A stretch of DNA of 64,000 nt from Eutreptiella sp. 'Long Island Sound 2002' (taxonomy: Eukaryota > Protista > Euglenida). Each line of letters starts with the position of its first letter. Position 1 is the first letter of the stretch. The notes under the pieces are model-generated. The model searched no databases. It saw only the letters and a program-made list of their open reading frames with translations, and had not been told where the DNA came from. Positions 1 to 64,000 of the stretch are shown in pieces. The stretch lies in assembly GCA_964036045.1 (NCBI GenBank), contig OZ038379.1, positions 2,418,001-2,482,000 of the forward strand, written 5' to 3'. The translations under genes and the position numbers were made by a program.

Positions 1-1
1 C

Positions 2-598
2 ACTCAAAAGCGCAAACGTGCGCGCCAGCCTGAGGCTCGGGTGGCATTGGAGGAACGGGCGCGGAAACGAACAAAAGCTTCTCAGTCAGCCTCTGCTCCT
101 GTTTCTGTCTCTAGTGGTGCGTCAGCATCACGCAGAAGTGACAGTGACAGTGACAGTGACAGTGACGGTGACAGTGATAGTCACAGTGACACTGATAGTG
201 AGCGCACCAGTGGCAGTGGCAGTGGCAGTGACAGTGACAGTGACCCTCCTGCCACTGTCAACAAACCAAAGGCCACAGTTGATGCCCCGATTTTCGCTGC
301 AACCAAGGCAGCTGCTGGTGCTGTTGTAAAACCCAAGGCTGATCTTGTGAATTTTTTGCAACAGCTTGGGTATTCACAGTATGCAGTGCCACTTGCAGCT
401 GCTGGATTTGCATGCATGAAAGAGCTCACTCTTATTAATATGGCAGCACTTAAAAAATGTGGTGTCCTGGATGGCCATGCATTAAGGATTGTTGATGCCT
501 TGAAAAAGAAGCCTGCACCTTCTGCACCAGTTACTGGATCGTCTGCACCAGATTTCATGAAGCTGCGCAAGAAACGGTTGGCTCAGGCGCGTTCGTAG
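2..598 (+). CDS. 5'-truncated ORF: Ser/Asp-rich linker plus C-terminal SAM (sterile alpha motif) domain; host terminal exon or transposon cargo
   Basis: Frame is open from nt 2 to TAG at 596-598. LVNFLQQLGYSQYAVPLAAAGFACMKELTLINMAALKKCGVLDGHALRIVDAL fits the SAM pattern (L..LgL.qY...F ... L...Gv..GH..rI..al). The (GTGACA)n tract at ~137-242 encodes SD repeats. Confidence 0.75.
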   Translation, partial: TQKRKRARQPEARVALEERARKRTKASQSASAPVSVSSGASASRRSDSDSDSDSDGDSDSHSDTDSERTSGSGSGSDSDSDPPATVNKPKATVDAPIFAATKAAAGAVVKPKADLVNFLQQLGYSQYAVPLAAAGFACMKELTLINMAALKKCGVLDGHALRIVDALKKKPAPSAPVTGSSAPDFMKLRKKRLAQARS

Positions 599-951
599 GC
601 GCGCCTGGCTCCTCTTGGAAAACACAATTCTGGGACCATGTTGTGCCAGCCTGTTGCAGTTTTGGACCCCCTGTGTAGTGCATGTGTTGTTGTTTTGTGA
701 CCATTGGAGACTGCTTCAGGCAGGGTTTGTTTGTGCATGAAAAACCAATCTCATCAGATTCACATCACTGTGGTTTGAACCAACGCCTGTGCCATCAGAA
801 CCAAGTGCATGTACCACTGGAGTAATGACCAGATCTGGCATCTAGGTCCTCAAGGGGCATATAAAGACCGAGAGACAAAATTTTTTTTTTGAAAATCGAG
901 AGACATTTTGCGAGACACATGCTTGCTTGGGGCTTTGGGGATTTCAAGGGT

Positions 952-1021
952 GGCGAAATTTTCCCCTGGCGAAATTTTCCCCTGCGAAATTGTCCCCGGG
1001 CGAAGTTTTCCCCCCCCCCTG
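952..1021. mobile_element. Right end of a putative TA-inserting DNA transposon (Tc1/mariner-IS630-like)
   Basis: Four tandem GGCGAAATTTTCCCC-like subterminal motifs end in CCCCCCCTG, directly followed by TA (1022-1023). That TA is the TA in the array-unit context CCGTC-TA-TGGC. The left end is outside the window. Confidence 0.5.
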
Positions 1022-4000
1022 TATGGCTTTTAACATCGCTCTGCAGCCCTGAGTGATCCCCCGTGGACCGCCATTCGGCTCATGCAGGGGCAAAAGTTGA
1101 GAGTCGCTGACTGTTCCTGACTGCTCTTGCGTGGTGGAAGTTGTTTGGGGTGGTTGGTGCGTTTTTGAGGATCCTCCAGGATTGCCGAGGCTTGAGCGGC
1201 CAGGACGGTTAGCGTTGTGCGGAGTTGTTGATGGTCACTGAGCGGTGGGGCAGGTTGGATAGGATTGTGCGGTGAAGGGATTGCTGGCGTGCTTTCTGCT
1301 GCACGAAAATGGGACCCCCTTTGACACCTCAAGTGCCACAATACTACCCCTCGGTAAAACTGACAAGTGGTTGCTTCTTCGGGCCAAATTGCCCAACAAC
1401 CGGCATAATGCCACAACGTTTGTTGTAAACAAGACAACCACCACCTTGTCAGAAATTGCAGACCCATTTCCTGGCTCAGCACCATCTACAGGTGCTAGCC
1501 ATGTATCTCTCACCTTCTGCTAAAATGCCACCGTCGTCTGACAGCAATTGCATCTTCGTGGTCCTTACCTTAGACCTAAGTGCCGTCTCAAGTCCCAGTC
1601 CAAGCTCCAGCACAAGCCCATCTCCAACTCCGAGTCCCAGTCCCAGTCCCAGCCCCGGTGTGTCTGCCATGTACAGTTCTGAACGGTCGCATGGCCTTGG
1701 CATGAGCCGCGCATTTGTCCGTAACGCCACTGTACGTGCAGGGGGTGGGGGCACTTGGGCAATTGCTGTTGCTTTGAGGGACCAACTAGCACCCGAAACT
1801 AGCAAGGCACCATCTACAACAACCATGTGGGTTGGTTGAGCTCGTAACCCGCGAGCAGCCACGCATCTCCATGAGGCACGGAGGAAATACTGGAAGCTCC
1901 CCCATCAGGGGATGCCCGTGTCCAGGTTCCAAGTACGGTTACACACAAAAGCAAAAGCAACAGAAGTACCCAACATGACACCCATACCAAAGGACACTGC
2001 GTGATCCGCCGCCCCCTGACGCCGTGTTCCATTTCGACTCTCACCATTGGGGCGGCTTGGAGCGGTCAGCTCGGGAGACGACCCTGCTCGATGGGTCTGT
2101 GCACGAGTATTGGTGGTTCTATGCGGTTGGAACCACTATTCCGTTCTTTGGGGGTATTCCTGGTCCATCCAAAAAGGTTGACAAAGTGGAGCTGTACGTT
2201 TGGGAAGGTACGTGTTGTTGGCACCGCGCGGAACCCCTGTTTTCTGGCGTCACCTGTTTGACCCTCATCCGTCAGTCGTCCTGTGCAGATCTGTTTCAGG
2301 CGTTGGGCTTTGGGATGTTGGGTGTGCGGGGCTTCCACTTGCCGAGCCTTCCAATCGTCTGTCTGGCAGTCTTGGTCTCAGCAGTCTGTGTTCGCCAGCG
2401 CGGCTCCTGATGCAACAGCCTTTGACCCTTCAGCCGCTGACCAACCTCCCATGACTCTTCACAGCCGCGGACACCGGTCCAAAGCACCGGAACGACCCCG
2501 GGACTGTCAACGGCCGTCAACGCCCCGCGAGCTTTCACAACCCTCAACAATGCTTGACATCCCTCGACAACCGTCAACACAACTACACAATCTCACGACC
2601 TCTGACGACCTTCTGCGACCGTCTATGGCTTTTAACATCGCTCTGCAGCCCTGAGTGATCCCCCGTGGACCGCCATTCGGCTCATGCAGGGGCAAAAGTT
2701 GAGAGTCGCTGACTGTTCCTGACTGCTCTTGCGTGGTGGAAGTTGTTTGGGGTGGTTGGTGCGTTTTTGAGGATCCTCCAGGATTGCCGAGGCTTGAGCG
2801 GCCAGGACGGTTAGCGTTGTGCGGGGTTGTTGATGGTCACTGAGCGGTGGGGCAGGTTGGATAGGATTGTGCGGTGAAGGGATTGCTGGCGTGCTTTCTG
2901 CTGCACGAAAATGGGACCCCCTTTGACACCTCAAGTGCCACAATACTACCCCTCAGTAAAACTGACAAGTGGTTGCTTCTTCGGGCCAAATTGCCCAACA
3001 ACCGGCATAATGCCACAACGTTTGTTGTAAACAAGACAACCACCACCTTGTCAGAAATTGCAGACCCATTTCCTGGCTCAGCACCATCTACAGGTGCTAG
3101 CCATGTATCTCTCACCTTCTGCTAAAATGCCACCGTCGTCTGACAGCAATTGCATCTTCGTGGTCCTTACCTTAGACCTAAGTGCCGTCTCAAGTCCCAG
3201 TCCAAGCTCCAGCACAAGCCCATCTCCAACTCCGAGTCCCAGTCCCAGTCCCAGCCCCGGTGTGTCTGCCATGTACAGTTCTGAACGGTCGCATGGCCTT
3301 GGCATGAGCCGCGCATTTGTCCGTAACGCCACTGTACGTGCAGGGGGTGGGGGCACTTGGGCAATTGCTGTTGCTTTGAGGGACCAACTAGCACCCGAAA
3401 CTAGCAAGGCACCATCTACAACAACCATGTGGGTTGGTTGAGCTCATAACCCGCGAGCAGCCACGCATCTCCATGAGGCACGGAGGAAATACTGGAAGCT
3501 CCCCCATCAGGGGATGCCCGTGTCCAGGTTCCAAGTACGGTTACACACAAAAGCAAAAGCAACAGAAGTACCCAACATGACACCCATACCAAAGGACACT
3601 GCGTGATCCGCCGCCCCCTGACGCCGTGTTCCATTTCGACTCTCACCATTGGGGCGGCTTGGAGCGGTCAGCTCGGGAGACGACCCTGCTCGATGGGTCT
3701 GTGCACGAGTATTGGTGGTTCTATGCGGTTGGAACCACTATTCCGTTCTTTGGGGGTATTCCTGGTCCATCCAAAAAGGTTGACAAAGTGGAGCTGTACG
3801 TTTGGGAAGGTACGTGTTGTTGGCACCGCGCGGAACCCCTGTTTTCTGGCGTCACCTGTTTGACCCTCATCCGTCAGTCGTCCTGTGCAGATCTGTTTCA
3901 GGCGTTGGGCTTTGGGATGTTGGGTGTGCGGGGCTTCCACTTGCCGAGCCTTCCAATCGTTTGTCTGGCAGTCTTGGTCTCAGCAGTCTGTGTTCGCCAG

Positions 4001-7000
4001 CGCGGCTCCTGATGCAACAGCCTTTGACCCTTCAGCCGCTGACCAACCTCCCATGACTCTTCACAGCCGCGGACACCGGTCCAAAGCACCGGAACGACCC
4101 CGGGACTGTCAACGGCCGTCAACGCCCCGCGAGCTTTCACAACCCTCAACAATGCTTGACATCCCTCGACAACCGTCAACACAACTACACAATCTCACGA
4201 CCTCTGACGACCTTCTGCGACCGTCTATGGCTTTTAACATCGCTCTGCAGCCCTGGGTGATCCCCCGTGGACCGCCATTCGGCTCATGCAGGGGCAAAAG
4301 TTGAGAGTCGCTGACTGTTCCTGACTGCTCTTGCGTGGTGGAAGTTGTTTGGGGTGGTCGGTGCGTTTTTGAGGATCCTCCAGGATTGCCGAGGCTTGAG
4401 CGGCCAGGACGGTTAGCGTTGTGCGGGGTTGTTGATGGTCACTGAGCGGTGGGGCAGGTTGGATAGGATTGTGCGGTGAAGGGATTGCTGGCGTGCTTTC
4501 TGCTGCACGAAAATGGGACCCCCTTTGACACCTCAAGTGCCACAATACTACCCCTCGGTAAAACTGACAAGTGGTTGCTTCTTCGGGCCAAATTGCCCAA
4601 CAACCGGCATAATGCCACAACGTTTGTTGTAAACAAGACAACCACCACCTTGTCAGAAATTGCAGACCCATTTCCTGGCTCAGCACCATCTACAGGTGCT
4701 AGCCATGTATCTCTCACCTTCTGCTAAAATGCCACCGTCGTCTGACAGCAATTGCATCTTCGTGGTCCTTACCTTAGACCTAAGTGCCGTCTCAAGTCCC
4801 AGTCCAAGCTCCAGCACAAGCCCATCTCCAACTCCGAGTCCCAGTCCCAGTCCCAGCCCCGGTGTGTCTGCCATGTACAGTTCTGAACGGTCGCATGGCC
4901 TTGGCATGAGCCGCGCATTTGTCCGTAACGCCACTGTACGTGCAGGGGGTGGGGGCACTTGGGCAATTGCTGTTGCTTTGAGGGACCAACTAGCACCCGA
5001 AACTAGCAAGGCACCATCTACAACAACCATGTGGGTTGGTTGAGCTCATAACCCGCGAGCAGCCACGCATCTCCATGAGGCACGGAGGAAATACTGGAAG
5101 CTCCCCCATCAGGGGATGCCCGTGTCCAGGTTCCAAGTACGGTTACACACAAAAGCAAAAGCAACAGAAGTACCCAACATGACACCCATACCAAAGGACA
5201 CTGCGTGATCCGCCGCCCCCTGACGCCGTGTTCCATTTCGACTCTCACCATTGGGGCGGCTTGGAGCGGTCAGCTCGGGAGACGACCCTGCTCGATGGGT
5301 CTGTGCACGAGTATTGGTGGTTCTATGCGGTTGGAACCACTATTCCGTTCTTTGGGGGTATTCCTGGTCCATCCAAAAAGGTTGACAAAGTGGAGCTGTA
5401 CGTTTGGGAAGGTACGTGTTGTTGGCACCGCGCGGAACCCCTGTTTTCTGGCGTCACCTGTTTGACCCTCATCCGTCAGTCGTCCTGTGCAGATCTGTTT
5501 CGGGCGTTGGGCTTTGGGATGTTGGGTGTGCGGGGCTTCCACTTGCCGAGCCTTCCAATCGTTTGTCTGGCAGTCTTGGTCTCAGCAGTCTGTGTTCGCC
5601 AGCGCGGCTCCTGATGCAACAGCCTTTGACCCTTCAGCCGCTGACCAACCTCCCATGACTCTTCACAGCCGCGGACACCGGTCAAAAGCACCGGAACGAC
5701 CCCGGGACTGTCAACGGCCGTCAACGCCCCGCGAGCTTTCACAACCCTCAACAATGCTTGACATCCCTCGACAACCGTCAACACAACTACACAATCTCAC
5801 GACCTCTGACGACCTTCTGCGACCGTCTATGGCTTTTAACATCGCTCTGCAGCCCTGAGTGATCCCCCGTGGACCGCCATTCGGCTCATGCAGGGGCAAA
5901 AGTTGAGAGTCGCTGACTGTTCCTGACTGCTCTTGCGTGGTGGAAGTTGTTTGGGGTGGTTGGTGCGTTTTTGAGGATCCTCCAGGATTGCCGAGGCTTG
6001 AGCGGCCAGGACGGTTAGCGTTGTGCGGGGTTGTTGATGGTCACTGAGCGGTGGGGCAGGTTGGGTAGGATTGTGCGGTGAAGGGATTGCTGGCGTGCTT
6101 TCTGCTGCACGAAAATGGGACCCCCTTTGACACCTCAAGTGCCACAATACTACCCCTCGGTAAAACTGACAAGTGGTTGCTTCTTCGGGCCAAATTGCCC
6201 AACAACCGGCATAATGCCACAACGTTTGTTGTAAACAAGACAACCACCACCTTGTCAGAAATTGCAGACCCATTTCCTGGCTCAGCACCATCTACAGGTG
6301 CTAGCCATGTATCTCTCACCTTCTGCTAAAATGCCACCGTCGTCTGACAGCAATTGCATCTTCGTGGTCCTTACCTTAGACCTAAGTGCCGTCTCAAGTC
6401 CCAGTCCAAGCTCCAGCACAAGCCCATCTCCAACTCCGAGTCCCAGTCCCAGTCCCAGCCCCGGTGTGTCTGCCATGTACAGTTCTGAACGGTCGCATGG
6501 CCTTGGCATGAGCCGCGCATTTGTCCGTAACGCCACTGTACGTGCAGGGGGTGGGGGCACTTGGGCAATTGCTGTTGCTTTGAGGGACCAACTAGCACCC
6601 GAAACTAGCAAGGCACCATCTACAACAACCATGTGGGTTGGTTGAGCTCATAACCCGCGAGCAGCCACGCATCTCCATGAGGCACGGAGGAAATACTGGA
6701 AGCTCCCCCATCAGGGGATGCCCGTGTCCAGGTTCCAAGTACGGTTACACACAAAAGCAAAAGCAACAGAAGTACCCAACATGACACCCATACCAAAGGA
6801 CACTGCGTGATCCGCCGCCCCCTGACGCCGTGTTCCATTTCGACTCTCACCATTGGGGCGGCTTGGAGCGGTCAGCTCGGGAGACGACCCTGCTCGATGG
6901 GTCTGTGCACGAGTATTGGTGGTTCTATGCGGTTGGAACCACTATTCCGTTCTTTGGGGGTATTCCTGGTCCATCCAAAAAGGTTGACAAAGTGGAGCTG

Positions 7001-8370
7001 TACGTTTGGGAAGGTACGTGTTGTTGGCACCGCGCGGAACCCCTGTTTTCTGGCGTCACCTGTTTGACCCTCATCCGTCAGTCGTCCTGTGCAGATCTGT
7101 TTCAGGCGTTGGGCTTTGGGATGTTGGGTGTGCGGGGCTTCCACTTGCCGAGCCTTCCAATCGTTTGTCTGGCAGTCTTGGTCTCAGCAGTCTGTGTTCG
7201 CCAGCGCGGCTCCTGATGCAACAGCCTTTGACCCTTCAGCCGCTGACCAACCTCCCATGACTCTTCACAGCCGCGGACACCGGTCAAAAGCACCGGAACG
7301 ACCCCGGGACTGTCAACGGCCGTCAACGCCCCGCGAGCTTTCACAACCCTCAACAATGCTTGACATCCCTCGACAACCGTCAACACAACTACACAATCTC
7401 ACGACCTCTGACGACCTTCTGCGACCGTCTATGGCTTTTAACATCGCTCTGCAGCCCTGAGTGATCCCCCGTGGACCGCCATTCGGCTCATGCAGGGGCA
7501 AAAGTTGAGAGTCGCTGACTGTTCCTGACTGCTCTTGCGTGGTGGAAGTTGTTTGGGGTGGTTGGTGCGTTTTTGAGGATCCTCCAGGATTGCCGAGGCT
7601 TGAGCGGCCAGGACGGTTAGCGTTGTGCGGGGTTGTTGATGGTCACTGAGCGGTGGGGCAGGTTGGATAGGATTGTGCGGTGAAGGGATTGCTGGCGTGC
7701 TTTCTGCTGCACGAAAATGGGACCCCCTTTGACACCTCAAGTGCCACAATACTACCCCTCGGTAAAACTGACAAGTGGTTGCTTCTTCGGGCCAAATTGC
7801 CCAACAACCGGCATAATGCCACAACGTTTGTTGTAAACAAGACAACCACCACCTTGTCAGAAATTGCAGACCCATTTCCTGGCTCAGCACCATCTACAGG
7901 TGCTAGCCATGTATCTCTCACCTTCTGCTAAAATGCCACCGTCGTCTGACAGCAATTGCATCTTCGTGGTCCTTACCTTAGACCTAAGTGCCGTCTCAAG
8001 TCCCAGTCCAAGCTCCAGCACAAGCCCATCTCCAACTCCGAGTCCCAGTCCCAGTCCCAGCCCCGGTGTGTCTGCCATGTACAGTTCTGAACGGTCGCAT
8101 GGCCTTGGCATGAGCCGCGCATTTGTCCGTAACGCCACTGTACGTGCAGGGGGTGGGGGCACTTGGGCAATTGCTGTTGCAACCCGCGAGCAGCCACGCA
8201 TCTCCATGAGGCACGGAGGAAATACTGGAAGCTCCCCCATCAGGGGATGCCCGTGTCCAGGTTCCAAGTACGGTTACACACAAAAGCAAAAGCAACAGAA
8301 GTACCCAACATGACACCCATACCAAAGGACACTGGGTGATCCGCCGCCCCCTGACGCCGTGATCCATTTC
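1022..8370. repeat. Tandem array, 1602-bp unit, 4 full copies plus a partial fifth
   Basis: Units start at 1022, 2624, 4226, 5828 and 7430, and the ORF track recurs at +1602. Copies differ by a few SNPs. The last copy lacks 73 bp at 8180/8181 and leaves the unit after 8370. Confidence 0.98.
1255..1530 (+). pseudogene. Decayed non-LTR (LINE) RT fragment inside each array unit (also at +1602 multiples)
   Basis: One frame reads GEGIAGVL...SSGQIAQQPA*CHNVCCKQDNHHLVRNCRPISWLSTIYRC*, resembling GPDG...G.iP..W......K......NyRPISLLstiYK. Several stops. Confidence 0.4.
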
Positions 8371-9179
8371 CCACATCAGTACTGCAGAGCACCATCCCAC
8401 CTTCATAGTCTGGGGATATTGAATGCGAGGTTTGTCAGCACTGGCAGAGGCGTGGGCCCCACAAGGGCAGAATGCTACCGTTGTGAGCAGTGGGACAAGC
8501 ATTCCACCCTCACCCACAAAACCCCACCCAGTGCAGCAGCGCCCACCTGCAACCCCCCTCCCCCCCCAGACACCGCTCCTGCAAACCACCACCCCCAGCC
8601 CAAACCACGCAGGCGTCATGCCAACCCTCCCCCAAAGAAACCTCTCAAACGGACACGGAGGGCAAGAACCGCGCTGTTTCTCTTTCATACATGTCCCAGT
8701 GACTGGAGTTGCGCCAAGTCCGCAGCCTCGGCACTTCCCCTTGAACTTTCTGTGTCTATGTCACATTAGAGCGGCGGCACGTGGGTGGGAATCCCGATCT
8801 TTGGAGGTTTTACTCTTTTCAATGAGGAATGCTCGACAAAGTGAGATTGCTTTCTTTGTCCACTGCTCTTGCCAACAGTTCCGGCAACGTTGTGTTACCC
8901 TGACTGTTCGCTGGCCATATGCTCGGATATGTGGGCCAGTGGAAGCAAGTGGCCGATCCTTTGCAAGCACATCCCCATCAGCGGATGCCCATGTCCACTG
9001 GCCGATCATTTGTAAACACACACATCAACACCAACCACCTGCCAACACCTCATTGTGTGGCACTGGCACCATCCATCGCATGGAGGCAGGGGGGGGATGG
9101 ATGGGGCGTTCATAGCCCACAAGGGACCAAGGGACTGTACGCCATCGAAGGGTTCCGTTGGGGGGTGGGTTCATTAGGG

Positions 9180-9345
9180 TAAGGATAGGCCAGACCGGGA
9201 GGGGGAGGGCACAAGGCGGTGACAGGCCAATGGGTACCGCTGCCTACGGAGGGAAAGGGTTCCAGCAAAGGACAGGGGTAAGTGGCAAGAGGCTAATGGG
9301 CGCCATCAGCTTCAGACAGAAATCCATGCAGGCGTCACCCAAGTT
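9180..9345 (+). mobile_element. Old diverged 3'-end copy of the C-tract retroposon family
   Basis: GGTGACAGGCCAATGGGTACCGCTGCCTACGGAGGGAAAGGGTTCC...GGCGTCACCC aligns by eye to the conserved family 3' end (e.g. 45690-45810). Confidence 0.7.
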
Positions 9346-9499
9346 TTGAGGTCAAGCGTGGGGCAGGGGTTCACAAATGCCCTGTACTGTGCCCGCAGTC
9401 CGCTCTGCACGTGCTGCTTTCATTGCAGACCACGACTGCGACCTCCAGGGCGGGAAAATCGAGTACATTGCGTGCCCCTTCGAGGCCTTGTTGATGGAG

Positions 9500-10200
9500 C
9501 ACTGTTACAAGTGCTACCTTCCCGAAGAGTCGCAGGAGGCCATCATTTGTGACGGCTGGTCGGAGGAATACATTCGGGCCCAGTGCGCGAGGCCCATTCC
9601 AAGCGATCAATGATGCCCGAAGCCCCGGTGCCGCCTCCCCCGCCCCAACCCACCGGGAGTGCCACGTATGCGAGGGGCCAAAGGGTCAGCCTGTCGATAC
9701 TGGGGTCCTGTGCTTTCCCTCAGGCCGACCTTTCCGGACGCAGCAATGCGCGTTTGGAATGCCAAGACGGACTGCGACGTACGCGGGCCAGCGAGGCCCA
9801 TTCACAGTGGGATGTGGGGGCACAGGAACGAGCACCGGCGCAGCATCCGTCGCGTGTGCTGATATCGTCCATAGCGCAGATGGATAGCCCACAGGGACCC
9901 CCGAGGATGCGCCGTAGCGCTTCGAAAATACTCAGCCCCAAAGTAAATCATGGAGCGGGAAGCGTGTGTCTGTGTTCGGGTCTTTTTGGGCGTGTCTCTG
10001 TATGCGTGTGTGTGGCCGGGCTCGCTGCCCCACACCGGTGCCCCACAGCGTTGCAGGTGCGGCGGGATGCAAGGGCCAACAACATTGTGTGCGACTTGTG
10101 CGGCAGGGCAATCCCATAGCCGCACTGTCCGCGCTGTTGGGAAGGAAGCGCAGCAGAGCCCATGCCTTTTGGCGGTTGGGAAAGAGGCTGCAAGGGGCCA
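9500..10200 (+). pseudogene. Two decayed PHD-finger-like segments (probable TE ORF)
   Basis: HCYKCYLPEESQEAIICDGWSEEYIRAQCARPIPSDQ*CPKP at ~9500-9625 (W to stop) and NIVCDLCGRAIP*PHC at ~10080-10130. Confidence 0.55.
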
Positions 10201-10899
10201 CCTCCTGCTTTCGCTCTACATCTCCCTTTGAGGTCAGCATGACTGATAGGGGCTGGCAAACAGCCTGCGGGGGGTCGATGGGCATGCGGAATGTTTTGGG
10301 GTATTGGCGCGGCAAACGGAGGAAAACAAGAAACGGCAATTTACTTCGGGGAACAACGGGGAAACCTGGGGGCAACTGGGGGAAAGGGGGCATTTGGATG
10401 CCTTCCGCCTGTTGTTTCACTGCCCATGCCCGTTGCTGTATGTGCGGGCCGTGTCTGATTTTGTGGAGCCGTCTGTCACACTCTGTTCCTTCACTGCCAA
10501 CCCGCCGGACCCCAGGCCTTGGACCACAGGTCAGGCCACAACACACGGGGATGAAGGATCCCCACGAATACTGCGGATCTTGGCGGTGATGTGGGCCAAA
10601 TTGGTGCGGGGAGATGGGCAGTAGTCACTGGCGGAATGGTCCGCTTGTCCCCTCTTCCCCCCGTTCCCCCCCCCGTTTCTCCCGTTACCCCCGGTTTCTC
10701 CTCCAATTTGACAAGTCGAATGGTCTTGGCATGGAACTTGGGCTTGGGACTCAATGCCTAATCCGACCGTCGGCGCCGAATGCTGCGGGAGGAAGGCTTT
10801 GCCCAGAGCTGCACCCCCACAGGACTGCCCACGCCGGAGGGGGTACGTAGCCACTTCACTCCTCTCTGACTTGAAGGACCCGGACACGGCAGTGCGTTT

Positions 10900-11830
10900 G
10901 GGATTCAGTGGGTTCAACTGGTCCCGCCTGCGGGCCCTGAAGCACGTGCCCGTCCGCGCTCCGCTGTCCTTTCTCCACACAGGCGGACCGCCTCCGAACC
11001 TCGAATGCCACGTTGGGTCACGACGCCCTCATGTGCACGGCAGCATGAGCGATGGCTGCCGACTGCATTCATCGCCACGGGGGCACGCGGCATTGAAGGG
11101 CAGCTTTCGAGGTCGTGCGGCCACGAGCTGCAGGTCATCAAGGGGCATGCCTTTGGATCATCATCATCCGCACTCCTGCGGTGCACCTTCAGTGATGGCC
11201 AGTGGCGATGCGTCTGTTGTCGCTCTGGACCAGGTTGCCAGTCGCGGTTCTGCCTCGTGCCTCGACCATGTGTCGGGCGAGTCCGAGTGCTTTTCCCCAT
11301 CTTTACGAGGCCTCAGCCCTCAACCCCGTTCTGGGCGTGCATCGGCGATCATCTGGTGACCGCTCAATGCATTTGCAGATGCTCATACCACTCGTCTCAA
11401 CGAGTGCTACTTTCGACCTCCGCAATCCGGCAACGGGTGTTATCTCTGCCTCTACGATCGTGGCAATCCGCTGGATCTCTTGAAGTGAAGCATTGCTTCA
11501 TTTTCTGTTTCGCAAATCGGCACAGCCGTCTCCATGAGTGCCGGTTTGAATGCGTTGGACCTGTCAGTGCCAGTGCCAGTGCCAATTGTCCAGTGCACTT
11601 TTGCTTATGGAATGGCAACTGGTCAAGTGGTTGACCATTTTGTGGTCACATACGACGTAATGGATGGTTTTGGATTGGTGGTGGTTGGGCTCCACCAGCT
11701 GCTCGGGATGGAGTACCTTGGGCAGAACAGGGAAGCGCCCTCATTGTTCGATTCCAAGTGTCGCCAGGGTCCCATGGCATCACATTGGCACGAGCCCCAT
11801 CCCCCGTGTGCACCCCTGCACATTATCGTG
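10900..11830 (-). pseudogene. Decayed LINE reverse transcriptase
   Basis: Ordered motifs across frameshifts: IPSSW..TTTNPK (~11715-11680), T*PVAI (=RPVAI; CGA to TGA, ~11630), KQCF (Q.GF-like), *GLVKMG, ITEGAPQ (~11195-11175). Confidence 0.65.
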
Positions 11831-12054
11831 TCAACCCGATGTGATTCCGAAGGGTTCCAATTATTGTATCGAACTGCACCCGGAGCCTTATAAGTGCGTA
11901 TCGAGTGTCCATCTCAACTTTCAAGAGTGTGTATCACATGTGTAGCACAGGCTCTTCTGCTTTCGTGCCCGACGCTGTTCGTTCCTCAGTCCTCTACCGG
12001 TCTTCCCCAGACACGATGACGCAATGATCTTTGAATCATCTTTGTTGATGTTGT

Positions 12055-12350
12055 ATGTGTCTTGTAGGCGATGGCCACGGGCTTTTCCCTGTGTACTTGC
12101 ATTTCATGTGGCACACGTGTATTCCCAGCCTTGACAGGGTGCCTCATGTGCGACGCCGCCAACTGCCGGGAGAGCAGCACCCTCTTCCGGGGCCACATTC
12201 CCCCTTCCCCACCGAAGGAATGGCAGCGGCTGTCCATGCCCCGCAGGCCTGGTGAAGTCCAGACCGCACCGCTGTTTGCGCTCCTGTAGAGCTGCGGGAC
12301 TCCGTCGTGGGCAGAGTGTTGGTGCTCTGCACTGAAGATTATTGCGGTGT
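12055..12350 (+). pseudogene. OTU-like cysteine protease fragment (degenerate)
   Basis: CLVGDGHGLF (GDG.C.F with C to G), PHVRR, QAW*, and VLVLCTEDYCGV (L....HY-like) occur in the expected order. Confidence 0.4.
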
Positions 12351-13280
12351 GGACCCGTCAATGTGTTGGTGCCACGACTCGCCACCGATGGAGAGATAGA
12401 GACGGTGGGCCAACACAGCGGCTCTCGGGGCTCTTTGCGAGTGGCGAGAAGTCGATGGGCGCCGCCATCTGCCGGGAGAGCAGCAACATCTGAAGCCCTG
12501 CCCGCCCCCCCTCCCCCCGCCCCAACAGTTGTGTATCCTTCGCATGCGGTGATGTGCTGTATGTTCACGTCCGGTGTCAACGCCGTAGCATTGCAGCATG
12601 TCCATCGTTGTGTTGCGGACAGCGTCCTGCCCCTCTGGCCTCCCCTTTCTGTCGCCCGCTTCGGCGGTGTTCCGGACCATTGATGGCTGGCATCAGGTTG
12701 AAGACGGTGTTTCAATGGCTCTGGCGCCACGGGGCGGTTCAGGACCGCCACTCCCTGTGGGCCTTATGGTCGAGTGGCAACGGCCCCATTGTTTCGCGAT
12801 GCCATGAGTCAGTGGAACAGCGCAAGTGGCCGACAGCGCTGGCCATCGACCTGGTCCCCTGTGGAAGACGCCACTTCAGGCACGAGGAAGAAGCAGTGCA
12901 CTTGTCCGTGTGGCTACCCCATGCACTGCATGCCCCGACATGGACCAGTTGGGGCGGGGCGGGGGGGCGGGAGCAACGCCTGCTGAGGGTCCCCAGAAAC
13001 AACAGAAGACTACAACCGCCACTGCTGGGCCCCTGTTGCAGTGCACACGCCCAAGAAGAGAGAGAACAGCAGGATGTCTCATTTGTGCAGACTCGGACTC
13101 CATGTCCTTGAGGGGAGGGTTGCGCGTCAAGTGTAATTATATCTCACAAACAACCGCACTCACACCCATGCATCGCTGTCGATGGTTTGTTTATGTCGAC
13201 ATCGGTCCCCATGAGGTGCTTACCACTCTTTTCGTTTGGTTCCGATGCTTCGTTGCTGAGCACGGCATGCATGCATGCAT

Positions 13281-13350
13281 GAGTGAGTGAGTGAGTAAGT
13301 GCGTGCGCGCGTGAGTGGGTGAGTGAGTGCGCGAGTGAGTGAGTGAGTGA
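13281..13350. repeat. (GAGT)n microsatellite
   Basis: Directly visible, with GC interruptions. Confidence 0.9.
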
Positions 13351-13429
13351 GGATGTTTGTGTGCGTGTCTGTGGGGGGGCCATGACTGCTTTTTATGACT
13401 GCGTCTCAGCACAGCTTGGATGGTGTGCA

Positions 13430-14280
13430 TCACAAGACCGTGGTTTGAAGAGTAGCAGGCAGGCTGTGTGTCAATTGCCTCATCCGCTGCACTCTGCAGT
13501 GCGGTTTGTGCCTCTAGTCCAGCACTGCTTGGCTTTCCTTGGCTCAACTCGATGTATTTCTGTGCCGAACTAGCATTTGAAACATTTGATGCATCTCCTG
13601 TCACCAATGGGACAGGCATGTGGCATATACATGCATAGTTGGTGGTTGGCTTGACCCCATCCAAGTTCGTGAACATTCCAGAAAGGGCAAAAAGCATTGG
13701 CAAAGCCCTTGGGGCCAGCTACGTACGCTCGTGCACATTCATGCATGCATGCATGCGTTGCGGTCTTCATGTGTATACAAGTATGGATGTCTTAGTGCAC
13801 AATTATGAAAATTGTTGTGGCATAGGGATGACAAATATTGTGCCTTGTGATATCCTGGTGACGCCCTTGATTTGTGGTAAACATGTTGGAGACAGACGAT
13901 CAATATCTGTGGTGCTTTGATACATGCATCGGCAACAGGCGGCAGAAACATTTCCTGGTTGGCACGACGCGGTTCCGTACTTGCACCCTTTTGTGCTCCC
14001 CATCTTGGGGAGCAGTGTGATTACTGCTATTGTGAATTGATGCATCGTTGGCTGGTTGGGCTTCTTGCTCAGGGCTTAGCAATGCTGTTTCTGCCAGGCT
14101 GCTGTAGCGCACCATATTTCAGTGCAACATTTAGAGATGATGATTCTTGAGGTGAAGGGCAGAATGGGATCCCTGATCCATTTACCAGCCCTCAACAGCT
14201 GGCACGGCACAGGCCCACTCGGTAGGGTCTCAGCTAGAAGCGTCAAGGAGAGGTGGTTCTGGTTCTGGTTTAGCAGGGCT
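13430..14280 (-). pseudogene. Decayed LINE reverse transcriptase
   Basis: GPVPCQLLRAGKWIRDPIL (DG.P.ELLkaG-like), AVITLLPKMG, RKCFCRLL, EDRNA (D..xAF-like), NLDGVK and AADEAI (YADD-like) occur in order, with frameshifts. Confidence 0.65.
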
Positions 14281-14944
14281 GTCTTTTGGCAAGGCAATGG
14301 TGGGCGCAGCGGCCCTGCTTGTTGCTCTTCGCCATCCACCATGTGCCAGAACCTTTCACCTGTGTGTGAAGCCGGCAGGGGTGCGGCCATTGCACGCTTG
14401 GTACGCAGTTGGGGGGATGTGGTGTGTCTGCTTCAGCCGAATAGCAGCTTCCCCCAGAGGGGTATTGGCAGTCAGAGCCCATCCGACTCGATTCAAGGGG
14501 AGGTGGGGGCGGCGGGCGGGCAGCGACAGAGTGGGGCGCGCAAGGTACGTAGTGGGGGCCTTCATGCAAACCTCTGAGCTATCTGTCAGCTTCTTGAAGG
14601 ACGCCTGGGCCAGCACGTTCCTGGGGTGTTCGCCGTTCAGGGTAGGTAAGGACTCCTAGGGGCTGCCACACCCCCGGAGGGAGGGGGGTGGCTCTCCCCA
14701 CAATGGGTGTACAATACGATCTGCTTAGCTTGTTCGCAGCAAGCAGGCGCAAGCAGCAAGCAAAGGCGAGCTATCAAATTGTGGCCAAAAAATCAATAAT
14801 GCAAATGGAGCCCAGTTGGACCAAAATTATGCTGATCACCCGTTCGTTTTTGCTACAGTAAAGCACCAGATGTATGTGGATTAAAGCCCCAGAAATAAAC
14901 AGCCGGCCTCAGATCTGGGTCAGGGATACAGGCTCCGTTGGCAT

Positions 14945-15150
14945 GGCACAGGATACCAAGGAAAAGGAAATGAGCGTAGGGAGGTAAGGATAGGCAGTAC
15001 TAGGAGATCAAGGCACTTGGGGGTGACAGGCCAATGGGCACCGCTGTCTATAGAAGAGGGAAAGGGTTCAAGGAAAGGAAAATGCGTAAGTTTACATAGG
15101 CCAGTAGGCACCGCCAGCTTCAGACAGCAATCCACCCAGGCGCCATGCCC
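14945..15150 (+). mobile_element. Old diverged 3'-end copy of the C-tract retroposon family
   Basis: GGTGACAGGCCAATGGGCACCGCTGTCTAT...TAGGCCAGTAGGCACCGCCAGCTTCAGACAG...GGCGCCATGCCCCC. Confidence 0.7.
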
Positions 15151-15180
15151 CCTCTGGGATATGCGGGCTAGCAGAAACAT

Positions 15181-17327
15181 GTGGCTAAACCTGCATCTCC
15201 GACTCCAACACCAATCCCCACGGACAAAGTGCAAGTATTGTCAGTGGGAGGGATGCGCCGAGTAAAAGTGGACAAGAAGAAGGTGGTCCCGGAGGTAGTT
15301 GAGCCTGTTGAGGTGCTGCCCCCGGGTTTTGAAGGGTGGAGCTTCCTTGAGCAGATTGGAGTGGGTAGTGCACCCACCATGGAGGAAGTGAAGGCCGCTT
15401 ACAAGAAGTGGGTGTCGTGGTTACACCCTGACAAAAACATGAACAATGTGGCCAAAGCCACCCACCTCTTCAAAAGGTTGACCTCTGGCTACGACGAATG
15501 GAAAGGTGTGCCCGGGGTGGCACCGCCAAGGCCGGCTGAGGAACCACCCAACTACCATTTCAACCCCACATGCTTCAGGTCCAACTTCTGCAACCCCACA
15601 AGCTTGGCGGGGCAAACGGCCCCGGAAGAAGCGCAACCGAGTGCCAAAAACCCAGAAACGGAGGACGACGGAGAGGGTTTTTGGTCATTCTTGCGCACAA
15701 GCAGAAGGCCCGGCCATTCCGAACACGCGAGCGGAACGGGGGCTAGCTGGGGTGAGGGCACACCAAAGGGGGCACCGCCACCGGGGGCTGGAACACAACG
15801 GACCCGGCGCCTCATGTTCCACGTGAGGTTCCGGTGGCACACGCACAACCTCCGCGCCATCCAAGCGGACCGGATCCTTGCAGAGAAAAGGAGGAGAGGG
15901 TGGTTCTCGGACTACCCAAAGGCAGGAAGCAATGTGTACTTATTGGCACCGGACCAAGTGTGCAAAATACGAGTGCTAGCCTCAAGCGTGTGGGTGCCGG
16001 AGGTGAGACGTTGGGAGTCGGAGGTGTTTATCATCGGGGAGGGCATCAACTTCACAGTGGAGGACCAGGGGGGGGGGGGGGGGGCGACATGCTAATTCTC
16101 GACAGAGGGTATAGTTTGGCCAAACTACCCCGTTTTTTCGAAGGGGCTGGAAAATTTGGTTAACACCCGTTTCGCACATTTGAGTTTTGTTGATTTCTCC
16201 CTACTTGCCCCCGGTCCCCGGGTCCCAATTTCTGCACCCCGCAGGCCCTGCTGTCACACCAACAATTTTTAATTTTTAGTCTGATGCTTGCTAGAGGTCT
16301 CAGAGTCCCAATTTTTGCACCATGCAGCCCCCGCTGTCATACCAGGAATTTTTAGTTTTTAGTCTGATGCTTGCCAAAGGTCACAGGGTCCCAATTTCTG
16401 CACCCCGCGGCCCGCGCTGTCACACCATCAATTTTTTGATTTTTAGTCTGATTCTTGCCACAGGTCCCAGGGTCCCAATTTCTGTCTTTGCCTATGTCCG
16501 TTGTCTTCGTCTCTTCACAATATGTCCTCAGTTTTTCTCATGACACAACAACATTCTTCGGAGGTGTTGAGCATCCAACTCGGTGATATCCTTTGCAAAG
16601 GGCTCATTTGCCGACAAGGCTTATGCGAACCAAGTGTTGTGGCCAAGCCGCGCAAGACATAAGGCAGTGAAGGCGTACAGTCCCGCCGGTGTGCCAAAAA
16701 TGGTGAGGCTGACCTACCGCAAAGTACCTACCCCGAAGTACTTTGTTGCATGACTCAAGCCCTGTTGCATGGCGGGAACACCCCAACTCGGGTCACAAGG
16801 TCCAGGCACGTGCCCGGACCAGCTGTGGAGTGACGCCACAAGAGATCTTTGTGAGCAACAACCACACATCGGACTACAAATGAAAAATTCCTGGTACGCC
16901 CGTAGGGGCTGCAGGGAGCAGAAATTGGGACTCTGAGACCTATGGTAAGCATCAGACTAAAAATTGAAAAAATCCTGGTATGACAGCAGGGGCTGCAGGG
17001 TGCAAAAATTGTGGCCCTGGGACCTATGCCAAGCATCAGTCTAAAAATTATACATTCCAGTGAGGGTCACGCGGTGCTTTTTTGCCTTGGTTTTTGTTCA
17101 ATACAAAAACTGTCCCTTTTTTCAGCGGGCAGGTTTGAAATGTGCAAAAACCCCCCAAACTACCCCTTTTTTCGAGGGGGCTGAAAAATTTGGTTAACAC
17201 CCCCATGTGCAAAACTTGCATGTCGCCCCCCCCCCCCCCTGTGGAGGACACAACGAGGTTGATGCAAAACTTGCATAGGACAAACGTGATTGCCGAGCAA
17301 GTAGGCATCCGGCTGTACAAGGAGTAG
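15181..17327 (+). CDS. Retroposon ORF (join 15181-16065,17250-17327; 320 aa once the MITE and one TSD are removed): DnaJ/J-domain plus C-terminal domain, possibly ASCH/PUA-like; disrupted in this copy
   Basis: LEQIGVGSAPTMEEVKAAYKKWVSWLHPDKNMNNVAKATHLFKRLTSGYDEW has J-domain helices and HPD (15424-15432). Removing the insertion restores INFTVED-TTRLMQNL...RLYKE*, as in the uninterrupted copy at 33880-33982. Confidence 0.85.
16066..17241. mobile_element. hAT-like non-autonomous DNA transposon (1176 bp)
   Basis: TIRs CAG(G)nCGACATGC / GCATGTCG(C)nCTG. 8-bp TSD TGGAGGAC at 16058-16065 and 17242-17249. The empty site is seen in the paralogue at ~33897. ~83-bp subterminal repeats: x3 on the left, x2 inverted on the right. 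Confidence 0.92.
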
Positions 17328-18679
17328 AAGCTGGAAGCCATGGGAGAAGCGGGAAAGCCCCACCCTCGGGTGACAAAGGTGTGTGGATGCGCACGGTCGC
17401 AAAATCCCGACGGCGACAAGGTGACGGGGTGCAACATGTTCAGCGCAGTGCCGAGCACAAAGGCGCGACCCGGAACGCACCATGGCATGGCCTAGGCCTT
17501 GAAGCAAGAGGGACCGAGACCGGGCGCCAAGCGACCAGGGAACCCAAGGGACGGGCCACCCCGTGCCGTGGGAAGGAAGATGAATGGAAAAGTAAAAGCC
17601 CGATGGGAAAGAGAGTCTCACTCCATCGACACAGCTTAGCTGGGGAGGAGAAGATCCTCCGGCCACCGAGACTTCCACTGGGGAGCCGCGGCCCCCAGTG
17701 ATACAGCAACAAGGCACAACGATGTGGTCCAAGGTACGTCCGTGGACGGGCCTCCGGACCCCCCTGCCCAATGAAAACGGCGCCGCAGTCTCCATTGGAT
17801 GCGCCCCGGCTACCACAACGCGCAGCGAGCTTTCTCGCCGGTGGAGTTGGGGGCAAGGCAGGGGGAAGGCAACCCCTGCACTTTTTGAGCCTGGGTGGTG
17901 ACCGACACCAACCATAAAAACCCAATGAAGTCAACACGTGCACCGAGTTCTTCTCGGGGGGTCCAACGGGGCCTCAACAAGATGCCCGATGTGGCAACGC
18001 AAGCCCACCGGGGGCCGCGCTCTCAAGGGAGTGACCACGGCAGTAAGCCTTAGCGTGCTAGCACTGAGAAGCGAGCAGGGGAGAGACATCTCCCCTCACG
18101 CAGCGACTCAACTAGAAAAGGGATGCACCACATCGTCAAGCGCCCGGACCAAGCTAGGATAAGCACCCGTCCTCTCCTGCTCCTCAACCCACAGCACCCA
18201 CTGCGCCGCCCAACACCCACCGCGGGGTGGAGCCGCCCGCTTGTACCCAACAACGGACAACACCCGCCACAACCCACACCCATGCGCGCCATGCGTGGCT
18301 AAGGGGACGCAACACGCGCAACAAAGGCACGAAGGAGAGAGTAGGGGGTTCGTGTTGCGCTCGCCAAAGGAAGGACTGAGCGCGGGAACTTGGAGGCGGA
18401 AGGTTGTTATGTGCCCCCGTCGGAGAAACAACTCCGCAAGTGGACATCGCGGGGCCCACCAGCCGCCGTTGGGGAGAGGTACCTCACCGCCGGCTTGGGA
18501 TGGCCGCTTGGCGAAGGCATTTGCCTTCCTCTGCGTGAACTCAACGCAGAGAAGTGAAACAGGGCAAGTCCGGGGGCTCCGTTGGCACAACCGACCAAGG
18601 GAAAGGAAAGGGAAGGGGTGGTGAGAGGCCGATGGGCACCACGGCCTATGGACCACCACTGCATATCTTTAAATGAGGG

Positions 18680-19035
18680 GCTGGGGGTATTTTTACAGCT
18701 GCTGAGATTCGCCATGGGGACCAAATGTGCTCCTGCATGGGCACAGCTGGTCCTCCGAATGTACGAGCTGAAAAACCCCCTCCCGAATTCCCTATTGCTG
18801 ATGTGCTATATTGATGATGGCTTGACTTTCCATCCTATCACAATGACTTTGTCTGGTTTCAAAGGGGGCGCCAAAACCATGATAACACCAACCTTGACCA
18901 TGGAACAAATGAACCATGAAATGGGACGTAATTGAGAATTGGGGAGGCCACATCGCAGAAAAGGAGTCGAATCTTTGGACCTCGAATTCAACCTCCCCTC
19001 CCCTGGCGCACGTAATTCAAGTCATCCATGCAATC
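18680..19035 (+). pseudogene. Penelope-like element RT fragment
   Basis: FLQLLRFAMGTKCAPAWAQLVLRMYE (Q..G.AMG...AP..A.L....E), MCYIDDGL, VESLDL (FLDL-like), NSSHP. Confidence 0.75.
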
Positions 19036-21312
19036 CATGCGCTTCGCATTGAGCTCACCATATCTCTCGCTTTACTGTGTGCAGCGCCGCTTGCTTTGCG
19101 GTTGGAGCATGAAAACGGCCATGGTCTTGTTCTCGAGCGCGGCGCTTTTGTACTCGTTGTTCGTCATAGCTTTGGAACCACAAGCCTTACACGCATCGGT
19201 GTGGCTGCGAGTTTTTGCGAGGAAGCAGGACCCTTGATTGAAACCGGGGCCCTTGGGAGCAAAGCGAACCGGGCTGTGATTAGGGTAATCGTTGGTATCG
19301 AACGATGATGGATAGACGCCGCGTTTGGGAGAGCGATTGGGTAGTACCGGCTTTGCAGTGAGAGGGTGAGAAGGGCTATGGGGTCTTGGGGGTTGTGCGG
19401 TTAGAGGGGCGGCGCGCCAAATCGCCTTGTCCGGTGTGTTCCATAGCGTCCACACATGAAACGCAACAAGCTGGTTTGCACCTTGCTTTCAACAGTGGAA
19501 AGCAAGGCTTGGTGGTTTTCCTCGTGCATGATTGCCATCTCGACTGTCTAGCACGTCTTGTGTAGTGTTTCAAACGAAGTTGGTAAATGTGCGTTTGGCT
19601 TCAACCATACACCACATGACGATCTCGATTGAATAATTTAAGGTTTACAACCACAACCTGCCCCTCGTCATAGATGGGTCTAAGCGGCCAATCTTAAGGG
19701 CCCATGTCAACCACCATCAAGTACTATCGCCCAAAGCCCTCGCAATTGAGTCTCACCTTTTTTTGGGAATCCTGCGGTCTAATGATGCTAGACTGGGCCG
19801 AAATAAGGCAATGTGACTCGGCTTATGCAAGTGGATTGCCATTGGACAGTATTTAGTACCCCTCTCTACTGTCGGGAAACGGAAAACGAAGCATCTTGCG
19901 GATCAACCTATCTAAAGCTTGGGCCATGCCGAAGAAATCGACCGCCCGACCTCGTTGGCATTGCCGCAAGTCCCCGGCATCTCTTTTGGCCCTCCTCCAC
20001 CATTTTCCCAACCTTCGCTCGCACTGCAGGCTCCGATTTCCGAACCTCGTGTTGCATTACAACCTCTAACGCAGCCCGGGACTCCCAAACACAAGCATGG
20101 GCGGCCCTCAAATCCGCGACGACGCTTCGATTCTTCATTTCTGCAGCCCGCATCCCTCAACCCAAAGCCCGGGCCCGTTCAAAAGCGCGATAAAATGTCC
20201 CTCCGAATGTCCCTCCTTGGTTCTTGGAACTCCTCATATGAGGTGTTGTTCACTGCTTGCCATGTTGCTTTCACAAGGGTAAGCTTGTATCGAGAGCTGT
20301 TCAAAAAAAGAAAGGAGTTCCGTGGCAAGAGGAAGCCAGGGTTGAGTAGGAAGGCTAACTCTCAAATTTTTCATGGGCTATGCACTAGCACTAGCCATGC
20401 AGTGTATCTTGCTTTTCCCGCAATTCGAGACTCGCCTTTAGCAAGCCGCTATGGCATCAACGGTGATAGTAAGAACGACGCGACGCAGACACTCTCACCA
20501 AGTGTTTGCGAACAAAAAGTGGCCCAAGTATCAAAGTCGATTTCCCCTGGGAGGATTTCTATTGGACGGGGGGGGGGGGGCGATCCTTAAAGCTTTTTAA
20601 TGCTAAACCATCATAGGGGATGGGGGACCGGATGGAGCAATGAAATAGATGGGCAGGGGCCTAGTCCACGGGTGGTAACAACGGAACACTGGACCCGCGA
20701 GAGTTGTGGATGATGAAAACGGAAGACACAGCAAACCACAAACTGCTGATTGACCCCGGGATGAGGGATGCCGCGCAGCAGAGTATCCCCCCAGCCCGCC
20801 CTCAGAGCGCCGCACGCCGTCGTGTGGCATTTCGTCCCAAGGGTTTTATCACGGGGTCCTGATCGGCTCCGCTTGCGCACGCTTTGGCGCTGGCGCTGGC
20901 TCTGGTTCTGGCGTTGTCCCGAGTAATGTTTGACGTTTGACGTTGGACTGTCCGCGATCTGACGCTGGTGCTGCCATGAGCTACTCTGCCGGCACCCTTT
21001 CCGTATGGAAGGAACTGTTACGGGTCGGGGCGCGCAGGACAGCGCGAGACTCAGCGCGACAGTGGCAGTACGAGGGACAGCGCTCGAGGCATTGGCTCGG
21101 CCAAGGCCACATCATAAGGGAACACAGTGACAGCGCCGGTAGAGCCGACGGCGAAGTGGACCCGACGTGTTCGGTCTCAGCGCCCCTCCCCTCGCTCCCC
21201 CCGCTCCCCCCACTCCACAGCATGTCTGCCCTCCATGTGCCCTTGCTGTGTGCTCTTTCTGACCTCTTTTGCCTCCTTTTCTGTTTTGCGTTCGCGCACA
21301 CACATCCCACAG

Positions 21313-21493
21313 ACATCCCTCTTCATGCCCTTGATTGTGATCGCGGGCATGCTCTGTGGGTTGCGGAAGTACTGGGCTTCCAGGCGGTTAAGGACAGAAC
21401 GTCAGCAGCTGGTTGCATGTGCAGACACCCTTGACTCCGATTTGGGGTACCAGCCCGTGGCAATATGGCCAACTACTGGCGAGAAAAAAAAGG
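21313..21493 (+). CDS. Helicase exon A: stop-transfer hydrophobic segment and end of a euglenid-type plastid presequence
   Basis: Pyrimidine tract + CAG acceptor. TSLFMPLIVIAGMLCGLRKYWASRR...YQPVAIWPTTGEKKK. The GTATGC donor is phase 1, matching the acceptor at 24006. Confidence 0.65.
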
Positions 21494-24400
21494 GTATGCA
21501 CGCTCGTTTCATCGCGTGTCCAATCTGCCCCAATGTAATGTCCCAGATGGAGGGTGTCTGTGTTTCAGATCAGATTTTGAGGTGCCGTGGCCCAATCATG
21601 TGGCCGTGGCCACGGGTGCTGTGAAGCACTGTGGATTGATTTCAGGGCGTCGACCTTGGGCCAGAGAGATCATGGCGACCATGTCACACAACCCCAACAC
21701 GCCAACATGCAACAACCAGCACAACCCCAACACGCCAACTACTGGGCGCCGCTGACGCGCAAACGGCACATCCTACCACATCCATCACAGCCCCAGCACA
21801 CCAACCACTGGGCTCCGCGAACGCGAAAACAACATCAGCAGGAGCACCGGCCGCAGCGGCCGACAGAAAGCAGCAACCCGACGCAACATGCGAAGGGAAG
21901 AACGGGTGACTGTCCGGCCCCATAAAGAAACAGCAACCAGACGGAATGTCACACAGGGGGGCTGTGGGGGTGTGTATCGGGGGGGGGGGGATTGGTCACG
22001 CGTTCTGTGATTTGTAGACACTGTCGGCGTGTTGCAGATGCGAAGAGACAATATTAGGGGGAACTTGGATGGGACTGGATGGCAGCGGATGGCAGAGTGG
22101 ATGGGAGTTGGTGTACGCGAAGCATACAGGGCCCCATGTATAAGCAACACCCTTGTCCAAGCAATAGCAGGCATTGGTTCCGTCCATATGTGTGTCCAGG
22201 CCATTGCTTGGACACGGCAGAGTTGGCATAAGACGATCCTTTTTTTTGAGGTTTTTTTAAACTCTTCCTTGAGGAGTTGCCCACGCTATGGAGCCGGCGG
22301 GCGGCCTCCGGAGGCGGCCTGCCCCAGCCCTTGTACGCGACTTGCCCCTCCCCCATCCCCTGTCCCGGGTGGGTTGGGCGGAGTGCTGATGCTTTCAGGA
22401 GAAACGTCGGGCTCAAATGCTCCCTCACTCAGGAGCACTGGAATTCTTCTTCTTGTGACGCGGGCCCCAGTGCCGGTGACTGTCGAAGTGTCGTTAGTTG
22501 TACCCTCCTGAGCACAGGGCACCAGACTCCAAACCAGGCGGCAAAGCTTGCTACAAATGCCACAAGGGGAACGGGCTCCCGTCTAAGCACCGTGCATCCC
22601 GCCTCGTCCATGACAGCCAATGCATCTGCCCCAACACAAGCTTTGGTCATTCTGAGTGCTGCACAGAGAGTACAACTACTTCCTGTTGACAAAGAAATGC
22701 ACCGTCCCGTTGCATGACGCAGAAAAGTGACGGAACGGGCGCCCAGTGTTGCGAGGGCAAGCGGGGATGGAGCAAGCGTGGCGATTTAGCCCAGTATAAC
22801 ATAGGCAGTTCGATCAGTGGGCTGGGTGCTACGGTAAAGAGCACGCTGTCTGCAGGCTGAAGCAGGTTGTCCGTGGTACACCAACTTTTCTTCCGTACTT
22901 CTCGGCCACAATATGGCAAAGGGTACAAAAATGTGTTTTCACCCCATGTGTCTACACTCAATATACTCGGAATTTTCAGGAGAATTCAATAATGGACAAA
23001 AATTGGCATTTTCTCAGTTAGTGCAAAATCATTATCTCACCTCAGAGCATCGATGTTCAGTGATGGTGGGTGCCCTAGTTGGTGGCACTCTGCAAATGCA
23101 GTGGAAGGTCCTGGGTTCAAATCCTAGTGGTGGTGAATATGAGGCAGTTGAGGACAGGGATGGTTGAAGGTTTTTTCCTTTTTTTCCCCCATGGCTCATC
23201 ATGAATCTACTTTGCAAAGGCAAGGGTTCTGCAGCTACTTCTCTTTTTGTCCCCTTTTCTGGGGATCCCCGAGAACACAAGGGTAGCGTAGCAATTCCGC
23301 CCACTTGTGGGCCCCGAGAAGGCACGGGTGAAGTAGCGACTTCTGATTTTGTCCCCTTTTCTGGGGACCCCAGAGCATGCAGGGGTAATGTGGCTGGGGT
23401 TGCTACGCCCTCAAACAAAAGTACCACCTACCATGCCCCCCACCCCGTTTCAAAATTTTTTACCACAACATACATACCTCAAAATGATCAGCGCGATAAG
23501 GCGGTCATTTTAAGCCATATATATTGGGGTCCGGGAGCCCCTCCCGTTAGGCTGGCCCCCAGACCCCCCCCCCCCTCCCTGAAAGTGGCTGGAAAGTGGG
23601 AGGGAGTTGGCGTATGACCCGTTGCTACGCCCCCCCCGTGCGGTGGGTGCGGATGGTAGCCGATGGTAGTGGATGGGAGTGAATGAGAGCAGGTGGGATC
23701 AGATGGGAGTTGGTGGGAGGGGATTGAGACATATGGTTTCGGTGTGGATGGGAGTGGCACAGGTTTTGGGATAGGTACCGGCTTATCTGAAGGCAACACT
23801 ACCCCATTTCGACAGCAGTGCTGCCCCCATTCTGATGGAAAGCCTGCCCGACTGGAGGAGCAGTGCTGCCCAAGTCCGCCAGCATCCCCACGGCAGTGGC
23901 GCCCCATTCCTCAGCAAATGCTGCCTCAATTTGTGGATAGTGCTGCTGCCCTTAGAGGGGGTAGAGGTACAGGTGTTGACATGCTGCATTTCCCCTCATA
24001 TCTCAGCAAAGATCAGAGAGGCCATGGCAGACCTTGCCATCGTGCGCAAACCTCGACCAGACCCTGCGACCCCCTCCACAAACACGTTCCCATGCCAAAA
24101 GCCTGATGGCACCCGTTCTGAGCTGCCAATGTCCATTGGTCTCTCGAAGCTGCTGAAGGAGATGGAGATTGATGCCCTGCTGCCCATTCAGACTGCCACG
24201 TTCCAGGCTGTATTGGACGGTAAAGACGTAATTGGCAGGTATTGTGCTGGGCCGCGTTGACCCAATGATGCAGCATCCCGTTTCTGCGGATTTGTCTCAT
24301 GTGCAATGTGCGCAGCTCGGAGAAGGAAAGCAACGCCCATCTGTTAATAGTGTCGCCATATGAACCGGAAAAAAGGTAGTTCAGCCACTTGTCAGTTGTC

Positions 24401-27400
24401 ATCCTTTCACTGCATCTTCAACTGCGCATTTGCTGCGTCTTCTCTGTACTTCGGGTTGAAACTTAGAAAATGGTCCAGAGAAAAAGGTGCTGCAATCTCG
24501 GACACTGGGAACCACCATCAAATCCCTGAGGTTTGCTGATTCTACATGTGTAGTAGCCAGGGGGCAAGGCTTTTTTCTTAAGGCACATTGGGTTTCCCCA
24601 CCCAAGAGTAAGAAGCAACAACCGATGTTCAATCCACTGAATTTCCATCACCAGATCTGTCTATTACTGCCTGGGGGCAGAAAAAGAGCCCAGAACATGG
24701 CAACCCACAATTCAAGGCCAACCAGTTAAGGCCTAATTTGTGTGCCACAAGTTCACGTTTTGTGCTGCAGTGCTTGCCTCCTGTGTGTTTTATTTGATTT
24801 CTTCATGTGTTTTGGTGGTTTCTATTCAACCTCTTTTGACCAACGGCTGAAACTTGCTTTTTTGGCTGGCGTCAGGGATCAATGCTGGTGGCAGTTACGT
24901 GTTGTGCTGTGCTGCTGTGGTAGGGGTTGTAGGCTTGAGGCTGGAGGCGCTGCCCCCCTCCCCCCCTTCTACCCCTCAACAATCAGCCAGGACAGACCAG
25001 GAGGACATCATTGACCTGCTGGCACACTAGCCATAGGAGGACCACAGAGCAATGGCTCCCCGACGCTGAACAACGCGAAATCCTCAGAATCTTTTCTGTC
25101 AACTTTTGGGAAAAGCTCTTTGAAGACAGCGGAAAGTTGCTGAACAATCCTGAGAAATTTTGGAAACCCGCAGGGTTGCAACCACATGCGGTAACTGACG
25201 CAACTGATGGTGATTAGACGACAAGGGACAGCGGTTGGAGGATGACCGCCCGCGAAGTACCTGCGCGATGTCTACAAGTTGTCTACAACATGTCCGCAAG
25301 TTGCGTACGAGTTGCATAAAACTCGTTTGCGCATTGCGTGCATGTTTCCTACAAGTTGCCACGGAGTTGTTAGCCGCCTGCTATTTATTTGCTTGCGGGC
25401 TGCCCGCGAAACCCCCCGCGAGTGAAGGGCTCCCTGCGAGTTCCCTGCGAGTTGCCCCCTGGATGTTCCAGTGGCCTTTGAGATATGCAAATTATACATT
25501 TGCTCTGGCTACAAAAAAGACAAAGCCCCGTTTGTTGGCATCGGAATCCGCCGATTACCCTCAACTTACCGCCAGTTACCCTCGCACGCAACCAGCGGGC
25601 CTGAGGTGGGCACATCGTAGGCAACTACCGCGTGACATGGCATAGCACTCTGCCCCTTCTGCAAGTGCAGGTGCAGGTGCAGGTGCTTGCCCATGCAACA
25701 CCAAACGGCGCATGTCATTGATTTTCCGAATCCTGCGTAGGTAAACAGTATGGCCTCTATAGTCAGTGCAACACGGCACAAGCGCAGAAATCATGATGCT
25801 TGAGCACGCAAACAGTGACCTGTGTGCAATTTTTGCGCACACCTGCGGGCATGAAATCCATTTTCATGCCCTTCATTGCAAAGCACATGGGAATGCGAGT
25901 TGCCCGTGAGATTGTGCAGCGCATGGCAATCAACACGAAGCTCCCTGCTGCCAGCACAGGGCTTGGGGGTGGCACGTGCTGCGCCAGGAGGGTTGTGTGG
26001 ACTGACCCAGCCCCCTCCCCCCCTTTTGAACTGCCCTTGACCGTTACCTGACGGCATGTCGCATGACGGGCGGACCGAGGGGTAGTGGGCATTGTCTTCA
26101 GTGTCAGGGCACTCAGGGCCCGTGACTTTTACAGGTCGCATACCGGAACAGGGAAGACGTTGGCGTTCTGCCTGCCTCTGACGGAGAAGATGCTGCAGAT
26201 CAGTGAGCCCTCGCTGGACCCCATTTGCATTGTGCTGAGCCCCACACGGTATGTGTTGGTGCTGGGCCTGGGAATGGCTGCTGTTTGGCCTCGCCTTTAA
26301 GGACCGCCGACATTGAGAGGGGTCATGCAAAGGGGCGGCAGAGCCCCTCAAGCGGCACGGGACGTGCGGAGAAGGGGGCCTCATGTCCAGTCCGGCACCA
26401 ACGGCCCCTACAACAGGGCTCCTCGGGGCAGAAGTTCGTGAATGCAATTTTCACTGAACTCAAGGCAGGTGATGGCTGTTCTGGGGCCCGATCGACGCGC
26501 TGATTCCACAAATGACGTTTCCGCTTTTTCGGATTTTTGAGAATCGATCGAAGTTCGGAGGCCGTGGACTTGAGTGGGGGGCGTAAAGGCAAAGTAAGCA
26601 AAGCCGAACTGCGCACTCAGCCCCAAGCAAATTCAGCCAATTTGTGAATGCTGATGAACAGATAGTCAGTGTCCGGAAGGCTGACGCTGTTTGGGGGAGT
26701 ATTAGCGCGTGGGGCGCGCGCCGGGCTTTTTTTTTTTTACCATTCTCCACCCGTGCCTGTTTTTGCTCCACATCACCAAACAATCTGGAGTACCTTCTCA
26801 CAGTGTCTAAGAATCTGGCCCATCCTTTGCACCCAATTTATGATGATGGCAAGGGTGGTGGCTGGAAGTGGTGGGAGTGACATTTTGTGTTGTTCTCATA
26901 TTTTGGCTTGTGCAACGTGCTTTGCACAGAAGGTTTGCGGTCTAGTGCGGTCTACTTGGGGGACTTCTCTGGGTGGGCATAAACTTGGGGTTAGAGATAG
27001 GATACTTAATACAAAGGTAGCGCACCGGGCATGCGCCGGGCGCGCGCCGGGCAAACATTCCCCCTTTGACCGAGTCGTCCACCACGTGGTTCTGGCACCG
27101 ATTCACTGGGAGGCACATGATTGACGCCTTGTTTTCTATTTATGCACCTGAGGAGGGGCAGGGCAGGATGGCCAAATTGCTAATCCTACTGCCATGTGGT
27201 GCGGTGTGCGGTGCCACGTTTTTCGTTTCCCCTGCTCTTGTTGATCGACATCTTTGCGTCTCTCAGTATTGCAGGACGAAAAGGAGGAAAAGTGCAGTTT
27301 TAGGGATTGGAGTGCAGTAGAGTGGAGTAGGATTTTGCGGAAGCGGTGGCGGTGGCGGTGGCGGGGGCGGTGGCGGTGGAGTTGCCCGAGGGGGCTGGTT

Positions 27401-30400
27401 TGGACACCCCCGGACCGCCCCATGAAGGGATGGAGGGGGATGTCAAACGGGTAACTGAACAAATGTCCTTCAAAACAATCGCCAGATTGTCCTCATCACC
27501 GCACTAGTATTCTCAGCCCGTACCATAGAATTGGCCCCAGCTTTATGTGGGCCCCACAGGCCCAAAAGAAAACTTCCAAAACAGCAGGGCCCACACTGAG
27601 TGCCAGTTCACTACCAACCGCCCTGCGGCAACTGCCAACAGCCGTCAACTGCCTTCAGATTCTCAATACCCGTCGTCAGTTGACCATTGACCATCAACCG
27701 TCGGTCGCCAATCGCCAGCCGCTAAACTGGAGACCCACCGCCAATGATCACACGCATCACCAAGACCTCCAATCCTTTTAGACCTTGACCACATGTGTCC
27801 CTCCGCCCTTGCCCACATCCACCTGGGGACACAACCGCTGCGGAGTCCCTCACATTGACCGGCCCTCCGAGCCCCCGTCTATCAATCCATCACCGTCGTT
27901 TCACTGCCCCCTGTTAAGGACCGCTCTGTTGCACCCCCCCCTCCCCACGCGCGCGTGTCTTTGGGGGGGGGGGGCTTATCTCAATTTGCCCTCTCACTAG
28001 CCCTCCCATGGTCACCAGCCTCGGAGCGAAGCCACAATCATGGTGAATAAGGATGCGTCAAATGAATGTGCTAAGCAAGAAGAGCAACTAAGATACAAAA
28101 GAGAAGTGGTGGCGTCACTTTCGCGGGCAATGCAGTAGAAGCGCAAATCACCCAAAAGCAACTCACAGACAAATGAAAAGAAAACATATACATGGCTTGG
28201 GCCTTCGGGCGTCCATGTGTGGTGGGTTGCCTCTGCTTGATGTGCAGGATGGGCGCCTGTGGGGTGGGGCAAAACGGCCCTGCATGCCACCCCCAAAGTC
28301 ATGAAGTTAGCGGTTGGGGCTTTGTCACGGTGGCTTCATGAACGGGTTCCCCAACTCTCTTGATGCCTTTCCCACAAGTGGAGCGACAGATCACGGGTCC
28401 ACAGTGATAGCGTCGACCTCGGTGTACCGCTGCCACACTATGTAGAATGGTTGTCACCGCATGACCATAGCTTAGGGCTATGGACATGATACACTGACAT
28501 GCTTTTCTTTGTGCGGTCGCGCGCTGACGTGCTCCCTGTTGCCCCTCACCTCACCGCGCAGCAATCCCAAGGGGGGTGAGTCCACAAGGCCATGAGGGGA
28601 AGCTCATTCATACCCCGGGTGCGACTACGGGCACCATTTTCAATTCAGAAAATGTCCGACTGGCAGACGGTCGGTGCGGACGGACCTTCCGAATATTGAC
28701 CTTCTTTACCAAAGCCATGCCAAGAGCTTTAGGAACTGTTTCACTCAGAGCCGTGTAACTGCCGCACATTGTTTCTTGCGTGTGGCAGCCCCCAAGAGGG
28801 TGCCTTCACTCAAGGCGGGGAAGACCCCAGTGTGTTGTGGGGGAGTGGGGGAGGGGGGCCTGTGGGGCCGTGGCAGTGGTGTGAGTGCGGATCTTCCCCC
28901 TATATTCTTTGCAGGGACCTGGCACAGCAGACGGAGAAAGTGTTCCGGAGCACTCTGCGGCACTCGCGCCATAAGACTACGCTTCTGGTCGGCGGAGTCC
29001 CAATGGAGTCCCAGTTCGAGGCTTTGGACGCTGGCAACGTGGGGGTGGTCGTTGGTACGCCTGGCAGGCTTTGCGAACTGGCACGCCTGAAGCGCCTCAC
29101 GTTAAGTCAACTGCGGTGTGTGTCGGCGCCCAGGGATGCAGGCGCTCCGGGCTGAGACTCTGTCTCAACACCACAAGGCCGGAAGCCCCGCGTGGTTCTC
29201 TCTGCACAGATTTTCCTTATTTTTATTGAAACGTCACCCGCACCTAAATGCTTTCCTGGCTAACCCGCCGTCGTGCGCGGGGTCAGCCGGCGAGTTGCTG
29301 CATCACCTGACACCACGTGAGCACAACCAACTGTTTGCAGGTCAACCGCTTGTTTGCTTCGACTCAGCGGCTGTTTACATATCGGCTGTTTCTTGAAATG
29401 TGGTTTCCCGCAGCTTTGGATCTCTGCCTGTCTTTCACGTTGCCTTTGTCTCTGCCTGTAATTTTCCCTCCGTATCCGCCTGTGCCCTGGTCTCTGCTGT
29501 CGTCTCTGCCTTTGCCTCTGCCTGTACCCACCTGTCTGTGCATGTGCATGTACATGTGCTCCGGCCTTGTTTTGCTTCAATCTCATTGGTTTGACACGAG
29601 GCCTGCCATGAACGGCAAGAATTTGTCGTCCATTGGAAGTAAATAAACTGGTGGTATCTCTCCTCTTGTCATTTCGGCATCTTAAAAAAAATTTGCAGCC
29701 GTCCTCTGTCTGGCACTGTGTTCTACCCCACCGGCGGAGGCTTGCTCCCCTTTGCGCCCTGGCAGATACATCGTCGTAGACGAGGCCGACGAGATGCTAA
29801 AGCAGGGCTTTCAGGATGAGATGGAGTATTTGCTGGCCTTTGCACCGCAGAACGCCCAGGCACTGCTTTTCTGTGCCACGATGACCCCTGCTCTGCACTC
29901 GATCGCCAACGATTTCTGCAAGCCCGGCATGGTCTCTATCGATCTTGTGAAGGATAGCGCCTCTGCCACCGCCGCTGCCGATGCAGAGCAGCGCGCAACC
30001 ACGACTGCCAAGGGACTGGCAGTTGCGCCGACGGTAACACATGAGGTGCTTCCAGTGCACCCGCACGCCCGCGTGGGCGTCATCGCCGATATCCTTGTGA
30101 CACGTGCGCCGCGGAAGGCCATCGTTTTCGTGAACACCAGACACGAGGCGGCGGCTGTGGCGCGGGAGCTTTGGCAGATTGGATTGCAGAGCGTGGCCAC
30201 ATGGGACGGCTGTTGGCCACTGCATGGTGACATGCCCCAGGAGGAGCGCTCTGCTGCTCTGAAAGAATTCCGTACAGAGGGGCGGCTGAAGGTATGCTTA
30301 TGCGCTTGCCCCCTCCGTGCCGTGGCCATTTTGGGCCAAAACTGGCCAAAACTGGGCCGTTTTTGCAGAGTATCTCGCCAGCTCGATGCCAAATGGCCCG

Positions 30401-33400
30401 GCTCGCCATCGTCGATTTGTTGGCTCAAGCTCTGTGTTTCTGTGGCTTTGTGTGGATGTGTGTATAAAAGTGTGTACTGATTTGTGTGGACACATGTGTG
30501 GATGTGTGTGTTTTTGGTTTTGTCTGTGGATGTGGATGTGATCATGCGTTGATGTGTGTGTGTGTGTGTGTGGCTGTCTGTGTGGATGCCTGTGTGGTAT
30601 GTCCCAGGTATGTGCCCGGTGAGGGGCCTGGGGAGAGTGTCCCGGTCCGCGCATGGACACTGCCCCGGGAGTGCTGTGCTTGGGGATGGGGATTAGGCTA
30701 TGGACCAAGCCCCCGTGACCTGCCTGCCAAACGCCGCCCAGTCGGTAGTCACTGCCGGGCTAAGGGCCCTGACCCGTGAGACTGCGTCCCCTTCCCCCAA
30801 GGAGGGGTGGCGGACCGGACCGGAAAAGGAGCCGGTGCTCCGCCTCGCCCCCCTTTCCATCCCAAGGGTCCAAGGGAAGGGCAGCGAATGGCGATCGGCC
30901 AGTAGGTGCCGCCAGCTGCAGACGAGATCATCACACCATGGCGTCATGCCAAAACCCCCTTTCCATCCCATGGGGGGGTACCAGCAGCGCATGGGGTGGG
31001 TGTGCGTGTGCGTTGTGTGGGCCAGGGGATCATGGGGAGGGGACAAAGAGGAGAACCGCGGCCATGATGCTTAGCCGGCCGGGCCGGGACAGAGGCCTCC
31101 AATCGTGGCTAGATCGGTGAGGGCCGGCGGGCACCATGGGGTTGTGTGGCGGGTGTGCCCTACCGGGGGACCGCATCGCCTCCTCCTCCTCCTCCTCCTG
31201 GGTGCGGATGTGTTTGTGTGGATTTGTATGCGGTTTTGTCTGTGTGTGGATGTGTGCCGAAGGAGCTGTTACCAGAAGGCACTGGCTGGGATGCCGTACC
31301 AGTTTGAACTGGTGGACAAGGTGTGGGCCCTGAAAGCTGAACCCTAAAACCTACACCTCTTGGTTGTGGGCCAAGGAGTCCCTACTCACCCTTGGACTTG
31401 AACTGGCGGGTCTGTTTTGCTTCACGGCCATCAGTCCACGGTAGCACAAGGCAACCCCTGCTGCTCAACCGCCCATGGGCCCACGTGGGCGTCCAGCCAC
31501 TGTGCCAAGCGCTGGTGCCCAGGTCGCCAATCATGTGTCATGTGCCTGTGCACAGCAGCACCAGATGTGGCAAGCCGTCTCCAGGGGGCCGCCATATAGC
31601 ACACACGGTGTGGAGCATCGTCTAACGGTGTGCGGCTCGCTCTACCGGGACCATTTTGGTGGGGGTAGGTTCTCATGCCGTGGGCAACGATGTGCTGCTT
31701 GTTCTCCGTGGAACCAATCCGTAGGGAGGCCTAGTTGTGGCTGCGGCGGGTAGTTAAGCCCCTAGCGGTCCTTGTTGAACACGTCCGAAGGGGCAGCCAT
31801 TTGTTTGGCTTGTCACTCCGAGAGGTTTAAGGGTGCAAGCGAGCAGTGGTCTCAGTACAGCCACTCCGGGACCACGGTATCCGGGCGCTAGAGTAGCCAG
31901 GTCTCGGTCATACTTGGGCACCACATCTATCCTGATATTGAGGTTGGTGATCTAGTATGCGGGGGCATTTAGGATGTTGATGGTGCAATGGGGCTAGACG
32001 TGCTCCCCTCGCAGTACAGTAGCATAGAGGAGGTGTATACCATCCCAATGGCCTCCCTCTTGGTACGTTCATAGGGCCCCAACCAATGCCTCCGGGTCTG
32101 AGACGATCCAGTAAGTACTAGTTGAGGGACATAGGAGAGCACTATCTTTGACTCTCCAATTGCCACCTAGGCCCAGGGGATGGTGAAATTTGGCTTGCGC
32201 CTTGGGGGGTCCACAGTAGTCGCCACAACGGGGGGGGCCAAGCGCCCCTGGTCCTCGGCTTTTTCTTTCCCCCCCTTCCCTCGGATCACCTGCTGCAGGT
32301 TGCCAACACTTGTCAGACAATAATGTCACTCCAAAATAGCCCCCCCCCCCGCCCCCCCCCTCCGAAGCTTACCAATAGACTCCGTTATCGGATGCGACTG
32401 ACACTTAAGGGGGCTCCTCAGGCTCCACCTCAGGAGGCGCAATGCCCAACCCTTCATAAAGTGGGCGAGGTGAAACACACACTCATACCTCCCCATCCCA
32501 TTGGGGCCTAAAAGTTTAACGTGACACCTCTCCTTTATTGGCTCCCTCCAGTTAGGAAAAGGGGGGCGGAAGTATCTTTTTTTAGACACCAATTTGGGTT
32601 TTCTGCATTTTACCGGTGAAAATGGTAGACATAATTGCCCACCCTTTCAAGCCTTTTCTTCTCGCTCGGCACGAAAATGAAAACCCCTCCCTATCCCCAT
32701 GGCTTGTGCACAATGAGTATGCGGCTTTTTGCAATTGATGGCCCACAGGTTTTTAGCTGTTGCCCCAGCCCTACAGCATTGGAGGCCCATGTACCCCTAT
32801 GGTAGGTCCACATTGAGCACAATCACAATCACCATCTTCACCGTCATCACTTTTATCGCAGTCATGATTACAATCAACATTCACATCGCAATCACCATCA
32901 CATTCTACGATTACACCTAATCCCAACACCCGCATTGAACCTGCTATTACACATATTCCTCTTCCCGTAGAGCGTCTCCGTGCTCCTTTCACATGTGCAA
33001 CTCATCAGCACGAACCTTGATCTCTCCACCACAAGAGCTTTGGACCATGTTCTGCGGGAGAGAGCAATTGTCCACCTGTGCCAGCCGCCTTCCGCTGCTA
33101 GCCACACTGCTGTTTAGGATGCCGTCGCTCATTTGAGGAATGGTGCCTACACTGGGGCACCACATGGAGATGTGCATGAAGTTTGCCTTCCCGTTTCTAT
33201 TTTTGGCACCATACACCCAACCCCCGCAATGGGTGGCCGTGGTTTGTATTCATTAATGGCATGTTGTTTGGATTGTTTGCCCCCGACCCCTCCTTTTGCC
33301 ACCCACCTCTTCAAAAGGTTGACCTCCGGCTACGAGGAATGGAAAGGTGCGCCCGGGGTGGTACCGCCAAGGCCGGCGGAGGAAGCACCCAACTACCAGT

Positions 33401-36400
33401 TCAAGCCAATATACTTCCGATCCAACTTTTGCAACACCACAAGTTCGGCTGGCAAACGGACCTGGAAGAAGCGCAACCAAGTGCCAACAACCCAGAAACA
33501 GAGGGCAATGGAGAGGGTTTTTGGTCATTCTTGTGGAGAAGCAAAAGGCCCGGCCGTTCCGAACATGCGAGCGGAATGGGGGCTAGCTGGGATGAGGGTA
33601 CACCGAAGGGGGCACAGCCACCAGGGTCGGGAACGCAATGGACCCGGCGCCTCATGTTCCATGAGAGGTTCCGGTGGCACACGCACAACGTCCGCGCCAT
33701 CCAAGCGGGCGGATCCTCGCCAAGAAAAGGAGGAGAGGGTGGTTCTCGGACTGCCCAGAGGCAGGAAGCAATATGTACTTATTGGCACCGGAGTAGGTGT
33801 ACAAAGTACGAGTGCTAGCCTCAAGCCTGTGGGTGCCGGAGGTGAGACGTTGGGAGCCGGAAGTATTCATCATCGGGGAGGGCATCAACTTCACAGCTGA
33901 GGACACAACCAGATTGATGCAAAACTTGCATAAGGCAAACGTGATTGCCGAGCAAGTAGGCATCCGGCTGTACAAGGAGTAGAAGCTGGAAGCCATGGGA
34001 GAAGTGGACAAGCCCCACCCGCGGGTGACAAAAGGGCGTGGAAGCGCTCCGTCGCAAAGTTCCGACAGCGTCAAGGTGAAGGGGTGCAACTTGATCAGCG
34101 CAGTGCCGAGCACAAAGCCGCAACCCGGAACGCACCATGGCATGGCCTAGGCCTTGAAGCAAGATGGACCGAGACCGGGCGCCAAGTGACTCAGGAACCC
34201 AAGGGACGGGCAACACTGCGCCGGGAAAAAAAAAAAGAACAAAAAAAAAGCAAAAAGCCTGATGGAAAGGAGAGTCTCACACCATCAACGCAGCTCAGCC
34301 GGGGAGGAGAAGATCCTCCAGCCACCGAGACTCACACTGGGGAGCCGCGGCCCCAAGTGATACAGCAACAAGGCACAACGATGTGGTTCAAGGTATGGCC
34401 GTGGATGGGCCTCTAGACACTCCCGCCCAATGGAAACGGCGCCACAGTCTCCTTTGGATGCGCCCCGGCTATCACAACGCACAGCGAGCTTTCTCGCCGG
34501 CGGAGTAGGGGGCAAGGCCAAACACCAGGCAACGGGAAGGCAACCCCCGCACTTTTATAGCCAGGGTGGTACCCAACACCAACCGCTCAAGCCCAATGAA
34601 GTCAACACGTGCACCGAGTTCTTCTCGGGGGGTCCAACGGGGCCTCAGCAAGATGCCCGATGAGGTAACGCAAGCCCACTGGGGGCCGCGCTCTCAAGGG
34701 AGTGACCACGGCAGTAAGCCCCAGCGTGCTGGCACTGAGAAGTGAGCAGGGAAGAGACATCTTCCCTCGCGTAGCGACTCAACCAAAAAAGGGACGCACC
34801 ACGTTGTCAAGCGGCCGGACCAGGCCAGGATAAGGGGGCCAGCAAGGGGCCCATCACAGCTCCACCCAACACGGGATAACACCGTCAACCCAGCAACAAC
34901 TCGCTCCTATGTGGAGGTGGTCTGGGGAGTCGCGCCAAGAAGTGGGCGGCCAACGACGACAAGTGGCCCACCCCACAGCACCCGCTACATCCTACTCCTC
35001 CGCGCACCCACACGCACCCCACAACACCCATCCGCTCGCGGGGCACCAGCGCTCTTCAACGCACCGCACCCGGTGTGCCGCCCAACACCCACCGTGGCGT
35101 GGAGCTGCCCGTTGCCACCCAACAACGGACAACACCCGCAACAACCCACACCCACACACGCCATGGGTGGCCAACAGGACGCAACACGCGCAGCAACGGG
35201 ATGAAGGAGAGGGTAGGGGGTTTGTGTTGCGCTCGCCAAAGGAAGGACTAAGCGCGGGAACTTGGAAGCAAAAGGTTGTTACGTGCCCCCGTCAGGGAAA
35301 TGACCCCGCAAGTGGCCATGCGAGGGCCCACCAGCCGCCGTTGGGGAGAGGTATTCCACTGCGGGCTTGGGGTGGCCGCTTGGACGCACCTGGCCAATGG
35401 CGAAGGCATTTGCCTTCCTCTGCGTGGACTCGACGCAGAGAAGTGAAACAGGGCAAGTCCGGGGGCTCCGTTGGCACAACCGACCAAGGGAATGGGAAGG
35501 GAAAGAGTGGTGTGAGGCCGATGGGCACTGTGGCCTATGGAGGGAAAGGCCAAGGGAAAGGAAAGGGTAGGGGAGAGGGACAGCTAGGGCAGGGAGGAAG
35601 AGGAAGGTCACAGGGTGGTGAGAGGCCGATGGACACCACCGCCTATGGAGGGAAAGGGTCCAAGGGAAGGGCAGCGAATGGCGATCGGCCAGTAGGTGCC
35701 GCCAGCTGCAGACGACATCATCACACCATGGATGGCGTCATGCCAAAACCCCCCTCCATTTGCAACCGATAGCCTGGGTTGCAGTTTTCATATGGGTTGT
35801 CGGGCGCATGATACTAGGGTCTACAAATGTACAATTGCGTGATTTGCCACCCCAAACTCTGGTGAGGTTGGCTTGCAATTTGAAAGTTCCATGCACAGTA
35901 GTGCAAGAGGTGGAACATTTGTACGATGTGGTTACTGAATCCAAGGGGCTGTCAACCAGCTGTGTGCATGCTATGTCATTTTGTAGTCTCAGGAGCATTA
36001 TACACCATTTTTGCCTTTGGCTACATCCCGTCCACACCCTGCGTCCCACTTCCTGCCGGCGAAATGGTGAATTTGTTTGTATTGCTAAATATTAGCCTGC
36101 CTTTACATTGGCCAACCTCGCGTTTGGCAGAATTTTTGTAGGTTGTGTGCCAACAGTACACTCAAGCAGTGGCACCTGCGTCACGTGATCAAACACGTAA
36201 TAGATTGCTCGAGGCATCTTTTCCAAGTGTAAGCCACCCGTCAACCCCATGCTGCACACCATTTTGCCCCGTGTGTTGATGTTTTGATGAATTTCTTTGT
36301 GCAGAAGAAACACACCTGCAAAAATTGAATGCCGAGGCACAAGTGCCAGGCAGTGGTAGGCATTTGCATTTCTCTTCTCGAATCAGGGAGTGGTTGCAAG

Positions 36401-39400
36401 CCCATGTGGGGAGATCGTTGAATCTTATCACACTGAAAATGGTCCCACTATTTGGTTTGTACGCCAGAGACCAGTGTAGGAAGGCGAAGCATGATGGGCC
36501 ACGACAATGGTATACCAGTCCACAATTTCCCACTCACACTCCCAAGTGAGGTTGCAGCCCGCATCGTGAAATCACTATTTAGCTTTGGCCAACCATGCAT
36601 TTTTGAAGCGCCAATTCAATTGGCGGGTGAGTGGTGTGCAACATGCACACCATTCTTGAAGCGCCAATTCAATTGGCGGGTGATTGGTGTGCAACATGCA
36701 CACCAAGCTGTGTCGTGTGCCTTTCTTCGTGTTGCCGAGTTGCAACGCATGGCCTAGGGAATGGCTCGAGGCAAGCGTGAAATGTGTCTGCGCCACAAAG
36801 AAACGCATTGCACGTGTGCTCCCAACAAGAGTTGCCCGAAGGCGCGTGCATCGTGCATCTTTGAAGAAATAGCCCTTGGGAAAGGACTTGGGTGCAAAGA
36901 TTGAGTCTGCAGTGGAAGTTGTGGGTGTGTTTGAAGCTGATGGTTTCAACCAAGCCAGGGAAATATCTTCCCTGTTGCGCTCCACCGATGCCACGTGGGC
37001 AACATTGCTCAGCAAGTTGTAGTCAACATGGTGTTGTGCTTTTCAGATCTCTAGTGGCAATGTCCGTCACCGTTGTGCCGCCAAGCGCTCTCATAGCACT
37101 GTTGCGAAGCTCCACAAACTGAGAGTTGTTGTGTCCCACAAAAAAAAGTTCAAAAAGAGTCCTCAGTCTAGAATGTTGATGCACATTTCTCCAATTTTCT
37201 AGTTTGCCATTTTATTTGCCCACTATTGGTGACAATGAAAGCATATGGATATAAGGTACAGAAGCAGGCCTTCATGGTCCCCCGTATCGTGCTAAATCCC
37301 GATCGACTCCATTTTGACAGGTAAGTGACCTGTAGCTGGTATTGGTGCAAATAGCAGCATCACCATTTGGAAAGGATGGTGAAATGACTCTGGTTTCATA
37401 CGGGGGATGGGCACACAAGCCTAGGAATTAGGAAGTGAGAGTGGCATTGACATTTGAGCACATCGACAATGACGAGGTCTTCTCCATGTTGTTGTAGGAC
37501 TGCTAGCTTATCGTCATTCATTGAGGCTGAGAGGGTAAATGGTGCTGAAGCAAGGGTGGTGCAAAGAGCGAAATTACAGATGCTTTGTGCTTGCCCACTG
37601 GTTCAGCGCTCCCAACATCAAAGAGGCTCTCACTGCGCCGCGGTTGTTTTCGGTAGGCATTGTCAAATGCCATTGTTGGGACCACATACAGTGGCAAACC
37701 TATCATCAATTTAATGTCCAACCCTGAGGTTCGGGGTTCAACCATGAATTTTGACGATTTTTATGATGCACTACTACACTATCATCGATGGCATGAGGGA
37801 GGACATGCCCTTGAATACGCGTTTGACCATTGTGAGTACTTTGCGGTCTCAAGAGTTGCATCATGCTGCAGGTTTCTTTGATTTTCAATTGTGTAGCAGG
37901 GCTTATGTGACCCATTTGAATGGTTTGTGCACACCTGCAGAATACCCTAGCCCTCCATCATTTCAAACGTGCTCGGGTTTGTCAAGATGTGGAGTGCTGC
38001 AATACAATTGCTTACTATGGACAAATGGAGGATCCTTTTTCAAAATAGTAACAACTTTTTTCCCACTTTCCTCTTCATCACGCTTTGATGACATGAAACT
38101 CCCATCATTTGCATAGATGGGGTTGTCTAAGAAAGGGGAGATGACACCCCCACTGAATGGGTTGTTGGCAAACAATAACAGCTCCAGCTCCAACTCCACC
38201 ACGTCTAGCTCCGACAGTAACGAAACAAGTTCTAACTATGATTCACCGGATTCATTTGATGTGTCTTCTTTTTCAATGGCATAATACCAATTGTGAACGG
38301 GAGGCCTTGGTGGGGTGTTGCATCCCCTCACCCCCCGTGCTTTCCGATGCAACTAGAATTGACCAGACACAAACACCACCACCGTCTGGGTGGGGGGGGG
38401 GGGTATGCTGGACAACATACGGTAGGTTAGGAAGGGGGGGGTAGTGGACATCCGTGCCCCCCCCCCTGGGCACAACCCAATTTTCGAGCACCCCGGTATT
38501 GGCCTCGGTGGTGCTCCGTACTCCGCGCCATCGTCATGCCCCACAAAGTTCCAGCATGGACCGCCATGATGGCGCTGTATGATCTTGGGGTAGTCAATGC
38601 GTACCTCACCGTGGGGTATGGGGTATGGGAGAAAGTTTTCCGGTAAAATATCCGGTCAAAGAAATAATCAACCTCCTTGTGCGGGTTTCAGGGTTTTGCT
38701 TAGTGTCCGTCCTACCCTACCTTGGGGGGGGGGGGGTCTGGCAGAATTTCAGGGTCCCCCCAGGGTAGGGTGGGACTTTGTGGGGGCCTTGGGTCTATCG
38801 AGCCAGTGCCACTTCTTTCTTTCTTCTGTTGCAGGTTCCGTGTAACATGTTTATTTACGGTGTGTTTACATGTCATTGCATATCACGTGTGCATGCCCCA
38901 CGCCCATAAAGGGGCTAGGATTCTTTGTGGTTTGTGCCGGATGCGATTAGACTGACATGATGGTTGTTCACCTCTGTGAAAAACTTGGTCTTATGTATTG
39001 CATGTCTCAGTTGGGTACGTGGGTGGGTGGGTGGGTGGGTGGGTGGGTGTCAGACCCCCCCCCCTGGGGGGGGGGGGGGCATTTGTCGGTCTGTGGGTAT
39101 GCCAAACTTATGGGTGGGAGGGTCCCTGAATTAACCCCCCCCCCCTAGGGTGGCTAAGCAAAACCCAGGCGGGTTTGGTGGCTCTGGGACCGCCTGGTAC
39201 GCATTGACTACCCCAAGATAATGGCGATAGGGGGTAGGTCAAGGAAATGCACCATCCAAGTGTGGAGGATATGGGGTGGTGCCCCGGGTTCATTGTGTCA
39301 GATAACATACATCATGTTCTTGGAGGTGGGCATCAAGGGTGACTCTACGAGCATGGTTTCTGCGATGCTGGAGTTGGAGTTGGAGGTGGAGCTAGTGCTT

Positions 39401-41436
39401 GAGTTGGTGTTGGAGCTGGAGCTAGAGTTGGAGCTGGAAGCATGTGCCGAAGTCCCTCTGTGTGCAACACAATTAGGACAAAACCAGGAATGGTTAGGGA
39501 CATGGGTAAGAGGAGACACACACCATTGTTGGTGATACCCAATTGTGGAGGTATGGTCCCCGTCACACAACAAGATGTCATTGCCATCGATAATCTCCCC
39601 ACTAAGGCATTTGGCGCAAACAACGTTTGACTCACTATCCTCGGGATCATTTTGCAACACCTCCTCCACATGGGCAACTTCGACCTCTTCCATGGGCATG
39701 CCATGCTGCTCGCGTATTATTTGGATGTAGTTGTAGACTCTTTGGACCAATTTAGGTGTTAGACCATTGCTACAAACACCTTGCGTCAGTCGAACTCTTT
39801 TCAAGTTAGAGACTGTACATTGCCCGTTAATGTTCAATGAACCTGCAATTGACGAAGGAGGCGCTTCACATCAAACAAAACCCCAAAAGTGACCTTACCA
39901 CATCGCCGTTTTAGATGTGCTTCAGCCTTCAAAAACTCTAAAACACGGCAATGTGTAAACCGCTGTTCCACTTCAGCAACCTTTGACTCATTGTGACAGA
40001 TGTCCTGGTGGAGACTGGGCTGCAATGCCTCGTGACGACCCTAACTGGGGTGGACTCGCAGGTGGACCCCCCATTGTCTCCATGGCTCAACCCGGATCAA
40101 CAAGTGTACATTGTAGCCAAGGCGCGAGGGGCGCCATTACACAACCCGCACACGGTGTGGTGTGAGGGGACACCGGGTGCGTAGTACTAACCTACAACCA
40201 AGTGTGCAAGGGCAAGATACCTTGTCCCTCGGAGTGGCCAAAGGGTGTGGTCTGTGCGGAAGAAGTCTCCTAGTTGGTGGTATCCCAATGTGACACTTGC
40301 ATTGTGGATGGCCAAGAGTTGTTCGCTTATGATGTCTCCATAGGGGTGATGCATGGTAACCGCCATGGTTGGGGGTTTGAGTGCCATGGTTGGGGCTTGT
40401 AACTTGGCTCCATGCACCAAAAGCTGCATCTCCCCCAAGCAGCCTTTTGAAGCCAGCCATGGGCCTACTTGCAGATCCATGAGGTGGCTCACACGTAGTG
40501 CCCCAAGGCCACCACCGCACACACCCCTCCCACACACAGCGCCCGGTATGTCACATTGTAGTGCTCCTGCGCCACTTGAAAATGGGAATTGGCCCACAAC
40601 TCTTGGCGGAACCAATTGTGGAGGGGGTTTACCTGTCACAAGCAAAGGGCATGGCCCAAGCTGAGGCCTCCTCGGCCACAAGGCACCATGGAGCCTGGTA
40701 TGGGCATGGTGGGATGCTTGGGTATGGGCATGGTGGGAAGTGCTTGTGGTGTGTTTGTAGCATTTCACCATCAATACGCCATTGGCCTTGTGCATGATCG
40801 CTGTGGGGTGGGAAACACTTGCCGTTTGTGAACAGCTTGCTGCAGATCTTGGTGTCTAGGACTATGGAAGTGGTGTTTGGGGAGACGCCTTGTGGGCACA
40901 TGTGCCCCCAGATTGCTGCCCTAATGTGGTCTGAATGTGTGTGGATGTGTGGATGTGGGTGTGTTAGCATATGTTGTGTGTTGTGTGTGTGCATACTTGT
41001 GTGTGTGTGTGTGTGTGGTGCAATGTGCCGGTTACAGTGTGTTTCAGTCAGGACCACTGGTCTTGTATGTATAGTGTGTTTTCGATTGTATAAGCGATTG
41101 GAGCCTTGTTGCAAAGGCTTACCCTTCAAGGAAGTCAACGATATCAGTGAGACGCCACACCAAGGTGCTCGATGATGGAGTGGGATGAATTGGGTTGCAG
41201 TAGGCCTGGAGCACCACTCACTACTTGTGTGCTGTTTCGCCTTTTGTTCGCCGCCGGCAGTGCTTTTGTGTGTGTGCTTGTGTCTGTACTGAGTGTTCTC
41301 CCCCTTGTAGCCAGCCTGGAGTGGTGCGGGTTGCTCTGCGCTGTAGAAGGGGACCTAGTGGCGTTTGACATGTCACTGACGAGGTTTCTGTACACTTTGG
41401 CTGACTTCGATCATCGACCTGATTGTTGCGTATAAC

Positions 41437-41470
<34 letters not shown>

Positions 41471-44400
41471 ATCCTGTGGGCAGATGGGACTTTGGGCAGA
41501 TGCATAGCCCGGATGGTCAACACTGCATTCTGGGACGGAGGACACAGCACTTTCTGGCTGCTTCCTTCGAGCTGCTGGTGGCGGGGGTCACAGGCACCCA
41601 GGGACAAGAAATTGATTGACTGTGGTGGTAGACTGGATACTGTGCATCTTGTATGCCACGTATGCTGTACGCTGTATTCCCAGTTCCACGCCACTGCCCA
41701 TTGGGGTGTTTGTCCCTCAAGTGGGACTTTTGGGGTCTCCGAGCGGGGATCCTGAAGGGGGGGGAATTGTTGCACAACGGGATGGCTGTGCTTGCGAAAA
41801 CGGCAGTGGGCCTGGCATAGAATGTAAGGGCCCCGAACGGGTTCTGAAGTACCGTGAAGAGGCCTCTCTCTGCCTGAGGCGTTGCCGCAAGGCCGTTGGA
41901 GCAGGGCGTGAAGCACTCTCCGATCTCGTACGCCTAGACATTGCCCGGCGGGTTCACGGGCCCGGGCCGTACAGGGCTAAGAATGGGATCGTTGGGGTAT
42001 GGGGGATAAGAAGGTCACGACCGGGCGGTGGCCTCAAGTGAATAGATGCAGTCTGTGACGCGTTTTCGAGAAGGTCAACAGCGAGGACTTCAACGCACTG
42101 TGCACTGCAGTCCCCCGTCTGCTTTGCAGGTTCTGGTGGCAACGGACGTGGCAGCACGCGGCATGGACGTGTCTGGGGTTGAGCTGGTGCTGCACTGCGG
42201 ACTGCCGGTGACGCAGCACTCTGCTGCCCGGCGAGTGGGTGGGCAGGGGGTCAAGGTCTGTTCCGATGAAGTGCGCTGTGTTTGTGTGTGTACGTCGTGT
42301 ATGTGTCTGCATGCGTGCGAGCGCCTGCCCGACTGCGGGATTTGCCAAGGGCACTGGTAAGCGGCGGCCCTTTCCTTCCCCTGCTGGTGGAAACCCGCCT
42401 GCTTGCCATTGCCCTTACTTCCATCGGTGCGCATGCCCTTGCCTCTGCCCGTGCCCCTGGTTGCGCCCCTGCCACTACCGTTGCCTGTGCCCCGACAGTG
42501 TCCCTGTCCCTGTCACACAAGTACGAAGGGTCGGCCATCACGTGTCCAAAGGGGCCTTTGATATGCGGTGAACTCGACTTCGTGTTCGATCACAATTCCG
42601 CAATGCCCCGTAACGTACACCTACGGGCCAGCGCTCCCGCCAGTGCGTGACATGGGGTCTACGCAGTTGGTTGTGGGCGATGCATTGCAGGGGCTGTTCC
42701 TTCGCACCCTTTCGAGCGTGGGTGAGCTGCGCGGTAATGCAGAGCTGGGCGAGGCTCCATGACCTTGTTCTGCGAGTTTTGCGCCTGGTCTGATGATGGG
42801 GGCGGTCTGATGACAGCGGTGCACGTCAAGTAGCGGAGGGGCTGTGTCGGGGCAGATCAGAGGCGCAGCCATCATCCCTTCAGCCACGTCCTGCATGCAT
42901 GGCACTTGCTGATTGCTGGGAGGCACTGGCGTCGCCGGTGTATTTTCTCTTGGCTGAGTGCGATGGTTTGGCTCACGCACTGATGAACGTTTGGCACTCG
43001 ATGTCCATTGCTTTGTTGCTCCGTGTCTTGTTTGCCGAGATGCGTGTGTGCGTGTATACGGGAAGGGATTGTGTGAGGGTTTGCGGGCAGCACTGTCTTT
43101 TGCGACGGTCTCTTGGCATCTTCTCACAACCCCAGCACTGCCACAATTACCGGAGACCTGCGACGGCAGGCGTTCAGTCCACAACGACCACTCTCGGTCA
43201 AATGGTGTGCGGTGTGTTTGGGTGGTGGATGTGTGGCTTTGGGTGTGGGGCGGTCTACGTACGTGTTTGAGCATAGGTGTGCAGCCGTGTGGGTGTGGGC
43301 GTGGGTCTCGGGGATGGGGATCCGAGTCGATGTGTACTGCGTGCGGCTCGCCACAGATCCACATCGAGAATTTCACGCACCGCTGCGGGCGCACGGGGCG
43401 CGCCGGCAGCCTGGGCACTTCCCTCCTCCTCTACGACCCCGGCGCCGGTGAAGCCAAGCAGCTTCCGAAACTTGCGGCCCGTCTCAACATCGTCTTCCAG
43501 CGCACCCACTGCCCGAGTGCCGAAGAGGTCGCGGCGGCGTACGCCGCCGGCTCTGCTGGACACGTGCGCCGCTTCACGGGGGGCGCCGAAATGTTGCCCG
43601 ACGCGTTTGCGGGTCAGGCCGAGCGGCTGCAGGCGGAGTTGGGGGCAGGGGCCCTCGCAGCGGCGCTGGCGGCGCTTGCGGGCCTCAGTGCCATGCCGCC
43701 CTCCCGGTCGCTGTTGACCAGTCGTCCGGGGTTTCGGACCGTGCAGGCCGTTCCGGTGGAGGAGGACGGGGATGCGGAGGCCCCGGCGGAGGGCGAGGCC
43801 CAGCCCTCAGGTCTGCGTCCCAAAGAGGTCTGTCCCTTGCAACGCCCCCTCCCCCCCCCCCATCCGACCAAGGGAATGGGAAGGGAAGGAATGGTGTGAG
43901 GCCAATGGGCACTGCGGCCTACGGAGGGAAAGGCCAAGGGAAGGGGAAGGGAAGGGGAGAGGGAAGGTTAGGGCATGGAGGAAGAGGAAGGTCAAAGGGT
44001 GGTGAGAAGCCGATGGGCACCACCGCCTATGGAGGGAAAGGGTCCAAGGGAAGGGCAGCGAATGGCGATCGGCGATCGGCGCCGCCAGCTGCAGACGAGA
44101 ACATCACACCATGGGGTCATGCCAAACCCCCCCCCCCATCCCGTTGTGAGGACTCGCACACAGGCTCATGCCACAGACTCGCGCCCCGTGCATCCCTCGT
44201 TCGCAAGCCCCACGGCACTCCCGATGGTACACTTCCCACGTCGTTTGCGTTGGAAAGCTCCCTCCAAACTTTAAGGTCTTGGCAGTGGCTGAATGCGAAA
44301 CCTGTCAGCTCTGGTAGGGGAACGGAGGCCAGGGGAGCAGGCGGCCATTGTGAATGGGTCTGTGGTAAACTTAGTCAAAAAATTTTCAAACAAATTGTTT

Positions 44401-44877
44401 ACTAAGTTCTGAAACTTAGTAACAAAAACGATTTCACTAAGTTTTACTTTTGCGGGTGGGTGTTTTACTAAGTTTCAAACTCAGTAGAATTTTTTTCCTG
44501 CTAAGTAAAAAGTTTAGTAAAAACCGTTTTTCCGTCTAAGTAACGGAAAAATTAAAAAAGCTTGTTTCCTTCCCACATTGGGGACCCTAAGACAGTAGGG
44601 GCTATACAGCCACTTTTGAGTTTGTCCCTGCTGAGGGGACCCCCAAGACGGCGAGGGGTACGGTGGCATTTTTTGATTTGGTCCCTGATTGGGGGACCCC
44701 CAAGACGGCAGGGGGATGTAGCCATTTTGCCCCCCTCAATGTTCTGCGGGAAATGTGTAAAGCACATCCAAAGGCTTCACAACCTAGCCCCAAAGACACT
44801 AAGGCGAACCTCAGCGACAAGCGTGTTTTTGGTGATTGGCTATAAAAGAACACATCTTCCATCTTTCTCTTTCTCTC

Positions 44878-44910
<33 letters not shown>

Positions 44911-46503
44911 ATGTAAATATGAATAAAAACACGCATGTGCAGGATGGTTTGGCCTGGGCGGGGTGTCACTCACAGAAGTGGCCGCAATCAACCCGGGGGC
45001 TTTATGTCTTTCAACAACAGTACCACCTACCATCGAAGTGTGATGGTACTTTGTAAAAAAGGGGGTGCGTGGGAAAACTTAGCAAAAAGAAATTTTAAAA
45101 CATTGAAGAAAAGTTGTTTTTACTAAGTTTCACCTTGTTTCTATTAAGTTTACCTCATGCTGTACTGAGTATTACCAAATACCTATTCTGAGCAGAGGGA
45201 CAGAAATTAGACACACACGCACAAAACAGCAATCCACTTCCTTCTTCAGTTGGTCTCGACCATCAAAAGCCAGTCATACAAAAGACATGGCACCGGACAC
45301 TAGGTGTACTACAGCCCCCCCTTTCCTTTGCATTCCCAAGACTTCAAGGAGGGGGGGAGGCTGAGTGAGTATGCTGCTTGGTACTTCCCGGTGTACGTAC
45401 TCGTTGGCCTTTTGAGGTAGGAATCCTCGGTTTGTGGATTGGTGTGTTTGGGCAGGAAGGGGGCGGGTTCAAAAAAAAATGCCGGAGGTGGGAAGCCCGC
45501 TTGGCTAGCCCCAACAGGCCTGGAAAATTATGTTTACTAGTTGAGAGTGGGACACTTGTCCCTTTATCAAGTGCTGCTTCTGCCCCTTGGCGCCCCCCCC
45601 CCCCCCGGAGGGAAAGGCCAAGGGAAGGGAAAGGGAAGGGGAGAGGGAAGGTTGGGGCAAGGAGGAAGAGGAAGGTCAAAGGGTGGTGAGAGGCCGATGG
45701 GCACCACCACCTATGGAGGGAAAGGGTCCAAGGGAAGGGCAGCGAATGGCGATCGGCCAGTAGGCGCCGCCAGCTGCAGACGAGAACAACACACCATGGG
45801 GTCATGCCAACCCCCCCCCCATGCCAGTGCTGGCATGCTGCTCACCACCACCAGTGTGGGAAATGTAACACAGGGCTATGGGGTTCTGGGTCACCAAGTG
45901 TTACCAATCGGTGGTGCGAAGCATACTCAGACATTTTGCCAGTTGTGTCGGGTGTTTCCTGCCTGTGTTGTGTGTCAGGGGGGTGGGGGGTGGGGCGAGC
46001 TGGGCAGACACTTCAGCACTATTGGGGAGGGATCACGGCCTCACAGCGTGTGGGATCATAGGTGGGGGTATCCGAGAGTATTTGCAGGAGCTTGGGCTGC
46101 CGGGTCAGTGGATGACTGCTGCTGATGCGGCCACTGTCGGAGGGGCTGGGGGCACATGCGTTGGCAGATTTGCCTGATCATTCGACGCCCGGAATCTCGT
46201 GGGGGGTCCTGGGTCACGCTCTCCGGTTTGTGACAGATCAGCGCGGCGGTGAAGGAGGTCTACCCCAAAGAGAAGCTGGGCCGGGTCGTGTGTTGCAGCG
46301 ATGGCAGCGTCGTTTTCGACCTGGCAAACAACCGCGCCCTCAACCTCTGCCAACAGCCTTGGCCCCCTCCGAATGTCACGTCCCGTGTGGCGCACTTCCT
46401 GCTCCCCGACCGGATGCCGGAGGTGGCCGTGCCCCAGCAGAAAGGGGGGCAGGCGCGGCAGGACACGGGCACGGGGCCGGACAGCGATGCACCGCAGGAA
46501 TAA
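21313..46503 (+). CDS. DEAD-box RNA helicase, DDX21/DDX50/RH3 family with GUCT-like C-terminus, probably plastid-targeted; join(21313-21493,24007-24238,26135-26248,28915-29115,29766-30291,42130-42207,43357-43827,46237-46503), 689 aa, 5'-partial
   Basis: All seven junctions are GT..AG and phase-compatible (2070 nt = 690 codons). Motifs Q (LLPIQ), I (SHTGTGKT), Ia (SPTRDLA), GG, Ib (GTPGRL), II (DEAD), III (CAT), IV (IVFVNT), LHGDMPQ, V (ATDVAARGMD) and VI (HRCGRTGRAG) are in order. The last exon has a GUCT-like GRVVCCSDGSVVFDL. Confidence 0.92.
21683..21960 (+). mobile_element. Probable second SINE-like or retroposon 3' fragment ending in a G-run
   Basis: CA-rich modular sequence with an internal CACAACCCCAACACGCCAAC duplication, ending ...GGAATGTCACACAGGGGGG. 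Single copy in the window, no TSD found. Confidence 0.35.
23062..23135 (+). pseudogene. tRNA-like sequence (tRNA pseudogene or SINE head)
   Basis: D-arm-like GCC-CTAGTTGGT-GGC, T-arm CTGGG-TTCAAAT-CCTAG with B-box GGTTCAAATCC (23114-23124). The acceptor stem does not pair. Confidence 0.45.
23230..23470 (+). repeat. Degenerate relative of the Mutator-like / 80-bp-unit family
   Basis: About 2 units with GCCCACTTGTGGGC, the shared AAAAGTACCACCTACC motif (also at ~45020 and ~49665) and TTTTTACCAC, the reverse complement of the TIR core. Confidence 0.5.
24007..24238 (+). CDS. Helicase exon B (Q motif)
   Basis: CTCAG acceptor; ...LLKEMEIDALLPIQTATFQAVLDGKDVIG(R); donor GTATTG at 24239. Confidence 0.9.
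26135..26248 (+). CDS. Helicase exon C (motif I, start of Ia)
   Basis: TTTTACAG acceptor; SHTGTGKTLAFCLP...IVLSPT(R); donor GTATGT. Confidence 0.93.
28915..29115 (+). CDS. Helicase exon D (Ia, GG, Ib)
   Basis: TTTGCAG acceptor; DLAQQ...LVGG...VVVGTPGRL; donor GTGTGT. Confidence 0.92.
29766..30291 (+). CDS. Helicase exon E (motifs II-IV)
   Basis: YIVVDEADEML...LFCATM...IVFVNTR...LHGDMPQEER...GRLK; donor GTATGC. Confidence 0.95.
30864..30954 (+). mobile_element. Short 5'-truncated copy of the C-tract retroposon
   Basis: Family 3' end ...CATGGCGTCATGCCAAAA, flanked by TSD CCCCCTTTCCATCCC at 30849-30863 and 30955-30969. Confidence 0.9.
31770..32130 (-). pseudogene. Decayed Ulp1/C48-like protease fragment
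   Basis: A single frame with stops has YQEGGHW and, ~80 codons later, TSQTNGCPFG (Q.NG.DCG-like). Confidence 0.4.
32815..32920. repeat. Degenerate (CACAAT/CACCAT)n hexamer tract
   Basis: Directly visible; the source of the I/T-rich ORF call. Confidence 0.7.
33300..35750 (+). mobile_element. Long copy 2 of the J-domain retroposon (2.45 kb, 5'-truncated inside the J-domain, frameshifted)
   Basis: Starts at (G)CCACCCACCTCTTCAAAAGG (HLFKRL) and ends ...GTCATGCCAAAACC. TSD CCCCTCC(T/A)TTTGC at 33287-33299 and 35751-35763 (12/13 match). Confidence 0.9.
35770..38330. other. Unclassified decayed coding-like DNA in the large intron (likely a TE relic)
   Basis: Fragmented protein-like ORFs with no motif I can assign. 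Contains a 53-bp direct duplication at 36603-36705. Confidence 0.3.
38689..39168. mobile_element. hAT-like MITE (480 bp)
   Basis: TIRs CAGGGTTTTGCTTAG / CTAAGCAAAACCCAG. 8-bp TSD GCGGGTTT at 38681-38688 and 39169-39176. Confidence 0.88.
39298..39837 (-). CDS. PHD-finger ORF fragment with Ser-rich tail (probable TE cargo inside the host intron)
   Basis: CAKCLSGEIIDGNDILLCDGDHTSTIGYHQQWCVSPLTHVPNHSWFCPNC is near-canonical C4HC3 with WFCPNC. Confidence 0.75.
   Translation of the reverse strand: MNINGQCTVSNLKRVRLTQGVCSNGLTPKLVQRVYNYIQIIREQHGMPMEEVEVAHVEEVLQNDPEDSESNVVCAKCLSGEIIDGNDILLCDGDHTSTIGYHQQWCVSPLTHVPNHSWFCPNCVAHRGTSAHASSSNSSSSSNTNSSTSSTSNSNSSIAETMLVESPLMPTSKNMMYVI
42130..42207 (+). CDS. 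Helicase exon F (motif V)
   Basis: TTTGCAG acceptor; VLVATDVAARGMDVSGVELVLHCGLP; donor GTGACG. Confidence 0.93.
43357..43827 (+). CDS. Helicase exon G (motif VI and linker)
   Basis: CCACAG acceptor; IHIENFTHRCGRTGRAG...LAAALAALAG...SRSLLTSRPGF...GLRPKE; donor GTCTGT. Confidence 0.9.
43866..44126 (+). mobile_element. Short 5'-truncated copy of the C-tract retroposon
   Basis: TSD C11-ATCC at 43851-43865 and 44127-44141; inserted 38 nt downstream of the exon G donor. Confidence 0.92.
44356..45184. mobile_element. Mutator-like non-autonomous element (~830 bp)
   Basis: TIR GGGTCTGTGGTAAACTTAGT versus the reverse complement of ACTGAGTATTACCAAATACCT. Degenerate 9-bp TSD ATTGTGAAT/ATTCTGAGC. AT-rich ACTAAG-repeat ends, 80-bp units, (CT)n, GTACCACCTACC. 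Confidence 0.65.
45607..45810 (+). mobile_element. Short 5'-truncated copy of the C-tract retroposon
   Basis: Sits between C14 (45593-45606) and C10 (45811-45820); ends ...GGGGTCATGCCAA. Confidence 0.9.
46237..46503 (+). CDS. Helicase exon H (GUCT-like domain, stop)
   Basis: GTGACAG acceptor; ISAAVKEVYPKEKLGRVVCCSDGSVVFDL...; TAA at 46501-46503. Confidence 0.85.
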   Translation: MSAAVKEVYPKEKLGRVVCCSDGSVVFDLANNRALNLCQQPWPPPNVTSRVAHFLLPDRMPEVAVPQQKGGQARQDTGTGPDSDAPQE

Positions 46504-46918
46504 GTGTGGAGGCCGTGTGGACTCCTTGCAATCAGGGCACGGGCCGGCGAGGGAGGCAGGGTATGGGGTGGGTCACGAGGGCGCGGCAGATGACAGGGAG
46601 GAGGAATGTGGAGGAGGGGCATCACCTGAGGGCCCTCTGGGCTCTGCGTGGGCCGGTGGCTGTCCCACAGTTGCGGGTGAAGATGGGATGACGCTACAGC
46701 ACACAAGGGACCCGTACGTGCACACGGGCGTGTGCGTGCGCCCGCACCCCAACAAGAGCGCAAACACTCGAAACTGCCTGTCTGGCTCTTGGAGCGTGGT
46801 CCACTGTCTGTACGGGACGAGGGGCCCGAAGAGCAGAGGCCTGAAGGTCTGAACCCAACCTTGAGCGCTATTCCAAGCAACGAGAGTTGCATGAAGGCAC
46901 CGCTCCAGGGACTGCCAC

Positions 46919-47045
46919 GTGAAGGACTGCGCCGGCAAGAATCAGAGTGATCTGAGGGAATTGAAAGACAACCCCGCGGCGATGGGGCATTGGGCACTGA
47001 TTGCAGTCACGAGGAGAAAGGCATTTCCGGGCCTTAGGACCTGGA
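46919..47045 (+). pseudogene. Short Ulp1/C48-like fragment
   Basis: DNPAAMGHWALIAVT resembles the catalytic HW.L.vi strand; no other motif is visible. Confidence 0.3.
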
Positions 47046-47053
47046 GCATACAT

Positions 47054-47086
<33 letters not shown>

Positions 47087-47380
47087 ACTTTGTGCCACGT
47101 ACCGGCATCTGCCCAAAACCACTGGAGACCTGGTAATCTCTGTCCGATAGTAGCTACTGTACCTACTCTCTGTCCAACAGAAGCTCTAGTAGCTTGCCAC
47201 CTTCCGACACCAATTTGAGTCATGCGCACACCATTTGTACATCCTGTGGTGTGTTGTGTGTCTAGGTGGGTTTGCAGTTAACTGACAGCGACTGGCGGTC
47301 AAGAGTTGTGGGTGTGGGCAGTTGGTTGAATCTATTCACCCCTGCAGCCATGTAACAACATGGGGGAGGGAGGCGCAAAC

Positions 47381-49872
47381 GGGTCCGTGGTAAAACTTAG
47401 TAAATAAGAAAAATTAAAAATTTTTCTTAAGTTTCAAACCACATTTTTTTTTTCTACTGAGTAAAAAACTAGTAAAATTTTTTGTCCTGCTCGGTAAAAA
47501 ACTTGGTAAAACAAGTTGGGGTTCAGGACTCCTGTTCCCCGCACTGAAGCGGTGGGGACCCCAGATGGCAAGGGTTATGTCGCCAATCCACCCACTTGTG
47601 GGACTCTGATTTTCTCCCCCGCTTTGAAGCATTGGGGACCCCCTAGATGGCAGGGGTCATGTACCTAATCTGCCCATTTGTGGGCCACTTCTGATTTCGT
47701 CCCCTCCTTTGAAGCGTCGGGGATCCCCTAGACGGCACAGGTGATGTAGCCAATTCGCCCACTTTTGGGCCACTTCTGATTTTGTCCCCCACTCTGAAGC
47801 ATTGGGGAACCCCTCGACAGCAAGGGGTGCATGGCCAATTTGCCCATTTGTGGGCCACTGCTTATTTTGCCCCCTGCTTTGAAGCACCTGTGCTCTTCTA
47901 CCCTTTGTGTTCGCAACAATGTCCTCTGGCAAAGATTTGCGGATGGCACTGAGAACTGCACGAAGAAATTGGCTACAATGAGTCTCGTGGGCACGCATGA
48001 TACCCTTGGAACACGAATGCGGTGTACTATTGCTTGGCTATTTGTGAATCTCTACGTTTGTTAGGGGCCCCGGTTTTACGGTGCCTTTCCGGTACTCATG
48101 GAAGTACGTTGGTGTCCGACCCTTTAGATACAGACGTGTGAGGCGGATATTTGCTCTGTTGGGCTACCGCATGTGCGTGAGTTTAGGTCGCATGCAAGCA
48201 AGCCCCTCCACAAAAGTTGGCAAAACAAAGGCCCAAAGGGTTGTTGAGGACGACTCCTCTAGTGACGATAGTTGTGATGTAGAGCCTCTTTCTCTTGCCC
48301 AAGACGTGAAGCGTGAGTTGGCCCGCGGGAATGCCGCGTGGCATTCAATGTGCTTGTACCATCTACCATTTACGTGCGGTCAATGGTGCATCTACTACGA
48401 GGGGTGCATTCACTGCTTGGTTGGACTAGAGTGCCGAGCCAGACGGTTCATGGATAGGGATGAGGTAAAATGGGTGCTACAAAGGTGGGAGGAGGTGGTG
48501 CAAGTTGAAGCCATCTTGCACCCAACTCCCTCTGTGAATATGGGTGGAAGCGGCGCCTCTGTAGCTTCGTGTGCCCAGATTTCGAGTACCCCACTAGACC
48601 CTGTCCCACCCAGTTCCATTCCGCCCCGGAATTTTTGACGCAACACCCCATAGTGATCACCCAACATCTCATGCTAGGTGTCCTAGTGCAGAAGAAATCC
48701 TCGCTAATGTGTGCAAAGCACTCAGTGGTAGCCATGGCTCGTTTTGCCCATCCTTGTCCAAGGTTGAGGCACTACTTGGTGACGGTTTGGGTCACTGTTC
48801 TAGGTTCGTTGCACGCCATTTCAGGAACCTCGCCGCTGAGAGCTACGTCACACACTATGCTGAGATGGTGGTGTTTCACTTGTGGGCATCCGACACCGCT
48901 CTTAGTGCGGACTGGGGCACAATAGGTGTGGCATGGGTTGTCCGTGATTTGCTATGGAATGCCTCGTACGCCTGTCCACAACGTATCAAGCAGTTGGTTG
49001 AATCGTGGGCAAACCGCAAACCGCACTTTGGAAGAGACGTCCATTGACATGTCTTTTGCACGACCTAGGCGCATGTATATAATTTCAGCAATTTCCATTG
49101 GGTGCCATGCTTGCCGTTGATTGCCCAACTTGTGAAGGCCTCTGCCTTAAGTTTGACCCCCCTTGTGTGACCCGCCACACATTGTTGGGGCAAACCAAGA
49201 GGAGTTGGCCGTTGTGGGTTTGACTGCCGAGCAAGAAGGCATTCAAGCACAGCAGCGGAAGAAGTGGGCAAGTTTTTGGATGCTTTTGGAGCCCTTGCAT
49301 TTGCTATTGCACCCCTCTATTCCTCCTTCATCCGGTAGATTGATGGTGTCAGTCGCCATCCAGCATGTCTCTTGACATTGTATTGTGCCTTGTCTCGGCG
49401 CGTTGTCAAGGGTGTATTGCACGTACCACGGGATAGATTGTGGTTGCTGTGTGAAATGGCACAAGCTACTGCTACCATCGTTCCAAGATGTTGGCCATGG
49501 CCCTGCCAAGACTCTTTTCTTGAGGCTGATTTTGTTTTAGTGCCTCATCCCAATGACACTATGTCATCTTTTGTTATATTGGCCGAGTGCCAACGAATTG
49601 GTGTGCACAATGGTTTGGCCCGGGTAGCACACGGGAATCGACCCGGGGCTTTGTGCCGTGAAACAAAAGTACCACCTACCATCAAACAGTTCCCCAGCAA
49701 AACTAGCCGGGGGTATGGTAAAGTTAATAAAGATTTTCTATTTTTGCTTAGCAACAAGAACAATTTTTAGTTTCAAAAAATTTTGCTGGCTAAATTTTAC
49801 CTCGTTTCTACTAGGTTGTACCACATTTTACTAAGTTTTACCTCGGTTGGTACTAAGTCTTACCAAATACCC
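47381..49872 (+). mobile_element. Mutator-like element (~2.5 kb) with decayed internal ORF (possible Ulp1-like cargo)
   Basis: TIR GGGTCCGTGGTAAAACTTAGTA versus the reverse complement of TACTAAGTCTTACCAAATACCC. Degenerate 9-bp TSD GGCGCAAAC/GGCAGCAAC. 80-bp units at 47530-47885. Internal SWANRKPHFGRD...YNFSNFHWVPC. Confidence 0.65.
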
Positions 49873-51134
49873 GGCAGCAACGCCTCTGAAGTGAATGGCT
49901 CAATGTGATTTTTTGGCCTGCCCCACAAGCAACAGTCTGAATACCACATACATCAGGGATCGCCGTTTTCAGGAGAGAGAGGAGGAAGAGGCAATGCCTG
50001 GAAGTGTAGGCAGTGCTGACATCAACATGTTGAATTTAAGTGGGAAGGCAATGGTATTCTGCGCCACGGGGCTGTGTGATGTGGCACTGCATGCAGACAG
50101 TCTGCATGGACCGGCAGCTGCAGACACGTGTCATGAGGCAGTCCACCCACAAGCCTGAAGGCAGTGTTGAGGCTGACAGCTTAGAGGGCATTACAGGTTA
50201 ACGGGACATTTCGTAAGGGTCTGCACTGTGGACCCACAATCTCCCGCAAACCAGAGCATCAGAAATTATATATCAATTTTGGCTTCTGCACGAACCCGGG
50301 TGTTTGTATCATCTGTTGACTCACGCATTTTGAGCAGAGAATGGTGATGCATGTGGGGATGGGTGCAGCGCCAATTTGTGTTGGTTCCCACATGCGCGTG
50401 GGCATGTGCGCCTCGCAAGGAGAGGCGGAGGGATGAGAAGCAGCAAGGCAGAAGCGTGATGCACTCTGCTTTGGTCAGCCATATGCTTTACAAAGGATTG
50501 TTCTGGTCATGCTGTTGACCGGGGCAGCTCGAAATCTATGAAGGATGAAGGGGAGCCCATGTTCATGGTGCATGTAAAAGTGCTACCTAGATTCCTTTTG
50601 AGTGCAGCCCATGGATTATGCAAAGGATGTGCAAAGCCCAAACGTTGACCCTATTGGGGCGACCTTGCTCATTTTGGCATTTCCACCCCCACAGAGAGTT
50701 GACGTAGCAAGACCACTGCAGGACATGAGAATTGAAGAGTTCGTGCACCACTTGCCTCACAATCCAATGTTTTCAAGCACCTGCAAATGATCCCCCATCA
50801 CCACATCTCAGTGGTGTACAAAACAAATAATGGCAAGGGCACTTAATGGATTTATCAATCTGAACACTTGCACGGACACAAGCAAATGCAGACACAAGAG
50901 ACACAAGGGAGCATGGGCCACTGATGACTCTTGGATTGGTTTAATTTGTCATTGTGCTCCATTTTTGTGCATTCCGGATGCGCAATGTGCGGCATAACGT
51001 TTTTCTGTTTGCCAACCACAGCACAAAGTTGTCCCACCATGACATGTTGTTGCCAAATTACCTATTTTGTTGCATTTTGTATTTCGCGTTTCAACTTATT
51101 TTGTGTCTTCGTTGTTGGTACGACGATTCATTAT

Positions 51135-51940
51135 TGGGTGATCACCTGGCCCATTTGTGGGCCACTGCTCATTCTATTCCCCGCTGTGAAGTGTTGGGAA
51201 CCCCCTAGGAAGCAAGGGTTATGTCGGCACCCGGCCCGCTTGTGGGTCGCTGCTGATTCTGTCCCCCGCTCGGAAGCGTTACGGCTCCCCCCAGGCGGCA
51301 GGGGTTATGTAGCCACCCGGCCCATTTTCGGGCCACTTCTGATTCTGCCACCCGCTTTGAAGCGTTGGGGACCCTGCAAAAGGCAGGGGTGATGTAGCCA
51401 CCGCGCCCACTTGTGAGCTACTTCTGATTGTGTCCTTTGTTGTGTCGCATTACAGACCCCCCAAGCGGCAAGCGCTATATAGCCACTCTGCCCACATGTG
51501 GGCCACTTCTCATTTATTCCGCGCACTGAAATGTTGTGGAGGCGGCAAGGGTTATGTAGCCACCCCACCCTTTTGTGGGCCACTTCTTTTTCTTTCCCCC
51601 CCTCTAAAGCGTTGGGGATCCTCCAGGCGGGAGGGGTTAGGTAGCTACCCGGCCCACTTGTGGGCCATTTCTGATTCAGTCCCCCTCTCACCCCCCCAAC
51701 GGTTATGTAGACCCCCGGCCCACATGTCGGCTACTTCTGATTTTGTCCCCCGCCCTAAAACGTTAGGGACCCCGGGGCAGCAAGGGTTATGTAGCCACCC
51801 GGCCCACTTGTGGGCCCCTTCTAATTCCTTTCCCCCGCTCTGAAGGGTTGGGGCCCCAGGCGGCAGGGATTATGTAGCCACCCGGCCCACTTGTGGGCCA
51901 TTGTTGATTCAGTCCCCAGCTCTAAAGCGTAGGGGACCCC
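51135..51940 (+). repeat. Array of ~10 copies of an ~80-bp hairpin-containing unit
   Basis: Consensus ~GGGGTTATGTAGCCACCCGGCCCACTTGTGGGCCACTTCTGATT(T/C)TGTCCCCCGCTCTGAAGCGTTGGGGACCCC, with perfect palindrome GGCCCAC-TT-GTGGGCC. Confidence 0.9.
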
Positions 51941-51969
51941 CCCCCCCCGCGTTGTTGGGGCGTGGAACG

Positions 51970-52830
51970 CGCCGAGCGTGCCGAGAGCATGCTAATGATA
52001 CCGCGACTCACGTGGAGCTCCCGGTGAAGAAGATCTGGTACAGCGAGAGTACATGGCAGCTTGACGTTGTTGTGAAATAATGTGTCACCCTTGCAAAACT
52101 CTAGTACAATAGTTTCCCCCCCAGCCGGTTTATACACTGTGCGGCACATTGCTATACCATGGGATGTAGCTACAAGTATGATTGGGCTTGAAATAGGTAT
52201 GGTGTTACAGGGGCTGCAGGTTGACAACCTACACATGCAGAAACGCAAAGCGGACCACATCACCCTCCTCCGGAAGGTCCCAGGGCATGCGAGCAGGGTA
52301 GGTTTCCTTCCATGATTATTTGACTTGATCTGAATGCGATTTCCGGTGACAATTGATTCCATCATCGAAATATTTCATGACGCCGCCACAAGCCCGCCAT
52401 CCCACTCCACGGCCTTACGGTATTCTCCATCTGCATTGGGGTAGCCAACACGCTTACACTGCTGCCGCATTAGACGCTAGAACGGCATACACGGGCGCAC
52501 ATCAAGTGCATGCCATTTGCTCCCTCGTCTCTCCTTTCTTCTTCTTGTCCACCTTTCGGTTCGGCTTTGTGTTGCGCTGCGTCCTCTCCAATACTATCAA
52601 CGATGAGCCAGATTGCATCCCCAATCATTGGGGAGTCCAACCCTTCATTCACGTCTTGTTTCATCTCACAATCAGCCACCAATGTACGGAGTAATTTATG
52701 AAACTTTGTGCGGGCGTGCAGCCGAGTAGGGTCCTAATTGGTGCCAGCAAGCGAAAATGAGGGGGAAATGGGTGCAACCAAGCAAAATGTGGTGGGCAAT
52801 AGACCGACCTTGCCCGTTTTTAACTGTTGA
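51970..52830 (-). pseudogene. Penelope-like element RT relic
   Basis: QMACT*CAPVYAVL (G.AMG..APvYA.L), MKYFDDG, FAFLHV (FLD-like), HTYFKPNHTCSYIPWYSNVP (Y.KP....Y....S..P), GGETI. Confidence 0.65.
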
Positions 52831-54450
52831 TGACCTTTGATAGTACTGATGTTGGATGTGCGCAATTTCTCTTTTGTGGTTTGCAATAATCCCTTGCCCT
52901 CACCCTTTCCCTTTCCCTTGAGCCATACAGACCATATAAAACCTGGGGTGGTGAAGGTGAAGGAGCTGGTGCTAGAGGGATTGGAGGAGGAGCAACAAAA
53001 CGACGGCGCTAAGATGCAGCCACCGACGAAGCCACTGCAGGTGGCTCAGGAGATGGAGAAGGAGATGGAGACGCCGCAATGGGCGCCACTTGGCTGCCAA
53101 CCGGAGGTGGCGGTGGCAGAGGAGGTGGCTTAGGCAGAAGAGATTTCAGAGGCAGAAGAGGTAGCAGCTTGAAGCCACTCGTGTCCGAACAGTTGGGTAT
53201 GCGGCCCAGGTACCCTCTTACGCACCGCACCACACCCTAGAGAACCACAGTTTATGTACTCACATGAGACATGACCAAAGAACATCGTGAACAATAGCTT
53301 CATCATGTTGCCTTGCCAAAACTTCATATGATTCTCATATGTGGCATAGAATATACACCCGGCAGTCAAGCAGAGGTAATCATCATGGCAGGACTCACGT
53401 GTGGCCATCTTCAGCCCATTTATTTCTTTGGGAGAGGGTTCATTACCCGACATGGATGTAACAGGGGCGGGGATGGTTGCACGTTTGATTTTTTCTTCCC
53501 TTTTTTTTATTTCTGCCTCCTTGAACCATGTTTGAATGTCCGCCTAAGATCCCTACTAAGGGAGTCATGCTGCCTGTACGACATAGATTTCAAAAACAGA
53601 CAATGTGCTCACGGCCATTCATCTAGTTCATCGGTGAGATGGCGTGCCGTAACATATTCAAGCCCAGGGCCGGCGATGCATTTTTGTATTGATCCTATAC
53701 GAGGATTCACATTTGTTGGGCACGGAATTTTCCTCATTAGTGGGCCCAACTACCACGGCACACACTGACGTATGCCGTATTTCGTGAACTACAGGCTGGC
53801 ACCCCCTCAACCCCCCCAGAAAAATCCCACTGCATTACCTGTGCCCAGGCTTCCCCCTGTTGTGAGTGCTGGCCTTGTCACAGCGGATCGTTACCATTTC
53901 GACACACTGAGAACATCAACCGGGTGGCACCGCACGGCATAAGCCAGGGCCATGCAGATTCGGTGGGGGCCAGAGCTGGGGAAGCGAAGGGGTCTGGGCA
54001 ATGAAGGCGGATCACAGGGAGTCAATGCGAGTTACGGTTGGGCCGGCTGTCCCAAGGAGTAGCCGGACTAGTATCGTACTTCTTCTGTATGTTTCTGTGG
54101 CAAGGGTTGGGGACGCCCCTGAAGGAGGAACCTACCTACACCAGTCCAGACACGGTGTATGGACAAGTATTCATAGATGCGACCAGACCATAGCATACGC
54201 CGGTAACTGGAAAGGAATGCAGTTATTTGGGATGTATCTGCAGGATTGGGGTGGACCACAGTTCGCACGTTTTGATGTGCCTGTTCACGAGGTGATGCGC
54301 CACTAGGATGAAGATGCCTGCCTCGTGCTGCACTGCAATGCAATGCTCAGTGCTGCACTGCGCTACGCAAGTGGCAGAGAGCCAAACTCTGTGGGATTGA
54401 GAAATTGCAGTGCAGCCCGGGCTGCGTTCATTTCCGCACATTTTCTACTC

Positions 54451-55373
54451 CTACACAATTTTCCAGTTAGTTCGATGGTTTGGTGTTGATGTTGCAAAAT
54501 GATTGTGGACTGGCTGTGGCACTACATACGAGTTTGTCGCAATGTGCGGCTGGAGGTGCTTTTTCTGTGGCAGCGGCTGCAATTGTCGTTGTGGCTGTGA
54601 CACTGGGTGTTGCACCTCACGATGTTCCGAATGTGGCAGATGTAGCTGCGACTGTGACTGTGCTTGTGGCTGTGAATGTGCCTGTGGCGGGAGTGGTTGT
54701 AGTGGCAGTGGCGGCCTTGCAAGCTTCAGATGGGGTTGTAGCGCTGAATTATACTGTTGCTGCAGCTGTTGCACAAGAGAAAGTTGGGTGTGCAGATTGG
54801 GTTCCTGCAATGGGTGTGAAGGTGACTGTGACTGCACTTGTGAGTGTGGCTGTGGTTGTGGTGGTTGCGGTGGCGGTGGTTGTGGCTGTTGCACCGAGTT
54901 GACCTGTGGCTGTTGTCCCTGTGGCTGTAGACATGAATGTGCGTGAAGCTTTAGCTGTACATGGGACTGTGACTAGGACTGTGGTTGTGCTTGTGGGTGT
55001 GAATGTGACTGTGAACGTGACTGTGAATGTGAATATGGCTGGAATAGAGTCTGTGGCGGTGCTTGCAGCTGTGGCTGGGGCTCATGTTGCACACCTTCGC
55101 ATTTTTCGGTGTGTAGCATGTACATTGGCACAGGGGATGGGGCGTGCGAGCGGCCAGGCCCTAGTTCCGGACGTAAAGGTTCCAACAGGACGTCGCCAGA
55201 AGCCGCAGTCAAGTCTTCTAATGATGGTTGCGGACATGGCTCCTAAAAAGGTTGTGCTTGCGGGTGTACAATGGACACCGGCTGTGCCACAGGCGGGCGC
55301 TGTCCATGTTGCTGGTTCTGAAGGAGGATGTCCTTTGCTGGCTGCACTGGCACCGTTGGGAAAACGTCTGTGA
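54451..55373 (-). other. Low-complexity Gln/Pro/Ser-rich region built from decayed hexamer repeats; coding status unknown
   Basis: Overlapping ORFs in several frames (Q/P-, C/G- and T/A-rich) indicate repeat origin; no domain recognised. Confidence 0.35.
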
Positions 55374-55673
55374 CGGACATGTCAGAATCGCTGCCTTTAG
55401 TCATCAAGCTGACCATCGCTGAACACATGCCAATAGAGAGGCACACATGGACTTGAAATGGGTTGGGTATCAGAGCTAGGGCTGTGTGACAAGATTTGGG
55501 GCGGGGAGGAATTCCGTTGGTGTCAACATGCAGTGGGCCATGAACCATGTTCGATCCGTGGTGGGGTGGGGTTGGTGGGGGGGCTAAAAATGAGACGGGC
55601 TGCAAGAAAAAAATTGCCCACACACAGGCACACAGGTAGCCTTTGTAATTTCCAATCAGGCACCGATCCAATT

Positions 55674-55765
55674 CGTAATCATTGATTGTGGTGTTCTCAA
55701 GCTCAAGCTCATGGAAATGTAGCCCGTAATCATTGATTGTGGTGTTCTCAAACTCATGCAAATGT
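55674..55765. repeat. 51-bp-period direct duplication
   Basis: CGTAATCATTGATTGTGGTGTTCTCAA at 55674 and 55725. Confidence 0.85.
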
Positions 55766-56419
55766 TGTGTTGTACTTTGTTAGTACCGTTGGTTGCGGTT
55801 GGTCTGTCCTTTTCTCAGATTTGGTTGTGTCTATTCCTTTGTTGGCCTTTGGCAGTTGGTGCAACACAACACACCCACCATGATACATGTTTCCAGCTGT
55901 TGCTGCAGGCCATGTGAAGAAGCCGTTCGTCTAATACACCCCTAGTTAGAGCTGAACGGCACCTGGAGATTGATGCACAGGTTGTCTCAGCAGGATCTTG
56001 ATGTGTAAAATAGTCTGTCAATTACGGCAAAGTGTCATTGCTTTGGGGTAAATGCAGGTTGCAATGTCTGCATTAGGCTCCAGCCGTGCCACACATTGAG
56101 CACCGTGACCGCAACGTAGCTGGCCCGATCCGAGTAATATTTGAAATCCCCAACAAATTGCTTGATGGACCCATCCTCACGTTCCTTCTAGTACTGCACT
56201 TGCGCCTCACGGGCCCGATCTTGGTAAACCGTTTGAGAGGGAAACATCGAATCTAAGGGTTTGAAGACACAGACCAAGCGTGTGCTCACACATTGCGGGT
56301 CGGTGATGGCTCGGCAAAGAAAACGGGACATGCTAAAAGGCATGGCTCAAAGCGCTTGCTTACACCCGTACACCCGTCCTCGAAAAATGAGAGCTGAAAA
56401 ATGTTGGCCCACATTCGAC

Positions 56420-57629
56420 CACGAGAGCGTTGGCGGACGATCCTTTCTCGCTCGTGGCAGGCAGGGGGGAAGGCAACCCCCGCATTTTTGCAGCCAAGGT
56501 GGTGACCAACACCAACCACACAAGCCCAATGAAGTATACGCGTGCACCGAGTTCTTGTCGGGTGGTCCAATGGGGCCTAAGCGAGATGCCCGATGCGACG
56601 CAAGCCCACTGGGGGCCGCGCTCTCAAGGAAGTGGCCACGGCAGTAAGTTCCAGCGTGCTGGCACTAAGAAGCGAGCAAGGGAGAGACATCTGCCCTCGC
56701 GTAGCGACTCAACCAAAAAAGGGACGCACCACGTTGTTAGGCGCCCGGACTAGGCCAGGATAAGGGGGCCAGCAAGGGGCCCTACACACCTCCATCCAAC
56801 ACGGGACAACACCGTCGACCCACCAACAACTCGCTCCTACGTGGAGATGGTCCGGTGAGTCGCGCTAAGAAGTGGGCAGCCAACAACGGCAAGTGGCCCA
56901 CCCCACGTCACCCGCTACATCCTACTCCCCCGCGTTCCCACACACACCCCACAACACCCATCCGCTCCCGGGGCAACATCAACACCCACCATGGCGTGGA
57001 GCCGCCCGCTGCTACCCAACAACAAACAACACCCGCCACAACCCACACCCGCGCGCGCCATGGGTGGCCAAGGGGACGCAACACGCGCAGCAAATGCATG
57101 AAGGAGAGGGTAAGGGGTTTTGGTTGCGCTCGCCAAGGGAAGGGCTGAGCGCGGGAACTTGGAGCTAAAAAGTTGTTATGTGCCCCTGTCGGGGAAACGA
57201 CCCCGCAAGTGGCCATCCTAGGGCCCACTACCCGCCGTTGGGGAGAAATACCTCACCGCCAGCTTGGGATGGCCGCTTGGGCGCACGTGGCCAACGGCGA
57301 AGGCATTTGCCTTCCTGTGCGTGGACTCGACGTAGAGAAGTGAAACAGGGCAAGTCCGGGGGCTCCGTTGGCACAACCAACCAAGGGAATGGAAAAGGAA
57401 AGGAATGGTGAGAGGCCGATTGGCACCACGGCCTATGGAGGGAAAGGAAAGGGAAGTAGAGAGGGAAGGTTAGGGCAGGGACGAAGAGGAAGGTCACATG
57501 GTGGTGAGAAGCCGATGGGCACCACCACCTATGGAGGGAAAGGGTCCAAGGGAAGGGCAGCGAATGGCGATCGGCCAGTAGGCGCCACTAGCTGCAGACG
57601 ACATCATCACACCATGGGGTCATGCCAAA
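56420..57629 (+). mobile_element. Long copy 3 of the C-tract retroposon (divergent 5' part; 5' end not defined)
   Basis: Colinear with 34480-35750, ends GGGGTCATGCCAAA followed by C14 (57630-57643). The left TSD was not found. Confidence 0.85.
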
Positions 57630-57719
57630 CCCCCCCCCCCCCCGTCCCCTCTAGGTCCCCCCCCCAACTGACCCCCCCCCCTTGGCCCTGAAAGTGGCAC
57701 TGAAGCGGGAAGGAGTTGG

Positions 57720-58450
57720 CGTACGGCCCATCGTCCTGACCCCCCCGTGACTCTCTCCCCCGACTGGCACCCCCAAAAGTTGTGCAAAAACATAAGAACC
57801 CACATGGACACGGGGTTATCAAAAAATTCAAAACGTACATCATCTAAGAAACAATCAATTGAGGTGTTCCGGAAAAATCTACTGGAAGCAGTACCAAACC
57901 GGTTTTATGTCTTACATACCTTGGGGATAGCCATGTACCGGCGGGACCTGGTCTTGTGCCTACTTTATTCAGGTCAAGGATGCAATACTGGATCGCCTCT
58001 AACACTACGGGTTTAGGGATATTGGGGAACATGTCCACCATATCATATTCTACCGCACAACATTGTTTCTCTTGTTCACTGGCTGTGGACATCGCCTCCC
58101 TCGGGAAAGGTATTGTATCTTCCCTGTTATGGATTTCGAGGTTCTCTGGTAACAGGGCCAACTAGTTGCAGAGAAATGAAAGGCACCGTGAGGCCCCACG
58201 GTGTCGCTAGATGCCCAAAGTCAGACACCAGCACACATCCCTTCAACACACCTTGCTTTTCAATTGACTTCCGCTTTACGTACCATGGTGCCGATGGGCT
58301 ACAAGGGGCATGCACCGTTGTTGTTAGTTTGTCCCTGGGTGATGCTGGGGGATGTTGGGAAAGCTTAGTCTTGTACCTGTGTCTGGACATATTTTACCCT
58401 TCCTTTCTTCGTCGCCTAACCTCAAAACTGGGGGGCTGCGGATATTGGGA
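57720..58450 (-). pseudogene. Penelope-like element RT relic
   Basis: APWYVKRKSIEKQGVLKGCVLVSDFGH (motifs 1-2), EYDMVDMFPNIPKPVVLEAI (D..sLftnIP), FAQLLGVPVGGES (Q..G.P.G). Confidence 0.75.
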
Positions 58451-58501
58451 AATCTGGTAGATAGTGATCCATTTGGTCTGTGGGCATCGTCTATGCATAA
58501 G

Positions 58502-58870
58502 TCAACCAGGTGCCCCCGGTAGCAACACAGGGAACACAGGGACCACAGGGGCCGCGGCGCCCGGCGCGTCCGCCACGTCCGCAGCCGCAGCCGCAGCCGC
58601 GTCCGCGTCCGCAGCGTGCGCCGCGGCCCCTGTGGCGTCCCCCACGGCCGCCGCCGCCGGGTCCGCCGGGTCCTCCTCGGTCGCGTGGGTCGTGGCCGCC
58701 ACCGCATGGTCCGCCGCCGCGACGGCATCTTCTGCGGCGTGCTCTTCTGCGGGGCATACCGTTCCCTCCCTCGGCGTCGCCTCCTCCACAGCCTTTCTTT
58801 TCTTTCGCTCAGCCCCCGACGGAGGCGAGCGCTTCGGCGGTGACCTTCTTGCTGAGCCGGTTGTGATCTC
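58502..58870 (-). CDS. Ala/Asp-rich terminal exon, probably of the LRR gene
   Basis: TTTTGTGCAG acceptor (phase 0), NLS-like RKKRK, GC-rich, TGA at 58504-58502; phase-compatible with the GTGAGT donor at 62399. Confidence 0.55.
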   Translation of the reverse strand, partial: EITTGSARRSPPKRSPPSGAERKKRKAVEEATPREGTVCPAEEHAAEDAVAAADHAVAATTHATEEDPADPAAAAVGDATGAAAHAADADAAAAAAADVADAPGAAAPVVPVFPVLLPGAPG

Positions 58871-58981
58871 CTGCACAAAAATGAAGTGGAGAAGGGTGCA
58901 GTCGGGGACATGGCATTCAACTGGTGAACACACACCCTCCACAGGATGGGCCACTGTGTTCGCATCGGCGTCATTTTTTCA

Positions 58982-59175
58982 TCAATATGTTCCAGTGTAT
59001 AACAGCGGGCAGGCCCTGAGGACTCCCTTCTCCATTTCTTGGATGTCCAGCATTGCTATCGATATGGCTTGGGGTATCAAGTCAAAGCATTTGGTGTAAT
59101 GAGTGCCCACCCCCACCAAGGGGGTCTTCAGGACGTGGGACAGCTCAATCAATCTCCACAACGACAAGGCTGTGT
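58982..59175 (-). pseudogene. LINE RT fragment (domain 3 region)
   Basis: LVGVGTHYTKCFDLIPQAISIAMLDIQEMEKGVLRA (D..KcFD.ip-like). Confidence 0.6.
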
Positions 59176-59194
59176 TGCCACTGTTGCCCTCAAT

Positions 59195-59700
59195 TCCGGG
59201 ACCCTCAAGATGGCAGGGGTTTTGCAGCCAATGAGCGTAGTTCTCAGCCCTAAAGAAGGCATGGCCTATCAATCCACTTTTGATTCTGCCCAAGTGTCAA
59301 GGGCGCCCAAGACGATAGCCATTAGGCAGCCCATTTGCCAACGTGTGGGCGCCCCAACTTCGGAGGATTGTACAATATGTAGCCACTTTTGTTTGATTGA
59401 AGTTGCACCTGTGGAACGCCACAGTTTGCAAGGCCTATGTAGCTAGTGTTCATTCCTACCTCGGGCACCCCCACAACGGCAAGCGTTGTTTACCCCCCTT
59501 GGGTTCCGTCTCTATTTCAAGGACCCCTAAGATAGGGGTTATGTTTCGGATTTGCCCACATGTGGGTCCTCAACACGGCAATGGTTATGTAGCCACTTTA
59601 ATTACCTCTCCAGTTTGGTGACCCCAAGAAGGCAACACTCGGTACCCAATTTGCCAACATGTCGGCCCCGAAGATAGCATGGGTTATGTAGCCATGTTTT
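59195..59700 (+). repeat. Degenerate array of the ~80-bp unit
   Basis: Recurrent TATGTAGCCA / GCCCACATGTGGG / GGGACCCC(T)AAGA motifs. Confidence 0.7.
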
Positions 59701-60999
59701 GGTTCCGTTTCCGTTTCCGTTCCGTTTCTGCTTTACATGGAGGCATCCTCATCCGAACGTAGTAGAGGGTAGCTGCCACCCATCCCGGAGGGATTCTCCA
59801 AGGCCCTATGGGACTCCCATCACAGGACCCCCATCAGAGCGGGGATTCAAGATCCTTTCTTCTGAGACCGGACTAGGTTGTGGGTGGGCGTGACCACACT
59901 AGAGGACTGGGACTCGTGTCCCGCGACTAGCTGCCGACCGGTGATCCAACGGGGGGCTGTCATAGGCCAGCAGTGAAAAAGCAGCCCATTGTTGCATATG
60001 ATGTGGAGAGATTTGTGCCCGTGACTCATGTTGTGCACATGCAAGCCGCAAGGAGGCAGTGCTTGACGCAGGACTAGATGTCAGCACCGCTTCGTGCACA
60101 CCGTTTGACGGGGGCTCTACGGTATACTAGAGTCCGTGTGAGATCGTTTGGTCGTCGGTTACAAGTGACGAGCCCCCTGGCATGCTACTCGCACTAGCGT
60201 GGCCAAGTAGGGGTCCACTTCCAGCGCGCTGGTGCCACTCGTGTTAAAGTGTGGTGCAAAGCTGTGTTGCTCCCCCCACCTCCACCCATAGCATGTTTTG
60301 GTCCCCGATGGTGCCACGTGTTGTTGCCGAGAAACCTAGGAGCCGGGCAAGTGCATCAAGGCGGCCCGTACCGCAGCCCTCCGGGCAGCCTCCTGTTCCG
60401 CAACCAATGCCTCCACAGGGCCGGCCCCCTCGTGCGGAATCAGTGTATATTACTTCATGCAATGCACCTACTATGCAGATCGGTGTGGAAGGCGCAAAAC
60501 GCTTGCGCCAACAAGCTTCAAGACCGGGTTGATGTTCGCCCCCCCCCCCCCCCGCCAACACACCCCACACTGGTCTACGCTGCAGTGTAGCAAGCAAAAC
60601 ACTGAACAATGTGGTTATGACCATGCGCCTGTGACACGGGGGCGTATGCGAGCCCAGTTTCCGTTGCCTCATGGCCAACACACCCCATCACACGCACAGT
60701 CATTCCCCCTTTCTCCTCAGTGCACAGACACTCAGCGCCCCAGATCCCACATCCAAAGGCAACCGGACAATGGCGTGGCGGGCGGGCGTTGGGGGTCACA
60801 CATCTCTACGCCCCAAAACACTCGCGTAGCGGCACGAGTCCTCGTTGTGGGGTGGTGTTGGCAATAATTGGAAGGGGTATCATGTGTGTTTTCTTTGTCG
60901 GCAGCTAGGGGGGGGGGGGGGGCGATGTCCATGTTTCTCCGGCCCGTGATAGCGTTACATAGTTCGGCAGTGTTTGCACTTTCAATCCACATCATTTCG

Positions 61000-62230
61000 C
61001 CCGCATTTGGGCCCCCAACACGGCACGGTTTATGTAGCCATCTTTTGTTGCTCTTACAAGTGTGGTGTATCAAATTAGCCCCATTGTGGTCCTCATAAGG
61101 GTATGACTCGAAGAGCCACCGTTCATTTAGTCCTCATTTTGGTACCCCCGAGATGCCACGGGATTCGTATGCATTTTGCCCACATAGGGGCTCCCAATAC
61201 GCTAAAGTTTAAGACGCCACTTTTCATTTTGTCTCCACTTCGGTGAACTCCAAGCGCAAAGCGGTTCTCTAGCCAACATGTCCACTTGTGCCCCCTCATG
61301 ATGGCAGGGCCTATTCAACCCCTTTTGATTCCGTCCCCACTCTAGGAAACCCCAAGGCTAGGGGGACATCCAACATAGCAGTGACTATGTAGGGCATTCG
61401 GCCACATGTGGGCCCTCAAGACAATGCAACTTATATAGCTCTTTTTGGTTCGGTCTCCGTTTTGGGGACCCTCAACATACCTAAGGTTTTTGTAGCCAAT
61501 TTGCCCACATGCGGTTCCCAACAGAATCCGGTTCGTGGAGCCACTTTTCACCCCGTCCCGCTTTAGGGATTTCGAAGTTGGTAGGGTTTATGCAGTAATG
61601 TTCGCTTGCATCCCCACTTTGGTAAGGCCCAAGACAACAAATGCCACGGTTAGAGTTAGGGTTCTGTTTAGGGAAGAGTTACGAAACAACTTTGCCCACG
61701 CATGGGCTCTCAGAAGGGCAAAGATAATGTAGCCCCTTTAATTGTGCCTGCAACTCGGAGACCCCCAAGAAGGATGGGTTTCTGTAGCCGATTTGCCTAC
61801 ATGTCGGCTTTGAAGGTAGCATGGGTTATGTAGCCATTTTTTTTGGTTCCATCTGCATTTTGGGGGCACCGGGCTTGCCGGGGTTTCCGAAGCCAATTGT
61901 AATGTGATACCCGTTGTGCTCAACCCCACGACCATAGCCGTTTTGTCGCCCATTTGTGGGCCACCAAGACGGTAGGGTTTGTCTCCCCATTTATCCGACG
62001 TGTGGTCCTCAGCTGGATACCGTTCCCATACCCACTCTTCGCTCTGTCTTTGCCTCCGGTAGCTCCAAGATGGAAACGTTTTTGTTGCCATTTCCCCCAC
62101 ACATTGGTTTCCCATACGGTGGGGTTCGTTTGTCGCCACTTTTGATTCCGTCTCCTCTCCTGCAAATCCCAAGACAATTGGGGCCATACTGCCAATTTGC
62201 CCCTCTATGGGGCTTCATCACGATAAGGCT
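61000..62230 (+). repeat. Long degenerate array of the ~80-bp unit
   Basis: Recurrent TATGTAGCCA, TTTGCCCACATG and GGGACCC motifs at roughly 80-bp spacing. Confidence 0.7.
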
Positions 62231-62399
62231 TATGTCTCCAACTGCTTGCAATTTGAGCCAATGTTCCTCAACTTTTCTTGTTGTTTACTTGGAGCTCATG
62301 TCTTTGGTTGAGTATGATACAACACAGCAACAACGGCGTTCAACGTTGCTGTGAGACAGCCAACTTCAAGCCTTGCACATCCAATGCCTCCAAACTCAC

Positions 62400-62731
62400 T
62401 TGCGTGCTGTGGGAAATCTTATTTCTCTCCAAGTTGAGGTCGAATATCCTCGGCATCAGGACAGTGCTGAAGTCAACAAGGGCGCTGGCACCACTGGACG
62501 CAATCATATTTCCCGCAAGGTCTAAACGGAGGCTGTCCAGCTGTGGTGCACCGAGGAGAGCCAAACATTTGGCGCCTTCATCCGTGACTTTATTGAACCT
62601 CAGGTTCAGATCAAGGTGACGAAGACATCTTGCTTCGTGTAGCCCTGCGAGGGCCTGAGCTCCCTTGTCTGAGATTTTGGGTCCTCGGTCCTTCCCTTCC
62701 AAATTTAGCTTCAGCGAACGGAGCCTTGGGG
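62400..62731 (-). CDS. Leucine-rich-repeat (RNI-like) protein exon
   Basis: PRLRSLKLNLEG...ISDKGAQALAGL..LRHLDLNLRFNKVTDEGAKCLALL..LDSLRLDLAGNMIASSGASAL: 3-4 L..L.L.L..N.i...Ga.aL repeats. Perfect GTGAGT donor after ...SHSTQ. The 5' boundary is uncertain (weak AG at 62733-62732, or frameshifted LRR upstream). Confidence 0.75.
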
Positions 62732-64000
62732 CTAATCATGGACCTTGGGGAGCCCAATTTTCTTCGGCTCCTTTTCGGTAAGTTGTTCGTCAGCTACCTC
62801 GGTGTCTATGCTATTAAAGCAGCAAGGGTGGCTGCAGCTAAACTTGCACTTTCTTTAGTGGTGTCCTTTCTTCTTCGCCTTTGTCGATGTGTGTGATCGG
62901 TTCTTAGATAAGCTTAGGGACCAGAGAGGGTAATGGCTTGAGTATAGGGCAGGGAATAGTAGTCATGCCAGAGTGCCTTGAATCACGGTGTGCTACCAAA
63001 GGTCTTCCCTCTGCTTTTGGTTTACTTAGTAAAATCAAGCAAGGGCATGCAGAAACAACAAGGCACAAAATCAACACCGAGAAGTGCAATTAGCTAGTAA
63101 TGTCCCCATAGATCAAAACATTGAATGCAACATAATAAAGGCTAAGGAATATATGAAAATACATTGAAATAATGCCGAAAATCACAATTCTTCAAATGGC
63201 CATTGGCACCTTAAAACTTCCAGTCATGCTCAGTGTGTCACCATATCATGACTTCCTAACGAGTGCATAACTCAGCACGAATGCATTCAAACATAGGCAT
63301 GTAGCCCCTCAAAACGATCCAGTGTTAATGAAAAGTACAATGCCACATATAACACTCATATATACAATGATAGGGACTGGGCAAACTAGTAATTAACTAC
63401 AAAGATGCAGAAATCAGAGGTAGAGCAATAGAAACATACGAGTAATTGGGCAGTTTTCAACAGAAGTCGCCCTACCCAATGGTCCGCAAGGAGTTCGGAG
63501 AATCGTGCTACTTTAGGGTTCTTGGGCAGCATTGTAGGTTCTGGAACGACAAATCCATCTCATAGGACGGATATTGCCTCTCCAAGGCAACCGGGACATC
63601 GGCAAACATGGCAGACCTTGTCACAATTTGCTTCAAGTGCTTCTCTAGGTACTTCGTCTTGCAACACTGGAGGACCATATCGTACTTGACGCACCCACTT
63701 GCGTGGGTTAGTCCGGTCATCCTCGGGAATCTGCCGAAGCTCTTGGCAAATTGACCTTCAAGGAGTCCAATTGCTTGCAATTGGCCAAATATGTCCGGTT
63801 TTCAGCGAAGAATTTTTTTTGAACTGGAGGTTTCTTTTAAATTATGTGGTCCCACATCTTGTCGTACAACAATGGGGCTCCGTCTTTTTGCCATCTCCTT
63901 TAACGATGGACCCAATGTTTTTGGAAAGTGGCCCTCAAACTAGTTGATCAAGTTGTTGGCCTTCGAAGAGTCGTGGAGTTGTTGATCATCCCATTATCCT

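Follow-up and report, generated by a model that had tools for sequence, protein, structure and literature searches.

The J-domain frame that recurs in the 64,000-nt stretch of Eutreptiella sp. 'Long Island Sound 2002' analysed here (contig OZ038379.1; hereafter the window) belongs, with a probability that we put at nearly 0.9, to a high-copy, recently active Penelope-like element (PLE) of the endonuclease-first Naiad/Chlamys clade that carries a Chlamys-type nuclease, and the loci in the window are dead, 5′-truncated insertions of this element. The initial annotation had described a dispersed retroposon family with a J-domain carried inside the retrotransposed element, and both points were borne out. 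Its proposal that the J-domain frame is the only ORF of the family and encodes an ORF1p-like protein was contradicted. The frame instead forms the C-terminal portion of a giant frame, in which a GIY-YIG endonuclease (EN) and a reverse transcriptase (RT) are encoded as well. Longer, RT-bearing copies, for which the initial annotation had advised a search, exist elsewhere in the genome, and they point to neither of the two alternatives it had named, an ordinary LINE or a host DnaJ retrocopy, the full copies being Penelope-like and of the endonuclease-first clade. All analyses used natural copies only.

The full unit, copies of which were found elsewhere in the 2.28-Gb euglenid genome, is ~8.6 kb long, and in full-length copies the J-domain frame makes up the last ~330 codons of a single frame of about 2,100–2,700 codons. 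This frame comprises, in order, the N-terminal GIY-YIG endonuclease, a CxC motif, a telomerase-like RT, a CCCH finger and an acidic repeat region; these are followed by a JAMM/MPN+ deubiquitinase, a PHD-like finger, two KOW-like stretches, the HPD J-domain and a conserved tail of ~115 residues. One copy (L041) is open over 2,104 codons, and stop-free frames of 2,500–2,790 codons were present in ~17 of the 73 copies scored. Pfam detected JAB and DnaJ on the giant frame. In the full-length copies, which lie outside the window, the JAMM domain scored 28.7 bits with PF01398 (cut-off 22.5) and 30.2 with PF14464 (cut-off 25), and its metal site, E...HxHx7Sx2D, is intact (KETMGLLWG plus HTHPGHVPVLSALD, i.e. 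E...HTHPGHVPVLSALD). In front of each full-length copy examined stands a partial tandem copy whose end coincides with the 3′ end of the element, forming a pseudo-LTR of variable length (605 to >790 bp), and the open frame continues through it. The 3′ 'ORF2' region was also considered as a gene and is not claimed as one, the coding constraint on the open frame of this region and the pseudo-LTR being weak (dN/dS 0.54–0.76 vs 0.6–1.3 in other frames).

Neither the RT nor the EN was detected by Pfam on the giant frame or on pieces cut from it, and sequence searches of the PDB, with a single piece or with a 3-row profile, returned nothing relevant. Because these searches were blank, the classification as a PLE is based on profiles, motifs and predicted structure. 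The AlphaFold model of the EN–RT part had a pLDDT of 89, and the 15 best PDB matches to it in Foldseek were all telomerase RTs (E 3.8e-9 to 9.5e-5). With VIA-align, TERTs reached Z-scores of 12.2–15.4, against 10.9 for R2, 10.3 for L1 ORF2p and 9.8 for group II, a ranking that expresses structural similarity and not phylogeny. By the same method, residues 54–153 of the model matched the GIY-YIG domain of I-TevI (1ln0) with a Z-score of 10.0 and an rmsd of 2.0 Å over 88 of 92 residues. A profile search gave 2,625 relatives, and an alignment of 50 sequences (47 retrieved relatives and three query rows) was examined, in which Pfam recognized GIY-YIG in 19 of the 50 sequences and RVT_1 in 17. The motifs of this alignment were GxIY..YVGQT..R..H, RE..W...P.G.N, CxC, GxKF/Y, DKA, PK.HK, MGTNCAP.LANL and FR.IDD. 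The element's own EN motifs, AYMMY..KAYAGVAY..R.. and RE.FW...P.GFN, align with IY..YVGQT..R..HW and RE..W..P.G.N of the relatives, and the R, H, E and N residues expected of an N-terminal GIY-YIG are present. Between EN and RT, TSCNCFKH (CxC) and KGYKFK (GxKF/Y) occupy conserved alignment columns. The column of the DKG motif, which is DKA in Naiads and DK in Chlamys, reads E-D-R-G/A-P-H in the euglenid group, with R for K after an unchanged D, and more distant relatives have DKA or DKL. The distance from the motif-A Asp to the motif-B Gln, that is, from RT3(A) to RT4(B), where an insertion-in-fingers-like segment may lie, is 92 residues, compared with 63–108 (median 93) in the relatives. When the EN region of P0004 (EukProt EG_transcript_489) was used for a word-index search, only P0004 itself came up; in the euglenid genome P0004 had no match closer than 51% identity and its best-scoring match was at 47%, and its own family is either absent from this genome or unassembled.

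Chlamys elements are the endonuclease-first PLEs of green algae, spike mosses and Physarum, with a reported length of 3.3–8.2 kb, and CxC, GxKF/Y, pseudo-LTRs and targeting of C-runs or (CA)n characterize endonuclease-first PLEs in general (Craig, Yushenova, Rodriguez & Arkhipova 2021, PMC8557442). The present family resembles Chlamys in its N-terminal GIY-YIG without the CCHH cysteines, CxC and GxKF/Y, a putative long insert separating RT3(A) from RT4(B), pseudo-LTRs arising from partial tandems, frequent 5′ truncation, the lack of a canonical hammerhead, the use of (C)n and (CA)n as insertion sites, and a length near the upper end of the Chlamys range. It differs from Chlamys in having DR(G/A) for DK(G/A) and WK..K for PK.HK, in the size of the unit (8.6 kb) and of its giant frame (about 2,300–2,700 codons), and in its host, a euglenid, a group unmentioned in PMC8557442. 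A further difference is the set of C-terminal domains, namely CCCH, JAMM (OTU in close relatives), PHD-like, KOW-like and J-domain, none of which is named at that place in PMC8557442. A point of likeness in the same paper is Chlamys-1_cBra, whose C-terminal extension contains a Josephin-like deubiquitinase motif. The paper also cites Dualen for a Josephin-like protease, and it mentions PHD fingers only where they are inserted into the RT or EN of Chlamydomonas families. Metazoan Naiad elements share with the present family the EN–CxC–RT order, pseudo-LTRs, the lack of hammerheads and high copy numbers, but they are 3.4–4.4 kb long and prefer (TA)n, whereas the present family inserts at C-runs and its nuclease core lacks cysteine, there being no Cys between GIY and YIG. 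These nuclease features and the target preference, and not phylogeny, are what suggest a placement with Chlamys rather than with Naiad. TERT, the best structural match of the RT region over ~600 residues, is an expected one since the RTs of PLEs are the sister group of TERT; sequence identity to TERT is only ~10–12%, and the present element, unlike TERT, is mobile, multi-copy and equipped with a nuclease. Neither a telomerase RNA nor any association with telomeres was observed for the element.

The C-terminal part of the frame is under constraint. The dN/dS ratio was 0.26 overall, 0.16 for the J-domain (measured against a young copy) and 0.22 for the tail, and it was 0.14 against a 96% identical copy. 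Across subfamilies differing by 4–12%, values ranged from 0.16 to 0.26, which is the signature of purifying selection (dN/dS<1) that the initial annotation had proposed to look for. The last 328 codons were stop-free in 22 of the 29 copies sampled, and in 21 of the 23 that are ≥98% identical to L041. The J-domain of the young copy scored 32.9 bits in Pfam, helices flank the HPD at pLDDT 60–67 in the predicted model, and the tail block AIQADRILAEKRRRGWFSDYPE is near-invariant even across decayed copies. In relatives with 40–45% identity in the RT, a J-domain with its HPD is kept on the same C-terminal side of the deubiquitinase, which is an OTU in place of the JAMM; more distant relatives have a USP or a Josephin. 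These data bear on the possibility that the J-domain and tail are a passenger, captured recently from a host DnaJ gene or transduced as a flank, that plays no part in the life cycle of the element. Accessory domains of transposons are often lineage-specific captures, and a word-index search with the tail returned members of the J-domain family only (82–99% identity); the low dN/dS across subfamilies, the HPD J-domains of relatives that far diverged in the RT and the intact last 328 codons nevertheless make this reading highly improbable. As for the tail itself, the initial annotation had proposed an ASCH/PUA-like domain, an idea that found no support: at an E-value of 10 Pfam returned DnaJ alone and no ASCH/PUA, the AlphaFold model of J-domain plus tail, built on a shallow alignment, had a pLDDT of 37.9 and is unusable for fold, and an Atlas feature search yielded nothing to follow, its best score being 0.78, to unnamed bacterial clusters.

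The two long copies in the window, both on the forward strand, are 5′-truncated, and BLAST and Pfam confirmed that they share an HPD J-domain frame as first described. Aligned to each other, 15457–16065 corresponds to 33298–33904 and 17244–18652 to 33899–35541, at 86–93% identity. BLAST against a full-length copy delimited copy 1 as 15219–16065 plus 17241–18652 and copy 2 as 33298–35757; the true 5′ boundary of copy 1 is at ~15219–15223. The 5′ piece of copy 1 (15219–16065; 90% identical to positions 6983–7829 of a second full-length copy, L042) covers the final ~282 codons of the giant frame: what is left of the second KOW-like stretch, then the J-domain, a linker and the greater part of the conserved tail. 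Its translation corresponds to the last part of the L041 frame of 2,104 codons. Within the 304-codon frame at 15181–16095, Pfam detected DnaJ at 28.1 bits (cut-off 27.8; E 2.2e-6); the PF00226 stretch lies at 15358–15492 (residues 60–104 of the frame starting at 15181), with the HPD tripeptide at 15424–15432. The first part of the conserved tail (FHVRFRW...FTVED), with the AIQADRILAEKRRRGWFSDYPE block, occupies 15817–16065. There the tail is split by a foreign, MITE-like foldback element of ~1.18 kb (16066–17241), which has the terminal inverted repeat CAG(G)n CGACATGC / GCATGTCG(C)n CTG, interior inverted repeats of 83–84 nt and an 8-bp duplication, TGGAGGAC, at 16058–16065 and 17242–17249. 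Sequence comparison found this insertion neither in copy 2 nor in any other copy compared. The giant frame's final 25 codons (TTRLMQNLHRTNVIAEQVGIRLYKE) and the stop follow at 17250–17327, ending as in L041 and copy 2. The 3′ region of copy 1 (17328–18652) is 88% identical to L042 up to position 9302 and is the same sequence as the pseudo-LTR preceding full-length copies; it is also shortened at its 3′ end, stopping at 18652, ~210 bp before the true end of the element.

Copy 2 begins at 33298, past the HPD and within helix III of the J-domain, and is bounded by a 13-bp target-site duplication with one mismatch (left CCCCTCCTTTTGC, 33287–33299; right CCCCTCCATTTGC, 35751–35763), in agreement with the initial annotation on both counts. 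Its coding remnant (33298–33982) is split across three frames by two 1-nt deletions and contains one internal stop. The 3′ region (33983–35750) is complete, contains 63/108-nt tandem repeats coding for G/K and ends ...CATCACACCATGGATGGCGTCATGCCAAAA, followed by the target C-run. Pfam and a profile scan likewise upheld the view that the 1.8-kb 3′ part holds no RT or endonuclease, and in the window's six frames the scan did not find the EN or RT of the J-domain element. The same scan of the six frames picked up a borderline RT4(B)-like fragment at 18558–18932, which belongs to another element. Copies 1 and 2 are dead 5′-truncated insertions without a start, EN or RT, and no functional product is expected from them.

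Seen from the window, the family could be taken for an RT-less, non-autonomous retroposon whose sole gene is a ~320-residue, ORF1p-like protein with J-domain and ASCH/PUA domain that recruits Hsp70 to the RNP: the J-domain frame is indeed the sole recognisable coding part within the window, and its tail is conserved and constrained. This is highly improbable, however, as untruncated copies are stop-free for a further ~1,800–2,400 codons upstream, through JAMM, RT and EN, as the apparent GTG start at 15181 is flanking DNA outside copy 1, and as the tail combines the absence of any ASCH/PUA match at E 10 with an unusable model. That the window holds merely the protein tail and the 3′ region is due to the frequent 5′ truncation of the Penelope-like element.

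Four additional 5′-truncated copies, again on the forward strand and with the 3′ end common to the family, were found in the window. The most extreme retains the last ~91 bp (30864–30954) between the two sites of a 15-bp duplication, CCCCCTTTCCATCCC (30849–30863 and 30955–30969); two others, with the last ~277 bp (43861–44137) and ~215 bp (45606–45820), sit in C-runs, and the fourth has the last ~1.07 kb of the unit over 1,184 bp (56458–57641) with a C-run at its end. In total, the window holds six copies with one 3′ end (copy 1 being cut ~210 bp short of it) and C-run duplications. Genome-wide, a first look gave 90 candidates for the EN, at least 299 for the J region and at least 2,335 for the 3′ region, and DNA depth rose from 52 to 5,978 from 5′ to 3′ along the element. 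That 3′ ends vastly outnumber 5′ ends is explained by the frequent 5′ truncation. In reads, 5′ flanks terminate in C-runs or (CA)n, and target duplications open with C-runs. No hammerhead was found by Rfam at E 1 on L041 and L042, nor a CUGAUGA box in the terminal regions. Copies that are 99–100% identical and the many intact giant frames indicate that the family is young. The RNA evidence consists of metatranscriptome contigs, possibly holding DNA. As to the host, the Euglena-type spliced leader had 7,483 occurrences vs 0 for a control, in keeping with a euglenid, and the dinoflagellate spliced leader gave 0 matches, which speaks against a dinoflagellate.

Among non-LTR elements, Dualen/RandI likewise encodes a retrotransposon polyprotein with a deubiquitinase-type (Josephin/OTU-like cysteine-protease) domain, which is thought to interfere with protein degradation, but these elements have APE and RLE nucleases and a LINE RT, and a J-domain is unreported for them. 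A LINE, e.g. a Dualen-like one with a deubiquitinase domain and a long frame, is scarcely credible here: 5′ truncation, TSDs and deubiquitinase-type accessory domains do occur in LINEs, but the nuclease is of the GIY-YIG type (Z 10.0 to I-TevI) rather than an APE or RLE, telomerase is the nearest structural match of the RT, ahead of both R2 and L1, and CxC, GxKF/Y, the pseudo-LTRs and the C-run/(CA)n targeting point to endonuclease-first PLEs.

By analogy with the PLE mechanism, the nuclease of the Penelope-like element would nick the target, and at this nick the RT would copy the RNA, beginning with its 3′ end. The J-domain may dock host Hsp70 on the giant polyprotein or on the RNA complex, for folding, assembly or remodelling, and the deubiquitinase may strip ubiquitin and so shield the element protein from degradation, or act on chromatin. 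We tentatively propose, at somewhat short of even odds, that the deubiquitinase and J-domain block is a working 'proteostasis-hijack' module that is required for retrotransposition and in which the ubiquitin remover has been swapped (JAMM, OTU, USP, Josephin) across endonuclease-first PLEs. That the deubiquitinase position is occupied by no fewer than four unrelated protease folds among related elements argues that the activity as such is under selection. Viruses, too, encode HPD J-domains (polyomavirus T antigens) or deubiquitinases (the OTUs of nairoviruses and arteriviruses); this is an analogy only, in which sequence kinship is limited to the shared domain families, and here both domains reside in one retrotransposon polyprotein. 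No paper describing a PLE with GIY-YIG, telomerase-like RT, deubiquitinase and J-domain together was found in the literature.

Among mobile elements, PLEs are the nearest kin of telomerase, and their dealings with the host cell are poorly understood. The present family adds euglenids as a host lineage for endonuclease-first PLEs that is absent from PMC8557442. For annotation, it illustrates that RTs to which Pfam is blind let truncated copies pass as RT-less retroposons. If the proposed module is real, it would contain the first J-domain known in a retrotransposon, i.e. the element's own Hsp70 recruiter, and the swapping of protease folds would imply that ubiquitin-dependent restriction is a general barrier to endonuclease-first PLEs. 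The conserved pairing of deubiquitinase and J-domain offers a testable handle on the conflict between host and element over protein quality control.

The loci at 15219-18652 (copy 1) and 33298-35750 (copy 2) are both truncated and dead; they derive from a Penelope-like element (PLE) of the Chlamys type that has a deubiquitinase and J-domain extension. Repeat search of the window and alignment matched 15457-16065 with 33298-33904 and 17244-18652 with 33899-35541, at 86-93% identity. The frame at 15181-16095 scored 28.1 bits against Pfam DnaJ, barely over the gathering score of 27.8, and the HPD of the J-domain lies at 15424-15432 in copy 1; copy 2 starts at 33298, beyond the position of the HPD, and is flanked by CCCCTCCTTTTGC and CCCCTCCATTTGC. 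That is, repeat search, Pfam match and flank sequences bear out the two long copies with an HPD J-domain frame, the second between flanking repeats, described in the initial annotation. The ORF proposed to begin at 15181 does contain the J-domain, but its start has to be abandoned, as the first 13 codons are flanking DNA and other copies match only from 15219. The window holds six family copies, all on the + strand and with a common element end position, of which copy 1 itself falls ~210 bp short. In copy 1 the frame tail (the conserved ~115-residue end following the J-domain) is interrupted at 16066-17241, where a foldback element of 1.18 kb has inserted, accompanied by an 8-bp duplication, TGGAGGAC. 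This insertion is MITE-like, with hAT-like features, a terminal inverted repeat CAG(G)17CGACATGC / GCATGTCG(C)14CTG and an interior of 83-84-nt tandem units laid out as inverted arrays. Adjoining copy 1 where its 3′ part breaks off, 18558-18932 carries a reverse transcriptase (RT) fragment, FAMGTKCAPAWAQ...CYIDDG, with a borderline match (E 1e-3) to the RT4(B) block of an endonuclease-first PLE profile; it is probably a remnant from another PLE family.

Elsewhere in the genome the J-domain frame belongs to something much larger. In L041, a young full-length copy, it is the end of a 2,104-codon frame. The observation behind the initial annotation stands, and its interpretation is borne out in part: the stand-alone J-domain ORF is not. 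At many J-region loci the frame is open up to the 5′ edge of the retrieved DNA; in the full-length copy L042 the giant frame is in two pieces of 1,232 and 1,280 codons with a frameshift between them, and ~17 copies listed by a genome-wide protein search have frames of 2,500-2,790 codons uninterrupted by stops. From the giant frame Pfam recovered JAB/MPN and DnaJ and nothing else; inspection by eye added RT-like motifs (GFGMGLKCAVFLANL and YRFVDDMF), a start resembling GIY-YIG and a CxC motif. A word-index search found 40-45% identical relatives that are 1,200-1,440 residues long and carry OTU and DnaJ domains, among them EukProt EG_transcript_489; with a full HMMER profile search the relatives retrieved numbered 2,625. 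Their alignment displays the canonical motifs GxIY..YVGQT..R..H, RE..W...P.G.N, CPC, GxKFR, DKA, LPYLY..PK.HK..RFIAG, DF.TMY, GIPMGTNCAP.LANL and FR.IDD. Of its 50 sequences, which comprise 47 retrieved relatives and three query rows, Pfam assigned GIY-YIG to 19 and RVT_1 to 17. Given this alignment, AlphaFold modelled the endonuclease (EN) and RT part confidently (pLDDT 89.1, pTM 0.76), and the top 15 PDB matches of the model in Foldseek were telomerase RTs without exception; an exhaustive structural scan likewise placed TERTs first (Z 12.2-15.4), with R2 and L1 lower, and model residues 54-153 matched the GIY-YIG domain of I-TevI (Z 10.0, rmsd 2.0 Å, 88/92 residues). The lineage has another, diverged family in this genome, at L043 (C24:3424122-3428930, minus strand). 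Its identity is 42% with the main family and 47% with EG_transcript_489, and its 1,487-codon open frame comprises GIY-YIG, CxC, RT and a CCCH finger.

J-region DNA gave at least 299 first-look candidates in the 2.28-Gb genome, the scored ones spread over many chromosomes; EN gave 90 and the 3′ region 2,335. The depth of a DNA run climbs from 52 to 5,978 along the element. Counts and depth together constitute the 5′-truncation gradient of target-primed reverse transcription. Ahead of each full-length copy examined lies a 3′ fragment whose length varies from 605 to over 790 bp, a pseudo-LTR structure; target duplications begin with C-runs, and the 5′ flanks in reads terminate in C-runs or (CA)n. 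Open frames and predicted proteins cross the tandem-unit junctions (C-terminus of the predicted protein P0003, ENA contig; L042 840-900): the C-terminus of P0003 reads MGSDNYWE..., the N-terminal start of the following unit, and family units have an ATG within their last ~20 nt (CACACCATGGC), immediately ahead of the junction. At C18:13.16-13.37 Mb, at least 12 full-length copies (L045, L046, L049, L053 and others), all on the minus strand, form a dense, single-strand cluster over ~200 kb. Internally deleted copies also occur (L034 and L040, C10:62.81-62.83 Mb; protein P0015): in one, ~2.3 kb is missing from the N-terminal half, a stretch running from EN up to and including the RT palm motifs (L042 2187-4517), and in another the CCCH finger is joined straight to the KOW-like and J region, without JAMM. 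Tandem repeats of 63/108 nt in the 3′ region (window 35487-35657; L042 9300-9420) differ in number among copies and would encode a G/K-rich peptide, GKGKG...PMGTTAYGGKG; constraint on the open frame of this region is weak. RNA evidence consists of metatranscriptome contigs, possibly with DNA carry-over, that match the JAMM and J portions and the 3′ region. The 24-nt Euglena-type spliced leader had 7,483 matches in the genome against 0 for the control, dispersed over both strands (e.g. L057, L058) and mostly exact among those listed; the dinoflagellate spliced leader had 0. These counts mark the host as a euglenid.

Endonuclease-first PLEs are defined by an N-terminal GIY-YIG, CxC and GxKF/Y motifs, a modified DKG motif, an insertion-in-fingers segment, partial-tandem pseudo-LTRs, 5′ truncation and a lack of canonical hammerheads, and Chlamys elements additionally lack the CCHH cysteines and insert at (CA)n and (C)n (Craig et al. 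2021, PMC8557442). The family has these clade and Chlamys features apart from the DK motif and the fingers insert, and its assignment is by features. No hammerhead was found in the family, and its nuclease core has no cysteine. The DK motif, however, reads DR in this family, and the putative fingers insert measures 92 residues from motif A to motif B. Craig et al. (PMC8557442) mention neither euglenids nor DnaJ nor OTU, and literature searches returned no description of PLEs with Euglena, PLEs with DnaJ or J-domains with transposable elements; in the searchable literature we found no paper describing a deubiquitinase and J-domain extension of a Chlamys-type PLE.

The J-domain and the tail are under purifying selection. 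Pairwise Nei-Gojobori dN/dS between L041 and copy 1 was 0.26 overall, 0.16 in the J-domain and 0.22 in the tail, and between L041 and a 96% identical copy 0.14 overall and 0.065 in the tail. The last 328 codons are stop-free in 22 of 29 sampled copies (21 of the 23 that are ≥98% identical to L041), and the near-invariant block AIQADRILAEKRRRGWFSDYPE is kept even in decayed copies. An HPD J-domain is also kept downstream of a deubiquitinase in relatives only 40-45% identical in RT. Together these results show that the element maintains its J-domain, which is not a passenger. The tail had no relatives outside the family, no Pfam match, no usable structural model and no Atlas lead, leaving the proposed ASCH/PUA-like domain unsupported. 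The deubiquitinase of the main family is a JAMM domain whose E...HxHx7Sx2D site is intact; the nearest relatives have OTU in its position, and more distant endonuclease-first relatives have USP/UCH (three long proteins) or Josephin (one). In Craig et al. (PMC8557442) the sole counterpart reported is a weak motif of Josephin type from a single Chara family. Since four unrelated folds occupy one position, these sequences suggest that deubiquitinase activity itself is under selection.

Following the PLE model, the GIY-YIG nuclease would nick a C-rich target, and target-primed reverse transcription would then start at the RNA 3′ end. The deubiquitinase could protect the element's protein or, jointly with the PHD-like finger, act on chromatin. 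The J-domain would recruit Hsp70 for folding, assembly or remodelling of the ~2,600-residue polyprotein or the RNP, and may also have a role at chromatin.
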